Part shown: positions 1 through 64,000 of the stretch, in pieces | Numbering within the stretch: the first letter of the stretch is position 1 | Layout of the letters: every line of letters starts with the position of its first letter | NCBI GenBank assembly: GCA_963753595.1 | Contig: CAVWCX010000001.1 | Location: 151,797-215,796, forward strand | Reading direction: 5' to 3' | DNA length: 64,000 nucleotides | Source of the DNA: Candidatus Methanoperedenaceae archaeon | GTDB lineage: Archaea; Halobacteriota; Methanosarcinia; Methanosarcinales; Methanoperedenaceae | Notes under the pieces: model-generated | Told to the model about the DNA's origin: nothing | Database searches by the model: none | Seen by the model: the letters and a program-made list of their open reading frames with translations, nothing else | Program-made: the position numbers and the translations under genes

Positions 1-3000
1 TCACTTTCCCCTAAACCACCTGCGAATAAAGCAGGATCGAACTATCCATCCAGCGGAGCAGTGGATCACTCAAGCTTTGGTATAACTGATAATGATTGCA
101 AGAACTGCCATGGCAGTAACCTTGCTGGCGGTGAGAACATGGTTGGATTCACTCATAATGTAGCCCCGTCTGGTGGAAGTGGCTCATGCGATTCCTGCCA
201 CGCACAACCGCCCAATGGCGCTTCAAGATATAATACACAAGGCGCTCATACACTACACTCAGCAGCAGGATATGGCAATGTAGCAATCACCGGCTGCAAT
301 TACTGTCATTCGACAGAAGGCGCAAATGAAGCCGGCCATCCCGGAACATTCAATGATGCCACTGTAGTCACTAATTCCTCAGCAACAATCGCGTTATATA
401 CTCCGAACAACCTGAACGGCAAAGACGATACATGCAGTGGTGTCTCCTGCCATACAACCGGTCTTAGCAATGGAGCCAAAGTCGGCACAGCCACCTGGGA
501 CTCCACAACCGGAGCCTGCAGCAACTGCCACTCCACAGTCCCAAGCGGTCTTCCGCCTACAGGCAACCATACCAAACACTACACCACAGAGAACTACCAG
601 TGCGCCACCTGTCACGGCACTAATGCCGATGCAGGGACACAGACCGGTCACAAGACCAATGGAGCAATCGACATATCCTTCACAGGTACACTTGCAACCG
701 GCGGCAGTATCACATCAGGCACATGCGACGTCTATTGTCATTCACCAAACCCCAACGATGTCAAACCCAAACCTGCCTGGAACACATCAACCGTGGTCTG
801 TGGGGATTGTCACAGCCTTCCGCCCACCACAACACGAAATGGTGTTTCACATACGACCAATACTAACTGCGACATCTGCCATGGAACAGGTGCTTCAACA
901 GGCACTCAACTCGGTCACATAGATCGTTCGATCACCACATTGGGAGGCGGCAGTACATGTACAATATGTCATGCCCAGCCACCCAATGATGCAATTGTAA
1001 CAGATCAGCGCAACAATACCGACGGAGCCCATATCCTGCATAAGAACAAAGGCTATGGTGCAGTTGCCGAAACAAGCTGCAACTATTGTCATAACAATGG
1101 TGGAAGCAACGAAGGTGGAGCCCATCCAAACGGTTTGTACAATGTGGTTACTAATTCCTCAGCAACAATCGCGTTATATACTCCGAACAACCTGAACGGC
1201 AAAGACGATACATGCGCGGGTGTCTCCTGTCATACAACCGGTCTTAGCAATGGAGCCAAAGTCGGCACATCCACCTGGGACTCCACAACCGGAGCCTGCA
1301 GCAACTGCCACTCTACAGTCCCAAGCGGTCTTCCGCCTACAGGCAACCATACCAAACACTACACCACAGAAAACTACCAGTGCGCCACCTGTCACGGCAC
1401 TAATGCCGATGCAGGGACACAGACCGGTCACAAGACCAATGGAGCAATCGACATATCCTTCACAGGTACACTTGCAACCGGCGGCAGTATCACATCAGGC
1501 ACATGCGACGTCTATTGTCATTCACCAAACCCCAACGATGTCAAACCCAAACCTGCCTGGAGCACATCAACCGTGGTCTGTGGGGATTGTCACAGCCTTC
1601 CGCCCACCACAACACGAAATGGTGTTTCACATACGACCAATACTAACTGCGACATCTGCCATGGAACAGGTGCTTCAACAGGCACTCAACTCGGTCACAT
1701 AGATCGTTCGATCACCACATTGGGAGGCGGCAGTACATGTACAATATGTCATGCCCAGCCACCCAATGATGCAATTGTAACAGATCAGCGCAACAATACC
1801 GACGGAGCCCATATCCTGCATAAGAACAAAGGCTATGGTGCAGTTGCCGAAACAAGCTGCAACTATTGTCATAACAATGGTGGAAGCAACGAAGGTGGAG
1901 CCCATCCAAACGGTTTGTACAATGTGGTTACTAATTCCTCAGCAACAATCGCGTTATATACTCCGAACAACCTGAACGGCAAAGACGATACATGCGCGGG
2001 TGTCTCCTGTCATACAACCGGTCTTAGCAATGGAGCCAAAGTCGGCACATCCACCTGGGACTCCACAACCGGAGCCTGCAGCAACTGCCACTCTACAGTC
2101 CCAAGCGGTCTTCCGCCTACAGGCAACCATACCAAACACTACACCACAGAAAACTACCAGTGCGCCACCTGTCACGGCACTAATGCCGATGCAGGGACAC
2201 AGACCGGTCACAAGACCAATGGAGCAATCGACATATCCTTCACAGGTACACTTGCAACCGGCGGCAGTATCACATCAGGCACATGCGACGTCTATTGTCA
2301 TTCACCAAACCCCAACGATGTCAAACCCAAACCTGCCTGGAACACATCAACCGTGGTCTGTGGGGATTGTCACAGCCTTCCGCCCACCACAACACGAAAT
2401 GGTGCAACACCACATGCAGGTGTTACGGATTGTGATGTCTGTCACGGTACGGGTGCTAATACAGGAACCCAGAACGGCCATATTAACAGAATTATAGACG
2501 TATCAGGCGGTGGCTGCACAGGATGTCACAGCAATGTTGGTACCGCAAGTCTTGGCCTTCACTCCAATTTAAACGGAACGTCCGCAGTCGATGACGGAGA
2601 TTGCCAGACCTGTCATTTTGCTTCATTCCCAATGGTAACCGGTGCGGCAAATAGTTCCAATACGCATTATTGTCAGGATTGTCATACCAGTGCAGGAACA
2701 GGATCTCCTAAACCGGGTAGTTTAGTATCGGTAAGCCATGGAAAAATCGACTGTAAATGGTGCCATGCGGCAGGCGATCAACCAGCCTCTAAGTATCATT
2801 CGAATAATCTTGGATCACAGCAAGGACCAAAAGGTACAGCAACAGGAGCGAATTGTGCTACCTGCCACGGTGCTAATCTTCAAGATGTATTTAGAGCTCC
2901 GGGAATAACACATTTAGGAGATATTACTACTTGTGGTGAATGCCATAGCGGTGCTAACAATCACTTAGTATCAGCGTTAAGCGATTTTTCCTCTCCAACA

Positions 3001-3618
3001 CTTTCAGGAATACCACTGACAACATCGGTAACGGTCGGAGCACCTGCTCATATCCAGGCTACAGTATCAGACAATATTGTGATGATAGCAGCTGCCCAGT
3101 ATCAGGTAACAAATACCTCAGGAACGGTCATTCCATGGACAAATATGACATCCTTGGATGGATTTAATTCAGCAACTGAAACTGTTATTGCATCAATACC
3201 TACATCAAATCTAATTGGTCCTTATACAGTTAGCATTAAAGGCATGTCTTCAGCATACAAGACTGATCCTTCAAAGCCATATTATCCACTCAATGGTATG
3301 TGGAGCAGCGTTAGTACTGTTCAACTTATTGTTAATCAACCAAAAGGATATGTTAACGGAACAGTTAAAAATGGGACTAATACAATAGCAGGGGCGATAA
3401 TAACCACCAATACAGGTGTTTCCGCGATAACTGACTCGAATGGTAATTATTCCTTGAATCTTGCGTATGGCCCTTATCAATTAATTGCCACCAAGGAGCC
3501 GGAATATTATTTCAACAACAGTGTAAGTGTAGAGGTTTCAGAAATTCCGGTAGATCAGAATATCATCCTGAATAAGAAACCCACTGGAACTATAAGCGGT
3601 ACGGTTAAGAACAAATAA
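1..3618 (+). CDS. Giant multiheme c-type cytochrome, 5'-truncated by the window edge; at least 31 heme motifs; C-terminal Ig-like and carboxypeptidase-regulatory-like domains
   Basis: Frame is open from base 1. Counted 25 CxxCH, 3 CxxxxCH (CSGVSCH/CAGVSCH) and 3 CxxxCH (CDVYCH). The CxxxxCH..W..CxxCH pairs resemble the Geobacter-type domain. Ends KPTGTISGTVKNK. Confidence 0.93.
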   Translation, partial: SLSPKPPANKAGSNYPSSGAVDHSSFGITDNDCKNCHGSNLAGGENMVGFTHNVAPSGGSGSCDSCHAQPPNGASRYNTQGAHTLHSAAGYGNVAITGCNYCHSTEGANEAGHPGTFNDATVVTNSSATIALYTPNNLNGKDDTCSGVSCHTTGLSNGAKVGTATWDSTTGACSNCHSTVPSGLPPTGNHTKHYTTENYQCATCHGTNADAGTQTGHKTNGAIDISFTGTLATGGSITSGTCDVYCHSPNPNDVKPKPAWNTSTVVCGDCHSLPPTTTRNGVSHTTNTNCDICHGTGASTGTQLGHIDRSITTLGGGSTCTICHAQPPNDAIVTDQRNNTDGAHILHKNKGYGAVAETSCNYCHNNGGSNEGGAHPNGLYNVVTNSSATIALYTPNNLNGKDDTCAGVSCHTTGLSNGAKVGTSTWDSTTGACSNCHSTVPSGLPPTGNHTKHYTTENYQCATCHGTNADAGTQTGHKTNGAIDISFTGTLATGGSITSGTCDVYCHSPNPNDVKPKPAWSTSTVVCGDCHSLPPTTTRNGVSHTTNTNCDICHGTGASTGTQLGHIDRSITTLGGGSTCTICHAQPPNDAIVTDQRNNTDGAHILHKNKGYGAVAETSCNYCHNNGGSNEGGAHPNGLYNVVTNSSATIALYTPNNLNGKDDTCAGVSCHTTGLSNGAKVGTSTWDSTTGACSNCHSTVPSGLPPTGNHTKHYTTENYQCATCHGTNADAGTQTGHKTNGAIDISFTGTLATGGSITSGTCDVYCHSPNPNDVKPKPAWNTSTVVCGDCHSLPPTTTRNGATPHAGVTDCDVCHGTGANTGTQNGHINRIIDVSGGGCTGCHSNVGTASLGLHSNLNGTSAVDDGDCQTCHFASFPMVTGAANSSNTHYCQDCHTSAGTGSPKPGSLVSVSHGKIDCKWCHAAGDQPASKYHSNNLGSQQGPKGTATGANCATCHGANLQDVFRAPGITHLGDITTCGECHSGANNHLVSALSDFSSPTLSGIPLTTSVTVGAPAHIQATVSDNIVMIAAAQYQVTNTSGTVIPWTNMTSLDGFNSATETVIASIPTSNLIGPYTVSIKGMSSAYKTDPSKPYYPLNGMWSSVSTVQLIVNQPKGYVNGTVKNGTNTIAGAIITTNTGVSAITDSNGNYSLNLAYGPYQLIATKEPEYYFNNSVSVEVSEIPVDQNIILNKKPTGTISGTVKNK
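370..2404 (+). repeat. Intragenic tandem repeat, 780-bp (260-aa) unit, about 2.6 copies, 8 heme motifs per unit
   Basis: Sequence at 371, 1151 and 1931 starts identically (ctaattcctcagcaacaatc). Copies 2 and 3 differ only at about 1562/2342; copy 1 has a few substitutions near 436-591. Confidence 0.95.
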
Positions 3619-3747
3619 TATTGAATGATAGGAATATATTGGAGCGAAATATTCTTTCGCTCTTTTTTTTTAATGTATTTTTATAAAAAAAATAATGAGA
3701 TAGTTTTATCTATTAAAACGTTCATTTTATTTTTGATGGATAGGATA

Positions 3748-6501
3748 GTGAAGATTTTGAAGCTTAACATATTTTCTGGAATTAAGGATAAAATGGGATT
3801 GTTGCTGATATTGATTGTATTTATTTCTTTTATTCCGATTGTTTTTGGTGCATCTCCGAACGATGCCTGTTTTAGCGGTATATGCCATAGTTCTTCAGGT
3901 CCTACGATCGACCGCGCCCTGTACGACTCCAATCCACATAAAATAATCAAATGTATCGAATGCCATAATAGCTCAACAAATAACTTAGACCCTAGTCATG
4001 GTGTGTTCATAAGACAATTGAACGGCAGCAAGATCACAGGGCCCTTGACAACAAAATATTATTCCCAAAATTTCTCTCTATGTTATTACTGTCATGCAGA
4101 AAAGAATGTCGTAGGATTTTTACCAGGCTGGATACCCTCAGCTAACCACAGAAATACTACCCCGATTATAGTCTCAAACATAGGTACTAATTTTATCAAT
4201 ATTGATCCATTAGGTTATCATAATGGCAGCGAAGGCGGAATTGATTCTGATATACCAACAAATATTCATTGGAATCATCTGGATGCCTTCGGGAGCGAAA
4301 ATTATGGTATTGGAGGCAAATTTGATACTGACATGGATGGAGTAAAAGACTCTTTTCAATCCTGCCCTGCCTGCCATAATGTCCATGGGACAAACTATCC
4401 TAAGATGACAAGAAATGACTTAGCTATTGCTTATTCTTCTGATGGAAATGGAACATTTGGATATATCGGAAGCGAACAATACAACTTTAAAGGTGGCGAT
4501 GTCTTTTGCGGAGGTGGTTGCCACACCTCTGGTATGGGTTATAAATATTATAGAACTGAGATAAAAATATTTCAAGACTGTATCTCATGCCATGTGGATG
4601 GTTCACCCGGAGATGTAAACAGAACTGCTTTCAGCCTGGGTGAGCATCTTAATATTAATACCACTGGTGGTATTAACTCAGTTAATAACACAGACTGCTG
4701 GTCATGTCACTTTAACAGGGATATGAATAGAAGCAACATCCGGCAATGTAATTACTGCCATACTGGAAGCGCCAAACCCGAAGCTCCAAGTGCGCCAATT
4801 ATAAGAACACATGTCTCGGGAGTAAAGATCACTAATTATTCATGCGCGGATTGCCACAGCAAAGTGATCGTTGATCCTGGAACTGGAATTCCTAATGTAA
4901 CATCCCATTATCTAAAGAGACCCAATGTATTAAGTGAAAAGTATTGCGATTATTGCCATGGACCAAATCCAAGCTCTCCATTCAATGCAACAAACAAGAC
5001 TATTCCAGCGTTGAACCATGACAATTCGGACTGGAACGGAAATGCCACATGCCGAACATGCCATTCAAATTCCAGTGTTACGGCCGACCCTCTGGCTAAT
5101 GATTATACATCATTCCATGATCTTACTACTGAATTAGGCGATGTATATAATGGAACGGCAAGGGCAGACTGTTTCATATGCCATGTCCAGAACTCCCCAC
5201 AGTTTGTCGTGGCTCCATATCCCTCGCATGATATTATTGGCTATAACGCAGAGGATTGCCGTAACTGTCATACATCAGGAACGGGCACGGAACCGCAAAA
5301 ACTACACAGCGTAACTGCATCTGCGACTGGCGGGTGCATACCCTGCCATTCAAATAATGCAACCAGGTATTATGCAAACACAAGCCTCTTTGGAAGACAT
5401 GCAAATGTAAATGCAACAGGTGGTCCGAATAACGTAACAGATGATGATTGTAAGACCTGCCACTTTGGTACTGCAGATGGGACGATGAAGATGAAGCTGG
5501 GTGCAGCGAACTCAAGTAACACGTATTTCTGTGAAGCATGCCATACATCAGCAGGTTCAGGACCAATCCATCCAATAGACAACAACCTTATTAAAGATGG
5601 TTTGCAGCATGGTTCAACAAATTGCCAGTGGTGTCATATTGCAGGTGCTCTTCTTCCAAGGCCATTAGATACTACTTTAAGATATCATCCCAGCGGGCCT
5701 CGAGGAACTGCTGCCGGAAAGAACTGCCTGACATGCCATGGTTCCAATCTCCCGGATTTACCTTTCCATGCACCTGGAATAGTACATTCTTCTGATTTAG
5801 ATGGTTGTGGTTATTGTCATTCACAAACAGATAATCATGCTGTTAGCCCATTGAACTCTAACACTCCACCATCGATTTCAGGTTTGTCCGTTACTACAGT
5901 AGTTACTGCAGGCAATGTAGTGCAAGTTCAAACTACGGTAGCGGATGATATGACTCAGATAGCAGCAGCCCAGTATCAGGTCAAGAAAGGTACAACCACA
6001 GTTATTGATTGGACAAATATGACTCCAAAGGATGGAAGATTTGATTCGTCAAGTGAAATAGTGAACACCAGTATTGATACATCAGCCCTCCTGGGTACCT
6101 ACACAGTCAACATCAAGGGCATGGCTTCAGCATACAAGACCATTTTAACATTACCTTATTATCCATTGAACGGTCAATGGAGCGGTATCATCAGCGCACA
6201 ATTTAGTGTTAACCAACCCACCGGGTATAATAATGGAACTGTGAGTGGAAGATTGGATAATGGTTTAGCAGGTGCGGTAGTATCTACCAATACAAGCGTA
6301 TCCACTACCACTAACGAAACCGGATTTTATTCTTTAAGTTTGACAAATGGCACATATCGGTTGACAGCAAGCAAGGATCCGGAATATTATTCAAATAGCA
6401 GTGTAATAGTGACTGTGATAGCACGCACTAATATAACTACAAATATTATTCTTGATTTGAAACCAACAGGCAATATAACTGGTAAAGTTACGAACAAGTA
6501 A
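3748..6501 (+). CDS. Secreted multiheme c-type cytochrome, 19 heme motifs (start uncertain: GTG 3748 or ATG 3793; the ORF track uses 3625)
   Basis: Hydrophobic signal MGLLLILIVFISFIPIVFG|ASP; 17 CxxCH plus CFSGICH and CGGGCH; shared C-terminal module ending KPTGNITGKVTNK. Confidence 0.9.
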   Translation: MKILKLNIFSGIKDKMGLLLILIVFISFIPIVFGASPNDACFSGICHSSSGPTIDRALYDSNPHKIIKCIECHNSSTNNLDPSHGVFIRQLNGSKITGPLTTKYYSQNFSLCYYCHAEKNVVGFLPGWIPSANHRNTTPIIVSNIGTNFINIDPLGYHNGSEGGIDSDIPTNIHWNHLDAFGSENYGIGGKFDTDMDGVKDSFQSCPACHNVHGTNYPKMTRNDLAIAYSSDGNGTFGYIGSEQYNFKGGDVFCGGGCHTSGMGYKYYRTEIKIFQDCISCHVDGSPGDVNRTAFSLGEHLNINTTGGINSVNNTDCWSCHFNRDMNRSNIRQCNYCHTGSAKPEAPSAPIIRTHVSGVKITNYSCADCHSKVIVDPGTGIPNVTSHYLKRPNVLSEKYCDYCHGPNPSSPFNATNKTIPALNHDNSDWNGNATCRTCHSNSSVTADPLANDYTSFHDLTTELGDVYNGTARADCFICHVQNSPQFVVAPYPSHDIIGYNAEDCRNCHTSGTGTEPQKLHSVTASATGGCIPCHSNNATRYYANTSLFGRHANVNATGGPNNVTDDDCKTCHFGTADGTMKMKLGAANSSNTYFCEACHTSAGSGPIHPIDNNLIKDGLQHGSTNCQWCHIAGALLPRPLDTTLRYHPSGPRGTAAGKNCLTCHGSNLPDLPFHAPGIVHSSDLDGCGYCHSQTDNHAVSPLNSNTPPSISGLSVTTVVTAGNVVQVQTTVADDMTQIAAAQYQVKKGTTTVIDWTNMTPKDGRFDSSSEIVNTSIDTSALLGTYTVNIKGMASAYKTILTLPYYPLNGQWSGIISAQFSVNQPTGYNNGTVSGRLDNGLAGAVVSTNTSVSTTTNETGFYSLSLTNGTYRLTASKDPEYYSNSSVIVTVIARTNITTNIILDLKPTGNITGKVTNK

Positions 6502-6783
6502 GATGGTTGATCAAAAGAACATTGTAGATTGAAATAATCCGACATGATGTCACAATGCTATTTTGTGGCTTATTTTTGCTTATAGTAATTATAAAAGGTA
6601 CAGATGGTCCTGGATAGGCTTTTATAATGACTATTTTTTTGTCTCTCAGACTCAGAACTAAAACGATACAAATATATGCAAAGACATTTTAATTAATTAA
6701 AAACATTATAAAACGGGATAGGGTTATTTGTATCAAAGATACATTTAAAAATAATTTAATATAAAATCGATAGGAGAAGTAAT

Positions 6784-8954
6784 ATGAGTTGGATAGGAGA
6801 TAGTCAATCGCATAGCAAAGCAAATTATATGATCACCGCATTTTTGATTTTGACATTGTTATTATCGTTTTCATTTATAACCATAAATCCAATCCAGGCA
6901 AAATCGAATATTAAAAATCATAATAATATTAATGGAAATATAACGGATACGGAATGCATAATCTGTCATCCAACACAAGGAACACTATTCCAATCAGAAT
7001 TGAATCAATTGGATAAGCCTTTAATCGAAAATGCATCCAATATTAATTCATTGCTTCAAGTCGGGGAAAATTATACTGCGATCCTTACTTCCGGACAAAC
7101 ACCTTACCAGCTCGGTCCATTTTTCCGCAGTGGAGCTAATGGTTGGAGCTGGCTGGATACTGGTGCCTGGGGAACAGATAGGCAGAAAAATCTTATCCTG
7201 CTTTCAATATTTGATAATTCTACCGGAAGCATAAAACCTGTCCAAGGATTGACTTCATGGTTATCCTGGCCGCAGGCCAGTTTTAGAAATCATAGCGGGA
7301 CATATAGCTACAAAGCAGATAATGGTCCATCTCCTATAACTATACAGGGAAATTATCCGGATGCCAGTGAATTCTGGATGATTAAAGAGATCAACTTAAG
7401 CGGACTTAGCACTGCAACTCTTAATTTCTGGACATGGTATTCGATGGAAACAGATTGGGATTATGGATATGTTGCGATATCTTCTGATGGAAATATCTGG
7501 ATAAATCTCCCGGGAAACAATACTACAAATACAAATCCTAATGGCAATAATCTGGGAAATGGAATAACCGGTAACAGTGGTGGAATATGGGTATATGAAA
7601 CGATGGACTTGACATCATATGTCGGAAAAAAGATGTTGATCGGATTCAGATTTGTGTCAGATGCAGCTGTAAATGAAGAGGGAATGTATATAGATGATAT
7701 TACTGCAACCGGAGGATTTAGTGATTATGCAGAAACTCTTATTGAAATAAAAACCCTGAGTGTCAATGTTACGTATCCTCGCCTGGCAATACTGAATCCA
7801 ACAGATCCGATGACGAGCGCAAGCACGTTACAGTATAATCCATACGTTCAAAAAGTGGAATTGCATGAAGATATAAGTCATCCTGGCACATACGCTGGAT
7901 ATTTCCAATACGAACCATTTGGAGGCCAATATTCAGGAAAATATACCGTTTATTTTGATACTGCAATAAACGGCGAACGGGTTATCGGCAATACAACATT
8001 CGATACTACTATTTTTGGTTGCCAGGATTGCCACAATAAGAATTATAATGGTGCTGAAACGAGTTTTGTTCATGCGGATGGCGGAGGAATGCAGTCATGT
8101 GAATATGTATGTCACAGCGGATCAAGAGGTTTATATGACAATGCATTTATGGGGCCGCCTCTTCCGGCAAATCCAATACATGTGCATGAAATGAAATTCG
8201 GACACCAGGGAGGATATCTGGATGGTGCATATTATTCTCAGCCGCCGTATAATGTTCCTTCGCATGTAACTGAAGTAAGTTGTGTACAATGTCATACATC
8301 GTTCATTCATGATAATACAGGAAGCGATACTGCAAAAATTGGAAATTACACATTATACGGTACAAATATAACTTTTTCTTCTGGTACACACAGCAGTTTG
8401 ACATGTGGGCAATGTCATGGGACTTTAGATTATCCTGCGATACCTCAGGATCAATATAGTATAACAAATAAACTCGGAAATAATAGTCGTTCTTTTTCGT
8501 CCTCTGAATCATTTACAGATACTTATGAAGTAGATGTGAATGGAATTGATAATCTTACGATAGATGTGCATGCTAACGATGGTTCTACGAAACCTGTTGC
8601 CATATATGTTATTGGGCCGGTAGATAATACAACAACTGCTATACAGGGGCCAAATGAGTATGGAAATCCATACTATATAACCCAAAGCCTTTCCACACCC
8701 ATCAATGTGAATGTAGTTGGCCCATTTACTGGAACATGGTTAGTCAAGTTATATTCGACACAAGAAGGAGTTGTGGATTATACAATAACCAGCAGTTATC
8801 CTATTGAGAGAAAACCAATAATAAAAATACCGGAATGTAATGAATGTCATAATTCTGGTTCTTCAGACAAAACATATGCAAAAGATCCTATACCAAATTG
8901 GAATCCCGGATTTGCCCACGTAGATACAAACAACGATGGTACCCCGGATGTTCA
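6784..8954 (+). pseudogene. N-terminal part of an IS-interrupted multiheme cytochrome (signal peptide, jelly-roll InhA/MAM-like domain, PPC-like domain, 6 heme motifs)
   Basis: CIICH, CQDCH, CEYVCH, CVQCH, CGQCH, CNECH; the frame runs into the IS after ...GTPDVQ. Confidence 0.88.
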
Positions 8955-10684
8955 GAGGCTGTCCGATAATTAACTGAAAAACTCTCCGATTTTTCCATAA
9001 TTCCAAATTATAATCAAGCCCATTGCTTGCGAAATAATTTCAAAACATTTATATCATACAAATACAGTTTTTAAATAAATATGACTTTCTATAAAGACCT
9101 CAAAGACCAGGAACTGCTCTTACCTCCAAACATTCGTGATATGATACCAAAAAATCACATCTGCCATCTGGTTGATAAAATAATCCAGAATATGGATCTA
9201 TCTGATATCGAAAAGGAATACGAAGGAGCAGGACACCCCGCATATCATCCAAAACTCATCCTCAAGCTTCTGATATTGGGTCAAATAGATGGAGTACGTT
9301 CATCAAGGATAATAGCAAAAAATGCTAGAGAGAACGTGGTATACATTTACCTTGCAGGTCTTCTCCAACCTGATTTCAGGACGATAAGCGACTTTCGGAA
9401 AAACAATCTTGAAATGGTCAAATCATCATTTCATGAAGTTGTAAAATTCGCAAAAGATCTTGGCATGGTATCTCTTGGTCACATATGCATTGATGGAACA
9501 AAAATAAAAGCCAATGCATCAAATCACAGTGCAGTAACAAAAGATGATTTTTTAAAATTGAAGGAACTCGTTGAAAGAGAACTGGAAGAAGGCATCAGAA
9601 TAGACGAGGAAGAGGACAGGATCCATGGTGATAAGAATATCGATGAGCTGCCAGATAACATCTTTGACAAAACGATAGCGGAAAAATTGAAAGAGAAATA
9701 TCAGTCAGGGAGCAAAGAACAAAAAGAAAAAATCAAGAAACAGGTTGATAAGATCGAAAAAGAAATCGAAAAATCAGAGAGTGCCATCAGTGCTACTGAT
9801 CCTGAAAGCAGGTTCATGCCAAATAACAAGAAGGTCACTGAATATTCCTATAATCCTCAGATAACAGCGGATTCTTCTTTTGGGATAATCATTTCCAACG
9901 ATGTCACGTCAGAGGTAAGGGATGCAAATCAGCTTAAGCCTCAGATAATACAGGCAGAAGAGAATGTTGGAACCCTTCCGGAAGGTACGAAGGTGAGTGC
10001 TGATAATGGATATTCAAGCAGCAAGAATCTCAAATTCATGAAGAAAAAAAAGCTGGATGGCTATATCCCGGATGAAAAAACGGCATCAAACCTGAACAAA
10101 AATGAAGGAAAACCAGAAAACCCATTCGGTAAAGAGAATTTCGATTATGACCCGATAGAAGATTGTTTCATTTGCCCCAATAATCAGAAACTGACGTTCC
10201 GTTTTGAGTATGTGGATATTGCCAAAAACAGAAATGTGCGGATTTATAAAGGCACTCAGTGTAAGCAATGTCCTGATCGTAAAAAATGTTCAAAGAACTC
10301 TCGGGATGGAAAAGTGATCAAGAATTATGAGGGGATGGAAGAGGAAAGAAGGAAGATGGCTTCTAAATTGATGTCAAAAGAGGGAGCATTGACATATCAG
10401 ACGAGGAAAAAGGTCGTGGAGTGCATCTTTGGTCATATCAAGAGGAATCTTGGGTTCAGGGAATTTCTGTTGAGAGGGATTAATGGGGCGAAAATTGAGT
10501 TCAATCTTACCTGCATTGCTTCAAACCTGAGAAGAATGTGGAACTTTTTGAATGGATTTATTGAAGTAAGATGTTAAATTGGAGAAGAAGTATCGTTTTT
10601 TTTTGTTTGTCTGAAAAATTAGGCAATTATTGCTGAAACATTGCTTGAATAAACTGTATTTGATATCAAATGTCGGTCAACCTC
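8955..10684 (+). mobile_element. IS1182-family insertion sequence, 1730 bp, with a 5-bp target-site duplication GTTCA
   Basis: Left end GAGGCTGTCCGATAAT vs reverse complement of right end GAGGTTGACCGACATT; GTTCA at 8950-8954 and 10685-10689. Confidence 0.92.
9081..10577 (+). CDS. IS1182-family DDE transposase
   Basis: GHPAYHP N-terminal motif, PDFRTISDFR, IDGTKIKANAS, TDPESRFM, ADNGY, a Cys cluster and VECIFGHIK. Confidence 0.92.
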   Translation: MTFYKDLKDQELLLPPNIRDMIPKNHICHLVDKIIQNMDLSDIEKEYEGAGHPAYHPKLILKLLILGQIDGVRSSRIIAKNARENVVYIYLAGLLQPDFRTISDFRKNNLEMVKSSFHEVVKFAKDLGMVSLGHICIDGTKIKANASNHSAVTKDDFLKLKELVERELEEGIRIDEEEDRIHGDKNIDELPDNIFDKTIAEKLKEKYQSGSKEQKEKIKKQVDKIEKEIEKSESAISATDPESRFMPNNKKVTEYSYNPQITADSSFGIIISNDVTSEVRDANQLKPQIIQAEENVGTLPEGTKVSADNGYSSSKNLKFMKKKKLDGYIPDEKTASNLNKNEGKPENPFGKENFDYDPIEDCFICPNNQKLTFRFEYVDIAKNRNVRIYKGTQCKQCPDRKKCSKNSRDGKVIKNYEGMEEERRKMASKLMSKEGALTYQTRKKVVECIFGHIKRNLGFREFLLRGINGAKIEFNLTCIASNLRRMWNFLNGFIEVRC

Positions 10685-12046
10685 GTTCAATGCAGGATGT
10701 GCCACGATGCGATGCACAACATAACGATCAAGGATTGTCAAACATGCCATACCAGAGCACCAATCACCCACCCAATTCCAGACCCCTCTTTTTCCCTATA
10801 TACGCAAAGCCAATGCCTCGCTTGCCATGGTGATCCGCACAAAGTGACAGCTGCTGGTGGAGGCTGTGTAGGATGCCACTCCAGTCCAGGCACCAGATAC
10901 TATGTCAATACAAGCCTGTTTGCAGGACATGCAAATTTGAATACATCTGACGGTGCAAATAACGTCACAGATGCAGATTGCATGACCTGTCATTTTGGAT
11001 CATCTGACATCATAATGAGCCCGGATGCGGGTCTTGGTGGTGCAAATCACAATAACACCTGGTTCTGTGATGATTGCCACACTGAAGGTGGATCAGGACC
11101 TCTCAAATCAACAATTCTAAAATCTGTTAGCCATGGTTCAACAGATTGTAAATGGTGTCATATTGCGGGGGACCCTCTACAAAGACCATTAATTAATGAA
11201 AATGAAACATTGAGATATCATCCCAATGGACCTAAGGGAACTTCGGCTGGACAGAATTGCTTAACCTGTCATGTATCTGGCAATCTTCCTGACCTGCCAT
11301 TCCATGCACCTGGAGAAAGCCATTCAACCACGACTACAGATGATTGTAGTGAATTTTGCCACCAAAATTCTGATCCTCACTGGGTCACTCCTTTAAATGC
11401 AGGGACTCTTCCAACTATTTCAGGTTTAACAGTAACCACGCCAGTCACATCAGGAACACCCGCTATAGTTCAAGCTACAATAAAGGATGATTATATGCAG
11501 ATAGCAGCAGCACAATATCGAGTTACTGATGCTTCAGGGGAAATAATTCCATGGACAAACATGACTCCAGCCGGAGGAAGATTTAGTTTATCGACACAGG
11601 GTGTTTCTTCGAATATAATCACCTCGAACCTGAAAGGCACATACACGGTATATGTCAAAGGGATGGCTTCAGCTTATAAGACGAATCCATCAATCCCTTA
11701 TTATCCGATGAATGGGCAATGGAGTAGTGGTGTTTATAGTGCTCAATTTAAAGTGGAAGAACCAGAAGGATATGGTAATGGAACGGTTTATGGTATCCTT
11801 GACCAAAAAATTGCAGGAGCTATAGTATCCACAAATACCAGCGTTTCTACAATAACAGACCAGAATGGGGCTTATTCATTGAGCCTTCCAAATGGAACGT
11901 ATCGGTTGACAGCAAGCAAGGAGCCTGAATATTATTCAAACAGCAGCATAATAGTGGCGGTGACGGCGTTTACCACGGTAACTCAGGATATTATTCTCAC
12001 TCCTAAACCAACGGGAAATATAAGCGGGACTGTCAGAGTTAAATGA
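10685..12046 (+). pseudogene. C-terminal part of the IS-interrupted multiheme cytochrome (9 heme motifs plus the shared C-terminal module)
   Basis: Removing the IS and one target copy restores GAT GTT CAA TGC AGG ATG TGC CAC (DVQCRMCH) in frame; ends KPTGNISGTVRVK. Confidence 0.9.
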
Positions 12047-12262
12047 GCACTCGTGAGGTTGAATTATTACATGTAAAATATAATGTAACAAAAATTCATG
12101 CAATGACTTTGAATAAAAAAAGATAATTTGAAAATAAATGGCAAAAAAAGGCAATTTTAACCTCGCCCAAATTTTTTTGCTCAAGTGGTAATATTCGCTA
12201 TACTCCCAATAACTGTAAGGTAAAATAAGAAATCTTAAATATCCGGACGTGGATTACGATTT

Positions 12263-12628
12263 ATGTTTTCGAATAATTTAACCAGAATAATTGTATCTCT
12301 ACTGTTGGTGTTTTTTGTTTTTAGCGCAGCAACAGATGCAGCAACTACAACTACCTATAGTGGAGTGACAACAACTTATGTTGGCAACATCAGAGGCGGT
12401 GTAACGGCAGCCTACAGTGGCATAAACTCAAGCGGAAGTGCGCAACCTGGTGAAAATGTCACTGATACAGTCAAAACACCTATCCCTGTTGCTACAGTAA
12501 CTGAAAAAGCAAGTCAAACAGAAACAGGTAAAATACCCACAACTCCATCAGAAAAGGCTTCCGGATTTGAAGTTGTTTTCGGAATGTTGGCCATAAGTAT
12601 TCTATGGTTTAAACTGAAGAGAAGATAA
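12263..12628 (+). CDS. Small secreted Thr-rich protein with a PGF-CTERM-like (archaeosortase) C-terminal anchor
   Basis: N-terminal signal; T/P-rich linker; ends ASGFEVVFGMLAISILWFKLKRR (xGF, hydrophobic helix, basic tail). Confidence 0.8.
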   Translation: MFSNNLTRIIVSLLLVFFVFSAATDAATTTTYSGVTTTYVGNIRGGVTAAYSGINSSGSAQPGENVTDTVKTPIPVATVTEKASQTETGKIPTTPSEKASGFEVVFGMLAISILWFKLKRR

Positions 12629-12939
12629 TTCCTGGCGATTTCCAGAAAAGTAATAGTTTGAGATAATACTATACTAATTCAGCCATATGTGGCCTGAGCA
12701 ATCATATTTTACTATTTGACAACATCAGTGTATATGGACAAATCAGAAGCTGAGAGTTTCACCTTGGGGGTGCGCCGGATGGCGGTGGATATGAGATTTT
12801 TCCAAACGTCTTATAATGATTATAACAATTATTATTTATCCCATTCAATAAATTTAAGTAGAAAGAAAGGGTACGTAAAAACAATCGTCGTTTTCAATAA
12901 TCGTAATTTGAAAATGTTTTACAATGGATAGGATAGGAT

Positions 12940-15732
12940 ATGGATCATAAAAGTTACGTGGTATTTAAAATGAAAAATACGATCGAAACTGGAATTTTAT
13001 TAATTTTGTCAATACTGCTTTTAACCAATGTGGCAAGCGCTGCGTACACGGGCTGGGTGGCCCCGAGCGCAAATTCAGGCGGATCAGGGGTTTCAAATCC
13101 AACTTATGCTTACGTTGATACTACTACATATGCATCTTTCTCCAATGCTGGTTATTGGAACTGGTATGGTTATGCATTATCCTCAATTCCTTCGGGAAGT
13201 ACTATAGATGGTATTGAAGTAAACGCAAAAGGACGTGAATCTTCGTCTGGTTGTAGTAGTTGTTATATGCGGTTGCGGTTAAGCTATGATGGCGGTACGA
13301 CCTGGACAAGTTATATCAATACGGCATCTTCATCATGGACAACTACCATCTCGGATCATATTGCTGGAGGCCCGGCTAATAAATGGGGGCGCGAGTGGAC
13401 AAGAGACGAGATAGTGAATAATCTTAGAGTTCAGGCGTATTGGGTTGGCAGTAGTACTTCAGGACGTCTTACCTATCTTCCTGTGAAAATTTATTATACT
13501 GAACCAGTCGATATAACTCCCCCTGTAATTACATTATCAGGTTCAAGTTCGGTGACCGTCGAAGCAGGTTCCGTATATACCGATGCGGGAGCAACTGCAC
13601 AGGACAATATTGATGGCAACATTACTTTATCCATTGTAACAGGCGGTCTCCCGATCAATACGAACATCCTCGGAACTCACACAGTCACTTACGATGTGAA
13701 TGACTCTAATGGCAATGTGGCGATCCAGGTTTCAAGAACTGTTAACGTTGTTGATTCAACTCTCCCTGTAATTACGTTATCAGGTTCCAGTCCTGTTACC
13801 GTCGAAGCAGGTTCTGCATATACCGATGCGGGTGCAACAGCCCTTGATAACTATGATGGTGATCTTACTTCTTCCATCGTAACAGGAGGTCTCCCGATCA
13901 ATACGAACATCCTCGGAGCTCACACAGTAACTTACGATGTTACTGACTCTAATGGCAATGCAGCGATCCAGGTGACAAGAACTGTTAACGTTGTTGATTC
14001 AACTCTCCCTGTAATTACGTTATCAGGTTCCAGTCCTGTGACCATCGAGATCGGTTCTTTATATACCGATTCAGGGGCAACAGCATTGGATAATATTGAC
14101 GGTGATATTACCTCTTTTATAGTAACGGTCAATCCTGTAAACACAGCAATTATTGGAACATATACTGTCACCTATAATGTAAAAGACTCAAGCAACAATA
14201 ATGCAGATCAGAAAACAAGAACGGTCAATGTAGTGGATCTAACTCCACCAGAGATCACCTTAAACGGGAATAATCCAGAAATTGTAGAGGTAGGTTCAAC
14301 CTATACTGATGCCGGAGTCACAGTTACAGATAACTACGATACTGGTCTCTTGGCAACAATGACTGGAAGTGTCAATACAGCAGTTTTGGGAGAATATATA
14401 CTGACTTACAATGCAGTGGACTCTTCAGGAAATGCAGCCATTATGAAAACAAGAACAGTAAATGTAGTGGATACAACCGGGCCTGAGATCACCTTAAACG
14501 GCAATAATCCTGAGACTGTTGAGGCAGGTTCAACTTATACTGATGCCGGAGCCACAGTTACGGATAACTACGATACTGGTCTCATACCAACAATGACTGG
14601 AGCGGTAAATACAGCAGTTGTAGGGATATATACACTGACTTATAATGCAGTTGATACTTCAGGAAATGCAGCCATTATGAAAACAAGAACTGTTAACGTT
14701 GTTGATACAAATACACCAATAATTACGTTATCAGGTTTCACTCCTGTGACCGTCGAAGCAGGTTCAGTATATACCGATGCGGGAGCAACTGCACAGGACA
14801 ATATTGATGGTGACCTTACTTCATCCATTGTAACAGGAGGACTTCCTATCAATACAAGCGAACTCGGAGCTCACACAGTTACTTACGATGTGACTGACTC
14901 TAATGGCAATGCAGCGATCCAGGCGACAAGAACGGTTAATGTTGTTGATACAACTTCCCCTGTAATTACTTTATCAGGTTCCAATCCTGTGATCGTCGAG
15001 GCAGGTTCCGTATATACCGATTCCGGGGCAACTGCACAGGACAATATTGATGGCGACATTACTTCATCCATTGTAACAGGAGGTCTCCCGGTCAATACAA
15101 AAGTCCTTGGAGCTCACACAGTTACTTACAATGTGACCGACAACAGTAGCAATTCAGCCGTCCAGGTGACGAGGACTGTTAACGTCGTTGATACGACTTC
15201 CCCTGTAATTACTTTATCAGGTTCCAATCCTGTGACCGTCGAGGCTGGTTTTTTCGTATATACGGATGCGGGGGCAACAGCTCTTGATAACTATGATGGT
15301 TACCTTAATTCATCCATCGTAACGGGAGGTCTCCCGATCAACACGAACATACTCGGACCTCACACAGTTACTTATGATGTGGCCGATTCTAATGGCAATG
15401 CAGCGATCAGGGTGACAAGAACTGTTTTTGTTACCTCAACACTTCCGAGTGTAAGGCAAATTAACGGCACTGTCATCGATAGCGCGCACACACCCCTTGC
15501 AGGAGTAACAGTTTCAACAACAAACGGAATTTCATCAATGACAGATGGATCCGGAAAATATTCACTTATTGTCGGCCAGGGATCATATCCATTGACTGCA
15601 TCGTATGATATCAGATATTATACGAATAGGTCTGTGACCGTATCCACAACTGGATTCACAAGTGTGACGCAGGATATTGAACTTGTATTGAAACCAACAG
15701 GAAATATAACCGGTATTGTAAAAAGTAATTAA
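12940..15732 (+). CDS. Secreted surface protein with 8 DUF5011/HYR-like Ig repeats and a C-terminal carboxypeptidase-regulatory-like domain (start may be 12970)
   Basis: Signal peptide; 8 repeats DxTxPVITLxG...YTDAGATAxDNxDG...TVTYxVxD...TRTVNVV; ends KPTGNITGIVKSN. Confidence 0.88.
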   Translation: MDHKSYVVFKMKNTIETGILLILSILLLTNVASAAYTGWVAPSANSGGSGVSNPTYAYVDTTTYASFSNAGYWNWYGYALSSIPSGSTIDGIEVNAKGRESSSGCSSCYMRLRLSYDGGTTWTSYINTASSSWTTTISDHIAGGPANKWGREWTRDEIVNNLRVQAYWVGSSTSGRLTYLPVKIYYTEPVDITPPVITLSGSSSVTVEAGSVYTDAGATAQDNIDGNITLSIVTGGLPINTNILGTHTVTYDVNDSNGNVAIQVSRTVNVVDSTLPVITLSGSSPVTVEAGSAYTDAGATALDNYDGDLTSSIVTGGLPINTNILGAHTVTYDVTDSNGNAAIQVTRTVNVVDSTLPVITLSGSSPVTIEIGSLYTDSGATALDNIDGDITSFIVTVNPVNTAIIGTYTVTYNVKDSSNNNADQKTRTVNVVDLTPPEITLNGNNPEIVEVGSTYTDAGVTVTDNYDTGLLATMTGSVNTAVLGEYILTYNAVDSSGNAAIMKTRTVNVVDTTGPEITLNGNNPETVEAGSTYTDAGATVTDNYDTGLIPTMTGAVNTAVVGIYTLTYNAVDTSGNAAIMKTRTVNVVDTNTPIITLSGFTPVTVEAGSVYTDAGATAQDNIDGDLTSSIVTGGLPINTSELGAHTVTYDVTDSNGNAAIQATRTVNVVDTTSPVITLSGSNPVIVEAGSVYTDSGATAQDNIDGDITSSIVTGGLPVNTKVLGAHTVTYNVTDNSSNSAVQVTRTVNVVDTTSPVITLSGSNPVTVEAGFFVYTDAGATALDNYDGYLNSSIVTGGLPINTNILGPHTVTYDVADSNGNAAIRVTRTVFVTSTLPSVRQINGTVIDSAHTPLAGVTVSTTNGISSMTDGSGKYSLIVGQGSYPLTASYDIRYYTNRSVTVSTTGFTSVTQDIELVLKPTGNITGIVKSN

Positions 15733-15920
15733 CGAAAACATCCTGCAGGATCGTATTAAATTAATGTTCCTGCAGGACCATTTGTATTTTTGAGCCCAGA
15801 TATTGAAGAGGAAATTGAACTCTTTTGAAAACTATCTTTTGAAAACCGAAAAGACTAATAACAGGAAGTTTTAAACATATCCGAAATAGCCAAAAAATAA
15901 CGGATAGGTGTGGTTAATAA

Positions 15921-17708
15921 ATGATACAATGTAAAACATATAGAAGATATCAGATCTTCAAGAAGGTTATCGAACTAAGTATTGTGTTATTTGTCCTGTT
16001 GTCTGGCGGGGCACTTGGTGCAACAATAAACCAATGCGGCAATATTGATTCACCAGGCGACTACGTACTTGGCCAGGATATCTGGAGCACAGGGAACACG
16101 GCAGTAACGTCCTGCATTAATATAACGTCAAGCAATGTGGTTTTTGACGGTGGTAGCCATTATATTATTGGCAATTCAGCAGAAGTCGGATCGATCGGGG
16201 TTTACGTGAATAATCCAGCAAGCACTATTACAAATGTAACTGTAAATAATGTGAACGTTACCCGGTGGGACTCCGGAATTTATCTGCGGAATTCTTCTAA
16301 TAATAATGTCACAGGCAACAATGCCTCAAATAACTCAAATGGGATCAACCTGTCTAATTCAAACAATAATTATATTTATAATAATTATTTTAACAATTCA
16401 AATAATGTTATCATTGACTCAAGTGTAAATTATTGGAATACAACAAGACGATCGGAAAAAAACATCATCAATGGCTCTTTTATAGGGGGCAATTTCTGGG
16501 CAGACCCTGATGGTAATGGCTGGAGCCAGACATGCACGGTCAATAATTTCTATGGGATGTGTGATTCACCATACGTTATCGATCCTGCCAACAAAGATTT
16601 CCTGCCGCTTACGAAATTACTGCCAACGGCAAGGTACATTACCGGTAAAGTACTTGATAATGTTACTAAACTGGGTATTGCTGGCGTGAATGTATCTCTT
16701 AATAACAGCAACTCGACTATCACTGATGATGATGGGTTGTATTTCTTCGTGGTAGGGCCAGATACATTTGAAATTACGGCGACTTTTGATATGACGTATT
16801 ATACGAATAATTCGGTAGTCATTTCGACAGTATCAAATCCTGTTGTGGAGCAGGATATTTTACTTGTTAAGAAGCCAACAGGAACGATAACAGGTAAGGT
16901 GTCCGGATACACAATGATAACAATATCTTCACCAGTGAATATCTTTTACCACACGACTGAAATTCCATTGATCGTCTCTTGCGACAAGCCAGCCAATTCC
17001 TGGCAATATAGCCTGAATGGGGCAGCTAATGTCACATTCACACCACCTGCTACTATAACTGTTTCACAGGGACAGAATAACCTGATAGTATATGCACTGG
17101 ATTCAACAGGTAAATGGGATTCAAATTCAGTTTCATTTTCTGTGGATTCGATACCTCCGGCATCTGTGGATAACCTTCACAATGTAAGCTATGCCTTTGA
17201 TTATATCAACTGGACATGGGCTGATCCGGCAGATGAGGATTTCCAAAAAGTGCTGGTGTATCTTGATGGCGTTCTTAAGGGCGAAGTTCCAAAAGGAGTA
17301 ATGTATTTCAATGCTACTGGCCTGGAACAGGCAACTTACACAATTGGTATAAGAACAGTGGATATCAATGGCACTGAAAATGCGACCCTGAGGACGCACA
17401 CAGCAGCCACAATTCTTCCGGAAGGAAGGTACATTAACGGTACAGTAATGGAAAAGGGCACAACAAACGGAATAAAGGGCGTTAATGTGACCACCAATAC
17501 ATTAGTTTCAACATTGACGAATGAAACAGGGTTCTATTCACTGTCCCTTCCTTCGGGCTCATTTGACCTTACGGCAAGGCTTGAGCCAGGATACTATACC
17601 AATAGTTCGGTAACGGTATCAACAGAATTGAGAGCTGTTACGATACAGAATATTGAACTTGAAATTAAACCAACAGGAAATATTACAGGAAGTGTTAAAC
17701 ATGCTTAA
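15921..17708 (+). CDS. Secreted surface protein: NosD-like parallel beta-helix, Ig/FN3-like domains and two carboxypeptidase-regulatory-like domains
   Basis: GIYLxNSSNNNV and NNYIYNNYFNN beta-helix motifs, GGNFW; internal KPTGTITGKV and terminal KPTGNITGSVKHA. Confidence 0.85.
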   Translation: MIQCKTYRRYQIFKKVIELSIVLFVLLSGGALGATINQCGNIDSPGDYVLGQDIWSTGNTAVTSCINITSSNVVFDGGSHYIIGNSAEVGSIGVYVNNPASTITNVTVNNVNVTRWDSGIYLRNSSNNNVTGNNASNNSNGINLSNSNNNYIYNNYFNNSNNVIIDSSVNYWNTTRRSEKNIINGSFIGGNFWADPDGNGWSQTCTVNNFYGMCDSPYVIDPANKDFLPLTKLLPTARYITGKVLDNVTKLGIAGVNVSLNNSNSTITDDDGLYFFVVGPDTFEITATFDMTYYTNNSVVISTVSNPVVEQDILLVKKPTGTITGKVSGYTMITISSPVNIFYHTTEIPLIVSCDKPANSWQYSLNGAANVTFTPPATITVSQGQNNLIVYALDSTGKWDSNSVSFSVDSIPPASVDNLHNVSYAFDYINWTWADPADEDFQKVLVYLDGVLKGEVPKGVMYFNATGLEQATYTIGIRTVDINGTENATLRTHTAATILPEGRYINGTVMEKGTTNGIKGVNVTTNTLVSTLTNETGFYSLSLPSGSFDLTARLEPGYYTNSSVTVSTELRAVTIQNIELEIKPTGNITGSVKHA

Positions 17709-17818
17709 ATATGTGCAAATGCAGAATAAAATGATGATGAGGAACGAAAAAGTCGAAAGTTATATAAACTTTCGTTTCATAAGATTGTTATATAATAATA
17801 TAGGATAGGAGAGTAGAA

Positions 17819-19459
17819 ATGAATCAAATGAAAGGTTTTTCTCGAGTGAATAGATTTATTGCGTTGTTGTTAGCTATATCGTTTTTGGTATTGGGGACTG
17901 TGAGTTCAGTATCAGCGGCTGTTACAACTGCAAGCGGTGACAATATAAGCGGTGCATTTGTCAAGCTTGTGGATTATCCCCAGTATAATGCTACGACTGA
18001 TGGTTTTGGGAATTATGCTATCCTTAATGTACCATATGATGGGCTGGCGGGGGGGTCGACATATTCAATAAGAACTCGTGCGGCTGGATTCGCTCTAAAT
18101 ACCAGCACTGTTTTTATTAATGGAGCGAGTGCAACAAAGAATATTGCTTTATTACCGGGATATAAATACACTGCAGCTGGTCAGATATATGGTGGCCAGT
18201 GGAGAACTAATTTCATAATCGGTAATCTGGGGCCCCAAGCTACAACCTTAGATGTTAACTTCATAGATTTGTCAGGTATCACCAGAAATAATTCCGAGGA
18301 TGTAATTTCAAATATGGCCTCGAAAGATTACACCTGGTTTGATAGAGTAGGCGCTATTGAAGGATCAGGAACAATAACTTCAGAACAGTTAATTGACACA
18401 GTAACCTTACAAAGAAGCAGTTCAGCAGGTAAAATAGGATTCTTTGAAGGAACACCATTGAATACAGAAAAAACACAATGGTTTGTGCCAGGTATGATTT
18501 TCTCTGGTCAGTGGAGATCAGGGTTTAAAGTTCTGAATCTTGGAACTGTTGATGCGGATGTGACTATGTATTGGTATAATTCAAATGGTGTTTTGATAAA
18601 CACAATAACCAGAACAATACCTCCAAATGCAGCGCCATATTATGATTGGAATACCTATGGGTTAATTGCAAGCGGGAACTCACCACAAGCAACTGAAGGT
18701 ACGGTTACTATCGTCTCTAACAATGCCCAACCCATCAGTGTAACAGCATCACAGGCAAGTGAAAGCGCAGGAAAATTCGGGTTCTGGAACGGTATTTATT
18801 TGAATGACCAGAAAACAGATGTATTTGTTACAGGTCAATTATGGAATAATCCAGCATGGAGATCAGGCTTTAAAGTAGCGAACATTGGTTCAGTTGATGC
18901 TGATGTAACTATGTATTTCTATAATTCTGCAGGCACTTTGATAAATACTGTGAACAGAATTGTATCTCCAAAAGCATCACCATATTTTGATTGGTATACA
19001 TATGGATTTGTTCCAAGCGGAAATGTTGCAGGCGACGGCACTGTCAGAGTAGTATCAAATAATGGTACACCTATATATGTGGTAGAAAGCCAGGCCAGTG
19101 AAGTTCCAGGGTTTATTGATTTCTATCAGGGTGTAGAAATTAATGGAAATAATACTGCAGGCCTTATAAACTTGAAATTTGGAGGCGGTGAGCGAAGTGG
19201 ATTCAAGATTGCAAATCCTGGGAATTCGCCAATAACTGCTACTATCAAATTCTATAACGCTACTGGAGGACTTCTAAGAACTGAAACCGGTTTTAGTGTT
19301 CCTGCGAAAGGATCGCCATACTTGGCCTGGAATACATATACTTCAGAACCTTCAGGTTCAGTGACTGTGGAAGCAACAAACAGGATAAGTGTTACAGTAA
19401 GCTTCGCAAGTGATACAGAAAGCAAAATGGGTATGTTTAAAGGAATAGCAGTACAATAA
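17819..19459 (+). CDS. Secreted protein: N-terminal carboxypeptidase-regulatory-like domain apparently missing its first strand, then four ~105-aa beta repeats
   Basis: Signal peptide ending VSA; repeats WRSGFKVxNxGxxxAxVTMxxYNxxG...GTVxIxS...GxF; RBS-like GGAG and a TATA-like element near 17760. Confidence 0.8.
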   Translation: MNQMKGFSRVNRFIALLLAISFLVLGTVSSVSAAVTTASGDNISGAFVKLVDYPQYNATTDGFGNYAILNVPYDGLAGGSTYSIRTRAAGFALNTSTVFINGASATKNIALLPGYKYTAAGQIYGGQWRTNFIIGNLGPQATTLDVNFIDLSGITRNNSEDVISNMASKDYTWFDRVGAIEGSGTITSEQLIDTVTLQRSSSAGKIGFFEGTPLNTEKTQWFVPGMIFSGQWRSGFKVLNLGTVDADVTMYWYNSNGVLINTITRTIPPNAAPYYDWNTYGLIASGNSPQATEGTVTIVSNNAQPISVTASQASESAGKFGFWNGIYLNDQKTDVFVTGQLWNNPAWRSGFKVANIGSVDADVTMYFYNSAGTLINTVNRIVSPKASPYFDWYTYGFVPSGNVAGDGTVRVVSNNGTPIYVVESQASEVPGFIDFYQGVEINGNNTAGLINLKFGGGERSGFKIANPGNSPITATIKFYNATGGLLRTETGFSVPAKGSPYLAWNTYTSEPSGSVTVEATNRISVTVSFASDTESKMGMFKGIAVQ

Positions 19460-19472
19460 AGTGAATAAAAAT

Positions 19473-20819
19473 TCACTTTATTTTCATTTTTTTTGCAGTT
19501 AAAACAATAACTGATCCAAAGTTTGTATTATATTCTTTTTGTAGCCTAATTATTTTGTGAATTAGATTTCCAACGATTGATCTTCTTTTTTCCCTATGAT
19601 AAAAGGCTCCGCCCCCTGACGCAAAAAAATGGAGGAATAATTGATAAAAATCATCGATCAACGGTGGTATTACAAAAAATCTCTCCTGACTAACAGAAGA
19701 AAAGTCAGCCTGTTTTAGACTGGAAATTATATCTGAGGGCTTAAGAGGGCTATATGGCCCAAAAAAGGAATATATCCCGGATTTTCTAATATCGTCATCA
19801 AATTTTATTTTAATTAATCTATGAATCAACCCATAAAGAGAATTCTTGGACCTGAAAACAATTATGAATCTACCATCATCATCGAGAACACGTTTGATCT
19901 CTGAAAATAGTTTATCGTAAGCCTGGGGCGGGATTCGTTCAAGTTTGAAAATACAAATCGCATTAGATATACTTTTGTCTTTTAATGGAATAAAATCATC
20001 ATAAATGAGCGGTTCGATTTTTCTATTAACAGCATATGATGTGAACAGTGATGTCTCACTTCCGAGGTTCAAACTAAAAATCTTAGTATCAGGATAATTA
20101 TTAAGTAATGAGCCGTCATACGAAAATATATCCAGGATATTATCACCTTTTTCTCTTGAAAGTACATTTTGGATTAATTTTATTTCCATTTCATTGATAA
20201 TGTCCATTCTTGTTCCAGGATCGGTTTTTCTACAATAACGTTCCTGGAAATCTCTCACTGAACTAAGCGTCCATTTATTGGCATCATGGGAGAATATTTC
20301 TTTGCTATGTTTGGAAAAATAATTTTGATGTACAATATCTTCAAGTGCTCTTCTTTTTGGAGGAGGTAGCTGTTTTTCAGGATATCCCAGCAATATGAAG
20401 GCCACTATGAAAAGCTCATCTGGAATATTCAGTATTTGTTTGGCTTTTACCTCTTTTCCGAAGCTATTAAGGTACAGTGAACCAATCCCCAATGAAGTCG
20501 CCATCAGGAGCATATTTTCAATAGCAACAGAAGCACTTTGTATCCCTTCTTTGACATTCCCTGAATGATAACACACAGCAATTGCAACAGGTGCTTTCAA
20601 AATAAGCTTTGAAGCACCAGCTTCCATGGTCAATCTTATTTTCAGATCATTATCCTTTATAATGATAAATTGCCATAACTGTTGATTGCAGGCAGAAGGT
20701 GCCCATTGAGCACTTTCTAAAATCAAATTCAAACAATCATCAGGTATCTTTATGGGTAAAAAAGATCTTACACTTCTTCTGGTTTTAATTATATCGAATA
20801 TTGGATTTTCTACTGTAAT
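19473..20819 (-). CDS. Nitroreductase-family domain fused to a class I methyltransferase-like domain (probable ATT start at 20819)
   Basis: DIIKTRRSVRSF lies in frame upstream of the called start; APSACNQQLWQF and ENMLLMATSLGIGS; C-terminal ILDIF...IPLKDKS...EIKRVL. Confidence 0.8.
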   Translation of the reverse strand: MTVENPIFDIIKTRRSVRSFLPIKIPDDCLNLILESAQWAPSACNQQLWQFIIIKDNDLKIRLTMEAGASKLILKAPVAIAVCYHSGNVKEGIQSASVAIENMLLMATSLGIGSLYLNSFGKEVKAKQILNIPDELFIVAFILLGYPEKQLPPPKRRALEDIVHQNYFSKHSKEIFSHDANKWTLSSVRDFQERYCRKTDPGTRMDIINEMEIKLIQNVLSREKGDNILDIFSYDGSLLNNYPDTKIFSLNLGSETSLFTSYAVNRKIEPLIYDDFIPLKDKSISNAICIFKLERIPPQAYDKLFSEIKRVLDDDGRFIIVFRSKNSLYGLIHRLIKIKFDDDIRKSGIYSFFGPYSPLKPSDIISSLKQADFSSVSQERFFVIPPLIDDFYQLFLHFFASGGGAFYHREKRRSIVGNLIHKIIRLQKEYNTNFGSVIVLTAKKMKIK

Positions 20820-20900
20820 ATAAATACCTCAATAAATCTAAATTTATAATTGCTACAAATCTATCTATTGATAATCATAAGTATTAAATAGTTATTACTT

Positions 20901-22517
20901 ATGTTCAGAATTATGGTTTATGAGACTTATAGATTATTTATTCTTGAAAATACCCCTCGAATGTTAACTCAACTTGACCGGGATAATGATTCACCAACTT
21001 ATGGCTCTTTTGACAGGGACTTCTGGCATTACAAGATAAGAGATTTTTCTTCAATAGTGCTGCAGCAGGGATGTCTTTCTTTAGCAAGGTTATACTTAAA
21101 TAATTTCCAAGATAATATTTATTTTAAGAATGAAAAAATATACAATTGGGCATCTGCTGCGGTAGGTTTTTGGGAACGTGCTCAGCTAAACGATGGTTCT
21201 TTTAATGAATATTATCCTTTTGAGCATGGTTACCCGCCAACAGTATTTTCCCTCTATAGTGTAGCTGAGACCTGCAGGTTGCTCAATATTGTTAATCCTG
21301 ATGTTACAGAGGCAATATTAAGATCGTGTAAATTCATTTCTAAGCCGAGAAGTCATGGCGCCTTGAATCAAGATATCGCGGCTATTGCCGCAATGTATAG
21401 CGCATATCTCTTGACCCGGGAAAAATGGATACTCGATCAACTAAATGAGAATATCAAGAATGTATTATCCCTTCAAACCGTTGAGGGTTATTTTCCAGAA
21501 TATGGGGGAGCTGATATTGGATATCTAAGTGTTTCTCTTGCGTGCCTGGCGCAATATTATTCATTAAGCGGCAATGAGAATGTGATCCCTCCATTGGAAA
21601 AGATCCTTGATTTTATTCAGTATTTCGTCCATCCTGATGGAAGCATTGGGGGAGAATATGGCAGCAGGAATACTGAATATTTCATGCCAGATGGGCCTGA
21701 AATTCTCGCATCCAGAATTCCCCTTGCTGGTGCAATTGCAGATAAAATATTTAAACACCCACCAATATTTCATCATTCTATTGATGACCGTTATTTAAAT
21801 CATTTTATATTACCATCTTATATCAATGCATTGATATTTTATAAAAAAAGAAATAACAATATTGGTCTGCCATATGAATCAAAATTCCACAAATATTTTA
21901 AAAATGCCGATCTATTTATAAAAAGTTCTGAAAAGTATTATTCTATCCTTTGCGTATCGAAAGGTGGATTATTGAAAGTTTTTAAGAAGGATGAAAAAGG
22001 TAAAGAAGTTGCTTGTGATTGCGGTTATAGAATAAAAGGTGATGATAATATTTACGTGACAAACTGGGTCGATAGCAGCCAGGCTCTTAATATAGAAGAT
22101 AATCGCATCAAGATAAATGGTCACTTTTACCAGGCCAGATTTTTTGAATCTACGCCTTTCAAGCATATCGGATTACGAATTGCATCTTTTTCAATGGGAC
22201 ATCGATTAATACCGATGTTGAAAGATCAATTAATTAAGGGAAATAAGAAAACTGACATCCTTTTTAACAGGGAAGTTATATTTAAAGACGATTCCATAGA
22301 AATCAATGATTCTATAGCTTCACAAAAGCAAATAAAAGAATTATCCTTTGCAGATCGTTATTCTCTAAGATACGTTCCTTCATCCAGATTTTTTAATCAA
22401 AATGAATTGAAACCTCATTTGTCAAAAACATTTAAGAATTTTAATGAAATTGAAATAAATAAAATTATCGATCTAAACACTGAAAATGTAAATTTTTCAT
22501 TTAAACTAAAAAAATAA
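20901..22517 (+). CDS. Hypothetical protein, probable alpha/alpha-barrel plus beta domain, in the glycosylation locus
   Basis: Long ORF; QLNDGSF, QTVEGYFPEYGG and HPDGS repeats typical of alpha/alpha toroids. Confidence 0.6.
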   Translation: MFRIMVYETYRLFILENTPRMLTQLDRDNDSPTYGSFDRDFWHYKIRDFSSIVLQQGCLSLARLYLNNFQDNIYFKNEKIYNWASAAVGFWERAQLNDGSFNEYYPFEHGYPPTVFSLYSVAETCRLLNIVNPDVTEAILRSCKFISKPRSHGALNQDIAAIAAMYSAYLLTREKWILDQLNENIKNVLSLQTVEGYFPEYGGADIGYLSVSLACLAQYYSLSGNENVIPPLEKILDFIQYFVHPDGSIGGEYGSRNTEYFMPDGPEILASRIPLAGAIADKIFKHPPIFHHSIDDRYLNHFILPSYINALIFYKKRNNNIGLPYESKFHKYFKNADLFIKSSEKYYSILCVSKGGLLKVFKKDEKGKEVACDCGYRIKGDDNIYVTNWVDSSQALNIEDNRIKINGHFYQARFFESTPFKHIGLRIASFSMGHRLIPMLKDQLIKGNKKTDILFNREVIFKDDSIEINDSIASQKQIKELSFADRYSLRYVPSSRFFNQNELKPHLSKTFKNFNEIEINKIIDLNTENVNFSFKLKK

Positions 22518-22544
22518 TCCAAGAATAATAACTTAAAAATTCTT

Positions 22545-23459
22545 TTAGGATTCTGTGTTTTTCTTTTCTTTTCCTGATCTTAAGATGAATAAATATCCAA
22601 TTAAGCCGGGAAATAAAGTGATCATTAAAAAAAGTAATGTTGAAAAAGAAAATCCAATCTCTGCATTTTCACCCAATGCCTTGAAACTCATAATGGCAAT
22701 ATATTCCCTTAATCCAAGCCCGGATATAGTGATCGGAATATTCCCAATGAGCACAATTATTAGCCATGTGAATGCGATGTATGGATTTGCTCCATTGCTC
22801 AAAGCTTTTAGTATTATTACTGCTAGAATTATGTTTATTAAATAATAGCATATCGATAAGATAATAAGTTTAGATAAAAGTCGAATATCGCTCTTAATAA
22901 TATGAATAGTGTCTATAAATTGTTTTGAAGAACTGATTTTCAAATTCATTAAACTTAGCAAAAAAGATATTATTTTTTTATTTAAAAAAATAGCACTTAA
23001 AACAATAAAAATAAATAATGAAAAAACGGCTGCTAAATACAACTTATTATCTTTAAAAAGAAATAATATGGATAATATACTTAATATGATCAACACAAAA
23101 ATATCAATAACTTTATCCCAGATAATTGTTGGAATAGTTTTTGATTTTTCAGAGTCCAAATAATACGCCCTTGCCACTTCACCCGCTTTTCCAGGTGTAA
23201 TCATTCCATAAAAATTGCCTATCAATAAAATCCTAAACAGTTTAAAAAAATCATGCTGAATCCCTACCGAACGCAGTAAAGTATCCCATTTTATTACTCT
23301 GATCGAATATAATAGTGGAACAAAGAGTAAACTGAGGAGTATTAAAAATATGTTACTGTTAATCATTACTTCATACACTTTGGAAAAGTCCAGCTTAAGG
23401 AGCACAAAAGAAAACAGCAATATAGTTGCTAAAACTTTCAAAATAAATTTTTTATTCAT
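22545..23459 (-). CDS. Lysylphosphatidylglycerol-synthase-TM / flippase-like membrane protein (UPF0104)
   Basis: ITPGKAGEVARAYYL and PITISGLGLRE motifs; multiple transmembrane helices. Confidence 0.85.
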   Translation of the reverse strand: MNKKFILKVLATILLFSFVLLKLDFSKVYEVMINSNIFLILLSLLFVPLLYSIRVIKWDTLLRSVGIQHDFFKLFRILLIGNFYGMITPGKAGEVARAYYLDSEKSKTIPTIIWDKVIDIFVLIILSILSILFLFKDNKLYLAAVFSLFIFIVLSAIFLNKKIISFLLSLMNLKISSSKQFIDTIHIIKSDIRLLSKLIILSICYYLINIILAVIILKALSNGANPYIAFTWLIIVLIGNIPITISGLGLREYIAIMSFKALGENAEIGFSFSTLLFLMITLFPGLIGYLFILRSGKEKKNTES

Positions 23460-23478
23460 TGATACGTAATTTATGTTT

Positions 23479-24348
23479 TCATTTCTTCATCATATCAGCC
23501 ATTAATGCCATAAAGATCATCTGTACGCCTACGATAATTAACAAAGAAGTCAATATAACCGCGGGAGTATGACCAATAAATCCAACTAAAGCGTATTTAT
23601 AAACGAATGCAGATCCAAATATAATGCCTGTTATGATAAAAATTAGGCCGGGGATACCGAAAAAACTCAAAGGATCATAATCCCTGATTGTCCTGAGGAT
23701 TATTATCCATGCACGCCAGGCATACGAAAGCGGGCCAGACATCAGGCGTGAATCTCCAGCGCTTCTTTGATAAAAATTTATAGGAACATTTGCTATTCTC
23801 CATCCTTCCCTTGATGCTTTTACGATCATCTCCTGAGTATAAGTAAAATCTCCATGTATCTTGAGTGTCTCAAAAACTTCTTTCCGGGTTGCCCGGAAAC
23901 CTGTCTGACCGTCTCTTATATCAGCGCCAGTCAGCCTGCGAAGCAGCCATGTGAAAGCTTTATTTCCCTGTTTTTTCATCCAGGGCATCTCATATTTCAG
24001 GTTCTCAAGCCTTGAACCAAGGACAAGGTCGGCTTTGTTCTCAAGAATTGGTTGAATGAGTTTTGGTATTTCTTTCGGGTCGTACTGCCCGTCTGCGTCT
24101 ATCTGGACTATGACATCGGCGCCGCGCTTGATGGCTTCATCGTAGCCTCGCTGGATGGTCCTGCCCAGACCGCGGTTCACGATGTTGTCTATGACGGTTG
24201 CGCCGGCGTTTTTAGAATTTTCAGCTGTCTTGTCTGTACTTCCATCATTTATTACCAGTACCTCATCTACAAACCGACGGGTATTCTTAATAACGCTTTC
24301 AATTGTCGATTCTTCATTATATGATGGTATTATTGCTATACTTTTCAT
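23479..24348 (-). CDS. GT2 glycosyltransferase, DPM-synthase-like, with two C-terminal transmembrane helices
   Basis: IIPSYNEE, INDGSTD, DADGQY, DGQTGFR. Confidence 0.9.
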   Translation of the reverse strand: MKSIAIIPSYNEESTIESVIKNTRRFVDEVLVINDGSTDKTAENSKNAGATVIDNIVNRGLGRTIQRGYDEAIKRGADVIVQIDADGQYDPKEIPKLIQPILENKADLVLGSRLENLKYEMPWMKKQGNKAFTWLLRRLTGADIRDGQTGFRATRKEVFETLKIHGDFTYTQEMIVKASREGWRIANVPINFYQRSAGDSRLMSGPLSYAWRAWIIILRTIRDYDPLSFFGIPGLIFIITGIIFGSAFVYKYALVGFIGHTPAVILTSLLIIVGVQMIFMALMADMMKK

Positions 24349-24353
24349 AATTT

Positions 24354-25730
24354 TCATTCGTTCTGCTGGATTTCCCAGCGACCTCCTTTACTTGATCCCT
24401 TCCATGAAATTATGCCTTCATTGGTCAGTTTTCTTATATGATACTTTACCCCGTCTAACGTTATATTCAATTGCCCTGCAATTTCTTCCTTTGTAATACT
24501 TGTATCTTGCCTTATGAGAAGCAAAATCTTATCCCGGGTTTTGGGGGTAGTTTTGGGGGTAGTTTTGGGGGTAGTTTTGGGGGTAGTTTTGGGGGTAGTG
24601 CCTTCCTCTGTTCTATAAAATACCACTAAAAATCCCGTCTTAAGGTCTTTGAATTCAACCTTCACGTTACCAGCTTTGCACTCTTCATAAATCCTTTTCA
24701 GCCCGGAACCCCATCGCTCAATTTCTTTTGATTTATATAAGATTTCAGCGACTAAAGGATTTCTCAGGACAGATTGCTCGTCGCCAGAAATGAAATCATC
24801 GGGAGTGAGGCCTTCTGGAAATGTTCCAGGATTCCATATTTCCACGCGGTTCTTGAATATTGAAATTTTGTTGCTCTCAGGAGCATAATAATCCCTGTGG
24901 CAGAAAGAATTAACCAGTGCTTCCCTGATTGCCTTTACAGGGATTTCGGGTATCTCTTCCCTTTTGATCCTCCCAATTTCCGCCCTCCAGTTAATGCGCT
25001 CGCTTATATATTCCTCCGATTTTTCCAGCAGGGAAAATATTGTCCCTCTGAATTCCCTTATGTCAAGAAAAGTGACCCTGTCCGTGCCTGCAAACACAGC
25101 AGCCTGGACTTCGATGGTATTTTCATTGCAGAATAACACTTCTGCGGCTTTCAGAAGTCTGCCCTCTTTTACAAGGTTCAGTTTTTTCAGTATATTGTCG
25201 GCATTATCAAAAACAAAGTCTATCCTACCTGCAGTATTAGCCCGCTTAACATAATCCCTGACTGCACTCTCATCGATTTTGTCGAATCCAAATTCCGAAT
25301 ACTCTGACTCCCATTTTATCCTGTCAATATTCTTTTTTAGTATAAGTCTCTCGATTTCTTTAGCGCTCAGTTGCCTGTCTTCATCACTTACCCTGATATA
25401 TGCTCTTCCAAATGCAAAATAAGGGATGTTGCTTCCTTGAAATTGCACTTCCACACAGGACTTTTCTTCTATATTGACCTTATTTATTTCAGGATATATT
25501 TTTGGTTCAATGCTCTCGGATATTGATTTTGAGATGTCTCTCAATGTTTTTTCACTTATTTCCTGGCCTGTTACCGTTCCATCATTTTTTATTCCGAAAT
25601 ATAGAGTTCCTTTCTGGTGCTTGTTCAGGATCGCCGCTATCGAGATGATTCCCTCTTTTAATTCCGAGGTTGATTTTTTAAATTCCAGGGTCTCTGATTC
25701 TTCATCAGAAGTTAATTTTTTAATGAACAT
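24354..25730 (-). CDS. AlbA_2 (Schlafen-like) + HATPase_c_4 (RecG C-terminal-like) + HTH protein
   Basis: ESETLEFK, REALVNSFCHRDY, RNPLVA, ERWGSG and a C-terminal HTH. Confidence 0.88.
   Translation of the reverse strand: MFIKKLTSDEESETLEFKKSTSELKEGIISIAAILNKHQKGTLYFGIKNDGTVTGQEISEKTLRDISKSISESIEPKIYPEINKVNIEEKSCVEVQFQGSNIPYFAFGRAYIRVSDEDRQLSAKEIERLILKKNIDRIKWESEYSEFGFDKIDESAVRDYVKRANTAGRIDFVFDNADNILKKLNLVKEGRLLKAAEVLFCNENTIEVQAAVFAGTDRVTFLDIREFRGTIFSLLEKSEEYISERINWRAEIGRIKREEIPEIPVKAIREALVNSFCHRDYYAPESNKISIFKNRVEIWNPGTFPEGLTPDDFISGDEQSVLRNPLVAEILYKSKEIERWGSGLKRIYEECKAGNVKVEFKDLKTGFLVVFYRTEEGTTPKTTPKTTPKTTPKTTPKTRDKILLLIRQDTSITKEEIAGQLNITLDGVKYHIRKLTNEGIISWKGSSKGGRWEIQQNE
24539..24598 (-). 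repeat. 12-bp tandem repeat x5 encoding (TTPK)5
   Basis: (ttttgggggtag)x5 on the + strand. Confidence 0.95.
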
Positions 25731-25742
25731 ATGTCTGAATCC

Positions 25743-25968
25743 CTGAGCCTTATGGCTTCCTTGTAACCGCGCTGGATAGTCCTACTAAGACACGGTTGAC
25801 GATGTTGTCTATAACGGTTGCGCCGACTTTTTTGGCGACATCAGATGTGTCATCTGTGCTGCCGTCGCTGATCACGAGGATCTCATCTACGAAGCGGGCT
25901 GTGGCTTTGATCACATCTCCGATGGTTGATTCTTCGTTATAGGCTGGGATTATGGCTATGGTTTTCAT
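25743..25968 (-). pseudogene. Frameshifted 5' fragment of a GT2 paralogue of 23479-24348
   Basis: MKTIAIIPAYNEESTI...GATVIDNIVNR, continuing in a shifted frame as RTIQRGYKEAI, colinear with the intact gene. Confidence 0.85.
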
Positions 25969-26038
25969 TTTTATCTTTATTGAGTCAGGATATTATATAA
26001 TACTTCATATGAACTTTTTGTGGTCTTGTTGTTAATCT

Positions 26039-26130
26039 CGCAGGAGGGTCTTGCCAAGAACCGACGTTGACGGTGTTGTTGATGGGAATTGAGTCAACAT
26101 TCCTTGTTTCTTAGTGCTTTCTGTACTTCC
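26039..26130 (-). pseudogene. Second, more decayed GT2 5' remnant
   Basis: Reads GSTE...INNTVNVG(fs)LGKTLLR vs DGSTD...IDNIVNRGLGRTIQR in the intact gene. Confidence 0.55.
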
Positions 26131-26219
26131 AAAAATGCCGATATTTTTGGCAATGCAAAGAATGTTTCTTGATAAAGATATATAAGAAATAACGTACGTA
26201 AACATTGCTTGTTCAATAT

Positions 26220-28112
26220 ATGGATACCATATTAACCTTAAAACTTGTTATTAGCACTATTTTAGTACTCTTTTTGCCGGGTTATTTTCTATATAGTATG
26301 TTTTTAAGAAAATTGAATCTGGATTTTTTCCAGCGTTTGATCATATCACCTGGTCTGAGCTTAGCGTTCATACCTCTTCTTACATATTATTTTACCCTGA
26401 TCGGAATAAAATTGAATACTTTTTTAATATTATTAATATTTTTAATTTTTGCAGCCATAATTTTATTGAAATACATTCCGGAACATAAGAAAAATAATGG
26501 GACTTTTTTTGATTTTAAAAAATTCAAAAATTCTTTCGAAAAATTTGAATTGTTATCCTATCTCATATTGTTTGCTATATTGTTAATCTCTTTATTTGTC
26601 CGGTTGATCCCGGTTATAGGTGTGCTTGTAGGGCCGGGAAGCGACAGCAATCATCATACATTGATAGTACAGTTAATCATTGAAAATGGAGGAATCCCGC
26701 AATCTTATGAACCGTATGCTCAACTTAGCTCTTTTACTTATCATTTTGGATTCCACAGTATAGTTGCATTCATTTACTGGGTATCGGGATTTGACGTTGC
26801 AAAGCTCGTTCTGTACACAGGACAGATCTTAAATGCCTTTGCAATACTTCCGGTTTTCATATTTGTGGACAGGCTATTTAAAAACCGGAAAATGGCATTA
26901 ATAAGTTCTTTTATAGTGGGATTGATATCGGTATTTCCTGCCTATTTGATAAACTGGGGAAGATTTACTTCATTAACAGGAATGATTATTCTTCCGATAG
27001 CTTTTCTTCTGGTGATAGAATCTATCAAACTGGAAAAGAGGGATATTAAGATATTGATCTTATCTGGCCTGGTCTTATCAGGGCTTTTTGTAACTCACTA
27101 CCGTATCATTATCGCTGCTCTATGTTTCTTGATGGTTTATATTTTATATGAACTATATTCAAATAGAACGGATTTAAAAATACAAAAAGAGATAATATTT
27201 AGATGTGCAGTTATTGGTATTACATCGGTCATCCTGCTGCTTCCATGGTTTATTCATCTTTTGAATAATAGCCGGATATTATCTGAATGGGTCAATACAG
27301 CCAATTACTATTCTCTGGGAAGGATCGGAAGTGCCGGAAGTTACTACTCTAATACCCTTTTACTGGTTCTTTCTTTAAGCGGGGCATTCGTGGGAATTTT
27401 AAAGAGAAATAAATATATTATCATAATTTCTTTATGGGTTTCAATATTAATTGCCTTTTCGAATCCTTATTGGATAAAATTACCAGGTTCAGGCCGCCTT
27501 GATCTTGTGACCGTAGTGACGATGTTGTTTTTTCCTGTATCTGTGACCTGCAGCTATTGTATAATATATATATCAGATAAAATTAAACTAACAAAATCAA
27601 GGTGTTTGATCGTTTTATCTATAACCCTCCTGGTTTTAATTCCATTTTCTGCTATTAAAATGGCTGGATTATTTGAACCGGAAAGCGTTTTTGTAAAAAA
27701 TGGCGATATTGTAGCAATGACCTGGATCAAGTCCAATACTTCGGAGGATGCAGTTTTCTTAATAGATTCGATTGACTTTGACTGGAACCGCGATTTTATA
27801 ATGGGGATAGACGGCGGATCATGGATCCCTCTATTCACAGGCAGGAAAGTGATCATACCACCAATGGTTTTTGCTACAGAAACAGCATATGAAAATAATT
27901 ATACTGAAAAAGTAAAAGCAATATCCAAAGCATCGGAATTAATAAATACAGAATCTGCGGTAAAATTCTTAGTGGAAAATAATGTCACTTATGTTTATTT
28001 CGGGGGAAAAAATTGGGGGAAATTGCAATTACAGAATTTGCAGGATAATCAGTATCTTGAGCCTGTTTATAGCAAAGATGGGGTATGGATTTTCAAGATC
28101 GGCCACAGATGA
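26220..28112 (+). CDS. Polytopic membrane protein, probable GT-C-fold glycosyltransferase
   Basis: About 13 hydrophobic helices; first-loop GSDSNHH and YHFGFH; soluble C-terminal domain AMTWIKSNT...NVTYVY. Confidence 0.7.
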   Translation: MDTILTLKLVISTILVLFLPGYFLYSMFLRKLNLDFFQRLIISPGLSLAFIPLLTYYFTLIGIKLNTFLILLIFLIFAAIILLKYIPEHKKNNGTFFDFKKFKNSFEKFELLSYLILFAILLISLFVRLIPVIGVLVGPGSDSNHHTLIVQLIIENGGIPQSYEPYAQLSSFTYHFGFHSIVAFIYWVSGFDVAKLVLYTGQILNAFAILPVFIFVDRLFKNRKMALISSFIVGLISVFPAYLINWGRFTSLTGMIILPIAFLLVIESIKLEKRDIKILILSGLVLSGLFVTHYRIIIAALCFLMVYILYELYSNRTDLKIQKEIIFRCAVIGITSVILLLPWFIHLLNNSRILSEWVNTANYYSLGRIGSAGSYYSNTLLLVLSLSGAFVGILKRNKYIIIISLWVSILIAFSNPYWIKLPGSGRLDLVTVVTMLFFPVSVTCSYCIIYISDKIKLTKSRCLIVLSITLLVLIPFSAIKMAGLFEPESVFVKNGDIVAMTWIKSNTSEDAVFLIDSIDFDWNRDFIMGIDGGSWIPLFTGRKVIIPPMVFATETAYENNYTEKVKAISKASELINTESAVKFLVENNVTYVYFGGKNWGKLQLQNLQDNQYLEPVYSKDGVWIFKIGHR

Positions 28113-28268
28113 ACTTCAGACTGAAATACAGATTAAATAAAAATATTTAATATAATAATTTTAAAAGTCATATTATTCAGAAATACAAAAACAATATTCA
28201 AGGTATAAGCAAATAAATCCCATAACAACCGGCGGCTCAGTACCGATGTAATTAAAAAATTGTTTTCT

Positions 28269-28360
28269 GACAGGATGAACAGGATCGACAGGATACGATT
28301 GTAATGAAAGATTCCTGTAAATCCTGTCGATCCGGTTAAAAAAAAGTAATGTCTCTTTGA
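28269..28360. repeat. Imperfect palindrome with 9-bp-periodic arms (ACAGGAT x3 / ATCCTGT), copy 1
   Basis: gacaggatgaacaggatcgacaggat...ttcctgtaaatcctgtcgatccggtt. Confidence 0.85.
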
Positions 28361-28456
28361 ATATGTTAGTCAGTTTTATTTATCAACAAAATCTATATTA
28401 ACCTATGATTATACATGATTTAATGTTAATCTATTCCTATATTGGAAGGTAAGAAA

Positions 28457-28666
28457 ATGGAAGTATCAAAGAAATATCAAAAAGAAATTATTAACGAAAT
28501 TAAAGATCTTTCTGAAGAACAAATGGTATATGTCATGAAAATCATCAAATTAATTAAAGAATCAATTAATCGTCAGAAAGAATATGATTTTGAAATCAAA
28601 TCAGAACTTAAGGAGTGGGATTCTTTAAGTGATGAAGCATTGATTAATTTCGAGAGTAATTTATAA
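28457..28666 (+). CDS. Putative antitoxin
   Basis: Small ORF overlapping the start of the MazF-like gene; ends WDSLSDEAL. Confidence 0.6.
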   Translation: MEVSKKYQKEIINEIKDLSEEQMVYVMKIIKLIKESINRQKEYDFEIKSELKEWDSLSDEALINFESNL

Positions 28667-28890
28667 TGCAAGAAGGAGATATTTATTTTGTTGAAATCCC
28701 TGCTTCGAATGGGCATGAACAAGCCGGTCCAAGACCTGCAATTATTATTCAATCAAGTGGAATAGAAAAGCTTCCGACTGTTTTAGTTATCCCTCTTACT
28801 TCGAAGATCAAAGCAATTGAATTCGGAAAGATATCTTTGAATAAATTAAAACTTATCAAGAATAAAATATGCGATCTTATGGGGATGTAA
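28666..28890 (+). pseudogene. PemK/MazF-family toxin, probably internally deleted (74 aa)
   Basis: GDIYFV...GHEQAGPRPAIIIQ...VIPLTS runs directly into the C-terminal helix; the central strands are missing. Confidence 0.7.
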
Positions 28891-29022
28891 CTTCTGAATA
28901 GACTGCCATTGTGACGCAATGATATTAAACAAAAAAAATAGCTCTGGTTTTTTGAATTCACAGATTTGCAGGATACAAAACCACATTCTGGCGCATATAT
29001 CTTTCATAAAAAACAACCCCTG

Positions 29023-29179
29023 CGCTCTAATTGGCATGCATGAAATGTCTGATTACTGGCGGCTCAGGTTAAAATATGTTCAAAACCACCATTGAGTTCA
29101 CAAAAATCTTTGGGCTACCGCTTTCAATGGGCATCTCGCTGGTAGATTCTTTTAGGATGGCTTCAGTAACTCTTATATT
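29023..29179 (+). repeat. ~150-bp direct repeat, copy 1 (copy 2 at ~30402-30550), containing an MKCLITGGSG epimerase-start remnant
   Basis: cgctctaattggcat...gaaatgtctgat...caggttaaaat...ttcaaaaccaccattgagttca...aaatctttgggcta is shared by both copies. Confidence 0.85.
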
Positions 29180-29291
29180 AGTTGGAATATATATTAAAGA
29201 ATAAACCAAATACAAAGGTAATCTATATATGGGAAAGTTCATAGATATGATTATCTTATAAGATACAACAATATAAAATGGAGTATAATTA

Positions 29292-29549
29292 ATGGAAACA
29301 AAGTCTAAACAGGAGGAAGCAGTTTTAAGAGAAATTAGGGATCTACCTGAAATAATACAGGAAAAGATATTGAAGATAATCCATTTTTTCAGATCTGAAA
29401 TTATCGAAAGTAGATCTTCCGAGGAAAAAGCAACTGCTGAATTTTTATCTGTTTGTGGCACATGGGAAGACAATAGATCAGTTGAAAAGCAAATAGAAGA
29501 TATTTATTCCAGCAGAAAGTCTACCAGCAGAACGGAGAAAATGTTTTGA
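29292..29549 (+). CDS. Putative VapB-type antitoxin
   Basis: Small ORF overlapping the PIN toxin; GTWED motif. Confidence 0.7.
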   Translation: METKSKQEEAVLREIRDLPEIIQEKILKIIHFFRSEIIESRSSEEKATAEFLSVCGTWEDNRSVEKQIEDIYSSRKSTSRTEKMF

Positions 29550-29956
29550 AATTCTTATTGGATACTAATATTTGCATATATCTTTTAAATGGAAATGAAA
29601 TATTGAAAAAGAAAATAGGCGAAATTGGTATTTATTCTCTTTCTATATCAAATGCAACTCTTGCAGAACTATATTTTGGAGCATATAATTCCCGGAATGT
29701 AAGTGCCAATATAAGAAGAATTGAAACTTTCAAAAAGAATTTGATAATCTATTCAGACAGTGATGCTTCTGCAGAAGCATTTGGACGATTTAAATCAAAA
29801 TTAAAGGCGCAGGGGGAGATCATTGAAGATTTTGATATTTTGATTGCCAGTATTGCATATGCAAATGAATGCATTCTTGTCACTAACAATCCGATTCATT
29901 TTGAAAGAATAGATGAAATAAAGATTGAAAACTGGATGGAAAAGGATAGAAGTTGA
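29546..29956 (+). CDS. vapC: VapC PIN-domain toxin
   Basis: LLDTNICI, AELYFG, FDILIASIA, LVTNN...HFERI. Confidence 0.92.
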   Translation: MKFLLDTNICIYLLNGNEILKKKIGEIGIYSLSISNATLAELYFGAYNSRNVSANIRRIETFKKNLIIYSDSDASAEAFGRFKSKLKAQGEIIEDFDILIASIAYANECILVTNNPIHFERIDEIKIENWMEKDRS

Positions 29957-30262
29957 AAAAAAAGTTCCATCGGTCTTCTGCTCAGAGAAAAATCATGACA
30001 TAGAAAACGGATGGGGCGGATACGGACGGATCAACCAACCGGCGCCTTGCTGAGATAACAGATTAAAGATCATATCACAGTGAACGCAGATACTAAATCA
30101 CATTCCGGCGCAAATACATCTCGTAAAAAGCATCCCTGCTTTTCGTTCTTTACAGTGAAAAGCGTGAAATATTTATCAACATTTTAATATAATTATTCCG
30201 GGCGCGCAGACATGTTCCCGAAGCAGCCGACATGGATCAAATCCAGAGCAAAAGTCTACCTG

Positions 30263-30366
30263 GGCAGGATGAACAGGATCTACAGGATACGATTTTATTG
30301 AAAAATCCTGTCGATCCGGTCAAAAAAAAAGTAATGTCTCTTTGAAAACCATTTGTTTTCAGAGCT
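30263..30366. repeat. ACAGGAT-periodic palindrome, copy 2
   Basis: ggcaggatgaacaggatctacaggat...atcctgtcgatccggtcaaaa...gtaatgtctctttgaaaacc. Confidence 0.85.
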
Positions 30367-30401
30367 TTTCCAATGCATTTTTGACAAGGTTTAATTAAAT
30401 C

Positions 30402-30550
30402 CGCTCTAATTGGCATGTGAAATGTCTGATGACCGGCGGCGCAGGTTAAAATTCAAAACCACCATTGAGTTCAAAAAAATCTTTGGGCTACAGTTTTCAA
30501 GGGGCATCCCGTCGGTCGATCATTTTATCGGGGCTTCTGTTACCCGTATT
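30402..30550 (+). repeat. ~150-bp direct repeat, copy 2, containing a (V/M)KCLMTGGAG remnant
   Basis: Colinear with 29023-29179. Confidence 0.85.
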
Positions 30551-30588
30551 TTCGGGATAATAATTTACAGAATAATTCTTATTTTGAA

Positions 30589-30643
30589 CAGGATAATCCG
30601 TATCCTGAGCTGGTTTACAGCAAAGACAGGGTATGGATTTTCA
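30589..30643 (+). repeat. Duplicate of the 3' end of the GT-C gene (28041-28095)
   Basis: 48 of 55 nt identical by manual alignment. Confidence 0.85.
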
Positions 30644-30748
30644 GGGTAAATTCTAGAATTAATTAAATTTAACAAAAATCAATAAGAATCTCTATTTTAA
30701 AAAAAACTAACAATTGAAATAATACCGGAATGATCGGCTTTTTGTGCT

Positions 30749-32059
30749 TCAACGCAAGAGCGACGCAATACTCCTAGCAACATCATTTTCTGATGAACCC
30801 GACATATCAAGAGAGCCAGTCGATTCTGCTGGGGCACCTTCTCTTTCCCAAACGCGATTGCACGCTTCAGTCAGGGCGGAAGCGATTGACTCCGGTGTAA
30901 GGTTTTGAATGGAAATAATAGAAGATGAACCTTCAGAGAGGTTCTTATTAGCAAAGCTATTTGTAACAACCTCCAGGCCGAACGCGGCCATTTCCAGAGG
31001 TGGATAACTGGGGTGGGGGGAAATCATTATAGACAGACCCACCGAAGATCGGATTAATTCACTTGCGTATTCTTCGAGGGTCAGCTTACCTACAGAAACG
31101 AGTTTAATTCCTTTACCCAGAGGTATCTCTGGGTGTTTTTCACCGGCAGATACAATATTCCAGTTTATTGCATGGGGATACGAATTCGCCCAAATGTGCA
31201 ATCCCTGGATGATAATCTCAAATGCGTTTCTGGGAACAGAAGGGCGCCCATAAACAAATAATTGATAGGGTGAAGATCGTTTCGTCTTCTGAGCAATCTT
31301 CGCTTTTTCTAAAAGCATTGGGTTTATTGTCGGATTAAAGTGAAATTTTTGAAAAAAAGTATAACCCAGGCGCTCAAAAAATTCCTGGAGAATACTTGTA
31401 TTGAAAATTGCAACAGTGGGGACATCAGCTTTATAAGTGGATTCAGCCAGCATGTAACGTGATGACCATGGATAGAATCCGGGTTCATAATCCTGTATTA
31501 TGTAAAAAAGTGGTTTTGGTTCCAGCTTGTAATATTCCCGCTGCCAATGTATTAATGGTCGGGCTATATATGCAGTCCACCATGCTGAAGCCAGAAAAAT
31601 ATCTCCCGCAGATACATCTATTGTTATATTGTTCCTGTCATACAATTCTACAATTGAATCTTCTGTGGAATCTAAAAGAGGGGCGCTCAGGGTGTAATCC
31701 CTGAATTTTGTCTTGTCGTAATCCTTAACCAGGGCATCTATTACTAGGATGCGGGCATGTGGCACACTTACTTTGAGTTTTTCAAAAATTCGTAGTGCTG
31801 TAGAAACTCCCCCATAAGTATCCTTGAACTCTATACTCGGAATAAGAAGATTCAATCTAGTAACCTGTAATTTTGAAGGTCTTGGTACAATTGGTGTAAT
31901 CTCAGGGATATTAAAAGCCTCTACTCCACACGGTTCTGGAATTAAATATTTTCCAAAATAACGCCTTGTTAATTCAAATAGAGTCATTGATATTAACGCT
32001 TTAATACCATAATGCTTCCAGTAAGAAAAGACTTTATGCAAGAAATAACTATAATTCAT
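30749..32059 (-). CDS. WsaF-like rhamnosyltransferase (GT-B)
   Basis: YGGVSTA, ASAWWTAY, YIIQDYEPGFY, YGRPSVPRNAF, SPHPSYPPLEMAAFG. Confidence 0.8.
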   Translation of the reverse strand: MNYSYFLHKVFSYWKHYGIKALISMTLFELTRRYFGKYLIPEPCGVEAFNIPEITPIVPRPSKLQVTRLNLLIPSIEFKDTYGGVSTALRIFEKLKVSVPHARILVIDALVKDYDKTKFRDYTLSAPLLDSTEDSIVELYDRNNITIDVSAGDIFLASAWWTAYIARPLIHWQREYYKLEPKPLFYIIQDYEPGFYPWSSRYMLAESTYKADVPTVAIFNTSILQEFFERLGYTFFQKFHFNPTINPMLLEKAKIAQKTKRSSPYQLFVYGRPSVPRNAFEIIIQGLHIWANSYPHAINWNIVSAGEKHPEIPLGKGIKLVSVGKLTLEEYASELIRSSVGLSIMISPHPSYPPLEMAAFGLEVVTNSFANKNLSEGSSSIISIQNLTPESIASALTEACNRVWEREGAPAESTGSLDMSGSSENDVARSIASLLR

Positions 32060-32073
32060 TATATATCAAACCC

Positions 32074-35000
32074 TTATGTTTTTTTAGATACACTTTTTAG
32101 AATCTCCTGGGCAAATTCAATTGTTTCTTTCTCCCCAAGCATCCTTATACTTGGTATTGTATTCCAGAGTGAAAGGTTTATATTATAATATGGATCTCTT
32201 TTTTTAAGAAAATGTTCATAGTATTCATAAGATAGTATAAAATCTTGAGGAGGAATATATTTATTTCTGGTTGATGCCTCGTGGTGTACCAACTTCGCAA
32301 ATGGTGTACAAACTGTACGGTATCCTTTTTTCCCAATGCGAAGACATAATTCCACATCACTACCCATGAGTATAAATGATTCGCTAAAACCTCCAGCCTC
32401 TTCAAATACCTTTTTCCTAATCATCATACAAGCCCCGGTGACCGCAAGGTAATCTCGATACCATTCTGTAGATCCAAATGGGCCATTAAAGTTATCCTTT
32501 GCTCCTGCGAATGGATGCCCGGCAAAACCCTGCATACCAAGTATTACTCCAGCGTGTTGAATAGTATTATCCGGCTTCAATAATTTAGCCCCCACAACAC
32601 CGATTTCATCCTGCTGTATCCAGCCAGCCATTTCCTCAAGCCAGTCTGATGTAATGACTTCAGTATCATCATTTAAAAATAGCAGTATTTCACCGGTAGC
32701 ATACTTTTCTCCAAGATTATTTACTGCAGAATAATTGAATTGTTTATTATAATTTATTATTTTTATTTTAGTATTTATAGAGATTTTATTATTATATGCA
32801 AGACTTTCCGGTTCTTTGCTTCCTGTATCAATAATAATTATTTCAAAATTTTGATATGATGATTTGTTTAAAATTGACTCCACACATGGTTTCAGCTTAT
32901 TGATATTATCTTTAGTGGGGATAATAATTGAGATTTTGTCTTTATCCTTAATGGCCCATTTTATTCTCCAGATACCCGGCGGAATCAATATTAACTCAGC
33001 TGACTTACCAAGACGCTTTAAATGATTATGTAATACGTTTCGCTGAGCGTCAAAGATATACGGTTTTGCAGTCGATCCCGCCAATGCACAGGATGTTTCT
33101 GATTCCCTCCAATGATATAATATCTTAGAAATGTGATGTATTTTATTAGTATTTTCCATCACCCTCATGAATAATTCCCAATCTTGAGCGCCGTCGGTGT
33201 CTGATAAAAACCCTCCCATTTTATCAACAAGACTCTTCCTTATAACGCACAGGTGAGTCAGGTAGTTAGTTGAGAGCATGATTTCGGGCGACCAATCAGG
33301 TTTGAAAAGGGGTTGAAGTCGCTGCTTTCCGTCTTCTGAAATAATATCTTTATCCGAATAAATAAAATCCAATTCTGGTTCTTGATTGAGTGTTGTTACC
33401 ATTTCAAATAAAGCAAAAGGTGCGAGTAAATCATCATGATCTAATAACGAAACAAATTCTCCCTTCGCAATTTGAAGCGCCTTATTTGAATTACCTGAAA
33501 TTCCCAGGTTTTGATCCAGGAAATTAACGTGAATTCGTTTATCTATTTGTGAAAAATCTGTGAGAATATTTTTTAATTCTTCACCTTTGGAATTCCCATC
33601 GACAATACATAGTTCCCAATTATCATATGTCTGTTTCAAAACTGATTGTATAGTTTCTTTAAGTATATTTGGCGTTGTATTATATACTGGAGTTATTATA
33701 CTTATAAGAGGCCTATAATTAAATTTCTTTGCATCGACCCTTTGTTGCTTAAGTTCATCCTCATTGGGTTCATTACAAGATATCCAAATTTCATAAAGGT
33801 TTTTATTTTTGATAGATGATATTGCTTGAAAATTAATAGTACCCTGAAGTTTTTTGTCATTATGATAAAGATCAATTTTTGTGGATATTTGATCTGGATC
33901 ATACCATACTGCTGCACTTGGTTTTCCAGTAGATTTTATTTCGAAATAAAAAATCTTTCCTTTACTATCATTTATTGGTTTAAATTTAAAAGATGTATAA
34001 GCATTATCCAGAATGTTCTGTCCCGGAATCTTAACTCTTCTTAGAACATCTCCATTTTCAGAACTTAGACGTAATATGAACGATATATCAGCATTTTTAC
34101 GCTGATAAGTGGTTGTTATTATCCTTATCTCAGTAAGTTGGTCAATACTTGACTGAAATATACCGTAAATTTTTTTTTCCAATGAGAGGGGTGAAACAAA
34201 GGCTCCTTTAATTTCAAGAATTGGAACATAACTCGTTTTTGTGTCATTGTTTTTGTTATGTAAGAATCGAAGGCTTTTATTCAAAAAGGCTGACAACCCT
34301 TCATTAACAATTGTTCTAAGTGACATTAATCCAAAATCATAGCAACGCCTGCGTCTGGTTTTTCCTGGAAAAAAGATTTCGACTAGATTTTGAAATTTCA
34401 TTACAGTTCGCCATGTAATACTTCTATAAATATAATTTATTGTAGAGTCAAGAGATCGTATTTGAAGGTTTAATTGGTCTATTTGAGTGTTAAATTGTTT
34501 TTCTCGTTCTTTGACAGTTTCTCCAATGCCCATAAACGTCAAAGAAAGAAGCTTTTCATATTTCAAAATATTTATATTATTATTAGCTTTTTCATACGAA
34601 CTTATTCTTGGTATTATTCCACCTTTACTAATAAAATATACTTTTCTGTAAGTTGGTGGTATTGAGTCTCCCAATTCAAGGAAATTTTCATTATAAAATC
34701 TAAAAACTTCTCCTATTTGTATGCCTAGCGCAGGATTAGTGTGCGTATAAAATATAAAAGATTGCATTAAGAGCCAGTTTAGAATATTGTTGTTCTCTAT
34801 GAAATAAAAATTATAACCTTTATCTTGTAGAAATTTTTCCAGTTCATTTCTTTTTGGCAAACCATTTGCTATATGCTCAGCTAACCACATATGTTCAATA
34901 TCAGTAAGTTTGCGATAAAATTCATTCGCCTTTATCTCAGCATCATATACTTCTTCCGAGTAAAAGGGCGCCGCCAATATAATAAAATTCTTAGTGAGTC

Positions 35001-35331
35001 TTAGCATTTCGGATAATGCTGTTAACCGTGAATTCGGAGACAAATGTTCGTACAAATCAGAAGAAACAACAAAATCGAATAAACCATCTTTGAATGGAGC
35101 GTTTGTAATACTTCCCATGAAATAATTTTTTTCTTTAAGGTCGCTATCTCTAATATCTAATATGAACAACTCATCTTCTGCTTTAATGAACTCCCTGAGG
35201 TATCCACTCCTTCCGCCAACATCAAGAATCTTAAAACATTTATTTTTTTCCCTAATAGATTCTATTAAATCACTTATAATCTTATTCCGGGTGTATAAAT
35301 CAAAAGGCAGATTGAGTTTTTCATTTATCAT
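32074..35331 (-). CDS. Multidomain methyltransferase + coiled coil + two GT2 domains (WsaE-like)
   Basis: ILDVGGRSG; short coiled coil; ISIITPVYN...LLDHDDLL; ISIIIPTKD...FLNDDTEV...AVTGACMM. Confidence 0.88.
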   Translation of the reverse strand: MINEKLNLPFDLYTRNKIISDLIESIREKNKCFKILDVGGRSGYLREFIKAEDELFILDIRDSDLKEKNYFMGSITNAPFKDGLFDFVVSSDLYEHLSPNSRLTALSEMLRLTKNFIILAAPFYSEEVYDAEIKANEFYRKLTDIEHMWLAEHIANGLPKRNELEKFLQDKGYNFYFIENNNILNWLLMQSFIFYTHTNPALGIQIGEVFRFYNENFLELGDSIPPTYRKVYFISKGGIIPRISSYEKANNNINILKYEKLLSLTFMGIGETVKEREKQFNTQIDQLNLQIRSLDSTINYIYRSITWRTVMKFQNLVEIFFPGKTRRRRCYDFGLMSLRTIVNEGLSAFLNKSLRFLHNKNNDTKTSYVPILEIKGAFVSPLSLEKKIYGIFQSSIDQLTEIRIITTTYQRKNADISFILRLSSENGDVLRRVKIPGQNILDNAYTSFKFKPINDSKGKIFYFEIKSTGKPSAAVWYDPDQISTKIDLYHNDKKLQGTINFQAISSIKNKNLYEIWISCNEPNEDELKQQRVDAKKFNYRPLISIITPVYNTTPNILKETIQSVLKQTYDNWELCIVDGNSKGEELKNILTDFSQIDKRIHVNFLDQNLGISGNSNKALQIAKGEFVSLLDHDDLLAPFALFEMVTTLNQEPELDFIYSDKDIISEDGKQRLQPLFKPDWSPEIMLSTNYLTHLCVIRKSLVDKMGGFLSDTDGAQDWELFMRVMENTNKIHHISKILYHWRESETSCALAGSTAKPYIFDAQRNVLHNHLKRLGKSAELILIPPGIWRIKWAIKDKDKISIIIPTKDNINKLKPCVESILNKSSYQNFEIIIIDTGSKEPESLAYNNKISINTKIKIINYNKQFNYSAVNNLGEKYATGEILLFLNDDTEVITSDWLEEMAGWIQQDEIGVVGAKLLKPDNTIQHAGVILGMQGFAGHPFAGAKDNFNGPFGSTEWYRDYLAVTGACMMIRKKVFEEAGGFSESFILMGSDVELCLRIGKKGYRTVCTPFAKLVHHEASTRNKYIPPQDFILSYEYYEHFLKKRDPYYNINLSLWNTIPSIRMLGEKETIEFAQEILKSVSKKT

Positions 35332-35449
35332 GATTCATTCTAATTTTAATCCATTTAATAAATTTATTTAAGCTTAATTCCTTTTTTATCTTATAAAGTC
35401 ATTTTTATTTTATTTTGATATAAATTTCAACAAACATTAAGGAATATAG

Positions 35450-36700
35450 TCAAAGTAGTTTCCATTTTGATTTAGTATATATTAATCCATACTCTTCAAT
35501 TGAATTATCAAACACCTCAAAATAAAATCTTCTATCCTGATAGTCAATTGCTATATAATTTCCATCTAAAAATTCAAAAATTCCAGCCGATACGACATAT
35601 AATCCTTTCAACAGAGGTAAACTATCGATTGAGTATTCAATTATTCCTTCTCCTTCTATGGAGGGTATCGGAAATTTATGAACACGTGTATTTGGACCAA
35701 TGATCAATAGTCCATCATTTCTGTGGATCGCAAAACCAAATATGGGATCCTTAATTTTCTTGTGAGAAAAATATTTGATTTTTGCAGTAAATTTTTTATT
35801 AGTCAAGAATTTCTTAGTTTCATTACCATCTTCATCATACATTTTAACGTCGGTTATTCTTGCAACAGATGAAATATGCCTTTCTTCTTTGGACTTATCC
35901 CCGAACCTCTCTTCCAGCTTCTTCTCTTCAATTGCACGCAATTTCGTATTATAATGATCCATCACATCTTTAGAAAACCCACTCTTTTCCATGGAACCAC
36001 TTGATAACAATAATGCAGTCTTACACATATCAGTAATTGACTGCGATGCATGAGAAACAAGAATGATGGTCTTATTATTTGAAATAAATTCATCCATTTT
36101 ATCCTTGCATTTCCTCTGGAAAGCCGCATCCCCTACCGACAAAACCTCATCGATCAGCAAAATATCCGGGTCTGTCGCCACTGCAGTCGCAAACGCCAGC
36201 CGCGCGTACATCCCGCTTGAAAAATTCTTAAGCTTCATGTTCCTGAATCTGGGAAGCTCGGCGAACTCGAATATCTCCTCGAATTTATCTTCCATCTCCT
36301 TTTTCGACATCCCCATGATCGCGCCGTAGAGCCGGACATTGTCCTCTGCTGTTAGTTCAGGGTTGAAGCCAACGCCAAGTTCCAGGAAGGGAGCAATTTT
36401 CCCATTCACTTTGACAGAACCTGAGTCGGGGGTGAGTACACCTGCAATGATCTTTAATAAAGTGCTTTTTCCGCTTCCGTTCTCGCCAATTATGCCTAAG
36501 GTCTCGCCTTTTTTTACTGTGAAGCTTACGTCTTTTACTGCCCAGAATTCCTCGTATGTTGAGGTTGTACCTTTGAGAGCGCCGGTGATGTGTTCGAAAA
36601 GCTTTGTTTTCTTCTCGTGGGGGATGCGAAAGTGCTTGGAGACGTTGCTGACTATGATCGCGTCTTCGGAAGGTTGTTTGGGGGTCTGGAGGTCGAACAT
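35450..36700 (-). CDS. wzt: Polysaccharide ABC exporter ATPase with a C-terminal carbohydrate-binding (Wzt_C) domain
   Basis: GENGSGKST, FSSGMYARLAF, ILLIDE, C-terminal beta domain. Confidence 0.92.
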   Translation of the reverse strand: MFDLQTPKQPSEDAIIVSNVSKHFRIPHEKKTKLFEHITGALKGTTSTYEEFWAVKDVSFTVKKGETLGIIGENGSGKSTLLKIIAGVLTPDSGSVKVNGKIAPFLELGVGFNPELTAEDNVRLYGAIMGMSKKEMEDKFEEIFEFAELPRFRNMKLKNFSSGMYARLAFATAVATDPDILLIDEVLSVGDAAFQRKCKDKMDEFISNNKTIILVSHASQSITDMCKTALLLSSGSMEKSGFSKDVMDHYNTKLRAIEEKKLEERFGDKSKEERHISSVARITDVKMYDEDGNETKKFLTNKKFTAKIKYFSHKKIKDPIFGFAIHRNDGLLIIGPNTRVHKFPIPSIEGEGIIEYSIDSLPLLKGLYVVSAGIFEFLDGNYIAIDYQDRRFYFEVFDNSIEEYGLIYTKSKWKLL

Positions 36701-36714
36701 ATTTCCTTAATGAA

Positions 36715-36780
36715 AACAACGAACTGGTACGAACTGAAACGAACTCACGGAGTTCGTCGGGTTCGTTTTAGTTCGTTGTT
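36715..36780. repeat. Palindrome with ~10-bp-periodic arms (ACGAACT x3 / GTTCGT x3)
   Basis: aacaacgaactggtacgaactgaaacgaactc...gagttcgtcgggttcgttttagttcgttgtt. Confidence 0.9.
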
Positions 36781-37053
36781 AATTTCTAATTTATAGCTCA
36801 TGCTTATTTTAACTGTTATTCCTATCCTTTAGCATTTATTCATTTTTTATAATTGGCCATGGACGCTAATAAATATCGATGCAATAAATCTGCGGTTTGG
36901 TTTTTTCTGATTTTATTAACCATAATTTGATATCATCAGTATAAAGCTTATCTTTAATTTTCATGATAATCCTTGGAGATTTGCCTGAAAACTCAAAAGA
37001 AAAAGCCGACAACAAACCATTTTTAATAGTTCATCATATCAAGGTATTGATTT

Positions 37054-37305
37054 ATGGTCAATTGGAAAAAAATAGATCTGGAATTTGACGAGCATGCCTT
37101 TAAACATGGGATCAAAGATTATGAAATAGAGCAAATTTTTAAAGGCAAGATCTATAAAAGAAAAATTTATTTCAACAAAGAATTACGCTATCAGATAATT
37201 GGCAGTGCATTTGGCAGACTCATAATGGTTATAGCAGCATCGTTAGGCGGAAACAAACTTAAAGTCTTTAGTGCAAGGATAGCTTCTGAATACAAAGAGA
37301 TATAA
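37054..37305 (+). CDS. BrnT-like toxin
   Basis: KHGI...EIEQIF...RYQIIG...GRLIMV...VFSARIA. Confidence 0.7.
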   Translation: MVNWKKIDLEFDEHAFKHGIKDYEIEQIFKGKIYKRKIYFNKELRYQIIGSAFGRLIMVIAASLGGNKLKVFSARIASEYKEI

Positions 37306-37328
37306 GATTACAAGGCGAAATGAATATT

Positions 37329-37499
37329 ATGAAAGCTAAGAGATATGAAGGAAAAGATGAGGACGATCTCCTTAAGCTTATTGATGAGGATCCGGATAAA
37401 TTCCAGAGATGGGAAGGCCCTATCGAAGCAAATTTGAGCTCAGTACGTTATCCACCAAAGAAAAAAATTATAAGAAAAATTCGTCCAACGAATAAATAA
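37329..37499 (+). CDS. Small (56 aa) putative antitoxin partner, not in the ORF track
   Basis: MKAKRYEGKDEDDLL...RPTNK* directly after the BrnT-like gene. Confidence 0.45.
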   Translation: MKAKRYEGKDEDDLLKLIDEDPDKFQRWEGPIEANLSSVRYPPKKKIIRKIRPTNK

Positions 37500-37620
37500 A
37501 CCAATTCTGCCTGTATTCACAGTTTTTTTAGAAGGGATTGTCCCAAGAACCCATCCCCCTTACTTCGAACTTATCCCACAGCACCCATTGTCAGCGGAAC
37601 AACCCGCCACCTCATTTGTA

Positions 37621-37664
37621 AGCCTTGCGTACATCTCGCTCGAGAAGTTCTTGAGCTTCATGTT
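37621..37664 (-). pseudogene. Remnant of a wzt paralogue
   Basis: Encodes NMKLKNFSSEMYARL vs NMKLKNFSSGMYARL at 36198-36241. Confidence 0.8.
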
Positions 37665-37757
37665 AAGGTCGTTGTAACTATTTGTATAAATTTATAGTAG
37701 GTGAGCAAAAACATAATACAAATTAAAACATATATACCACTTAAAGAGGTATAAAAG

Positions 37758-38063
37758 ATGTATATCAAGAAAACAATTACATTGCCCCAGGAACTTGAAA
37801 AAGATGTGGAAAAGTACCTCATCGGAAGGCACTATTCGAATCTATCTGAAGTCATCAGGGACGGCTTGAGGAAAGTGCTCAAAGAGTACATGAAAAAAGA
37901 ATCTATAGAAGAGGCCGCAAAGCTGTACAAAAAAGAAAAAATTTCTGCGCGGCAGGCTGCAGAACTTACGGGTCTCACCTTGCGGGAGACGCTTGATGAG
38001 TTTGGCAAAAGAGGGGTATATATCCATTATGGCAAAAAGGAACTAAATGAGGACACTGCATGA
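37758..38063 (+). CDS. Ribbon-helix-helix + UPF0175 antitoxin
   Basis: TITLP...YSNLSEVIRDGLR; LYKKEKISARQAAELTGL. Confidence 0.8.
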   Translation: MYIKKTITLPQELEKDVEKYLIGRHYSNLSEVIRDGLRKVLKEYMKKESIEEAAKLYKKEKISARQAAELTGLTLRETLDEFGKRGVYIHYGKKELNEDTA

Positions 38064-38431
38064 TCGTGGTGAGCGATTCAACACCTTTAATTCACATTGC
38101 AAAAGTAGGACGCCTGGATATACTGTTCTCCCTCTATCAGGAAATTATAATCACTAAAGAAGTTTATAGAGAGGTGGTGGAAGAGGGACTGATTCTTGAA
38201 CAAAAGGATGCGGTGGTTATTAAAGAATATATTGGCAAAAGGATTCATGTAAAAAATGCCAGCTCTTCTTCCAGTTATTTAGTCGAAAAGTATTCCATCC
38301 ATAAAGGGGAGGCGGATTCCATTCAACTGGCTTTGGAGATCAATGCTCTGATTCTCATGAACGAAAGAGATGGCAGAAATGCTGCCAAAAGCGAAGGACG
38401 AAAAGTCGCTCCACAGTACCGATTCAATTAA
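38060..38431 (+). pseudogene. DUF3368-type PIN toxin, probably 3'-truncated
   Basis: VSDSTPLI, VYREV, GEADSIQLA, NERDGR; the usual GTxGIL C-terminal segment is absent. Confidence 0.7.
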
Positions 38432-38444
38432 AAAATTGATTTCA

Positions 38445-38535
38445 CACAGTATGAACAGGATATATTTATTGACAAATCCTGTCGATTCTGTCAAAAAAAT
38501 TAATAACTCTTTGAAAACTATTTGTTTTCAGAGCT
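38445..38535. repeat. ACAGGAT-periodic palindrome, copy 3 (degenerate)
   Basis: acagtatgaacaggat...aaatcctgtcgattctgtcaaaa...ctctttgaaaactatttgttttcagagct matches copy 2. Confidence 0.8.
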
Positions 38536-38789
38536 CTTCTTCACGGTTTATGAATTGTTGAACCATGATAATATTATCGTATTGCAACTATATATGGGCT
38601 TCCAGACAAGTCCTGCTGCACACTCTTATTTCTTCTTCCAATGCAGGGATGGATTGCGTCCCATTCAAGAAATGATTTAATGCTAAATCCCGCCAGAGGC
38701 GGCGCTTCCATTGGGGTCTGGGGTCGCAACCCCGGCGCCCGTTATTGCAATTGAAAGTATCCTGTTTATTCTTTGAGTATCCGGAACAA

Positions 38790-39551
38790 CTACACCTCTT
38801 CTGCAAATCTGGGGGACAGCTTTCGAAACAACCACGAACCGAAGAAGAACATAATGATCCCGAACAGCAACACCAGGCCGAAATCACTAAATCCCGGCAG
38901 TCTTCCATATAAGAGAGTATCCCTGTACATTTCGATCAGCCTTGTGATGGGGTTCAGCATGTAATAAACCTTGTACTTCTCAGGGATCAATGAAATCGGG
39001 TAAACGATTGGAGACAAAAAGAACCCTATCTGCAGAAGAACTTCCCATATCTGGTTGATGTCCCTGTAATAGACGTAAAGCGAAGCGAGCGAAAGTGCGA
39101 TACCATACACTATCAGGAAATACAGGACATGGAGAGCAGGGAACAGGAGGATCGTGGCCGACAGACCCACGCCGAATATGATCAAAAGGGGTATCAGAAC
39201 CAGGAATTCAAGGAGAGAGCTGACCAATGCAGACAGCACAACGCTGATGGTGAGTATCTCGCGGGGTATGTAGATCTTTGTAACAAGACTTGATCTTCCC
39301 ACGATAGAGGACATGGCCATTGACGTACCAAGGGCAAAAAATCTCCAGCCTGTCAGGCCTATGAGAATATACAGCGCAAAATGCTCCTGGTTATTGTGGA
39401 AGACGTTGTTGAAAACCAGATAAAGAACGAGCATCATCAAAAGAGGATTCAGCATAGACCAGACAAAACCAAGGGCTGAATTTGAATATTTTGTCTTAAG
39501 GTCGCTTATGACGAGATTTTTTATTAATTCTTTATATTCAAATATATACAT
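38790..39551 (-). CDS. wzm: Polysaccharide ABC exporter permease
   Basis: DLKTKYSNSALGFVWSMLNPLL; YRDI...SPIVYP...LNPI. Confidence 0.92.
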   Translation of the reverse strand: MYIFEYKELIKNLVISDLKTKYSNSALGFVWSMLNPLLMMLVLYLVFNNVFHNNQEHFALYILIGLTGWRFFALGTSMAMSSIVGRSSLVTKIYIPREILTISVVLSALVSSLLEFLVLIPLLIIFGVGLSATILLFPALHVLYFLIVYGIALSLASLYVYYRDINQIWEVLLQIGFFLSPIVYPISLIPEKYKVYYMLNPITRLIEMYRDTLLYGRLPGFSDFGLVLLFGIIMFFFGSWLFRKLSPRFAEEV

Positions 39552-39602
39552 GTTGATCCAGGATGTTAATTCAGTTCTGCTAATAATTCATAAATAATTA
39601 TT

Positions 39603-40313
39603 TTATTCCTGTTTCATATTTCGTACAAGTTCACTCGCCCTGAACAGCGATTCGAACGTCCCTGCATCGCTCCAGTATCCATGCAGCATGGAAAAATCCA
39701 TCTTACCAAGGCGTATGAACTCATTGTTCACATCCGTTATCTCAAGTTCTCCCCTTCCCGAAGGCTTCAGGGTGCGAATGATCTCAAATACACTTTGATC
39801 ATAGATATATAATCCAGTAACAGCAAGATTTGATTTTGGCTGTGCCGGCTTTTCCTCGATAGAAATGATCTTATTTCCTTTGATCTCGGCCACGCCAAAC
39901 CTTTTCGCATCCGGGACTTCTTTAAGGAAAATCCTTGCCCCGGACTTGAAAGACCCTGCTGCTTCAGAGACATTATCCTGATATATATTATCACCCAGGA
40001 TAACGGCCACATCTTCTTTATCCGCGAAATCCTCAGCAAGTCCCAGAGCCTGCGCAATACCGCCTGCCTGCTCCTGTATCTCAAAAGTAAAATGCACGCC
40101 AAAATCGGCGCCTGAACCCAGAAGTTCAAGAAAATGCCCTGCATGGCCTCGCCCTGAAACTATCATAATATCCTTGATACCCGCATCCATCAATGTCTGG
40201 AGGGGATAATATATCATGGGTTTGTCATATACCGGAAGTAAGTGTTTATTTGTGACTTTTGTTAAAGGATACAGGCGGGAACCTGTTCCTCCTGCAAGTA
40301 TTATACCTTTCAT
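39603..40313 (-). CDS. rmlA: Glucose-1-phosphate thymidylyltransferase
   Basis: GIILAGGTGSRLYP, KHLLPVYDKPMI, RGELEITD. Confidence 0.92.
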   Translation of the reverse strand: MKGIILAGGTGSRLYPLTKVTNKHLLPVYDKPMIYYPLQTLMDAGIKDIMIVSGRGHAGHFLELLGSGADFGVHFTFEIQEQAGGIAQALGLAEDFADKEDVAVILGDNIYQDNVSEAAGSFKSGARIFLKEVPDAKRFGVAEIKGNKIISIEEKPAQPKSNLAVTGLYIYDQSVFEIIRTLKPSGRGELEITDVNNEFIRLGKMDFSMLHGYWSDAGTFESLFRASELVRNMKQE

Positions 40314-40317
40314 GCTG

Positions 40318-41148
40318 TTACCTCAAATTTCGAATATTTAAATACTCAGCCAGGGCATCTTTCCAGTGCCGCATCGGAGTTGTTTTTGTGTTCGCCAGGA
40401 CCGAGTATTTCGGGCGCTTTGCCCTGCACGGGAATTCATCACTGCTGCATGGCTTAACGTTTGATATTATCGCAGATGCGAATTCATACCATGAACATAC
40501 GCCTTCATTAGTAATATGATAAATCCCGGGCAGATGCCCGATGAGTTCTTTAGTTTTCCAGGCAAGGTCAGCCGCATACGTTGGTTTGCCAAACTGGTCA
40601 TTTACCACTTTTACAGTATCCATCTGTCCTGACAACTTTATCATAGTATCCACAAAATTCTTACCATGCGAACCGAAAAGCCATGATGTCCTTATGATCC
40701 TGAAATCATCCATTTTCTCAATGATCTCATTTTCACCCATAAGCTTGGAATGACCATAGATGTTGATCGGATTAGTTGCATCAGTTTCCAAATATTGCTT
40801 TTTGGAGCCATCAAAAATATAATCCGTGCTGTAATGTATGAGTTTTGCGCCTGTGATCGAGCAGCCCTGTGCCATGTGTCCGGGGGCTTTTCCGTTCACC
40901 TCAAAAGCCAATTTCTGATTGTCTTCGCAGGCATCCACGGCAGTGTATGCAGCTGCATTGATCACGACATCCGGTACAGCCCTTGAAATGGATTCGATGA
41001 CCGCTTCTTTATCCCGTATATCTACATCACTATGCTTGAGTTTCACAGCATCAGGAAATACCCTGCAAAGTTCCGTACCCAGCATCCCGCCAGCGCCGAA
41101 TATCATCGTTTTAATTTTTCCCACCACCAGCGGTTTTCGATATACCAT
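40318..41148 (-). CDS. rmlD: dTDP-4-dehydrorhamnose reductase (start probably a few codons downstream)
   Basis: GAGGMLG, NAAAYTAVD, STDYIFDG, YGHSK. Confidence 0.92.
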   Translation of the reverse strand: MVYRKPLVVGKIKTMIFGAGGMLGTELCRVFPDAVKLKHSDVDIRDKEAVIESISRAVPDVVINAAAYTAVDACEDNQKLAFEVNGKAPGHMAQGCSITGAKLIHYSTDYIFDGSKKQYLETDATNPINIYGHSKLMGENEIIEKMDDFRIIRTSWLFGSHGKNFVDTMIKLSGQMDTVKVVNDQFGKPTYAADLAWKTKELIGHLPGIYHITNEGVCSWYEFASAIISNVKPCSSDEFPCRAKRPKYSVLANTKTTPMRHWKDALAEYLNIRNLR

Positions 41149-42083
41149 TTTACAGTATGCTCCAGGGCTTCATCAAATTCATGCAGAGGCTTCCATCCGA
41201 GCTTCCTGAGTTTAGAGCAATCAAGCGAATATCGAAGGTCATGTCCGGGCCGGTCCTTTATATATTCTATCATGGTTTCATCTTTCCTGAGTATCCCAAG
41301 GATCTTTTTGGTGATCTCAATATTTGTTTTTTCAGCTCCGCCGCCGATATTGTATATCTCCCCGATAGTTCCGTTATGAAGAATAAAATCAACTGCCTTG
41401 CAGTGATCAAGAACATATATCCAGTCGCGCACGTTTTTTCCGGTTCCATAGACCGGAACTTTCCGGTTAAGAAGCAAATTAGTTGAAAATAGTGGTATAA
41501 GCTTTTCCGGATACTGGTATGGTCCGAAATTGTTAGTGCACCTGGTAATTATCACAGGCAGCTTATGGGTGATAAAGTAAGATTGTGCTAAAAGATCCGA
41601 ACCTGCTTTACTTGAAGAATAAGGACTGGAAGGAGTAAGAATATCAGTTTCCACGAACGATCCGCTGTTTATGCTTCCGTAAACTTCGTCAGTTGAAATA
41701 TGAATAAATTTTTGTATATTGTGTCTTAAAGCAGCATCAAGAAGCGTAAATGTACCAAGAACATTGGTTTTTACGAAAACAGATGCATCATCAATAGACC
41801 GGTCAACATGGCTCTCAGCAGCAAAATGCACCACATGGTCAACTTTTTCCATAACCCTGTTCACTACTTCAGGATCACAGATATCACCGTGGATGAAAGT
41901 ATAATTCGGGTTTTTTTCAATATCTTTGAGATTATCAGGATTTCCTGCATACGTTTCCTTATCCAGATTTATTATCTCATACCCTGGATATTTTACAAGC
42001 ATATGCCGGATAAAGTTGCTTCCGATAAAACCCAGACCGCCGGTCACAAGTAATTTCAATTTCCCCACTCTCAATTCAACCAT
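41103..42083 (-). CDS. rmlB: dTDP-glucose 4,6-dehydratase (alternative TTG start at 42059)
   Basis: TGGLGFIG, HFAAESHVDRS, STDEVYG, YSSSK. Confidence 0.95.
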   Translation of the reverse strand: MVELRVGKLKLLVTGGLGFIGSNFIRHMLVKYPGYEIINLDKETYAGNPDNLKDIEKNPNYTFIHGDICDPEVVNRVMEKVDHVVHFAAESHVDRSIDDASVFVKTNVLGTFTLLDAALRHNIQKFIHISTDEVYGSINSGSFVETDILTPSSPYSSSKAGSDLLAQSYFITHKLPVIITRCTNNFGPYQYPEKLIPLFSTNLLLNRKVPVYGTGKNVRDWIYVLDHCKAVDFILHNGTIGEIYNIGGGAEKTNIEITKKILGILRKDETMIEYIKDRPGHDLRYSLDCSKLRKLGWKPLHEFDEALEHTVKWYIENRWWWEKLKR

Positions 42084-42549
42084 GTTTTAAGCCCGGCGCA
42101 AGTCCCCAATCGTATGGGATTTCCTTAGAATCGGGAGGTAATCTGTATTCATCCGGTTCTTCATAATTATAAGGCAAGGTGGGAATACTGAGGAAATATG
42201 CTGTTTGCGTACCGATGCCTTTGAATCCATGATATACACCCGGAGGAACACTTATCAGTATCGGATTTTTTTCACCGGCGAACAATTCAATTAAATTCTT
42301 ATAGGTCGGCGATTCCTCTCTTCCATCATACAGGACTACTTTCATCATCCCATGCACACATGTGAAATTATCAGTTTGCTTCTTGTGATAATGCCAGCCT
42401 TTTACGACTCCCGGATAAGCCGTAGTAATATAAACCTGCCCGAATTTAGTAAATATCTTATCGTCACATCGCAGGATTTCCATAAGCCAGCCCCGCTCAT
42501 CAGGAACCACTTTCAGGTTTTTTATGACTACGCCATCAATGTTTTTCAT
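42076..42549 (-). CDS. rmlC: dTDP-4-dehydrorhamnose 3,5-epimerase family protein
   Basis: DERGWLME, KGWHYH, VPPGVYHGF. Confidence 0.88.
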   Translation of the reverse strand: MKNIDGVVIKNLKVVPDERGWLMEILRCDDKIFTKFGQVYITTAYPGVVKGWHYHKKQTDNFTCVHGMMKVVLYDGREESPTYKNLIELFAGEKNPILISVPPGVYHGFKGIGTQTAYFLSIPTLPYNYEEPDEYRLPPDSKEIPYDWGLAPGLKHG

Positions 42550-42666
42550 AATTACTATATTATCCTATCCAAATATATCTGTTTTATTTGGATTCATTAA
42601 ATAACTTTGCCAGAAGAATAAATTAAAGGCTTATACTATTATATTAGTTTTTCCATTTATGCTACG

Positions 42667-43677
42667 ATGGTCAATCTGCCAATCGTTTCCATAATCGTTC
42701 TTTCATGGAATGGAAAACAGTATCTTGAGACATGTCTTTCATCCCTGGTAAGACAAACTTACAAAAGCATTGAGGTTATTCTTGTTGATAACGGCTCTTC
42801 TGACGGAACAATAGAGTTTGTAAGAAACAGTTTTCCCGGAGTTATTATTTTAAGACACGATAAGAATCTTGGCTTTGCGGAAGGTGTGAACAGCGGAATC
42901 AGGATTTCAAAGGGTGAATTCATAGCCACAATTAACAACGATGCAGAGGCAGATGCAAATTGGATAAAAAGTCTTGTGAGGGTCATGGAGTCAGATCCGG
43001 GCATCGGGTGTTGCGGTTCAAAGATGCTGCGTTATTATGAAAGGAACATAATTGATTCAGCAGGTATTGTCGTATACCAGAACGGCAATGCGTACGACAG
43101 GGGAAGTGAAGAAGAGGATAAGGGGCAGTACGATTCACAGGAAGAAATCTTTGGTGCATGTGCCGGTGCAGCCTTATATCGCAGAAAAATGCTGGATGAG
43201 ATAGGTCTGTTTGATATGGATTATTTTGCTTATCTGGAAGATGTGGACATCTCATTTAGAATGCATCTTTTCGGCTGGAAATGTATATATGTTCCAGATG
43301 CCCTGGTTTATCATATGCATTCTGCAACATCAAAGCAGGCTTCTCCTTTTAAATTATTCTATCTTGAAAGAAATAAGCTGTGGAATATGTGGAAATATTA
43401 TCCTGCCACTACACTGATCATGCAATTTCCATATACTAACATTTTTTATTACAAATATTTAGTATTATTCATACATAAATTACTGAAAAAAGATAAACAT
43501 AATAAAGAACCAATTTTAAGATATGGTTTTTTTCCTGTTGCTTCTGCGGTATTGCGGGCAAAATTTTCTGCTTATTGGAAACTTCCCGGGATCATCAATC
43601 AGCGCAGAAAATTAAAGTTAAAAGGCTTAGATCGGTCAGTACTTACGCCATGGATAATAAAAGGCTATCGCCATTAA
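42667..43677 (+). CDS. GT2 glycosyltransferase (rhamnosyltransferase-like)
   Basis: VDNGSSDG, NLGFAEG, NNDA, FAYLEDVD. Confidence 0.9.
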   Translation: MVNLPIVSIIVLSWNGKQYLETCLSSLVRQTYKSIEVILVDNGSSDGTIEFVRNSFPGVIILRHDKNLGFAEGVNSGIRISKGEFIATINNDAEADANWIKSLVRVMESDPGIGCCGSKMLRYYERNIIDSAGIVVYQNGNAYDRGSEEEDKGQYDSQEEIFGACAGAALYRRKMLDEIGLFDMDYFAYLEDVDISFRMHLFGWKCIYVPDALVYHMHSATSKQASPFKLFYLERNKLWNMWKYYPATTLIMQFPYTNIFYYKYLVLFIHKLLKKDKHNKEPILRYGFFPVASAVLRAKFSAYWKLPGIINQRRKLKLKGLDRSVLTPWIIKGYRH

Positions 43678-44570
43678 TTTTTCCAGTAATATGCATGCAT
43701 GCTCAAATGTACCTTTATTGATCCGGGTATCCATTTATGGCGCAATCCAAAAAAAAATCCCATGAATTTAAAGACGTCGTAGCATATTGCATACGGGATT
43801 TTGATGAGACTTTCCCGTTCCACATATATAATTTCATCTATAAAATATCCGATCCCATTACGAAGGACCGCTGGTTTCAAACCCATCTGGGAAAACGATA
43901 CTCCTGAATCAAAATATCTCTTAAATACCTGTTTTAAGCCATAATTATGGGAATGAAATACTGCTGCATCCGGGACATAATCTATTTTATATCCAAGTTC
44001 ATTTGCTCTTTTTGCCCAGTCATGATCTTCACTTATGATGAGTTCCTCGCTAAATTTTATCTTTTTCCATACTGAACGCTTGATCGCAGAATTTACATTT
44101 GAGAAAAATGCATTCATGTTGAAATCTTTTATCGAGTATGGTCCATTTAACGTCGGCGGATAATTCCTTAGAATGAAAAATCGCTCCATAATCGATGTAT
44201 TTTCATAAGGGATCTGTCTTCCAAAGGTCGCTCCAACATTTTCACTGGCAAGCCTGTCTGTGAGATTTTTAAGCCAATTCCCGTTTGCGGGGATCGCATC
44301 CGCAGAAAGATATACAATATAGTCTCCTGCAGCATATCCTGATGCAAGGTTGCGGGTCCTGCCATGCCCGAATTCCCCTGGCGGTATTGTGTAGAATTTT
44401 ACATTGAACTGCGATATCTTCTTTATCGTATCATCGCTTGAACCCGAATCAACAACAATTATCTCAAAGGGATCATTGATTTGTTGCGCCTGGATTTGCT
44501 GCAGGACTTTTCCGATCGTGGCGCCATTGTTTTTTGTGAGGATGACAACCGATAATAATACATTTTCCAT
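43674..44570 (-). CDS. GT2 glycosyltransferase (rhamnosyltransferase-like)
   Basis: DSGSSDDT, FGHGRTRN, FSNVNSAI, SEDHDW. Confidence 0.9.
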   Translation of the reverse strand: MENVLLSVVILTKNNGATIGKVLQQIQAQQINDPFEIIVVDSGSSDDTIKKISQFNVKFYTIPPGEFGHGRTRNLASGYAAGDYIVYLSADAIPANGNWLKNLTDRLASENVGATFGRQIPYENTSIMERFFILRNYPPTLNGPYSIKDFNMNAFFSNVNSAIKRSVWKKIKFSEELIISEDHDWAKRANELGYKIDYVPDAAVFHSHNYGLKQVFKRYFDSGVSFSQMGLKPAVLRNGIGYFIDEIIYVERESLIKIPYAICYDVFKFMGFFFGLRHKWIPGSIKVHLSMHAYYWKN

Positions 44571-44579
44571 AAATTCCAG

Positions 44580-45737
44580 TTATTTTTCCTTATCTTCAAG
44601 AATAAATATACTTATAATAAGTGCTGAAAATATGACCTGTATCCCAAGCGCCGCCATTGTCATTGAGGTCACTGCCGTTCCCACTTCGGAAAGTGAACCA
44701 TATCCAGATCCTATCCATTTCAAGATCACACCCGAGCCCCGGACAAGGCCTGCAAAAAATAATACAATTCCAAATAATAGTCCGAGTTCCAGGGAATGAT
44801 AATCCAGTATTTTAGCTGTCAATCCTGTTTTATCGATCCTGTTATGAATAATCCCGTAAACTTTCATGTAGCCTCCGGTGGCTATCATCTGGGTACCAAT
44901 GAGCAGCAGCATCGAGCCAAGTATAAATGAATGCAAGCTTGTTGTTTCAACATTCCCGCGAATTGATAATGTCAGGGTCATAAATATTCCAAGTATCAAT
45001 ATCAAAAAACCCGGTATCGAAAAAAATGGCGTAGGATTGTAAAGCATCATGAACCTTAAATGACGCCAGCCGTCTCCCCATGAGTGGAGTTTGGAAGGTG
45101 TCAGTCTCGGATAATATGTAATTGGTACTTCGGTAATTCGCAGCTTTTTCCTGGCGGCTTCAATTATCATTTCACTTGCAAACTCCATCCCTTCACTTTT
45201 AAGATCCAGCTTATCATACGCTTCTCTTGTAATCGACCTCATGCCGCAATGGGAATCGCTCAGATTTGTCTTGAAAAGTTCATTAAGAATACTTGTTAAT
45301 ATTGGATTTCCAATGTACCTGTGAAGCCAGGGCATAGAACCTTTTTTGATCTGGCCTTTTAACCTTGTGCCCATTACAAAATCCGCATCATTTGCCATTA
45401 AAGGTTTAATGAACTTTGTTATTTCAGAAAGATCATAGGTATCATCTGCATCTGCAAGGAGGATGTATTTTCCTTTTGCATGCCAGAATCCTTCAAGAAA
45501 AGCATTTCCATATCCTTTATTGGTGGGTGTTACAACAATTGCGCCAAGTGACCTTGCGATATCCCTGGAGTTATCAGTGGAATTATCCGGAATAATTATT
45601 TCCCCGTCCCAATTTTCTTTCTCCAATGCTGATAATGCTTTCTTGATGCACACTCCTATGGTCTTTTCCTCGTTCATGCATGGGATTATGATCGATACAA
45701 AGGGGGGGATCATCATATCCAGCATATCTTCAGACAT
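44580..45737 (-). CDS. GT2 polyprenol-phosphate glycosyltransferase with C-terminal transmembrane helices (start uncertain)
   Basis: IIPCMNEE, GYGNA, DADDTYD, GMEFASEM, DGWRHLRF. Confidence 0.88.
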   Translation of the reverse strand: MSEDMLDMMIPPFVSIIIPCMNEEKTIGVCIKKALSALEKENWDGEIIIPDNSTDNSRDIARSLGAIVVTPTNKGYGNAFLEGFWHAKGKYILLADADDTYDLSEITKFIKPLMANDADFVMGTRLKGQIKKGSMPWLHRYIGNPILTSILNELFKTNLSDSHCGMRSITREAYDKLDLKSEGMEFASEMIIEAARKKLRITEVPITYYPRLTPSKLHSWGDGWRHLRFMMLYNPTPFFSIPGFLILILGIFMTLTLSIRGNVETTSLHSFILGSMLLLIGTQMIATGGYMKVYGIIHNRIDKTGLTAKILDYHSLELGLLFGIVLFFAGLVRGSGVILKWIGSGYGSLSEVGTAVTSMTMAALGIQVIFSALIISIFILEDKEK

Positions 45738-45895
45738 GAAATATCTTTTCGTTGGTATTCTGTGCCATGCTAATTTTTTAATCTCATAATTGCAGAAAAA
45801 TATATACAGCAAATTAACATATCAAATAGAATCAAATCATGAGTCCTTTTGAAATGATATTCTCTCAAAACTCAAGTTAAAATTACAGGATCGAC

Positions 45896-46474
45896 ATGAA
45901 ATTAGATAAAAGAATCATATATGTAGCCATATTTACGGCAGCCGTCATGTTTTTATTAATAGCATTAAGCCTGGAAGACGGGAAAAACAAAACAGAACCG
46001 GAAGCAATCGCAGAAGGACAAACCCTGGACCAGCAAGATGAGCCTGTTAATGACTATACGGTTCTTGTAACCAAAGATGTCTGTGAGGGATGTCACATGT
46101 CAGGCAAACCTTTCATACCGCAGGCAGAAAGCGTCGCACCTCATGTCAATGGAGGGGCCTATTGCCTGGCCTGTCATCAAATATCGCATGAAAAACACCC
46201 TATCAACAATGAAGTCACATGCGAAAAATGCCATGGGACAATCGCGGGAAAGCCGGTCTATTCTAATGGAAGCATAACATGCAACAATTGCCATAATTAT
46301 CCTGACCCGTTATTGCCAAGCAAAGGCAATTTGATCACGGTCCACAGGCCAAGAGGAGTTTCCTGCATCAGTTGTCATACGGAAAAATGTTCAAAATGCC
46401 ATACACAGACAGGTACAAGCGAAAGATGGATAAAAAGAATGGAACATTTTAAAGTTGTAGCAATAGGTCGTTAA
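45896..46474 (+). CDS. Membrane-anchored hexaheme c-type cytochrome
   Basis: N-terminal transmembrane helix; CEGCH, CLACH, CEKCH, CNNCH, CISCH, CSKCH. Confidence 0.88.
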   Translation: MKLDKRIIYVAIFTAAVMFLLIALSLEDGKNKTEPEAIAEGQTLDQQDEPVNDYTVLVTKDVCEGCHMSGKPFIPQAESVAPHVNGGAYCLACHQISHEKHPINNEVTCEKCHGTIAGKPVYSNGSITCNNCHNYPDPLLPSKGNLITVHRPRGVSCISCHTEKCSKCHTQTGTSERWIKRMEHFKVVAIGR

Positions 46475-46962
46475 TGGCTGTCTATATAACTCCCGGCTTC
46501 TGTCAGTAATAATGTCATTGTTAAATATATGACAATTATTTCCTGGGGGGATGCCGGTACTAATCCATTAATTGCGCTCAGGTTTGCATTCATGGCAAGA
46601 ACCCCTCCTGCTGTAAGTGCGATCAGGAATCCGTTTACTGTCCAGAATGCGCGGCCGTTGGATCTTAACTGGACCACATAAACTGCAAACAGTAACATCA
46701 GAGTAAGCCATATCTTGGTAGCCACCATCCCGCCAATGCCATGTTCCAGAAAAACAAGGCTCATTATGGGGTTTATCTCAGCGCTTGCGCCCAGTTTTTC
46801 CATCATGTAGGCCGACGTAACACCATCGCCTAATCCCAGGGTCAGGAAAGCCATAAAAAAAAGTGCAGACTGGAAACTGAGTTTTCTTATGGCAAAAATG
46901 GTAACTAATTTAATTATTCCCAGCAGTTCGATAAAGAACCCTTTCTGAACATTGTCGGTCAT
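46471..46962 (-). CDS. Membrane protein (DUF5658-like)
   Basis: GDGVTS...EINPIM...K motif and 4 transmembrane helices. Confidence 0.65.
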   Translation of the reverse strand: MTDNVQKGFFIELLGIIKLVTIFAIRKLSFQSALFFMAFLTLGLGDGVTSAYMMEKLGASAEINPIMSLVFLEHGIGGMVATKIWLTLMLLFAVYVVQLRSNGRAFWTVNGFLIALTAGGVLAMNANLSAINGLVPASPQEIIVIYLTMTLLLTEAGSYIDSH

Positions 46963-47101
46963 TTTTTCCTCTTAAGATTCAATACACAAGATAATATATG
47001 AACATTATAATAACAATAATGCTCATGACATTAAAGAAAATAAAAAATGTATTTGTTGTATATGGAAACCGTTATTGTTATTGGGATCGTGGATAGTTCA
47101 T

Positions 47102-49354
47102 ATGCAGGCTTGCTGTACATGCGAAGCATTTGATAAGTGTGGGTTAAAAGATGAAGGGCTTTTTGACCTTTGTCCGAAATTGAACACCTTTGAAGATCAG
47201 GGGAAAATCGATACCTGTTCGACTGGAACGAGCCCTGTCATCGATTATAACATACTCAGGAGGTATTTTGGATATTCCGAATTTCGCCAGCTTCAAAAGG
47301 ATATAATCCAGGATGTTCTGAATGGAAATGATGTACTTGTGCTGATGCCCACCGGAGGTGGAAAGTCTTTGTGCTACCAGTATCCTTCATTGCTTTTTAA
47401 AGGATTGACAATAGTCATCTCTCCCCTTATTTCACTAATGAAGAACCAGGTGGACAGCATGAGAATGAATGGCATCCCTGCTGAATTCATCAATAGTTCA
47501 CTGAATTATCAGGATATTTTAAAAATAAAATCCGCGCTATTACAAAACAATATCCGGTTATTATACATTGCTCCTGAAAGATTTACCGTACCATCATTTC
47601 TTTCTTTCCTGAAGGGGCTTAATATAAACCTGTTCGCTATTGATGAGGCGCACTGTATATCCGAATGGGGGCATGATTTCAGGCCGGAATACAGGCAGTT
47701 AAAACAAATAAGGCAATATTTTCCTGATGTTCCGATCATAGCGCTAACTGCGACCGCTACCCCGAAAGTAAGGGATGATATCATCACTCAGCTTGCCCTT
47801 TCTGATTGCAAGAGATATCTTGACAGTTTTAACCGGAAGAACCTGGTCTATTATGTCAGGCCAAAGCAGGATGCATTCAGGCAGATCGTGGAGATCCTGC
47901 GGACAAAACCGGGGGAATCAGGCATAATATACTGTTACAGCAGGAAAAACGTGGAAACTATTACGCAGGGCCTGAAAAGTGCTGGATTCCGTGCACTTGC
48001 ATACCATGCCGGTTTATCTGCGAACCAGAGGACTCAAAACCAGGAAAAATTCATCAAAGATGATGTTGAGGTACTTGTAGCCACTGTCGCCTTCGGGATG
48101 GGCATCGATAAACCCAACATTCGATTCGTGATACATCATGACCTTCCCAAAAATCTTGAAGCATATTACCAGGAAACAGGACGTGCCGGTAGGGATGGAT
48201 TAAAGAGCGAGTGCGTTCTTTTCTATAGTTATGGCGACCGGCAAAAGATCGAGTATTTTATAAACCAGGTATCTAATGAAAAGGAAAGACAAATTGCGCA
48301 AAATAAACTGAAATGTATTATAAATTTCTCTGAAACAAACCTATGCAGAAGAAAGCTATTGCTGGGATATTTTGGAGAAGATTTCAAAGAAAATAACTGC
48401 AAAGGCTGCGATAATTGTCTTTTACCGAAGGAGGAGGCAGAAGCAACAACTGAAATAATGACCATCCTATCCTGCATCGAAGAAATGGATGAGAGATTCG
48501 GTATAAATTATGTCATAGATGTGCTTACCGGGGGAAAGACATCCCGACTCCTGCAAAATGGGCATGCATCATTAAGATCATATGGGTCCGGGAAAGACCT
48601 GCCAAAGAAAATGTGGCACGGATTCATAAGAGAACTTATCCAGCGCGGTTATTTAAATGTTGAAGGCGAATATCCGGTCCTTAAATTGGACCAGAAAAGC
48701 CGGGATATTTTATCACAGTCAAAAACTGGTGTGAAAAATGAGAAAATATACATTGTAAAACCACAGGCTATCAAAAAGCCTGTTAAGATCGAACAGGAAA
48801 CAGCCGATGAAGGTTTGTTCGAGAAGCTTCGTGCATTAAGGAAAACCCTGGCAGATGCCGGGAACCAGCCCCCTTATATGATATTTAATGATGCCACCCT
48901 CAAACAAATGGCTGCACGAGCGCCATGCAATCTGGCTGATTTCAGGAAGATCACTGGCGTTGGTGATAAGAAGCTTGAGAGATTCGGTGGCATTTTTATA
49001 AGTGAGATTCGAAGGTTTTGCGAAAAACAGGATTCATACGGCTCTCCGGTTAAAAAGCGATCAAGTGAATACCTGACCCTTGAAATGCTGGAAAAGGGTA
49101 TGGATCTTGATGAGATCACATTAAAAAGGAATTTATCCCTGAATACTATATATCTTCATATCGAAAAATTGATACTGTCCGGTGAAAATATCAAAATAGA
49201 GACTTTAATAAAGAAAGAAAAGGTCGAATCGATATCAAGCACCATACTTGAATTTGGTGGGGAGGCCTTAAAGCCAATAAAAGAAAAATTAGGGGATAAT
49301 TTTTCATATGGGGAGATCAGGCTGGTGAGGGCCAGGATGATGAAAAAGGTTTAA
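47102..49354 (+). CDS. recQ: ATP-dependent DNA helicase RecQ (helicase, Zn, RQC, HRDC, HTH)
   Basis: MPTGGGKSLCYQ, DEAHCISEWGHDFRP, QETGRAGRDG, CRR...CKGCDNC, HRDC domain. Confidence 0.95.
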   Translation: MQACCTCEAFDKCGLKDEGLFDLCPKLNTFEDQGKIDTCSTGTSPVIDYNILRRYFGYSEFRQLQKDIIQDVLNGNDVLVLMPTGGGKSLCYQYPSLLFKGLTIVISPLISLMKNQVDSMRMNGIPAEFINSSLNYQDILKIKSALLQNNIRLLYIAPERFTVPSFLSFLKGLNINLFAIDEAHCISEWGHDFRPEYRQLKQIRQYFPDVPIIALTATATPKVRDDIITQLALSDCKRYLDSFNRKNLVYYVRPKQDAFRQIVEILRTKPGESGIIYCYSRKNVETITQGLKSAGFRALAYHAGLSANQRTQNQEKFIKDDVEVLVATVAFGMGIDKPNIRFVIHHDLPKNLEAYYQETGRAGRDGLKSECVLFYSYGDRQKIEYFINQVSNEKERQIAQNKLKCIINFSETNLCRRKLLLGYFGEDFKENNCKGCDNCLLPKEEAEATTEIMTILSCIEEMDERFGINYVIDVLTGGKTSRLLQNGHASLRSYGSGKDLPKKMWHGFIRELIQRGYLNVEGEYPVLKLDQKSRDILSQSKTGVKNEKIYIVKPQAIKKPVKIEQETADEGLFEKLRALRKTLADAGNQPPYMIFNDATLKQMAARAPCNLADFRKITGVGDKKLERFGGIFISEIRRFCEKQDSYGSPVKKRSSEYLTLEMLEKGMDLDEITLKRNLSLNTIYLHIEKLILSGENIKIETLIKKEKVESISSTILEFGGEALKPIKEKLGDNFSYGEIRLVRARMMKKV

Positions 49355-49414
49355 TGTGCCCTCATCATTTTTATAAGCAGAAAGATTATTATTATATTGA
49401 CTAAATGTACAGGC

Positions 49415-49549
49415 ATGACCAGTATAAACCTGTTAGGATTCATTCTTATTGCTGTCAGTTTTGGTTTAATAGCATATGAATGCCAGAAAAATAAATGGGG
49501 ATATATAGCGGTGGTTTTTGCAGCTATAGGTGGAAAAATGTTCCTTTAG
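49415..49549 (+). CDS. Putative 44-aa two-helix membrane microprotein, not in the ORF track
   Basis: MTSINLLGFILIAVSFGLIAYECQKNKWGYIAVVFAAIGGKMFL*. Confidence 0.45.
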   Translation: MTSINLLGFILIAVSFGLIAYECQKNKWGYIAVVFAAIGGKMFL

Positions 49550-49582
49550 ATACATTGTTTTTCTGTGGCCACTTAGTGAATA

Positions 49583-50038
49583 TTATTCAAAAAATTCATA
49601 TCTTGAAACAATTTTTGCAAATTTGTTTCCATTTGAAAGAAGTGTAATACTTGTTTCATTTCCTGGAATACCGGAGATGTTGGTTGAAATTCTGGCATCT
49701 ATTATTTTGTCATTTAAAAATACTTTATTCGGAGTGAGATCAAGTATATCACCTTTTGCAAATTTATTATCATCCGGGCCTAATTTTTCATAAATAGAAT
49801 ATATATCACCCTGTTCGATAATTATGGTAAAACCACTCATAGCTATTTCATCACCACCCCTGTGACTTAATATGACATGACCCGTTCCTACATCTGCCGT
49901 TATAGTTGATCCGGGCAAAGGTTTGGTGATATTTTGCGTTAAATTCTGCTTCTGTTCAACATCTTCTGAATTTATGCAACCTGAAACAATTATCATCAAT
50001 CCTATTGCGGCAATTAAAGATATATGCAGGTTTTTCAT
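49583..50038 (-). CDS. Lipoprotein with an archaeal-pilin-like globular domain
   Basis: Lipobox IIVSGC; VILSHRGGDEI motif. Confidence 0.6.
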   Translation of the reverse strand: MKNLHISLIAAIGLMIIVSGCINSEDVEQKQNLTQNITKPLPGSTITADVGTGHVILSHRGGDEIAMSGFTIIIEQGDIYSIYEKLGPDDNKFAKGDILDLTPNKVFLNDKIIDARISTNISGIPGNETSITLLSNGNKFAKIVSRYEFFE

Positions 50039-50161
50039 AAATGCAAAGTTTATCTGATTAATGGATAAACCTATCGATAAGAAAATAACCAAAAATTATT
50101 TATGCCAGTAATACTTCATAGGTTCAAATAGAACTCACAGTAATAATATGGTGATAAAACA

Positions 50162-50971
50162 ATGTTAGGCGGATTCAATGAAGAACAAATAAGAAGATAC
50201 TCCCGTCATATCATATTACCGGAAGTAGGTGGAAAAGGACAAAAAAAACTGCTCTCATCAAAGGTATTATGCATAGGCGCAGGGGGTCTTGGAGCACCAA
50301 TAATTGAATACCTTGCAGCAGCAGGCATCGGAACTCTTGGTATTATCGATGATGACACTGTGGATTTGAGCAACCTCCAGAGACAGGTCATACATGGCGG
50401 CAATGTGGGAATGCCAAAAGCCGAATCTGCGAAACAATTTGTTAATAATCTCAATCCTGATATCGAAGTGAAAACATACATTGAGCGGCTGAATGCCAAT
50501 AATGTTATCGATATTTTTAAAGAATATGATATGATCGTTGACGGTTCTGATAATTTTGCGACAAGATATCTTGTTAACGATGCATGCGTTATCACAAATA
50601 AACCATTATCTCACGGAAGTATTTATCGTTTTGAGGGACAGGTCACGACGATCGTTCCTCGCAAGGGACCCTGCTACAGGTGTCTCTTCGAACATGCTCC
50701 TCCTCCCGGAATGGTACCAAGCTGCCAGGAAGCAGGCGTACTTGGTGTCCTGCCCGGAATAATCGGTGTAATACAGGCAACTGAAGTCGTGAAATATCTC
50801 CTCGGGATTGGCGAACTGCTTGTGGGGCGTCTTATTTATTATGATGCGCTGAACATGACTTTCGATGAGATCAAGATGAGGTGGAACAAGAACTGCCCGA
50901 TTTGCGGTGAAGTGCCGAAGATAACATCAATACAGGAAGAGATATATGGGGATTCATGCAGAATATGGTGA
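50162..50971 (+). CDS. moeB: MoeB/ThiF-family adenylyltransferase (E1-like)
   Basis: RYSRHI, IGAGGLG, SNLQRQ, DNFATR, CYRC, CPIC. Confidence 0.9.
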   Translation: MLGGFNEEQIRRYSRHIILPEVGGKGQKKLLSSKVLCIGAGGLGAPIIEYLAAAGIGTLGIIDDDTVDLSNLQRQVIHGGNVGMPKAESAKQFVNNLNPDIEVKTYIERLNANNVIDIFKEYDMIVDGSDNFATRYLVNDACVITNKPLSHGSIYRFEGQVTTIVPRKGPCYRCLFEHAPPPGMVPSCQEAGVLGVLPGIIGVIQATEVVKYLLGIGELLVGRLIYYDALNMTFDEIKMRWNKNCPICGEVPKITSIQEEIYGDSCRIW

Positions 50972-50977
50972 AATAAT

Positions 50978-51202
50978 ATGACAATTGAACTTGACTTGAA
51001 GGGTGAGGTTTGCCCTTACACCTTCGTAAAAACGAAACTGAAGCTTGAAGAAGTAGAAAGCGGCGAGGAACTGGTCGTATTTTTTGACCATGCACCGGCT
51101 GTTGAAAATGTCCCGCGAAGTTTGAAAAATGAAGGTCATAAAATAATGGGAATTGAGCAAACAGGTGATCATCTCTGGAAAGTAAGGATAAAAAAAGCAT
51201 GA
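50978..51202 (+). CDS. tusA: TusA/SirA-family sulfurtransferase
   Basis: LDLKGEVCPY. Confidence 0.88.
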   Translation: MTIELDLKGEVCPYTFVKTKLKLEEVESGEELVVFFDHAPAVENVPRSLKNEGHKIMGIEQTGDHLWKVRIKKA

Positions 51203-51501
51203 AACTGGGGATACTCCTGACCACAAGCCCTGAGAATGAGAATACCAATACTGTTATTGAAATAAGCAAAGCTGCAAGGGATTGCGGTCATGATGTCTCT
51301 ATTTTCCTGATGTATGATGGCGTTTATAATGTGAATAAAAAAGAATTTGCAGAATTGGTTGACAAAGGCGTTGAAATAGCAATTTGCGCATTTAACGCAG
51401 AACAAAGGCATGTCGCTAAAGTGGATGGCATATTATTCGGAAGCCAGTACGACCATGCCTGCATTGCAAATGATGTCGATCGGTTCATATCGTTCGGATG
51501 A
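51199..51501 (+). CDS. DsrE/TusD-family protein
   Basis: IFLMYDGV, AICAFNAEQR. Confidence 0.8.
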   Translation: MKLGILLTTSPENENTNTVIEISKAARDCGHDVSIFLMYDGVYNVNKKEFAELVDKGVEIAICAFNAEQRHVAKVDGILFGSQYDHACIANDVDRFISFG

Positions 51502-51504
51502 ATT

Positions 51505-51849
51505 ATGAAACATATTACTGTAATTGTAAGAAACCTTCCTTTCAATACGCGAAAAAACGCCGAAGCGCTGCGCATGAGCGTGGGGCTGACACTTCGGGAG
51601 GATAAAGTCACAGTTATATTCATAGATGACGGAGTCTATACAGCAACCCGCACAAAATCGGAAATTATCAATGTTCCTCCTCCTGTAAGGGAATTCGGGG
51701 CGCTTTTCATGCTTAAATGCAATATGCTGGCAGATAAACCTTCAATGGAAAAAAGAGCGATCCAGGAGATCCTTGAAAATGTAAAATGTGTTGAACGTGA
51801 AGAGATCATCCGAACAATTAACGAATCAGATATTGTTATTCCATTTTAA
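51505..51849 (+). CDS. DsrF/TusC-family protein
   Basis: AEALRMSVG, VIFIDDGVY. Confidence 0.8.
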   Translation: MKHITVIVRNLPFNTRKNAEALRMSVGLTLREDKVTVIFIDDGVYTATRTKSEIINVPPPVREFGALFMLKCNMLADKPSMEKRAIQEILENVKCVEREEIIRTINESDIVIPF

Positions 51850-51851
51850 TT

Positions 51852-52097
51852 ATGAAGATATTACATATTATCAGGAACCCAAACGATGCTACCCCGCTTG
51901 AGATAGCCAGATCCCAGAGCAATGAGCACGAAGTTGCAGTTCTTCTCTTGCATGATGCTGTTTACGCGAATACCGATCTTCAAGTATATGCGTGTGCAGC
52001 GGATGCCCGGGCAAGAGGGGTCACGAAGCATGAATGTGTGGATTTTAAGAGAATAGCCCAGATGCTATTTGAATATGATAGAGTTGTGTCGTGGTAA
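51852..52097 (+). CDS. DsrH/TusB-family protein
   Basis: LLLHDAV, DARARGV, ends VVSW. Confidence 0.8.
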   Translation: MKILHIIRNPNDATPLEIARSQSNEHEVAVLLLHDAVYANTDLQVYACAADARARGVTKHECVDFKRIAQMLFEYDRVVSW

Positions 52098-52162
52098 GAT
52101 AACCGCATTTTTTTTAATAGAAGTTTCAACAAAATCGTTTACAATCCTAATTTTGATGTTCC

Positions 52163-53545
52163 TTATTCTTTCACCCTTCCGAAATCATCCTCAAATCTTT
52201 CAATATCATCTTCACCAACATAATCACCGAGCTGCACTTCGATAATTTCAAGCGGTATTGTTCCGGGATTTGATAACCTGTGTTTGATCCCTCCCTTTAT
52301 GAAAGTGCTTTCTCCCTTGCGTAAATAAAATTCCTTATCATCGACCTGGATCCAGGCCATTCCTGTGACAACTACCCAGTGTTCGCTCCGGTGATTGTGA
52401 AGCTGAAGACTGAGTTTCTTACCAGGTGTTACTGTAATGTTCTTGATCTTATGTACTTCTGACTCTTCCAGTATCGTGTATGAGCCCCATGGCCTGTACA
52501 CAGTCATGTGGAACAATGCTTTATCATTATTCTGTTTCTTAAGTGATGTCACGATCTCCTTGACCTTCTGGCATGATTTCCTGGGAGAAACAAGAAGGGC
52601 ATCAGGTGTATCCACCACAACCATATCACTTACATCTATGAGTGATACGATTTTTTCTTTTTTAGAATATATGAGATTTCCGCTGGAATTTAAAGACAGG
52701 TCATCACAATTATAAACTACATTTCCCAATCCATTCTTGTCCGTTTCGTGGAATATCGAATCAAAGTCACCAAGATCGCTCCATTTATATTCAAGCTTTA
52801 CAACAGCTACTTTATCTGATTTTTCCATTATGCCATAGTCAATCGAAATGGATGGAAGTTCATTATAAATTTGTTCGATATTCTTTCCATTTTTGAAAGC
52901 TGAAATAATATCTGGCGCATGTGTTTTAAGTTCCTTGAAAAAAACTCCGGTTTCGAACATGAACATGCCGCTGTTCCACAAACATTTTTCCTTTATATAT
53001 TTTTTTGCAGCCTTTAATTCGGGTTTTTCCCTGAATTCAAGAACTTTATAACCTATTTCAACATTTTTCCCTGGTTTTATGTAACCATAGTCCGTATGAG
53101 GAAAAGATGGTGTGATCCCGAAAGTCACAAGATATTTAGAACTCAATTTTTCTGCACTTTTAATTTGATCCATTGCTGCCATGTCAAGCATATGGTCAGA
53201 GGGGAAAACGCCCACAACACACTTGCCATACTGCTTTTTTATCTCATTCATACCTAAACATATTGCTGGAAGCGTATTCTTTCCCAGGGGTTCGATCAAT
53301 ATGTTTTTCTTTGGAACTTCAATCCTGAGTTCTTCCATTTGTCCTGATACAAAAAATTTCTGGTTTTCATTTGTAACAACAAATATCTCGGAAGGATCAG
53401 ACAACTTAAGGCATCGTAACACGGTTTTCTGGAAAAGCGATGTATTTTCAAGTTTTAAGAACTGTTTGGGATATTGCTCCCTGCTCAAAGGCCACAGGCG
53501 TGTGCCTGAACCACCTGCAAGTATTATGGATTTAATGTTGTTCAT
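52163..53545 (-). CDS. manC: Mannose-1-phosphate guanylyltransferase / mannose-6-phosphate isomerase
   Basis: LAGGSGTRLWPLSR, WNSGMF, SIDYGIMEK, RPWG, HRSEHW. Confidence 0.93.
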   Translation of the reverse strand: MNNIKSIILAGGSGTRLWPLSREQYPKQFLKLENTSLFQKTVLRCLKLSDPSEIFVVTNENQKFFVSGQMEELRIEVPKKNILIEPLGKNTLPAICLGMNEIKKQYGKCVVGVFPSDHMLDMAAMDQIKSAEKLSSKYLVTFGITPSFPHTDYGYIKPGKNVEIGYKVLEFREKPELKAAKKYIKEKCLWNSGMFMFETGVFFKELKTHAPDIISAFKNGKNIEQIYNELPSISIDYGIMEKSDKVAVVKLEYKWSDLGDFDSIFHETDKNGLGNVVYNCDDLSLNSSGNLIYSKKEKIVSLIDVSDMVVVDTPDALLVSPRKSCQKVKEIVTSLKKQNNDKALFHMTVYRPWGSYTILEESEVHKIKNITVTPGKKLSLQLHNHRSEHWVVVTGMAWIQVDDKEFYLRKGESTFIKGGIKHRLSNPGTIPLEIIEVQLGDYVGEDDIERFEDDFGRVKE

Positions 53546-53556
53546 ATTTTTTTAAA

Positions 53557-54717
53557 TCAGGTCACAATTTCTTCTATTCTTTCCTGTTCGATCGCCCTTC
53601 TTATTTCCATCGCCATTCGCCTTCCTGTGCTCATAGGTTTGCGCCAGAGGGTGTTACCGTATGGATGCCCTACCGAAACATGAACATTTGTTCCTCCGCC
53701 AACGCGCGGCGCCACATCATAAACATAGAAATTCAGGTCTTTGTCAACACATGTCTGGAGACAGAACGGTCCAATGATCCCTGGTTTATAATATTTCTGG
53801 GTTGCTTTGACATATTTCTGTGCCAGTTCAAATGCATCCTCAAGCAATGATTCACGAAGCGTTGCGGAATTATGGCCGCATACTGTATATTCGGGAGTAA
53901 GCTGGCGTTCGTTCAACGCGATCTGCTGGGGAGCAGGAAGCCGAACGTGCCCGTCAAGACTTGTCTCAAAGCGCCAATCAATACCGAGAAGCTCTACATT
54001 GCTCATTTTCTCTTCAAGTGGTGAATAGAACATATCAAGGTTAAATACAGGCCCGATGACATATCTTTCGATCCGGGCACCTTTAAGCGCTTCTTTTGTG
54101 ATTATCCCCTGTTTCAGGAATGCCCCTGATTTTTTCTTGTATTCATCAAAAGATGCTGCCGTGAAAAACCCCCGTTCCAGTTTCTTGACAGCATGAGGTA
54201 ATTTCACCATAACAAGGCTGTCGATATCCTCAGGACTTGCTATTTTTTCAGGATACGGAAGTCCTGCTTTTTCAAGAAGCCAGTAATAATCCCGTTCTTC
54301 GCCCCGCTCTTCGCTGCGCAGAAGGTTTCGGCTTCCGAACATTGGAACCTTGAAACTATTTTCTATTTCATCTATCCCGCAATAAGAGGTAAAAGATCGG
54401 TTGGGAATGAAAATAGTATTATTATCCCTCATTTTCTTCTGGTTTTGCGGCTTCATTATCTCATTGAATTTTGTATATACATCAGCGCTGTCAACTATTC
54501 CTCGAATGAGTTTGCCATTTTCCCTATGAGCCTTAAAATATTTTGTGTAGGTCTTTTCCCGTCCTTTTTCGCATACTGCATATGTCTTGAACCCTTCTTC
54601 GACCGCTCCATCGCATACGTCCAGCGCTGAATGAGATGCCAGGACACCTATCGTTGTTTCACTGATATCATATTCGCATAGTACTTCGGTTATTTCCTCT
54701 CTTTCTATCATATTCAC
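53557..54717 (-). CDS. purP: PurP-family formate-dependent FAICAR synthetase (ATP-grasp)
   Basis: ASHSALD, ERGFF, LRESLLE, IGPFCLQ, RVGGGTN. Confidence 0.85.
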   Translation of the reverse strand: MNMIEREEITEVLCEYDISETTIGVLASHSALDVCDGAVEEGFKTYAVCEKGREKTYTKYFKAHRENGKLIRGIVDSADVYTKFNEIMKPQNQKKMRDNNTIFIPNRSFTSYCGIDEIENSFKVPMFGSRNLLRSEERGEERDYYWLLEKAGLPYPEKIASPEDIDSLVMVKLPHAVKKLERGFFTAASFDEYKKKSGAFLKQGIITKEALKGARIERYVIGPVFNLDMFYSPLEEKMSNVELLGIDWRFETSLDGHVRLPAPQQIALNERQLTPEYTVCGHNSATLRESLLEDAFELAQKYVKATQKYYKPGIIGPFCLQTCVDKDLNFYVYDVAPRVGGGTNVHVSVGHPYGNTLWRKPMSTGRRMAMEIRRAIEQERIEEIVT

Positions 54718-54767
54718 CTGTAAGTTTTAAAAGTCCATGAATGTTGTGTTTTTGAGATAACAAAACT

Positions 54768-55544
54768 TTATGCCGATTTTATATTTTCAGCAATAATTAT
54801 GTTTGAACGTCCTTTCTTGATCTTCTTGATGAGGCCCCTGTTTTCAAGGTCTGCGATCATCAGGCTGACCTTTGCTTCACCATATATCACTTCTTTTCTC
54901 AAGTCCTTTTGGGTTATTCTTCCGCCCTTTTTCAATATTATATCATATAGTTCTTTGAGGTCATCGGGAAGTTCCATCTGGTACCTGTCTTCTTTTATCT
55001 CTGACTTTTCGGGAGGCAAAGGAACAGGTTCATCGATTTTTGAAATAACAGGTTTCTTTTTTCTCTTCCATATAAATATAATACTAACAATCAAAATAAT
55101 AATTAATGCAACAAGAAAAATCAGGATATAATTTGTGTAATCCGTCTGTTTTGTGTCTAATTCCCCGGTCAGGTTTATATTCCCGAAATACTCATATTCC
55201 GAATCAATAGGTGGAAACAGAATAAGGTCAAGGTTCTTTGAATCATCTGTATTGTTTATCTGGAGCTTCTCTTCACCATATAGATCCATAATATTATTAT
55301 TATTATAATACCTGGCTTTGATAACATAACTTCCAGGGGAAACATAAAATAAATAGGTTCCGTCTCCCGAAACATTGTATTGCACCCGGGTGGAATTTTC
55401 TTCGACTTCAACTATTGCATTCTTAATGGGCTTCTCAATTTCAGACCATTCATATATTGTGCCGTACACCTTTGCTGCCTGGGCGCTAATGATCAGGCTG
55501 GTTATTAGAATTATCACTAAAATAATTCGTCTTTTCGTCAACAC
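54768..55544 (-). CDS. Membrane-anchored winged-helix protein (extracellular beta domain, transmembrane helix, C-terminal HTH)
   Basis: GGRITQKDLRK...EAKVSLMIADLENRGLIKKIKKGR. Confidence 0.8.
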   Translation of the reverse strand: MLTKRRIILVIILITSLIISAQAAKVYGTIYEWSEIEKPIKNAIVEVEENSTRVQYNVSGDGTYLFYVSPGSYVIKARYYNNNNIMDLYGEEKLQINNTDDSKNLDLILFPPIDSEYEYFGNINLTGELDTKQTDYTNYILIFLVALIIILIVSIIFIWKRKKKPVISKIDEPVPLPPEKSEIKEDRYQMELPDDLKELYDIILKKGGRITQKDLRKEVIYGEAKVSLMIADLENRGLIKKIKKGRSNIIIAENIKSA

Positions 55545-55740
55545 ATATTCTAATTTTAAAATATGGTATATATAGTTTATTATAAAGCTAAAAAAGCGCT
55601 TATAACGATTTATAAAGAATTATCAAGCATAAAAAAACTTAATTTCTTAATCACATAAAAGTATATTTATCTAATCAGTAATTATAGTATTGGGTATGCA
55701 ATCGCGGTTGCGATTGGAATAATAGAAGGAGGAAAAAAAT

Positions 55741-56700
55741 ATGAAACCCACAAAAATATTCAGGATTTTAACACCCGTAATCCTGGCGTTTTTCATCCTG
55801 AGCTTATTCTCTGGAACTGTTGCAGCACAGCCAACGGCCAGGGAACAGTATGAAAAAACAAAAGAACAATTCCAGATACAAAAGGAAAATTATGACAAAA
55901 CAAGACAGCAATTCGAAGATGCAAAAAAGCTCTTTGAGGATGCTAACAAACGATTAAAGGACGCAAAAGGCAACAAATCAGAAAATACCTCGAATGAAGA
56001 GTTATTATTTAGAGCCAGGGAATATATCCTTAAGGCAATAAACCATACCGAAGCACAGCTTCAGGTAATGAAGAACAGGCTTGACAATCCTGAAATTAAA
56101 GGAATATCTGCCTCTGATGCGATAAATATCATCGATGCACATACAGCGCAGCTTGAAAAGTTGAAAGGAAACGTCAGCCAGGCAACCACTATCCAGGAAA
56201 TCAGGGATGCACATAAAGAACTGGCAGGAATTGTAGCCAGGATAAATCTTGAAACGCGTTATTTCATGGGAATGGTGCTAAACAACAGGATCGACAATTT
56301 CATAAACCAGACAGATAACGTTTCAGCAAAAGTGGATGATGCAATTGCAAAATTGAAAGCTAATGGTACAGAAACAACAAAACTAGAGTCCGATGCAGCA
56401 GAATTCAAGAACAAGGTAAGAGAAGCAAAAGACATCCAAGCCCAAACAGTGGCTTTATTCTCAACTCATTCTGGATTTGCTGCAGATGGCACTGTTACGA
56501 TTGAAAAAGATGCCAGGGATTTCCTTAAAAAGGCAAATGACCTGCAAAGAGATACGATCAAGAAATTGAAAGAGGCAGGCAAACAATTGATAGAATTCGG
56601 TAAAGAATTCAGGAAACTTGCCCGTGGAAAAGTAAGAGTTAGCGAGAAAGGCGAACTGGAAATAAACGGTGAAGCCACTACCACATTTACTGCCAAGTAA
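55741..56700 (+). CDS. Secreted alpha-helical coiled-coil protein
   Basis: RBS GGAGG, signal peptide, heptad-rich sequence. Confidence 0.75.
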   Translation: MKPTKIFRILTPVILAFFILSLFSGTVAAQPTAREQYEKTKEQFQIQKENYDKTRQQFEDAKKLFEDANKRLKDAKGNKSENTSNEELLFRAREYILKAINHTEAQLQVMKNRLDNPEIKGISASDAINIIDAHTAQLEKLKGNVSQATTIQEIRDAHKELAGIVARINLETRYFMGMVLNNRIDNFINQTDNVSAKVDDAIAKLKANGTETTKLESDAAEFKNKVREAKDIQAQTVALFSTHSGFAADGTVTIEKDARDFLKKANDLQRDTIKKLKEAGKQLIEFGKEFRKLARGKVRVSEKGELEINGEATTTFTAK

Positions 56701-56714
56701 AGGAGAATAAAAAT

Positions 56715-56993
56715 ATGAAATGGATTTATATCTTAATATTTCTGGTTGTAGCGGCCTCAGCTTCAGGTTGTGTTGATAAGAATCAGGCTGAAACAACTGG
56801 ACAGACCCCTACCCAGACATCGGTTTCACCGGGTGAATCAGCGGTCACGTCCGGAACTGTTGTAACTCCGGAAGCCGCAGGATCTTCCCCGGCGGCATCG
56901 GAAGACCTTTTTGGGACAGAAAATAATCTATCTGCAATAGACACTACATTTAATGATATGAATATGGAAATTACCTTACTGGATTCCATTTAA
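56715..56993 (+). CDS. Small lipoprotein
   Basis: RBS AGGAG; lipobox ASGC. Confidence 0.7.
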   Translation: MKWIYILIFLVVAASASGCVDKNQAETTGQTPTQTSVSPGESAVTSGTVVTPEAAGSSPAASEDLFGTENNLSAIDTTFNDMNMEITLLDSI

Positions 56994-57116
56994 AGTAAAT
57001 GTAAGGGCATTTACTTTTCTTTTTTTTAAAGTACAAATTATGGGATTAGTTAACGATTCCCAGCTTTAAGATATAACGAAAAAAAGAAAAAAATTTAAGA
57101 AGAATTTGAATTCTTC

Positions 57117-57431
57117 TTAACCGAACAAGGCACCGAGGCCTTCCATTCCGCTTTCTTCAGCTTTCTCTTTGGATTTTTCATCTGCTTTTGGCGCTTCTGC
57201 TGCTGCCGGGGCTGCCGCTGCCGCTGCTGCTGGAGCTGCTGCTGCCGGAGCTGCAAATGCTGCCTTTGCAATGGCCTCTTCGATATTGACTCCATCAAGG
57301 GCTGAAACGAGTGCTTTTGCCCTTACTGCATCAACATCAACACCTGCTGCTTTGATAACAGAGGTTATTCCTTCTTCAGATACTTTTTTTCCTGCGCTGT
57401 GTAATAAAAGCGCTGCATATACGTATTCCAT
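57117..57431 (-). CDS. rpl12: 50S ribosomal protein P1/L12
   Basis: [11 protein letters not shown]...Ala-rich hinge...GLGALFG. Confidence 0.96.
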
Positions 57432-57507
57432 TTTAATCACCTTTTATTGAATTTAACCGAATAACGGGCCAAAGCCCGTTATAAATATTTTATTGTCTCT
57501 ATTTTCT

Positions 57508-58428
57508 TTACCTGGGTGCTGCTGCAACCTTCTCCTTTATTTTGGTGCTGACCGAATTCGCGTCTTTTGCCATTGCCAATTTGGCAATAGACATCATCTG
57601 CGCATTTGCTTTTCCAAGCAGTACATCGATGATTTCCGGCATCATGACTTCAGCATTTATTGCAAGATTCCTTGACTGGGACGCTGCCTTTGTGAGCAGT
57701 GTGCTGATAGTTGCTTTGGCCGGATAAGCTGAGTTGACTGACAAATTGAATGCATGTTGGACTGCCAACGTCAGATTATTTGTATAGGTGGTCTCATCGA
57801 CCGACAGGATCTTTGATTCATAGATCATGCCATGTTCATAAACAGCACGAAGGTCAAGGCCCAATTCCATGGGGTGTATTTCAAGACGCGAAAGGATAGA
57901 TGCAAGTTTTGCATCAACAACATCGCCTTTTTTGGCAACGGTCTTTGTCTGGCGGATAACGACTTTTCCACCTTCGATGCCTGCCGGAATTCCTGCCCCT
58001 GTCAATTCTCCCACGATCGGGCCGGGGGGGAAGGAAGTCGGTCCTTTCTCGACTACTATATCCTTTGGAGCTATGCCTCCTGCTTTCATTGGTGCAGAGG
58101 TTTTCCCTTTATCCAGGATCTTAAAGAGTTTGAAAGGATTCTCGTTAGTAAATAATAACGCTGTCTGGCTTTCAACATACTTGTTTATCTGTTTAATATC
58201 GTCAGATGATTCGGCAAGTGCACGGTCAATAAGAGAATTCCTGCACATCTTGAGGTCCGCAATTCCGCGAAGGCTCTTTCTCATCAGTTGGAGCTGATTT
58301 GATGGAATTCCTGTAACTCCTACAATACCGATTGAAGAATGAGAAGTCATAAGTCTTTTTATATCCTCAATTTCATCTTTTTTCCATTTTGGGATATGAA
58401 TACTGTGGTGTGCGAGTTCAGTTGACAT
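57508..58428 (-). CDS. rplP0: 50S ribosomal protein P0/uL10 (C-terminal tail absent in frame)
   Basis: IPKWKKDE, GPTSFPPGP, LEIHPMELGL; position in the operon. Confidence 0.93.
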   Translation of the reverse strand: MSTELAHHSIHIPKWKKDEIEDIKRLMTSHSSIGIVGVTGIPSNQLQLMRKSLRGIADLKMCRNSLIDRALAESSDDIKQINKYVESQTALLFTNENPFKLFKILDKGKTSAPMKAGGIAPKDIVVEKGPTSFPPGPIVGELTGAGIPAGIEGGKVVIRQTKTVAKKGDVVDAKLASILSRLEIHPMELGLDLRAVYEHGMIYESKILSVDETTYTNNLTLAVQHAFNLSVNSAYPAKATISTLLTKAASQSRNLAINAEVMMPEIIDVLLGKANAQMMSIAKLAMAKDANSVSTKIKEKVAAAPR

Positions 58429-58429
58429 T

Positions 58430-59071
58430 TTATACCACCTTTATTGCCGGCCCCATTGTAGACTTGACGTAGATCGATTTGACGTTATACATGCCGCGTT
58501 CGTACCTGTGCTCAATACGGTTGATTATCGTCTCGATATTCTGGGATAATTTCACGGGGTCCATATCTTTTTTACCCACTGAAATATGGAATGTCATCTT
58601 ATCCTTGGATCTCACTTTTATTGAGTTCTTGGACTTGTTAATTACCTGAACGACATCTTTATCCGGTGTCAATGGTATGGGCATTTTTCCCCTGGGACCA
58701 AGCACCTGGCCAAGGGTTTTACCGATCACAGGCATGTATGCTGCTTCTGCTATGAAGAAATTCACTTCTTCGGCAAGATTTTTTGTTCGTGTTTTGTCTT
58801 CTCCGAGAATACTTATCTCTTCGGGATCAAAAACATAATCTGCACCAGCAGCTTTCGCCCTCTGGGCAGTATCACCTTTTGCAAATACCGCAATCTTTAT
58901 AGGTCTTCCCAGGCCGTTTGGCAGGATTATTTCTTCATCGAGCCTGTTCGTTGGCTGGTTCATATCAAGATTTTTAAGGTTGATGGCTAAATCAACGCTT
59001 TCCGCAAATTTTCGCTGTGGAGACTTTTCTAAAGCCTGCTTAACAGCTTCTAGTACTTTTTCATGTTCCAA
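58430..59071 (-). CDS. rpl1: 50S ribosomal protein uL1 (TTG start at 59071 after GGAGG)
   Basis: RKFAESVDLAINLK, LGPRGKMP, KSTMGP. Confidence 0.95.
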   Translation of the reverse strand: MEHEKVLEAVKQALEKSPQRKFAESVDLAINLKNLDMNQPTNRLDEEIILPNGLGRPIKIAVFAKGDTAQRAKAAGADYVFDPEEISILGEDKTRTKNLAEEVNFFIAEAAYMPVIGKTLGQVLGPRGKMPIPLTPDKDVVQVINKSKNSIKVRSKDKMTFHISVGKKDMDPVKLSQNIETIINRIEHRYERGMYNVKSIYVKSTMGPAIKVV

Positions 59072-59082
59072 TTTAATTCCTC

Positions 59083-59112
59083 CCGTAGTTATTCGACTAC
59101 TGTCTCCTACGG
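59083..59112 (-). promoter_or_regulatory. Putative uL1 autoregulatory mRNA site next to the Shine-Dalgarno sequence
   Basis: mRNA CCGUAG-GA-GAC-AGUA-GUC-GAAUAA-CUACGG resembles the 23S L1-binding asymmetric loop and runs into GGAGG. Confidence 0.65.
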
Positions 59113-59203
59113 ATGATAGGGGAGTACTCTTTTCTACTATAAAGTACTTTAAACTATCGGTAAAAAGTGGGTGTAAAATCTGTTGGTGTTTGTTGGAATC
59201 AAT

Positions 59204-59388
59204 AAAACCGCAGATTAATGCAAAAGAACGTAGATACGCTATCACAAATCCGCTTTAATCCGCGTCCCGATTACCCTTCGGGAGCGGGAATCCACGTTGA
59301 CTGCCAGCCCGGTCGATTACATGCCCACGTATCCCGCAGGCATACCTGGACGTGTCCTCAAGTGACGGAACTCGGAATCTGCAGTTTT
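59204..59388. repeat. ~185-bp GC-rich intergenic element with terminal inverted repeats
   Basis: AAAACCGCAGATT ... AATCTGCAGTTTT (12/13 match); internal tcccga-N7-tcggga hairpin. Confidence 0.55.
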
Positions 59389-59756
59389 TTATTTTCAAAT
59401 AATTCATGGTAGCATAAGCTAATAAAAATGAAACCCCCACCCACCAACCTGCCTGCTTTCTCTCCCCATCAATTAGCAAAATCTATTTTCATTTTGCTTC
59501 CATATTCTGAATTAAGTAGCACCCATAAATACCATAGTGTGAATAAAGTAGTACTAAGGTGGTTACACAGGAAATAAAGGGGTAGAATGTTGATTTTTTA
59601 CTAAAATTGATACATTTCAAAGTTGATTTTTGATTGTTGTAATAACAGGATAGCACTAATTTTAGTAAAAACCAAAACGTTTATATGACGATGTAATTAT
59701 TACTCATTGTGGAATAGGAAAATTGCCAGGTCAGATTAACCAGGCAGGAGGAATAT

Positions 59757-59918
59757 ATGAAATACACTATCGGGGATAATGTACGATTCAAACTTGAATC
59801 TGGTGAGGTCGAAGAAGGAAATATACAATTTATAGAAAAGAGCAGATATGAAGAAATATATTACATAAATAGTTCCAGTAGATGGGCGTACAAAATACCT
59901 GGAAAAAGAATCATATAA
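59757..59918 (+). CDS. Small 53-aa protein, possibly an SH3-like beta barrel, not in the ORF track
   Basis: Strong RBS GGAGG; MKYTIGDNVRFKLESGEVEEGNIQFIEK... Confidence 0.6.
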   Translation: MKYTIGDNVRFKLESGEVEEGNIQFIEKSRYEEIYYINSSSRWAYKIPGKRII

Positions 59919-59936
59919 TAATTTCAATTTTTTCTT

Positions 59937-60653
59937 TTACTGCTTTTCTCCCCGTATCGTTATCACTGTTTGTCTTATGGGAATGACCTTACCTGATTTC
60001 CCAACTGCTTCCTCAACAATTCTTTGCAGCCCGAAACAGCAGGGGACTTCCATATTAACAAGGGTGATGCTTTTTAGATCGTTTTTCTTGATGAGCTCTG
60101 TCAGCTTTTCCACATAATATTGCGCATCATCAAGCTTCGGACATCCTATGATCAACGATTTTCCTTTGAGGAAGTCCGAATGGAAATTGGGATAAGCAAA
60201 AGGTACGCAGTCAGCAGCCACGAGCAGGTCAGAGTCCTTAAAATACGATGCATCGGGTGAAACAAGCATAAGCTGCACAGGCCACTGTCTCAGTTCTGCA
60301 TTTTGCCGTCCCTGGGATACAGGAGCCTTTTTCTCGCTTCTCAAATCCATTGCCATACTTCCCGGACAGCCGCATAGGATATTCTTTTCAGTTTTTTTCT
60401 CAACGATCTTGGGTTCGGCCAGAAGATGTTTTTTTACTGCTTTTTCATCAAATTCCGGTGCGTCCCTTTTTGTTATAGTGATCGCATCCTGCGGGCAGTG
60501 CCCCAGGCAAGCCCCCAGGCCATCGCAAAACCTGTCATCGACCAGTTTTGCTTTTCCATCGATCAGTTTTATTGCCCCTTCAGCACAATTCGGAATGCAC
60601 ATACCGCAGCCATTGCATTTTTCCTCATCTATAAAAACAATATCTCTATTCAT
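59937..60653 (-). CDS. 4Fe-4S ferredoxin-domain iron-sulfur protein
   Basis: CNGCGMCIPNC, CDGLGACLGHCP, QWPVQL, GCPKLD, MEVPCC. Confidence 0.88.
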   Translation of the reverse strand: MNRDIVFIDEEKCNGCGMCIPNCAEGAIKLIDGKAKLVDDRFCDGLGACLGHCPQDAITITKRDAPEFDEKAVKKHLLAEPKIVEKKTEKNILCGCPGSMAMDLRSEKKAPVSQGRQNAELRQWPVQLMLVSPDASYFKDSDLLVAADCVPFAYPNFHSDFLKGKSLIIGCPKLDDAQYYVEKLTELIKKNDLKSITLVNMEVPCCFGLQRIVEEAVGKSGKVIPIRQTVITIRGEKQ

Positions 60654-60778
60654 ATTATATCATGTAATAACTGGTTTTATAACTTATAAGGATTTTGGTT
60701 ATAAATAATAAGAATATTTGCGTATTTTATAGTAAAAAATAGAAAACTATATAATAATTTAAGTTAATATAAGAATTA

Positions 60779-61357
60779 ATGAAAGAATTCCTCGACCTGG
60801 ACAAAAGAGACCGGGAAATATTATCCCTTCTTGAAGAATATCCTGAAATGTCCCAGAGTGAAATGGCAGAAAAACTCAAGATATCCCAGCCTTCAATTAG
60901 TGCAAGGATTCACAAATTGAAACAAAAAGGGGCTCTCTCCCATATTGTGGGAATGAACCTGAAAAAAGTGAACCTGTACATGGCAAAAGTTGATGTAATA
61001 GCAAATAACACTTCATCTGTTCTTGATATTTTCAAGGATTGCCCATATTTCTTAAATGGTCTTATCGTTTCAGGAAAACACAACTTATGTCTTTTCTTCG
61101 TTGGCGAGGATATCGCCACCCTGGAAGCGATAGTTGACGGGCATCTCAGATGCAATCCCCTGGTCAGGGCTGCTGAAGTCAGTATCGTTATAGCGACGAT
61201 GAAAGACTTTGTCATGCCAATAAAAATGAATTTTGATTTCAGTGATACGCCTCCATGCGGTAACGAATGTAACTGCAAGGACTGTAACCATCATATATCG
61301 AATCGCTGCATGGGGTGCCCGGTGACAAATAGTTACACTGGAAAGATCTGGAAATGA
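60779..61357 (+). CDS. Lrp/AsnC-family regulator with a C-terminal Cys cluster
   Basis: LDKRDREIL HTH; PPCGNECNCKDC...RCMGCP. Confidence 0.85.
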   Translation: MKEFLDLDKRDREILSLLEEYPEMSQSEMAEKLKISQPSISARIHKLKQKGALSHIVGMNLKKVNLYMAKVDVIANNTSSVLDIFKDCPYFLNGLIVSGKHNLCLFFVGEDIATLEAIVDGHLRCNPLVRAAEVSIVIATMKDFVMPIKMNFDFSDTPPCGNECNCKDCNHHISNRCMGCPVTNSYTGKIWK

Positions 61358-61547
61358 TTGTTTGAGGAAGTGGGGCTGTTTTCCTGGAAACATGGAAAAC
61401 ATGGAAAAACCGGTATAAGGGCAAAATCGATAAGATGGCAAACTATATTACTTATCTGGCACATGTTTTATCTGGAGTCGTTAGTTTGGTTGAAACGAAA
61501 ATAATGATAGGTGGACATTAATAATCGCACTTGGGTGAATTGATACT

Positions 61548-63299
61548 ATGGAAAAAAACAGATTAACCTGGAAAATTGGCGGAAAAGCAGGTGAAGGGAT
61601 TATGGCAACAGGTATGATTTTTTCATTATCATGCTCACGCGGCGGCCTTCACGTGTATGACATCAATGAATATCCTTCTCTTATAAAGGGCGGACATAAT
61701 AACTTGCAGGTGAGGGTGGAAGAAAGGGAGATATTTTCCCAGGTAAAAGGAGTGAATATATTAATTGCCCTGAATAAAGAAACGATATTATTGCATAAGG
61801 ATGAACTTGTAAATGGTGCGGGGATCATTTATGATAGCTCTGAAGTCATTGACCCGAAGGAAATAAGAGATAATATCAGGCTTTATCCGATCCCGTTCAA
61901 TAATATTATCAAGGAGATCGGGGCGCAGGCGATAATGAAAAATAATGTTGCCCTGGGGGCATCTATTGCGCTTATCGATTATGATTTTGGGATCGTTGAG
62001 GAAGTTATCAGGGACAACTTCAAAAGAAAAGGCGATAAGATAATCGATGAAAATACAAGAGCAGCAAAAGCGGGTTATGATTATATAAAAAATAATTTTA
62101 AGAACGATTTTGAATACAAGCTTGAAAAGACAGGAAAATCGGGACGTATGCTCCTTACGGGCAATGATGCAATATGTATGGGAGCTATAAATGCCGGATG
62201 CAAGTTCTACTCTGCCTATCCTATGACCCCTGCTTCTTCTATTTTGCATTTTATGGCAGCGCAGGAGCGAAGATTCAATATCGTTGTCAAGCACACAGAA
62301 GATGAGATATCGGCAATTAATATGGCAATTGGGGCTGGTTTTACAGGTGTCAGGGCAATGTGCGGCACATCAGGAGGCGGATTCTGTCTCATGTCCGAAG
62401 GATACGGGCTTGCCGGAATGCTTGAAGTTCCAATAGTCGTAATCCTTTCAATGCGCCCCGGGCCAAGCACGGGAATGCCAACATGGTCTGAGCAGGGCGA
62501 TCTGAAATTCGCTTTGAATGCTTCGCAGGGCGATTTCCCCCGTCCTGTGCTTGTTCCCGGGGATGTCGAGGAAAGTTTCTATTTGACGCAAGTCGCATTC
62601 AATATCGCAGAAAAATACCAGACACCGGTTATTGTTTTAAGTGATAAGAACCTTGCAGAAAGCCACAAGACAACCGATAAGTTCGATGTAAAAAAAGTAA
62701 ATATAGACCGAGGAAGCTATGCTGCCCCGGCTGATCTTGAATCATCCTCGGACACTACTTTTTTTAAGAGGTATAAATATACGGAAAATGGTGTTTCCCC
62801 GAGAACAATTCCTGGTATGAAAAAGGGAATATACACAGCCGCAAGCGATGAACATGATGAAGAAGGTAACATCAGGGAAGATTTGGATATCAGGATAAAA
62901 ATGATGGAAAAAAGGGCACGGAAAATGGATGCTCTTGCAAAAGAACTAAAACAACCCGAATTGGCCGGGCCGCAGGATGCAGATATCACGATAATTGCCA
63001 CAGGTTCCACCAAAGGTCCTATAAAAGAGGCCATGATCTTGCTTGAAAAAGAAGGTGTGAAAGTGAATTACCTCCAGATAGTATATTTGAATCCATTCCC
63101 ATCTGAAAAGGTTGCAAAGGTAATTGGAATGGCAAAAAAGACAGTTGTAGTTGAAAACAATTTCTCAGGACAACTTGCTGGTATTATTAAAGAAAAAACG
63201 GGGAAGGATGTGGATAAAAAGATCCTGAAATATGACGGGAGACCATTTTATCCTGAAGAAATATTCACTGCAATAAAGGAGGTGGTCACGCATGGTTAA
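61548..63299 (+). CDS. 2-oxoacid:ferredoxin oxidoreductase alpha subunit (fused gamma-alpha)
   Basis: GGKAGEG, YPSLIKGG, YPMTPAS, EDEISA, TSGGGF, RPGPSTG. Confidence 0.93.
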   Translation: MEKNRLTWKIGGKAGEGIMATGMIFSLSCSRGGLHVYDINEYPSLIKGGHNNLQVRVEEREIFSQVKGVNILIALNKETILLHKDELVNGAGIIYDSSEVIDPKEIRDNIRLYPIPFNNIIKEIGAQAIMKNNVALGASIALIDYDFGIVEEVIRDNFKRKGDKIIDENTRAAKAGYDYIKNNFKNDFEYKLEKTGKSGRMLLTGNDAICMGAINAGCKFYSAYPMTPASSILHFMAAQERRFNIVVKHTEDEISAINMAIGAGFTGVRAMCGTSGGGFCLMSEGYGLAGMLEVPIVVILSMRPGPSTGMPTWSEQGDLKFALNASQGDFPRPVLVPGDVEESFYLTQVAFNIAEKYQTPVIVLSDKNLAESHKTTDKFDVKKVNIDRGSYAAPADLESSSDTTFFKRYKYTENGVSPRTIPGMKKGIYTAASDEHDEEGNIREDLDIRIKMMEKRARKMDALAKELKQPELAGPQDADITIIATGSTKGPIKEAMILLEKEGVKVNYLQIVYLNPFPSEKVAKVIGMAKKTVVVENNFSGQLAGIIKEKTGKDVDKKILKYDGRPFYPEEIFTAIKEVVTHG

Positions 63300-64000
63300 A
63301 ATGACTGACCTGAATACTATTGACAAGCCCAACTGGTGCCCCGGATGCGGTGATTTTGGGATATTGATTGCGCTAAAAGGGGCGATCCTTGAACTAAATA
63401 TCGAGCCGGAAAATATAGCAATGATCTCAGGTATAGGCTGCTCAGGAAAATTGCCTCACTGGATACGAACATATGGTCTTCACGGGATACATGGAAGAGC
63501 GTTGCCGGTGGCAACAGCCGTGAAGCTTGCAAACAACGGATTAACAGTATTTATTGTTGGGGGGGATGGCGATGGATACGGGATTGGCATGTGTCATTTT
63601 ATCCATACCATGCGAAGGAATCTCGATATGACCTATATTGTGCATAACAATATGATCTATGGCCTGACCACAGGGCAGACCTCACCCACAAGCGAAAAGG
63701 GAGTGAGAACAAAATCCACACCATCAGGTGTGATCGAAATACCTGTTAATCCGATAGCTCTTGCCATTTCATCGGGCGCTACTTTTGTTGCGCGAAGTTT
63801 TGCAGGTGATGTCAAACATCTCCAGAAAACCATAGTGGCTGCTGTCAGGCACAGGGGTCTGTCTTTTGTGGATGTATTCCAGCCCTGCGTGAGTTTTAAT
63901 CATGTGAATACCTATGACTGGTATAAGCAGAGGGTCTATGATCTCCAGGATGCCGGGCATGATACGAAAGATAAGATCAAGGCTTTTACAAAGTCGCAGG
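63292..64000 (+). CDS. 2-oxoacid:ferredoxin oxidoreductase beta subunit, 3'-truncated by the window edge
   Basis: WCPGCGDF, SGIGCS, HGR, GDGD, YGLTTGQ. Confidence 0.92.
   Translation, partial: MVKMTDLNTIDKPNWCPGCGDFGILIALKGAILELNIEPENIAMISGIGCSGKLPHWIRTYGLHGIHGRALPVATAVKLANNGLTVFIVGGDGDGYGIGMCHFIHTMRRNLDMTYIVHNNMIYGLTTGQTSPTSEKGVRTKSTPSGVIEIPVNPIALAISSGATFVARSFAGDVKHLQKTIVAAVRHRGLSFVDVFQPCVSFNHVNTYDWYKQRVYDLQDAGHDTKDKIKAFTKSQ

What the first reader, a model, noticed from the sequence alone, without database searches (positions are those of the whole stretch)
3577..17708. Exact-length KPTGxIxGxVxxx-stop tail on five secreted proteins: candidate donor-strand assembly or sorting system for cytochromes and adhesins
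Seen: five large secreted proteins with unrelated N-termini (3 multiheme cytochromes, an 8x Ig protein, a beta-helix protein) end in the same ~80-aa carboxypeptidase-regulatory-like domain. It is followed by KPTGTISGTV-KNK* (3577), KPTGNITGKV-TNK* (6460), KPTGNISGTV-RVK* (12005), KPTGNITGIV-KSN* (15691) and KPTGNITGSV-KHA* (17667), always exactly 3 residues after the V. A sixth copy is internal at 16872. None has a C-terminal transmembrane helix or PGF anchor. Known: GxIxGxV is the first beta-strand of this fold, so the tail is an orphan first strand. Seen: the domains' own first strands are often degenerate (YNNGTV, YGNGTV). Inference: the tail inserts into a partner domain, as in pilus donor-strand exchange, and polymerises or docks interchangeable electron-transfer and adhesion modules on the cell surface.
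Basis: partly seen in the sequence, partly recalled or inferred. Interest (0 to 1): 0.88.

Follow-up and report, generated by a model that had tools for sequence, protein, structure and literature searches.

The report
Orphan-strand tag on Methanoperedens exoproteins
Eight secreted proteins of this methane-oxidising archaeon, giant haem proteins among them, end in the same small domain plus one spare beta-strand that probably plugs into an incomplete domain on one shared partner protein encoded next door, which would be a new way of mounting proteins on an archaeal cell surface.

Summary
Five window ORFs, and three more in the same genome, end in a transthyretin-like (CarboxypepD_reg) domain followed by KPTGxIxGxV, three residues and a stop.

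The core motif is the best-conserved part of the module. It is kept at protein level despite synonymous codon changes, and the modules have diverged along with their cargo. The exact "+3" holds for 8 of 8 copies here. In relatives it is only the commonest length (34 of 51 tails, range +1 to +8).

AlphaFold2 leaves the tail unpaired on its own domain. In a sister species the same cargo types are fused through this strand to a homologue of the next gene, window 17819-19459. There the strand is a confident 10-residue first strand of the partner's N-terminal domain.

Stand-alone partners begin, after a predicted signal-peptide cut, with that strand mostly missing. They occur only in genomes that carry tails: 14 of 14 in 49 Methanoperedens genomes, and 0 of 27 tail-less genomes. 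In 9 of 13 cases they lie directly downstream of a tail gene.

Best reading (about 45%) is a split domain. The tail docks cargo in trans onto this scaffold. Polymerisation is not supported. Eight tail-bearing genomes show no partner, and no binding test could be run.

The parts
1..3618 (+). 3' part of a 1855-aa multihaem cytochrome (the ORF starts upstream of the window). C-terminal module 3304-3615, tail 3577-3615.
3625..6501 (+). Multihaem cytochrome of 958 aa as listed; the real start may be the Met at 3793, just before the signal peptide. Module 6187-6498, tail 6460-6498.
6784..8973 (+). 5' fragment of a cytochrome with an InhA-like MAM (peptidase M6-like) N-terminus, cut by an IS.
   Evidence: Orthologues of 1196 and 1191 aa are intact in G044 and G060.
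9059..10662 (+). Insertion sequence: DDE transposase ORF 9081-10577, 12-nt perfect inverted repeats at 9059-9070 and 10651-10662.
10670..12046 (+). 3' fragment of the same cytochrome gene. Module 11732-12043, tail 12005-12043.
   Evidence: The junction ...TPDVQ|CRMCH... is continuous in the G021 homologue.
12940..15732 (+). Secreted protein with 8 Ig-like (Bact_surface_Ig-like/HYR) repeats. Module 15418-15729, tail 15691-15729.
15921..17708 (+). Secreted NosD-type beta-helix protein. Internal module 16599-16901 with internal strand copy at 16872-16901. Terminal module 17394-17705, tail 17667-17705.
17819..19459 (+). Candidate acceptor or scaffold (P0006). Signal peptide 17819-17917 (AxA site read by eye). 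N-terminal CarboxypepD_reg domain from 17918 to about 18170, lacking most of strand A. Body of four roughly 110-aa beta-rich repeats (weak DUF5719 likeness) running to 19456.

Best explanation
The tail is the detached first beta-strand (strand A) of a transthyretin-like domain whose remainder sits at the mature N-terminus of a separate secreted protein, P0006 (window 17819-19459).

Proposed mechanism (inferred): cargo and acceptor are both exported by Sec. Signal-peptidase cleavage leaves the acceptor domain with only the last 3-5 residues of strand A. The cargo tail KPTGxIxGxV then inserts in trans, with I, G and V facing the core, and completes the sandwich. In this way up to eight different exoproteins dock onto one scaffold: three multihaem cytochromes, an Ig-repeat protein, a beta-helix protein, a cohesin protein, a glycosidase and a subtilase. 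The scaffold's repeat body would supply the shared function, probably attachment to the cell envelope or matrix.

Shown here: the conserved orphan strand, the fusion, the gene order and the co-occurrence. Inferred: trans-insertion, the signal-peptide cut and the anchoring role.
For: 1. Rosetta stone.
- In sister species G021, 5-6 ORFs on 4 contigs read cargo, module, strand, P0006-like N-domain, four repeats.
- The G000 subtilase aligns to G021 subtilase residues 29-480 (E 8e-66) and ends at the tail. P0006 residues 31-390 align to residues 476-813 (E 2e-19).

2. Structure.
- In the fused model the tail equivalent (residues 89-98) is a 10-residue strand. Block pLDDT is 97 and 95, and the strand opens the second domain.
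- In the split form the tail (residues 92-104) has no strand assignment, with block pLDDT 85 and 73, beside a complete own domain.

3. Acceptor N-termini. Ten stand-alone acceptors begin, after an AxA site, 1-4 residues before the strand's conserved V. They therefore lack KPxGxIxG (cleavage read by eye).

4. Co-occurrence. In 49 Methanoperedens genomes, 14 of 14 with the acceptor domain also have the donor module, and 0 of 27 donor-less genomes have it (Fisher p = 5e-7, but related genomes are not independent). The only other donor-bearing genus found in 201 genomes of the order also has acceptors, in 2 of 2 genomes.

5. Gene order. In 9 of 13 cases the stand-alone acceptor lies 216-394 nt downstream of a donor module on the same strand. 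G044 and G060 hold the same donor-donor-...-acceptor cluster as the window.

6. Selection.
- Tail columns are K 94%, P 86%, G 96%, I 100%, G 100% and V 86% conserved in 51 modules that are only 33-62% identical. Codons differ synonymously among the 8 paralogues.
- Modules group by orthologous cargo rather than by genome.

7. Modularity. The same N-domain carries repeat bodies, other bodies, or 3 SLH domains. The repeat body alone is fused to a NosD protein in G003.
Against: 1. Eight donor-bearing genomes show no acceptor. They include G008, G042 and G055, which are 94-95% complete with 4-5 donors each. Incompleteness predicts about 1.9 losses, although these clusters often lie at contig ends.

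2. The split is not clean. The cargo tail and the mature acceptor overlap by about 5 residues (xVxxx).

3. If the acceptor's signal peptide is not cut, its c-region plus N-terminus would give a full strand (V-S-A-A-V matching I-x-G-x-V) and no slot would exist. No signal-peptide predictor was run.

4. The strand also occurs internally before unrelated domains: window 16872, and L053 and L067.

5. The acceptor itself has no recognisable anchor, and its body matches no characterised family.

6. The single SLH-bearing acceptor is on a contig of about 1.8 kb and is the only SLH protein in that genome, so an assembly chimera is not excluded.

7. No binding evidence of any kind exists.
Confidence: 0.45

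Rival explanations
1. The tail is a functional interaction strand, but its partner is not P0006. It could add to the edge of another cargo's domain (daisy-chain polymers, the first reader's model), or bind an S-layer protein or surface glycan. The P0006 link would then reflect shared regulation or shared ancestry only.
For: The tail is conserved in 8 genomes where no acceptor was found. There are many donors per single acceptor gene, 5-16 to 1. A large surface-glycan cluster lies just downstream in the window.
Against: The cargo's own domains are complete, with a confident strand A, so no slot is visible. The fusion, gene order and co-occurrence all point specifically to the P0006-type domain. 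No other candidate partner emerged.
Confidence: 0.2
2. The tail is a structural leftover. The ancestral form was cargo, domain, second domain, repeats, as in G021. Truncation after the first strand left a stub. The stub is kept because it caps or stabilises the last domain or shields the C-terminus from proteases, and it does no docking.
For: The strand is duplicated together with its domain as a unit, even internally before unrelated domains. The 5-residue overlap with the acceptor looks like a gene break rather than a designed split. The trailing length varies from +1 to +8.
Against: AlphaFold2 does not pack the tail on its own domain. A mere stub would not be the most conserved segment across deeply diverged paralogues. 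This reading does not explain why a separate gene starts exactly at the break with a signal peptide, or why that gene stays adjacent.
Confidence: 0.2
3. The domain plus tail is a C-terminal sorting or processing signal read by an enzyme or secretion step. That would resemble T9SS C-terminal domains, or the protease-removed C-terminal beta-sandwich region of OmcZ-type cytochromes.
For: One C-terminal cassette sits on unrelated secreted cargo. One tail-bearing protein is itself a subtilase. In Methanoperedens OmcZ, C-terminal beta-sandwich domains are cleaved off by a neighbouring serine protease (PMC13748539, passages read).
Against: There is no TM helix or basic tail as in sortase or archaeosortase signals. 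No significant Por_Secre_tail hit falls on the modules. The window's cytochromes match no solved OmcZ or any other PDB chain. The published cleavage sites follow aromatic residues, unlike KPTG. This reading does not explain the fusion to P0006.
Confidence: 0.07

Closest known systems
Donor-strand complementation in pili and archaeal filaments: chaperone-usher pili, and Sulfolobus threads, bundling pili and cannulae (PMC9715654, PMC12337348, 10.1101/2024.12.30.630787; search listing and abstracts only)
   Same: One protein supplies a beta-strand that completes an incomplete beta-sandwich of another.
   Different: In those systems identical or similar subunits polymerise, and the donated strand is, from my recall, an N-terminal extension. 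Here a C-terminal strand on many unrelated cargoes would complete one dedicated acceptor domain, a one-to-one heterotypic docking. The cargo's own domain is complete.
Cohesin-dockerin display with SLH-anchored scaffoldins (as summarised in PMC9012536, passages read)
   Same: A short C-terminal module on diverse exo-enzymes, a receptor module on a scaffold, and in one relative a receptor fused to 3 SLH domains.
   Different: There is no dockerin or cohesin homology in the tail or acceptor pair. The proposed contact is completion of a fold, not docking of two folded modules. There is one receptor domain per scaffold.
Split CnaB2 tag/catcher pairs (engineered; recalled, not from a call)
   Same: A roughly 13-residue strand peptide completes a truncated beta-sandwich. 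The module model also hits a CnaB2 domain in Foldseek (8bdw, E 3.7e-4).
   Different: Those pairs are engineered and lock by an isopeptide bond. This case is natural, and no isopeptide chemistry was tested.
Carboxypeptidase-D regulatory / transthyretin-like domain (PF13620; PDB 5aq0, 1h8l)
   Same: The fold of both the donor module and the acceptor N-domain.
   Different: The known domains are complete in cis. Among the 150 best library hits, tandem arrays do not end in an orphan first strand, apart from the 22 members of this group.
C-terminal beta-sandwich 'self-inhibitor' region of OmcZ-type nanowire cytochromes (PMC13748539, passages read)
   Same: Methanoperedens extracellular cytochromes that carry C-terminal beta-sandwich domains.
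   Different: That region is cytochrome-specific and is removed by a protease. Here the cassette also sits on non-haem cargo and is linked to a partner gene.

Membership tests
CarboxypepD_reg / transthyretin-like fold (PF13620) | Profile match at or above Pfam's gathering score | tested here: inconclusive
   Above the 32.3-bit cut-off in P0003 (34.4), P0005 (42.0) and the C28 protein (32.9). Below it in P0001 (28.2), P0002 (29.6), C17 (23.8) and C34 (31.5). No hit in P0004.
CarboxypepD_reg / transthyretin-like fold (PF13620) | Seven-strand sandwich that superposes on solved carboxypeptidase-D domains | tested here: met
   AlphaFold2 mean pLDDT 90.6. Foldseek hit to 5aq0: TM 0.86-0.88 normalised to the target, rmsd 1.3-1.4 A. 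A profile hit to 5aq0 covers profile positions 15-90, so the tail lies outside the solved domain.
Donor-strand-complemented pilins | The subunit's own fold lacks a strand | tested here: not met
   The donor module has all its strands, including strand A (residues 12-20, pLDDT about 96). Only the separate acceptor appears truncated, and that rests on sequence alignment and by-eye cleavage sites.
Donor-strand-complemented pilins | Head-to-tail polymer of like subunits | not testable with these tools
   No multimer prediction could be run. The architecture (complete donor domain, single acceptor domain) argues for 1:1 docking.
Cohesin-dockerin | Dockerin module on the cargo and cohesin module on the scaffold | tested here: not met
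   No dockerin hit on any tail protein and no cohesin on P0006. Cohesin occurs only inside one cargo, the C17 protein.
Sortase / archaeosortase C-terminal signals (LPXTG, PGF-CTERM) | Motif followed by a hydrophobic helix and a basic tail | tested here: not met
   All 8 ORFs stop 3 residues after the V.
T9SS C-terminal sorting domain | Por_Secre_tail profile match on the C-terminal domain | tested here: not met
   No such hit on the modules at E <= 0.01. One weak hit (E 7e-4, below cut-off) falls inside a repeat body of a G021 protein.
P0006-type acceptor family (defined here) | Signal peptide, then a CarboxypepD_reg domain with the signature GA[LF]VKLxxYPQYN that starts 1-4 residues before the strand-A valine, then a variable body | tested here: met
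   P0006 and 12 further stand-alone members in the genus, one per genome, plus 2 in a second genus. N-termini were read.

The most novel reading that the evidence does not exclude
A natural tag-and-catcher display system in archaea. A 10-residue C-terminal strand tag on many unrelated exoproteins completes the deliberately truncated N-terminal domain of a single scaffold protein. This would mount interchangeable electron-transfer (giant multihaem cytochrome), hydrolytic and adhesive modules on the Methanoperedens surface. Some species have hard-wired the same assembly by gene fusion. The invariant lysine that opens the tail could even lock the complex covalently.
Probability: 0.4. Interest if true: 0.88.

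Novelty: new variant of a known kind. Interest (0 to 1): 0.72.

Why it matters
How the large extracellular cytochromes of anaerobic methane oxidisers are held at the cell surface is an open question. The published classes rely on S-layer domains and C-terminal TM helices (PMC9012536, passages read), and the cytochromes in this window have neither.

A strand-complementation dock shared by cytochromes, proteases, glycosidases and adhesins would have several consequences:
- It would give a testable mechanism for organising the extracellular electron-transfer apparatus of Methanoperedens.
- It would add a heterotypic, cargo-to-scaffold form to the donor-strand principle.
- It would offer a small natural peptide tag and acceptor pair for protein display.
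- The split-versus-fused species pair provides a ready natural control.

My four literature searches found no description of this tail.

Tried and rejected
- Complex prediction. No result exists and nothing may be read from this.
- Structure tool. It later ran (and 89/102).
- Alignments A5 and A6. MAFFT placed acceptor N-domains on the donor domain. I discarded both and used A7, which lacks stand-alone acceptors. The repeat body of the fused model therefore rests on 3-4 sequences, with pLDDT of about 60-88.
- Foldseek of the 574-residue fused model gave only generic multi-sandwich hits (TM normalised to query <= 0.19). No function for the body can be drawn from it.
- P0006 body. PDB sequence search, NCBIfam and the ESM Atlas returned WD40-like noise, nothing, and unnamed bacterial clusters with one 39% DUF5719 cluster.
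- Expression. RNA runs share at most 0.08 of the sampled words, and laying 4 of the 7 listed runs placed a single 159-nt contig. There is no evidence either way.
- N-glycosylation idea. The NIT/NIS sequon in the tail is only 45% conserved, with T at that position in most of the rest.
- LPXTG-like reading of KPTG. The proline spacing is wrong and no hydrophobic tail follows.
- OmcZ identity of the window's cytochromes. No PDB match was found.
- SLH as the general anchor. It was found in only one ORF of one relative among the 5 genomes searched.
Full report
OBSERVATION

The window begins inside a long cluster of secreted-protein genes on the + strand. Translating the ORFs ending at 3618, 6501, 12046, 15732 and 17708 gives five C-termini of the form ...[QN][DN]I.L..KPTG.I.G.V + 3 residues + stop, at exactly the coordinates given. 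An internal copy lies at 16872 in the last of them.

Pfam places a CarboxypepD_reg / CarbopepD_reg_2 domain just before each tail, at or slightly under the curated cut-off. The N-terminal parts are unrelated: multihaem cytochromes, eight Ig-like repeats and a NosD beta-helix.

Two corrections are needed.
- The ORF 10670-12046 has no signal peptide. It is the 3' piece of a cytochrome gene whose 5' piece is 6784-8973. The two are separated by an IS with a DDE transposase and 12-nt inverted repeats. The junction is continuous in a relative, and the orthologues are intact (1196 and 1191 aa) in two other species.
- A six-frame scan of the whole 2.89-Mb assembly finds three more terminal copies, on a cohesin-domain protein, an apiosidase-like hydrolase and a subtilase. 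That makes eight, all with V+3.

All eight have N-terminal signal peptides by eye, and none has anything after the tail.

IS THE TAIL MORE THAN CHANCE OR RECENT COPYING?

The eight modules are only 37-57% identical to each other, yet K, P, T/S, G, I, G and V of the tail are invariant or nearly so.

In a 51-sequence alignment drawn from 12 genomes, the tail columns are conserved at 94, 86, 68, 96, 100, 100 and 86%. That equals the best core positions.

The tail codons differ synonymously among the paralogues, so the conservation is not gene conversion.

I built a maximum-likelihood tree of 22 modules. The rows came from the window, three other G000 loci and four loci of G008, G044, G055 and G060. 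The C34 module fell out of my motif filter. The tree splits cytochrome-borne from non-haem-borne modules with 100/99 support, and it groups modules by orthologous cargo across species rather than by genome. The module has therefore diverged with its cargo while the tail core stayed fixed.

IS THE LENGTH FIXED?

Only in this genome. From a search of 40 relatives (30 of 41 genomes hit at E <= 0.001) I fetched the 57 strongest matches (E below about 1e-17; the weaker rows were not fetched) plus the genome's own C34 copy.
- 51 end in a tail: +3 in 34, +2 in 8, +5 in 4, +4 in 2, and +1, +6 and +8 once each. Four of the +3 cases are identical copies in one genome.
- One has lost the tail.
- Six are internal.

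Orthologues of window genes differ. The NosD protein has +3 here and +2 in G044 and G060. The IS-hit cytochrome has +3 here and +5 in G060.

A profile search of 1.84 billion representative proteins gave 12,208 hits at E <= 0.001, mostly tandem CarboxypepD_reg arrays. Of the best 150, 22 end in the tail, 16 of them at +3.

WHAT IS THE STRAND STRUCTURALLY?

AlphaFold2 on the last 104 residues of the NosD protein, using the 51-row alignment, gives mean pLDDT 90.6. The domain's own first strand (residues 12-20, YINGTVMEK) is present at pLDDT about 96. The tail (residues 92-104) has no strand assignment, with block pLDDT 85 and 73.

Foldseek matches the transthyretin-like domain of carboxypeptidase D (5aq0: rmsd 1.3-1.4 A, TM 0.86-0.88 normalised to the target). 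A profile-to-PDB search aligns that 82-residue domain to profile positions 15-90, which places the tail outside it.

So the tail does not fold back onto its own domain, and that domain has no empty slot. This counts against self-polymerisation.

THE PARTNER

Four of the six internal copies are in one sister species, G021. There the strand runs straight into a domain resembling the N-terminus of the window's next gene, 17819-19459 (P0006). G021 has five or six such ORFs on four contigs, cytochromes and a subtilase among them. Each reads cargo, module, strand, P0006-like domain, four repeats. I saw no terminal tail there.

The G000 subtilase aligns to the G021 subtilase over residues 29-480 (E 8e-66), ending ...KKPTSNISGRV opposite ...PKLVWNLSGTV. 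P0006 residues 31-390 align to residues 476-813 (E 2e-19). This is a Rosetta-stone pair with a five-residue overlap.

AlphaFold2 on the fused C-terminal 574 residues makes the tail equivalent (89-98) a ten-residue strand. Block pLDDT is 97 and 95. It is followed by the usual strand pattern of a second transthyretin-like domain and then four beta-rich repeats of lower confidence.

P0006 and its stand-alone homologues all have a signal peptide with an AxA site. The predicted mature chain starts 1-4 residues before the strand's valine, so it lacks KPxGxIxG. The cleavage sites are my reading; no predictor was run.

DISTRIBUTION

Titles of the closest named relatives say Candidatus Methanoperedens, so I take that to be the genus (inference).

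Across 49 genomes of the genus:
- The donor module (E <= 1e-18) is in 22.
- The acceptor-type domain (E <= 1e-14) is in 14.
- All 14 acceptor genomes have donors, and none of the 27 donor-less genomes has an acceptor. Fisher p is 5e-7, but the genomes are related and the two profiles share a fold.
- There is one stand-alone acceptor per genome (13 genomes). G021 has only fused ones.

In 9 of those 13 the acceptor lies 216-394 nt downstream of a donor module on the same strand. One more is cut by a contig end, and one has degraded donor pieces upstream. G044 and G060 repeat the window's whole order: cytochrome, cytochrome, cytochrome..., NosD protein, acceptor.

In 201 genomes of the order, strong donor modules occur only in this genus and in one genus of another family (2 of 8 genomes), with one weak hit elsewhere. 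Both of those two genomes have an acceptor. One carries the four-repeat body. The other has the same signal peptide and N-domain followed by three SLH domains (E 3e-45).

In G003 a NosD protein is fused directly to the repeat body without either domain.

AGAINST THE PAIRING

- Eight donor-bearing genomes show no acceptor: G008, G042 and G055 at 94-95% completeness with 4-5 donors each; G011 with one donor on a 1.3-kb contig; G023 with one truncated donor; and G006, G061 and G062 at 63-81% completeness. Marker-gene completeness predicts about 1.9 losses, against 8 seen. Many of these donors do sit at contig ends, so the cluster is hard to assemble.
- The overlap of about five residues means the split is not clean.
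- If the signal peptide stayed on, its end plus the N-terminus would mimic a full strand.
- The strand also precedes unrelated domains internally in three proteins.
- The acceptor body has no recognisable anchor or known family.
- The SLH protein is the only SLH protein in its genome and lies on a short contig.
- The decisive in-silico test, a controlled complex prediction, could not be run.

MECHANISM

The most likely mechanism, at about 45%, is a split domain. The cargo tail completes the acceptor's N-terminal sandwich in trans, docking many cargoes to one scaffold whose body carries the shared function. That function is plausibly envelope attachment, given the SLH replacement, the in-cis fusions and the adjacent surface-glycan gene cluster. 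This last step is inference.

The rivals are:
- another partner, or cargo-to-cargo association (about 20%);
- a conserved structural stub left by gene fission (about 20%);
- an enzyme-read sorting or processing signal (about 7%).

COMPARISON WITH KNOWN SYSTEMS

The system would work like donor-strand complementation and like cohesin-dockerin display. It fails the membership features of both. The donor subunit is complete and the strand is C-terminal and heterotypic. There is no dockerin or cohesin homology. It also lacks the TM segment of sortase or archaeosortase signals and shows no T9SS profile.

Published ANME cytochrome classes use S-layer domains and C-terminal TM helices (PMC9012536, passages read). 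Methanoperedens OmcZ has protease-removed C-terminal beta-sandwiches (PMC13748539, passages read). Neither paper mentions this tail in the passages I read. Four full-text searches found no paper describing it.

VERDICT

This is a real, selected, lineage-restricted feature with a specific, genomically well-supported partner and a plausible new docking mechanism. Binding itself is unproven.

Noticed in passing
window 6784-12046: A large cytochrome gene with a peptidase-M6-like (InhA MAM) N-terminus is interrupted by an IS: DDE_Tnp_1_6 transposase at 9081-10577 and 12-nt perfect inverted repeats at 9059-9070 and 10651-10662. The orthologues in G044 and G060 are intact.
   Followed up: partly
window 1-2700: The first cytochrome contains near-identical internal protein repeats visible in the translation. 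Shadow ORFs in another frame recur at 437, 1220 and 2000, about 780 nt apart. G+C is 0.51 in the first 2 kb against about 0.40 in the rest of the window.
   Followed up: no
window 22545-45812: A large surface-glycan gene cluster lies directly after the exoprotein cluster. It includes a WsaF-like rhamnosyltransferase, six GT2 glycosyltransferases, a Wzt/Wzm-type ABC exporter, dTDP-rhamnose genes (RmlA, B, C, D-like) and an LPG_synthase_TM protein.
   Followed up: no
G000 contig C1:135602-146656 (upstream of the window): A 3684-aa ORF with repeated weak CarboxypepD_reg-like units (SGYVFDNFG...GVLVQNGS) sits in the same cluster.
   Followed up: no
L100 / L147 (G025:C57): An acceptor-type signal peptide and N-domain are fused to three SLH domains. 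It is the only SLH protein found in that archaeal genome and lies on a contig of about 1.8 kb. It is either a real archaeal SLH anchor or an assembly chimera.
   Followed up: partly
L127 (G003:C19), ORF 1768-4602: A 944-aa NosD beta-helix protein carries the P0006-type repeat body directly at its C-terminus, with no CarboxypepD_reg domain between them.
   Followed up: partly
window 24354-25730 (- strand): A Schlafen/AlbA_2 + HATPase_c_4 + wHTH protein lies between the exoprotein cluster and the glycan genes.
   Followed up: no
window 12263-12628: A 121-aa ORF between two tail genes has no Pfam hit and only sub-threshold NCBIfam likeness to small surface proteins.
   Followed up: no
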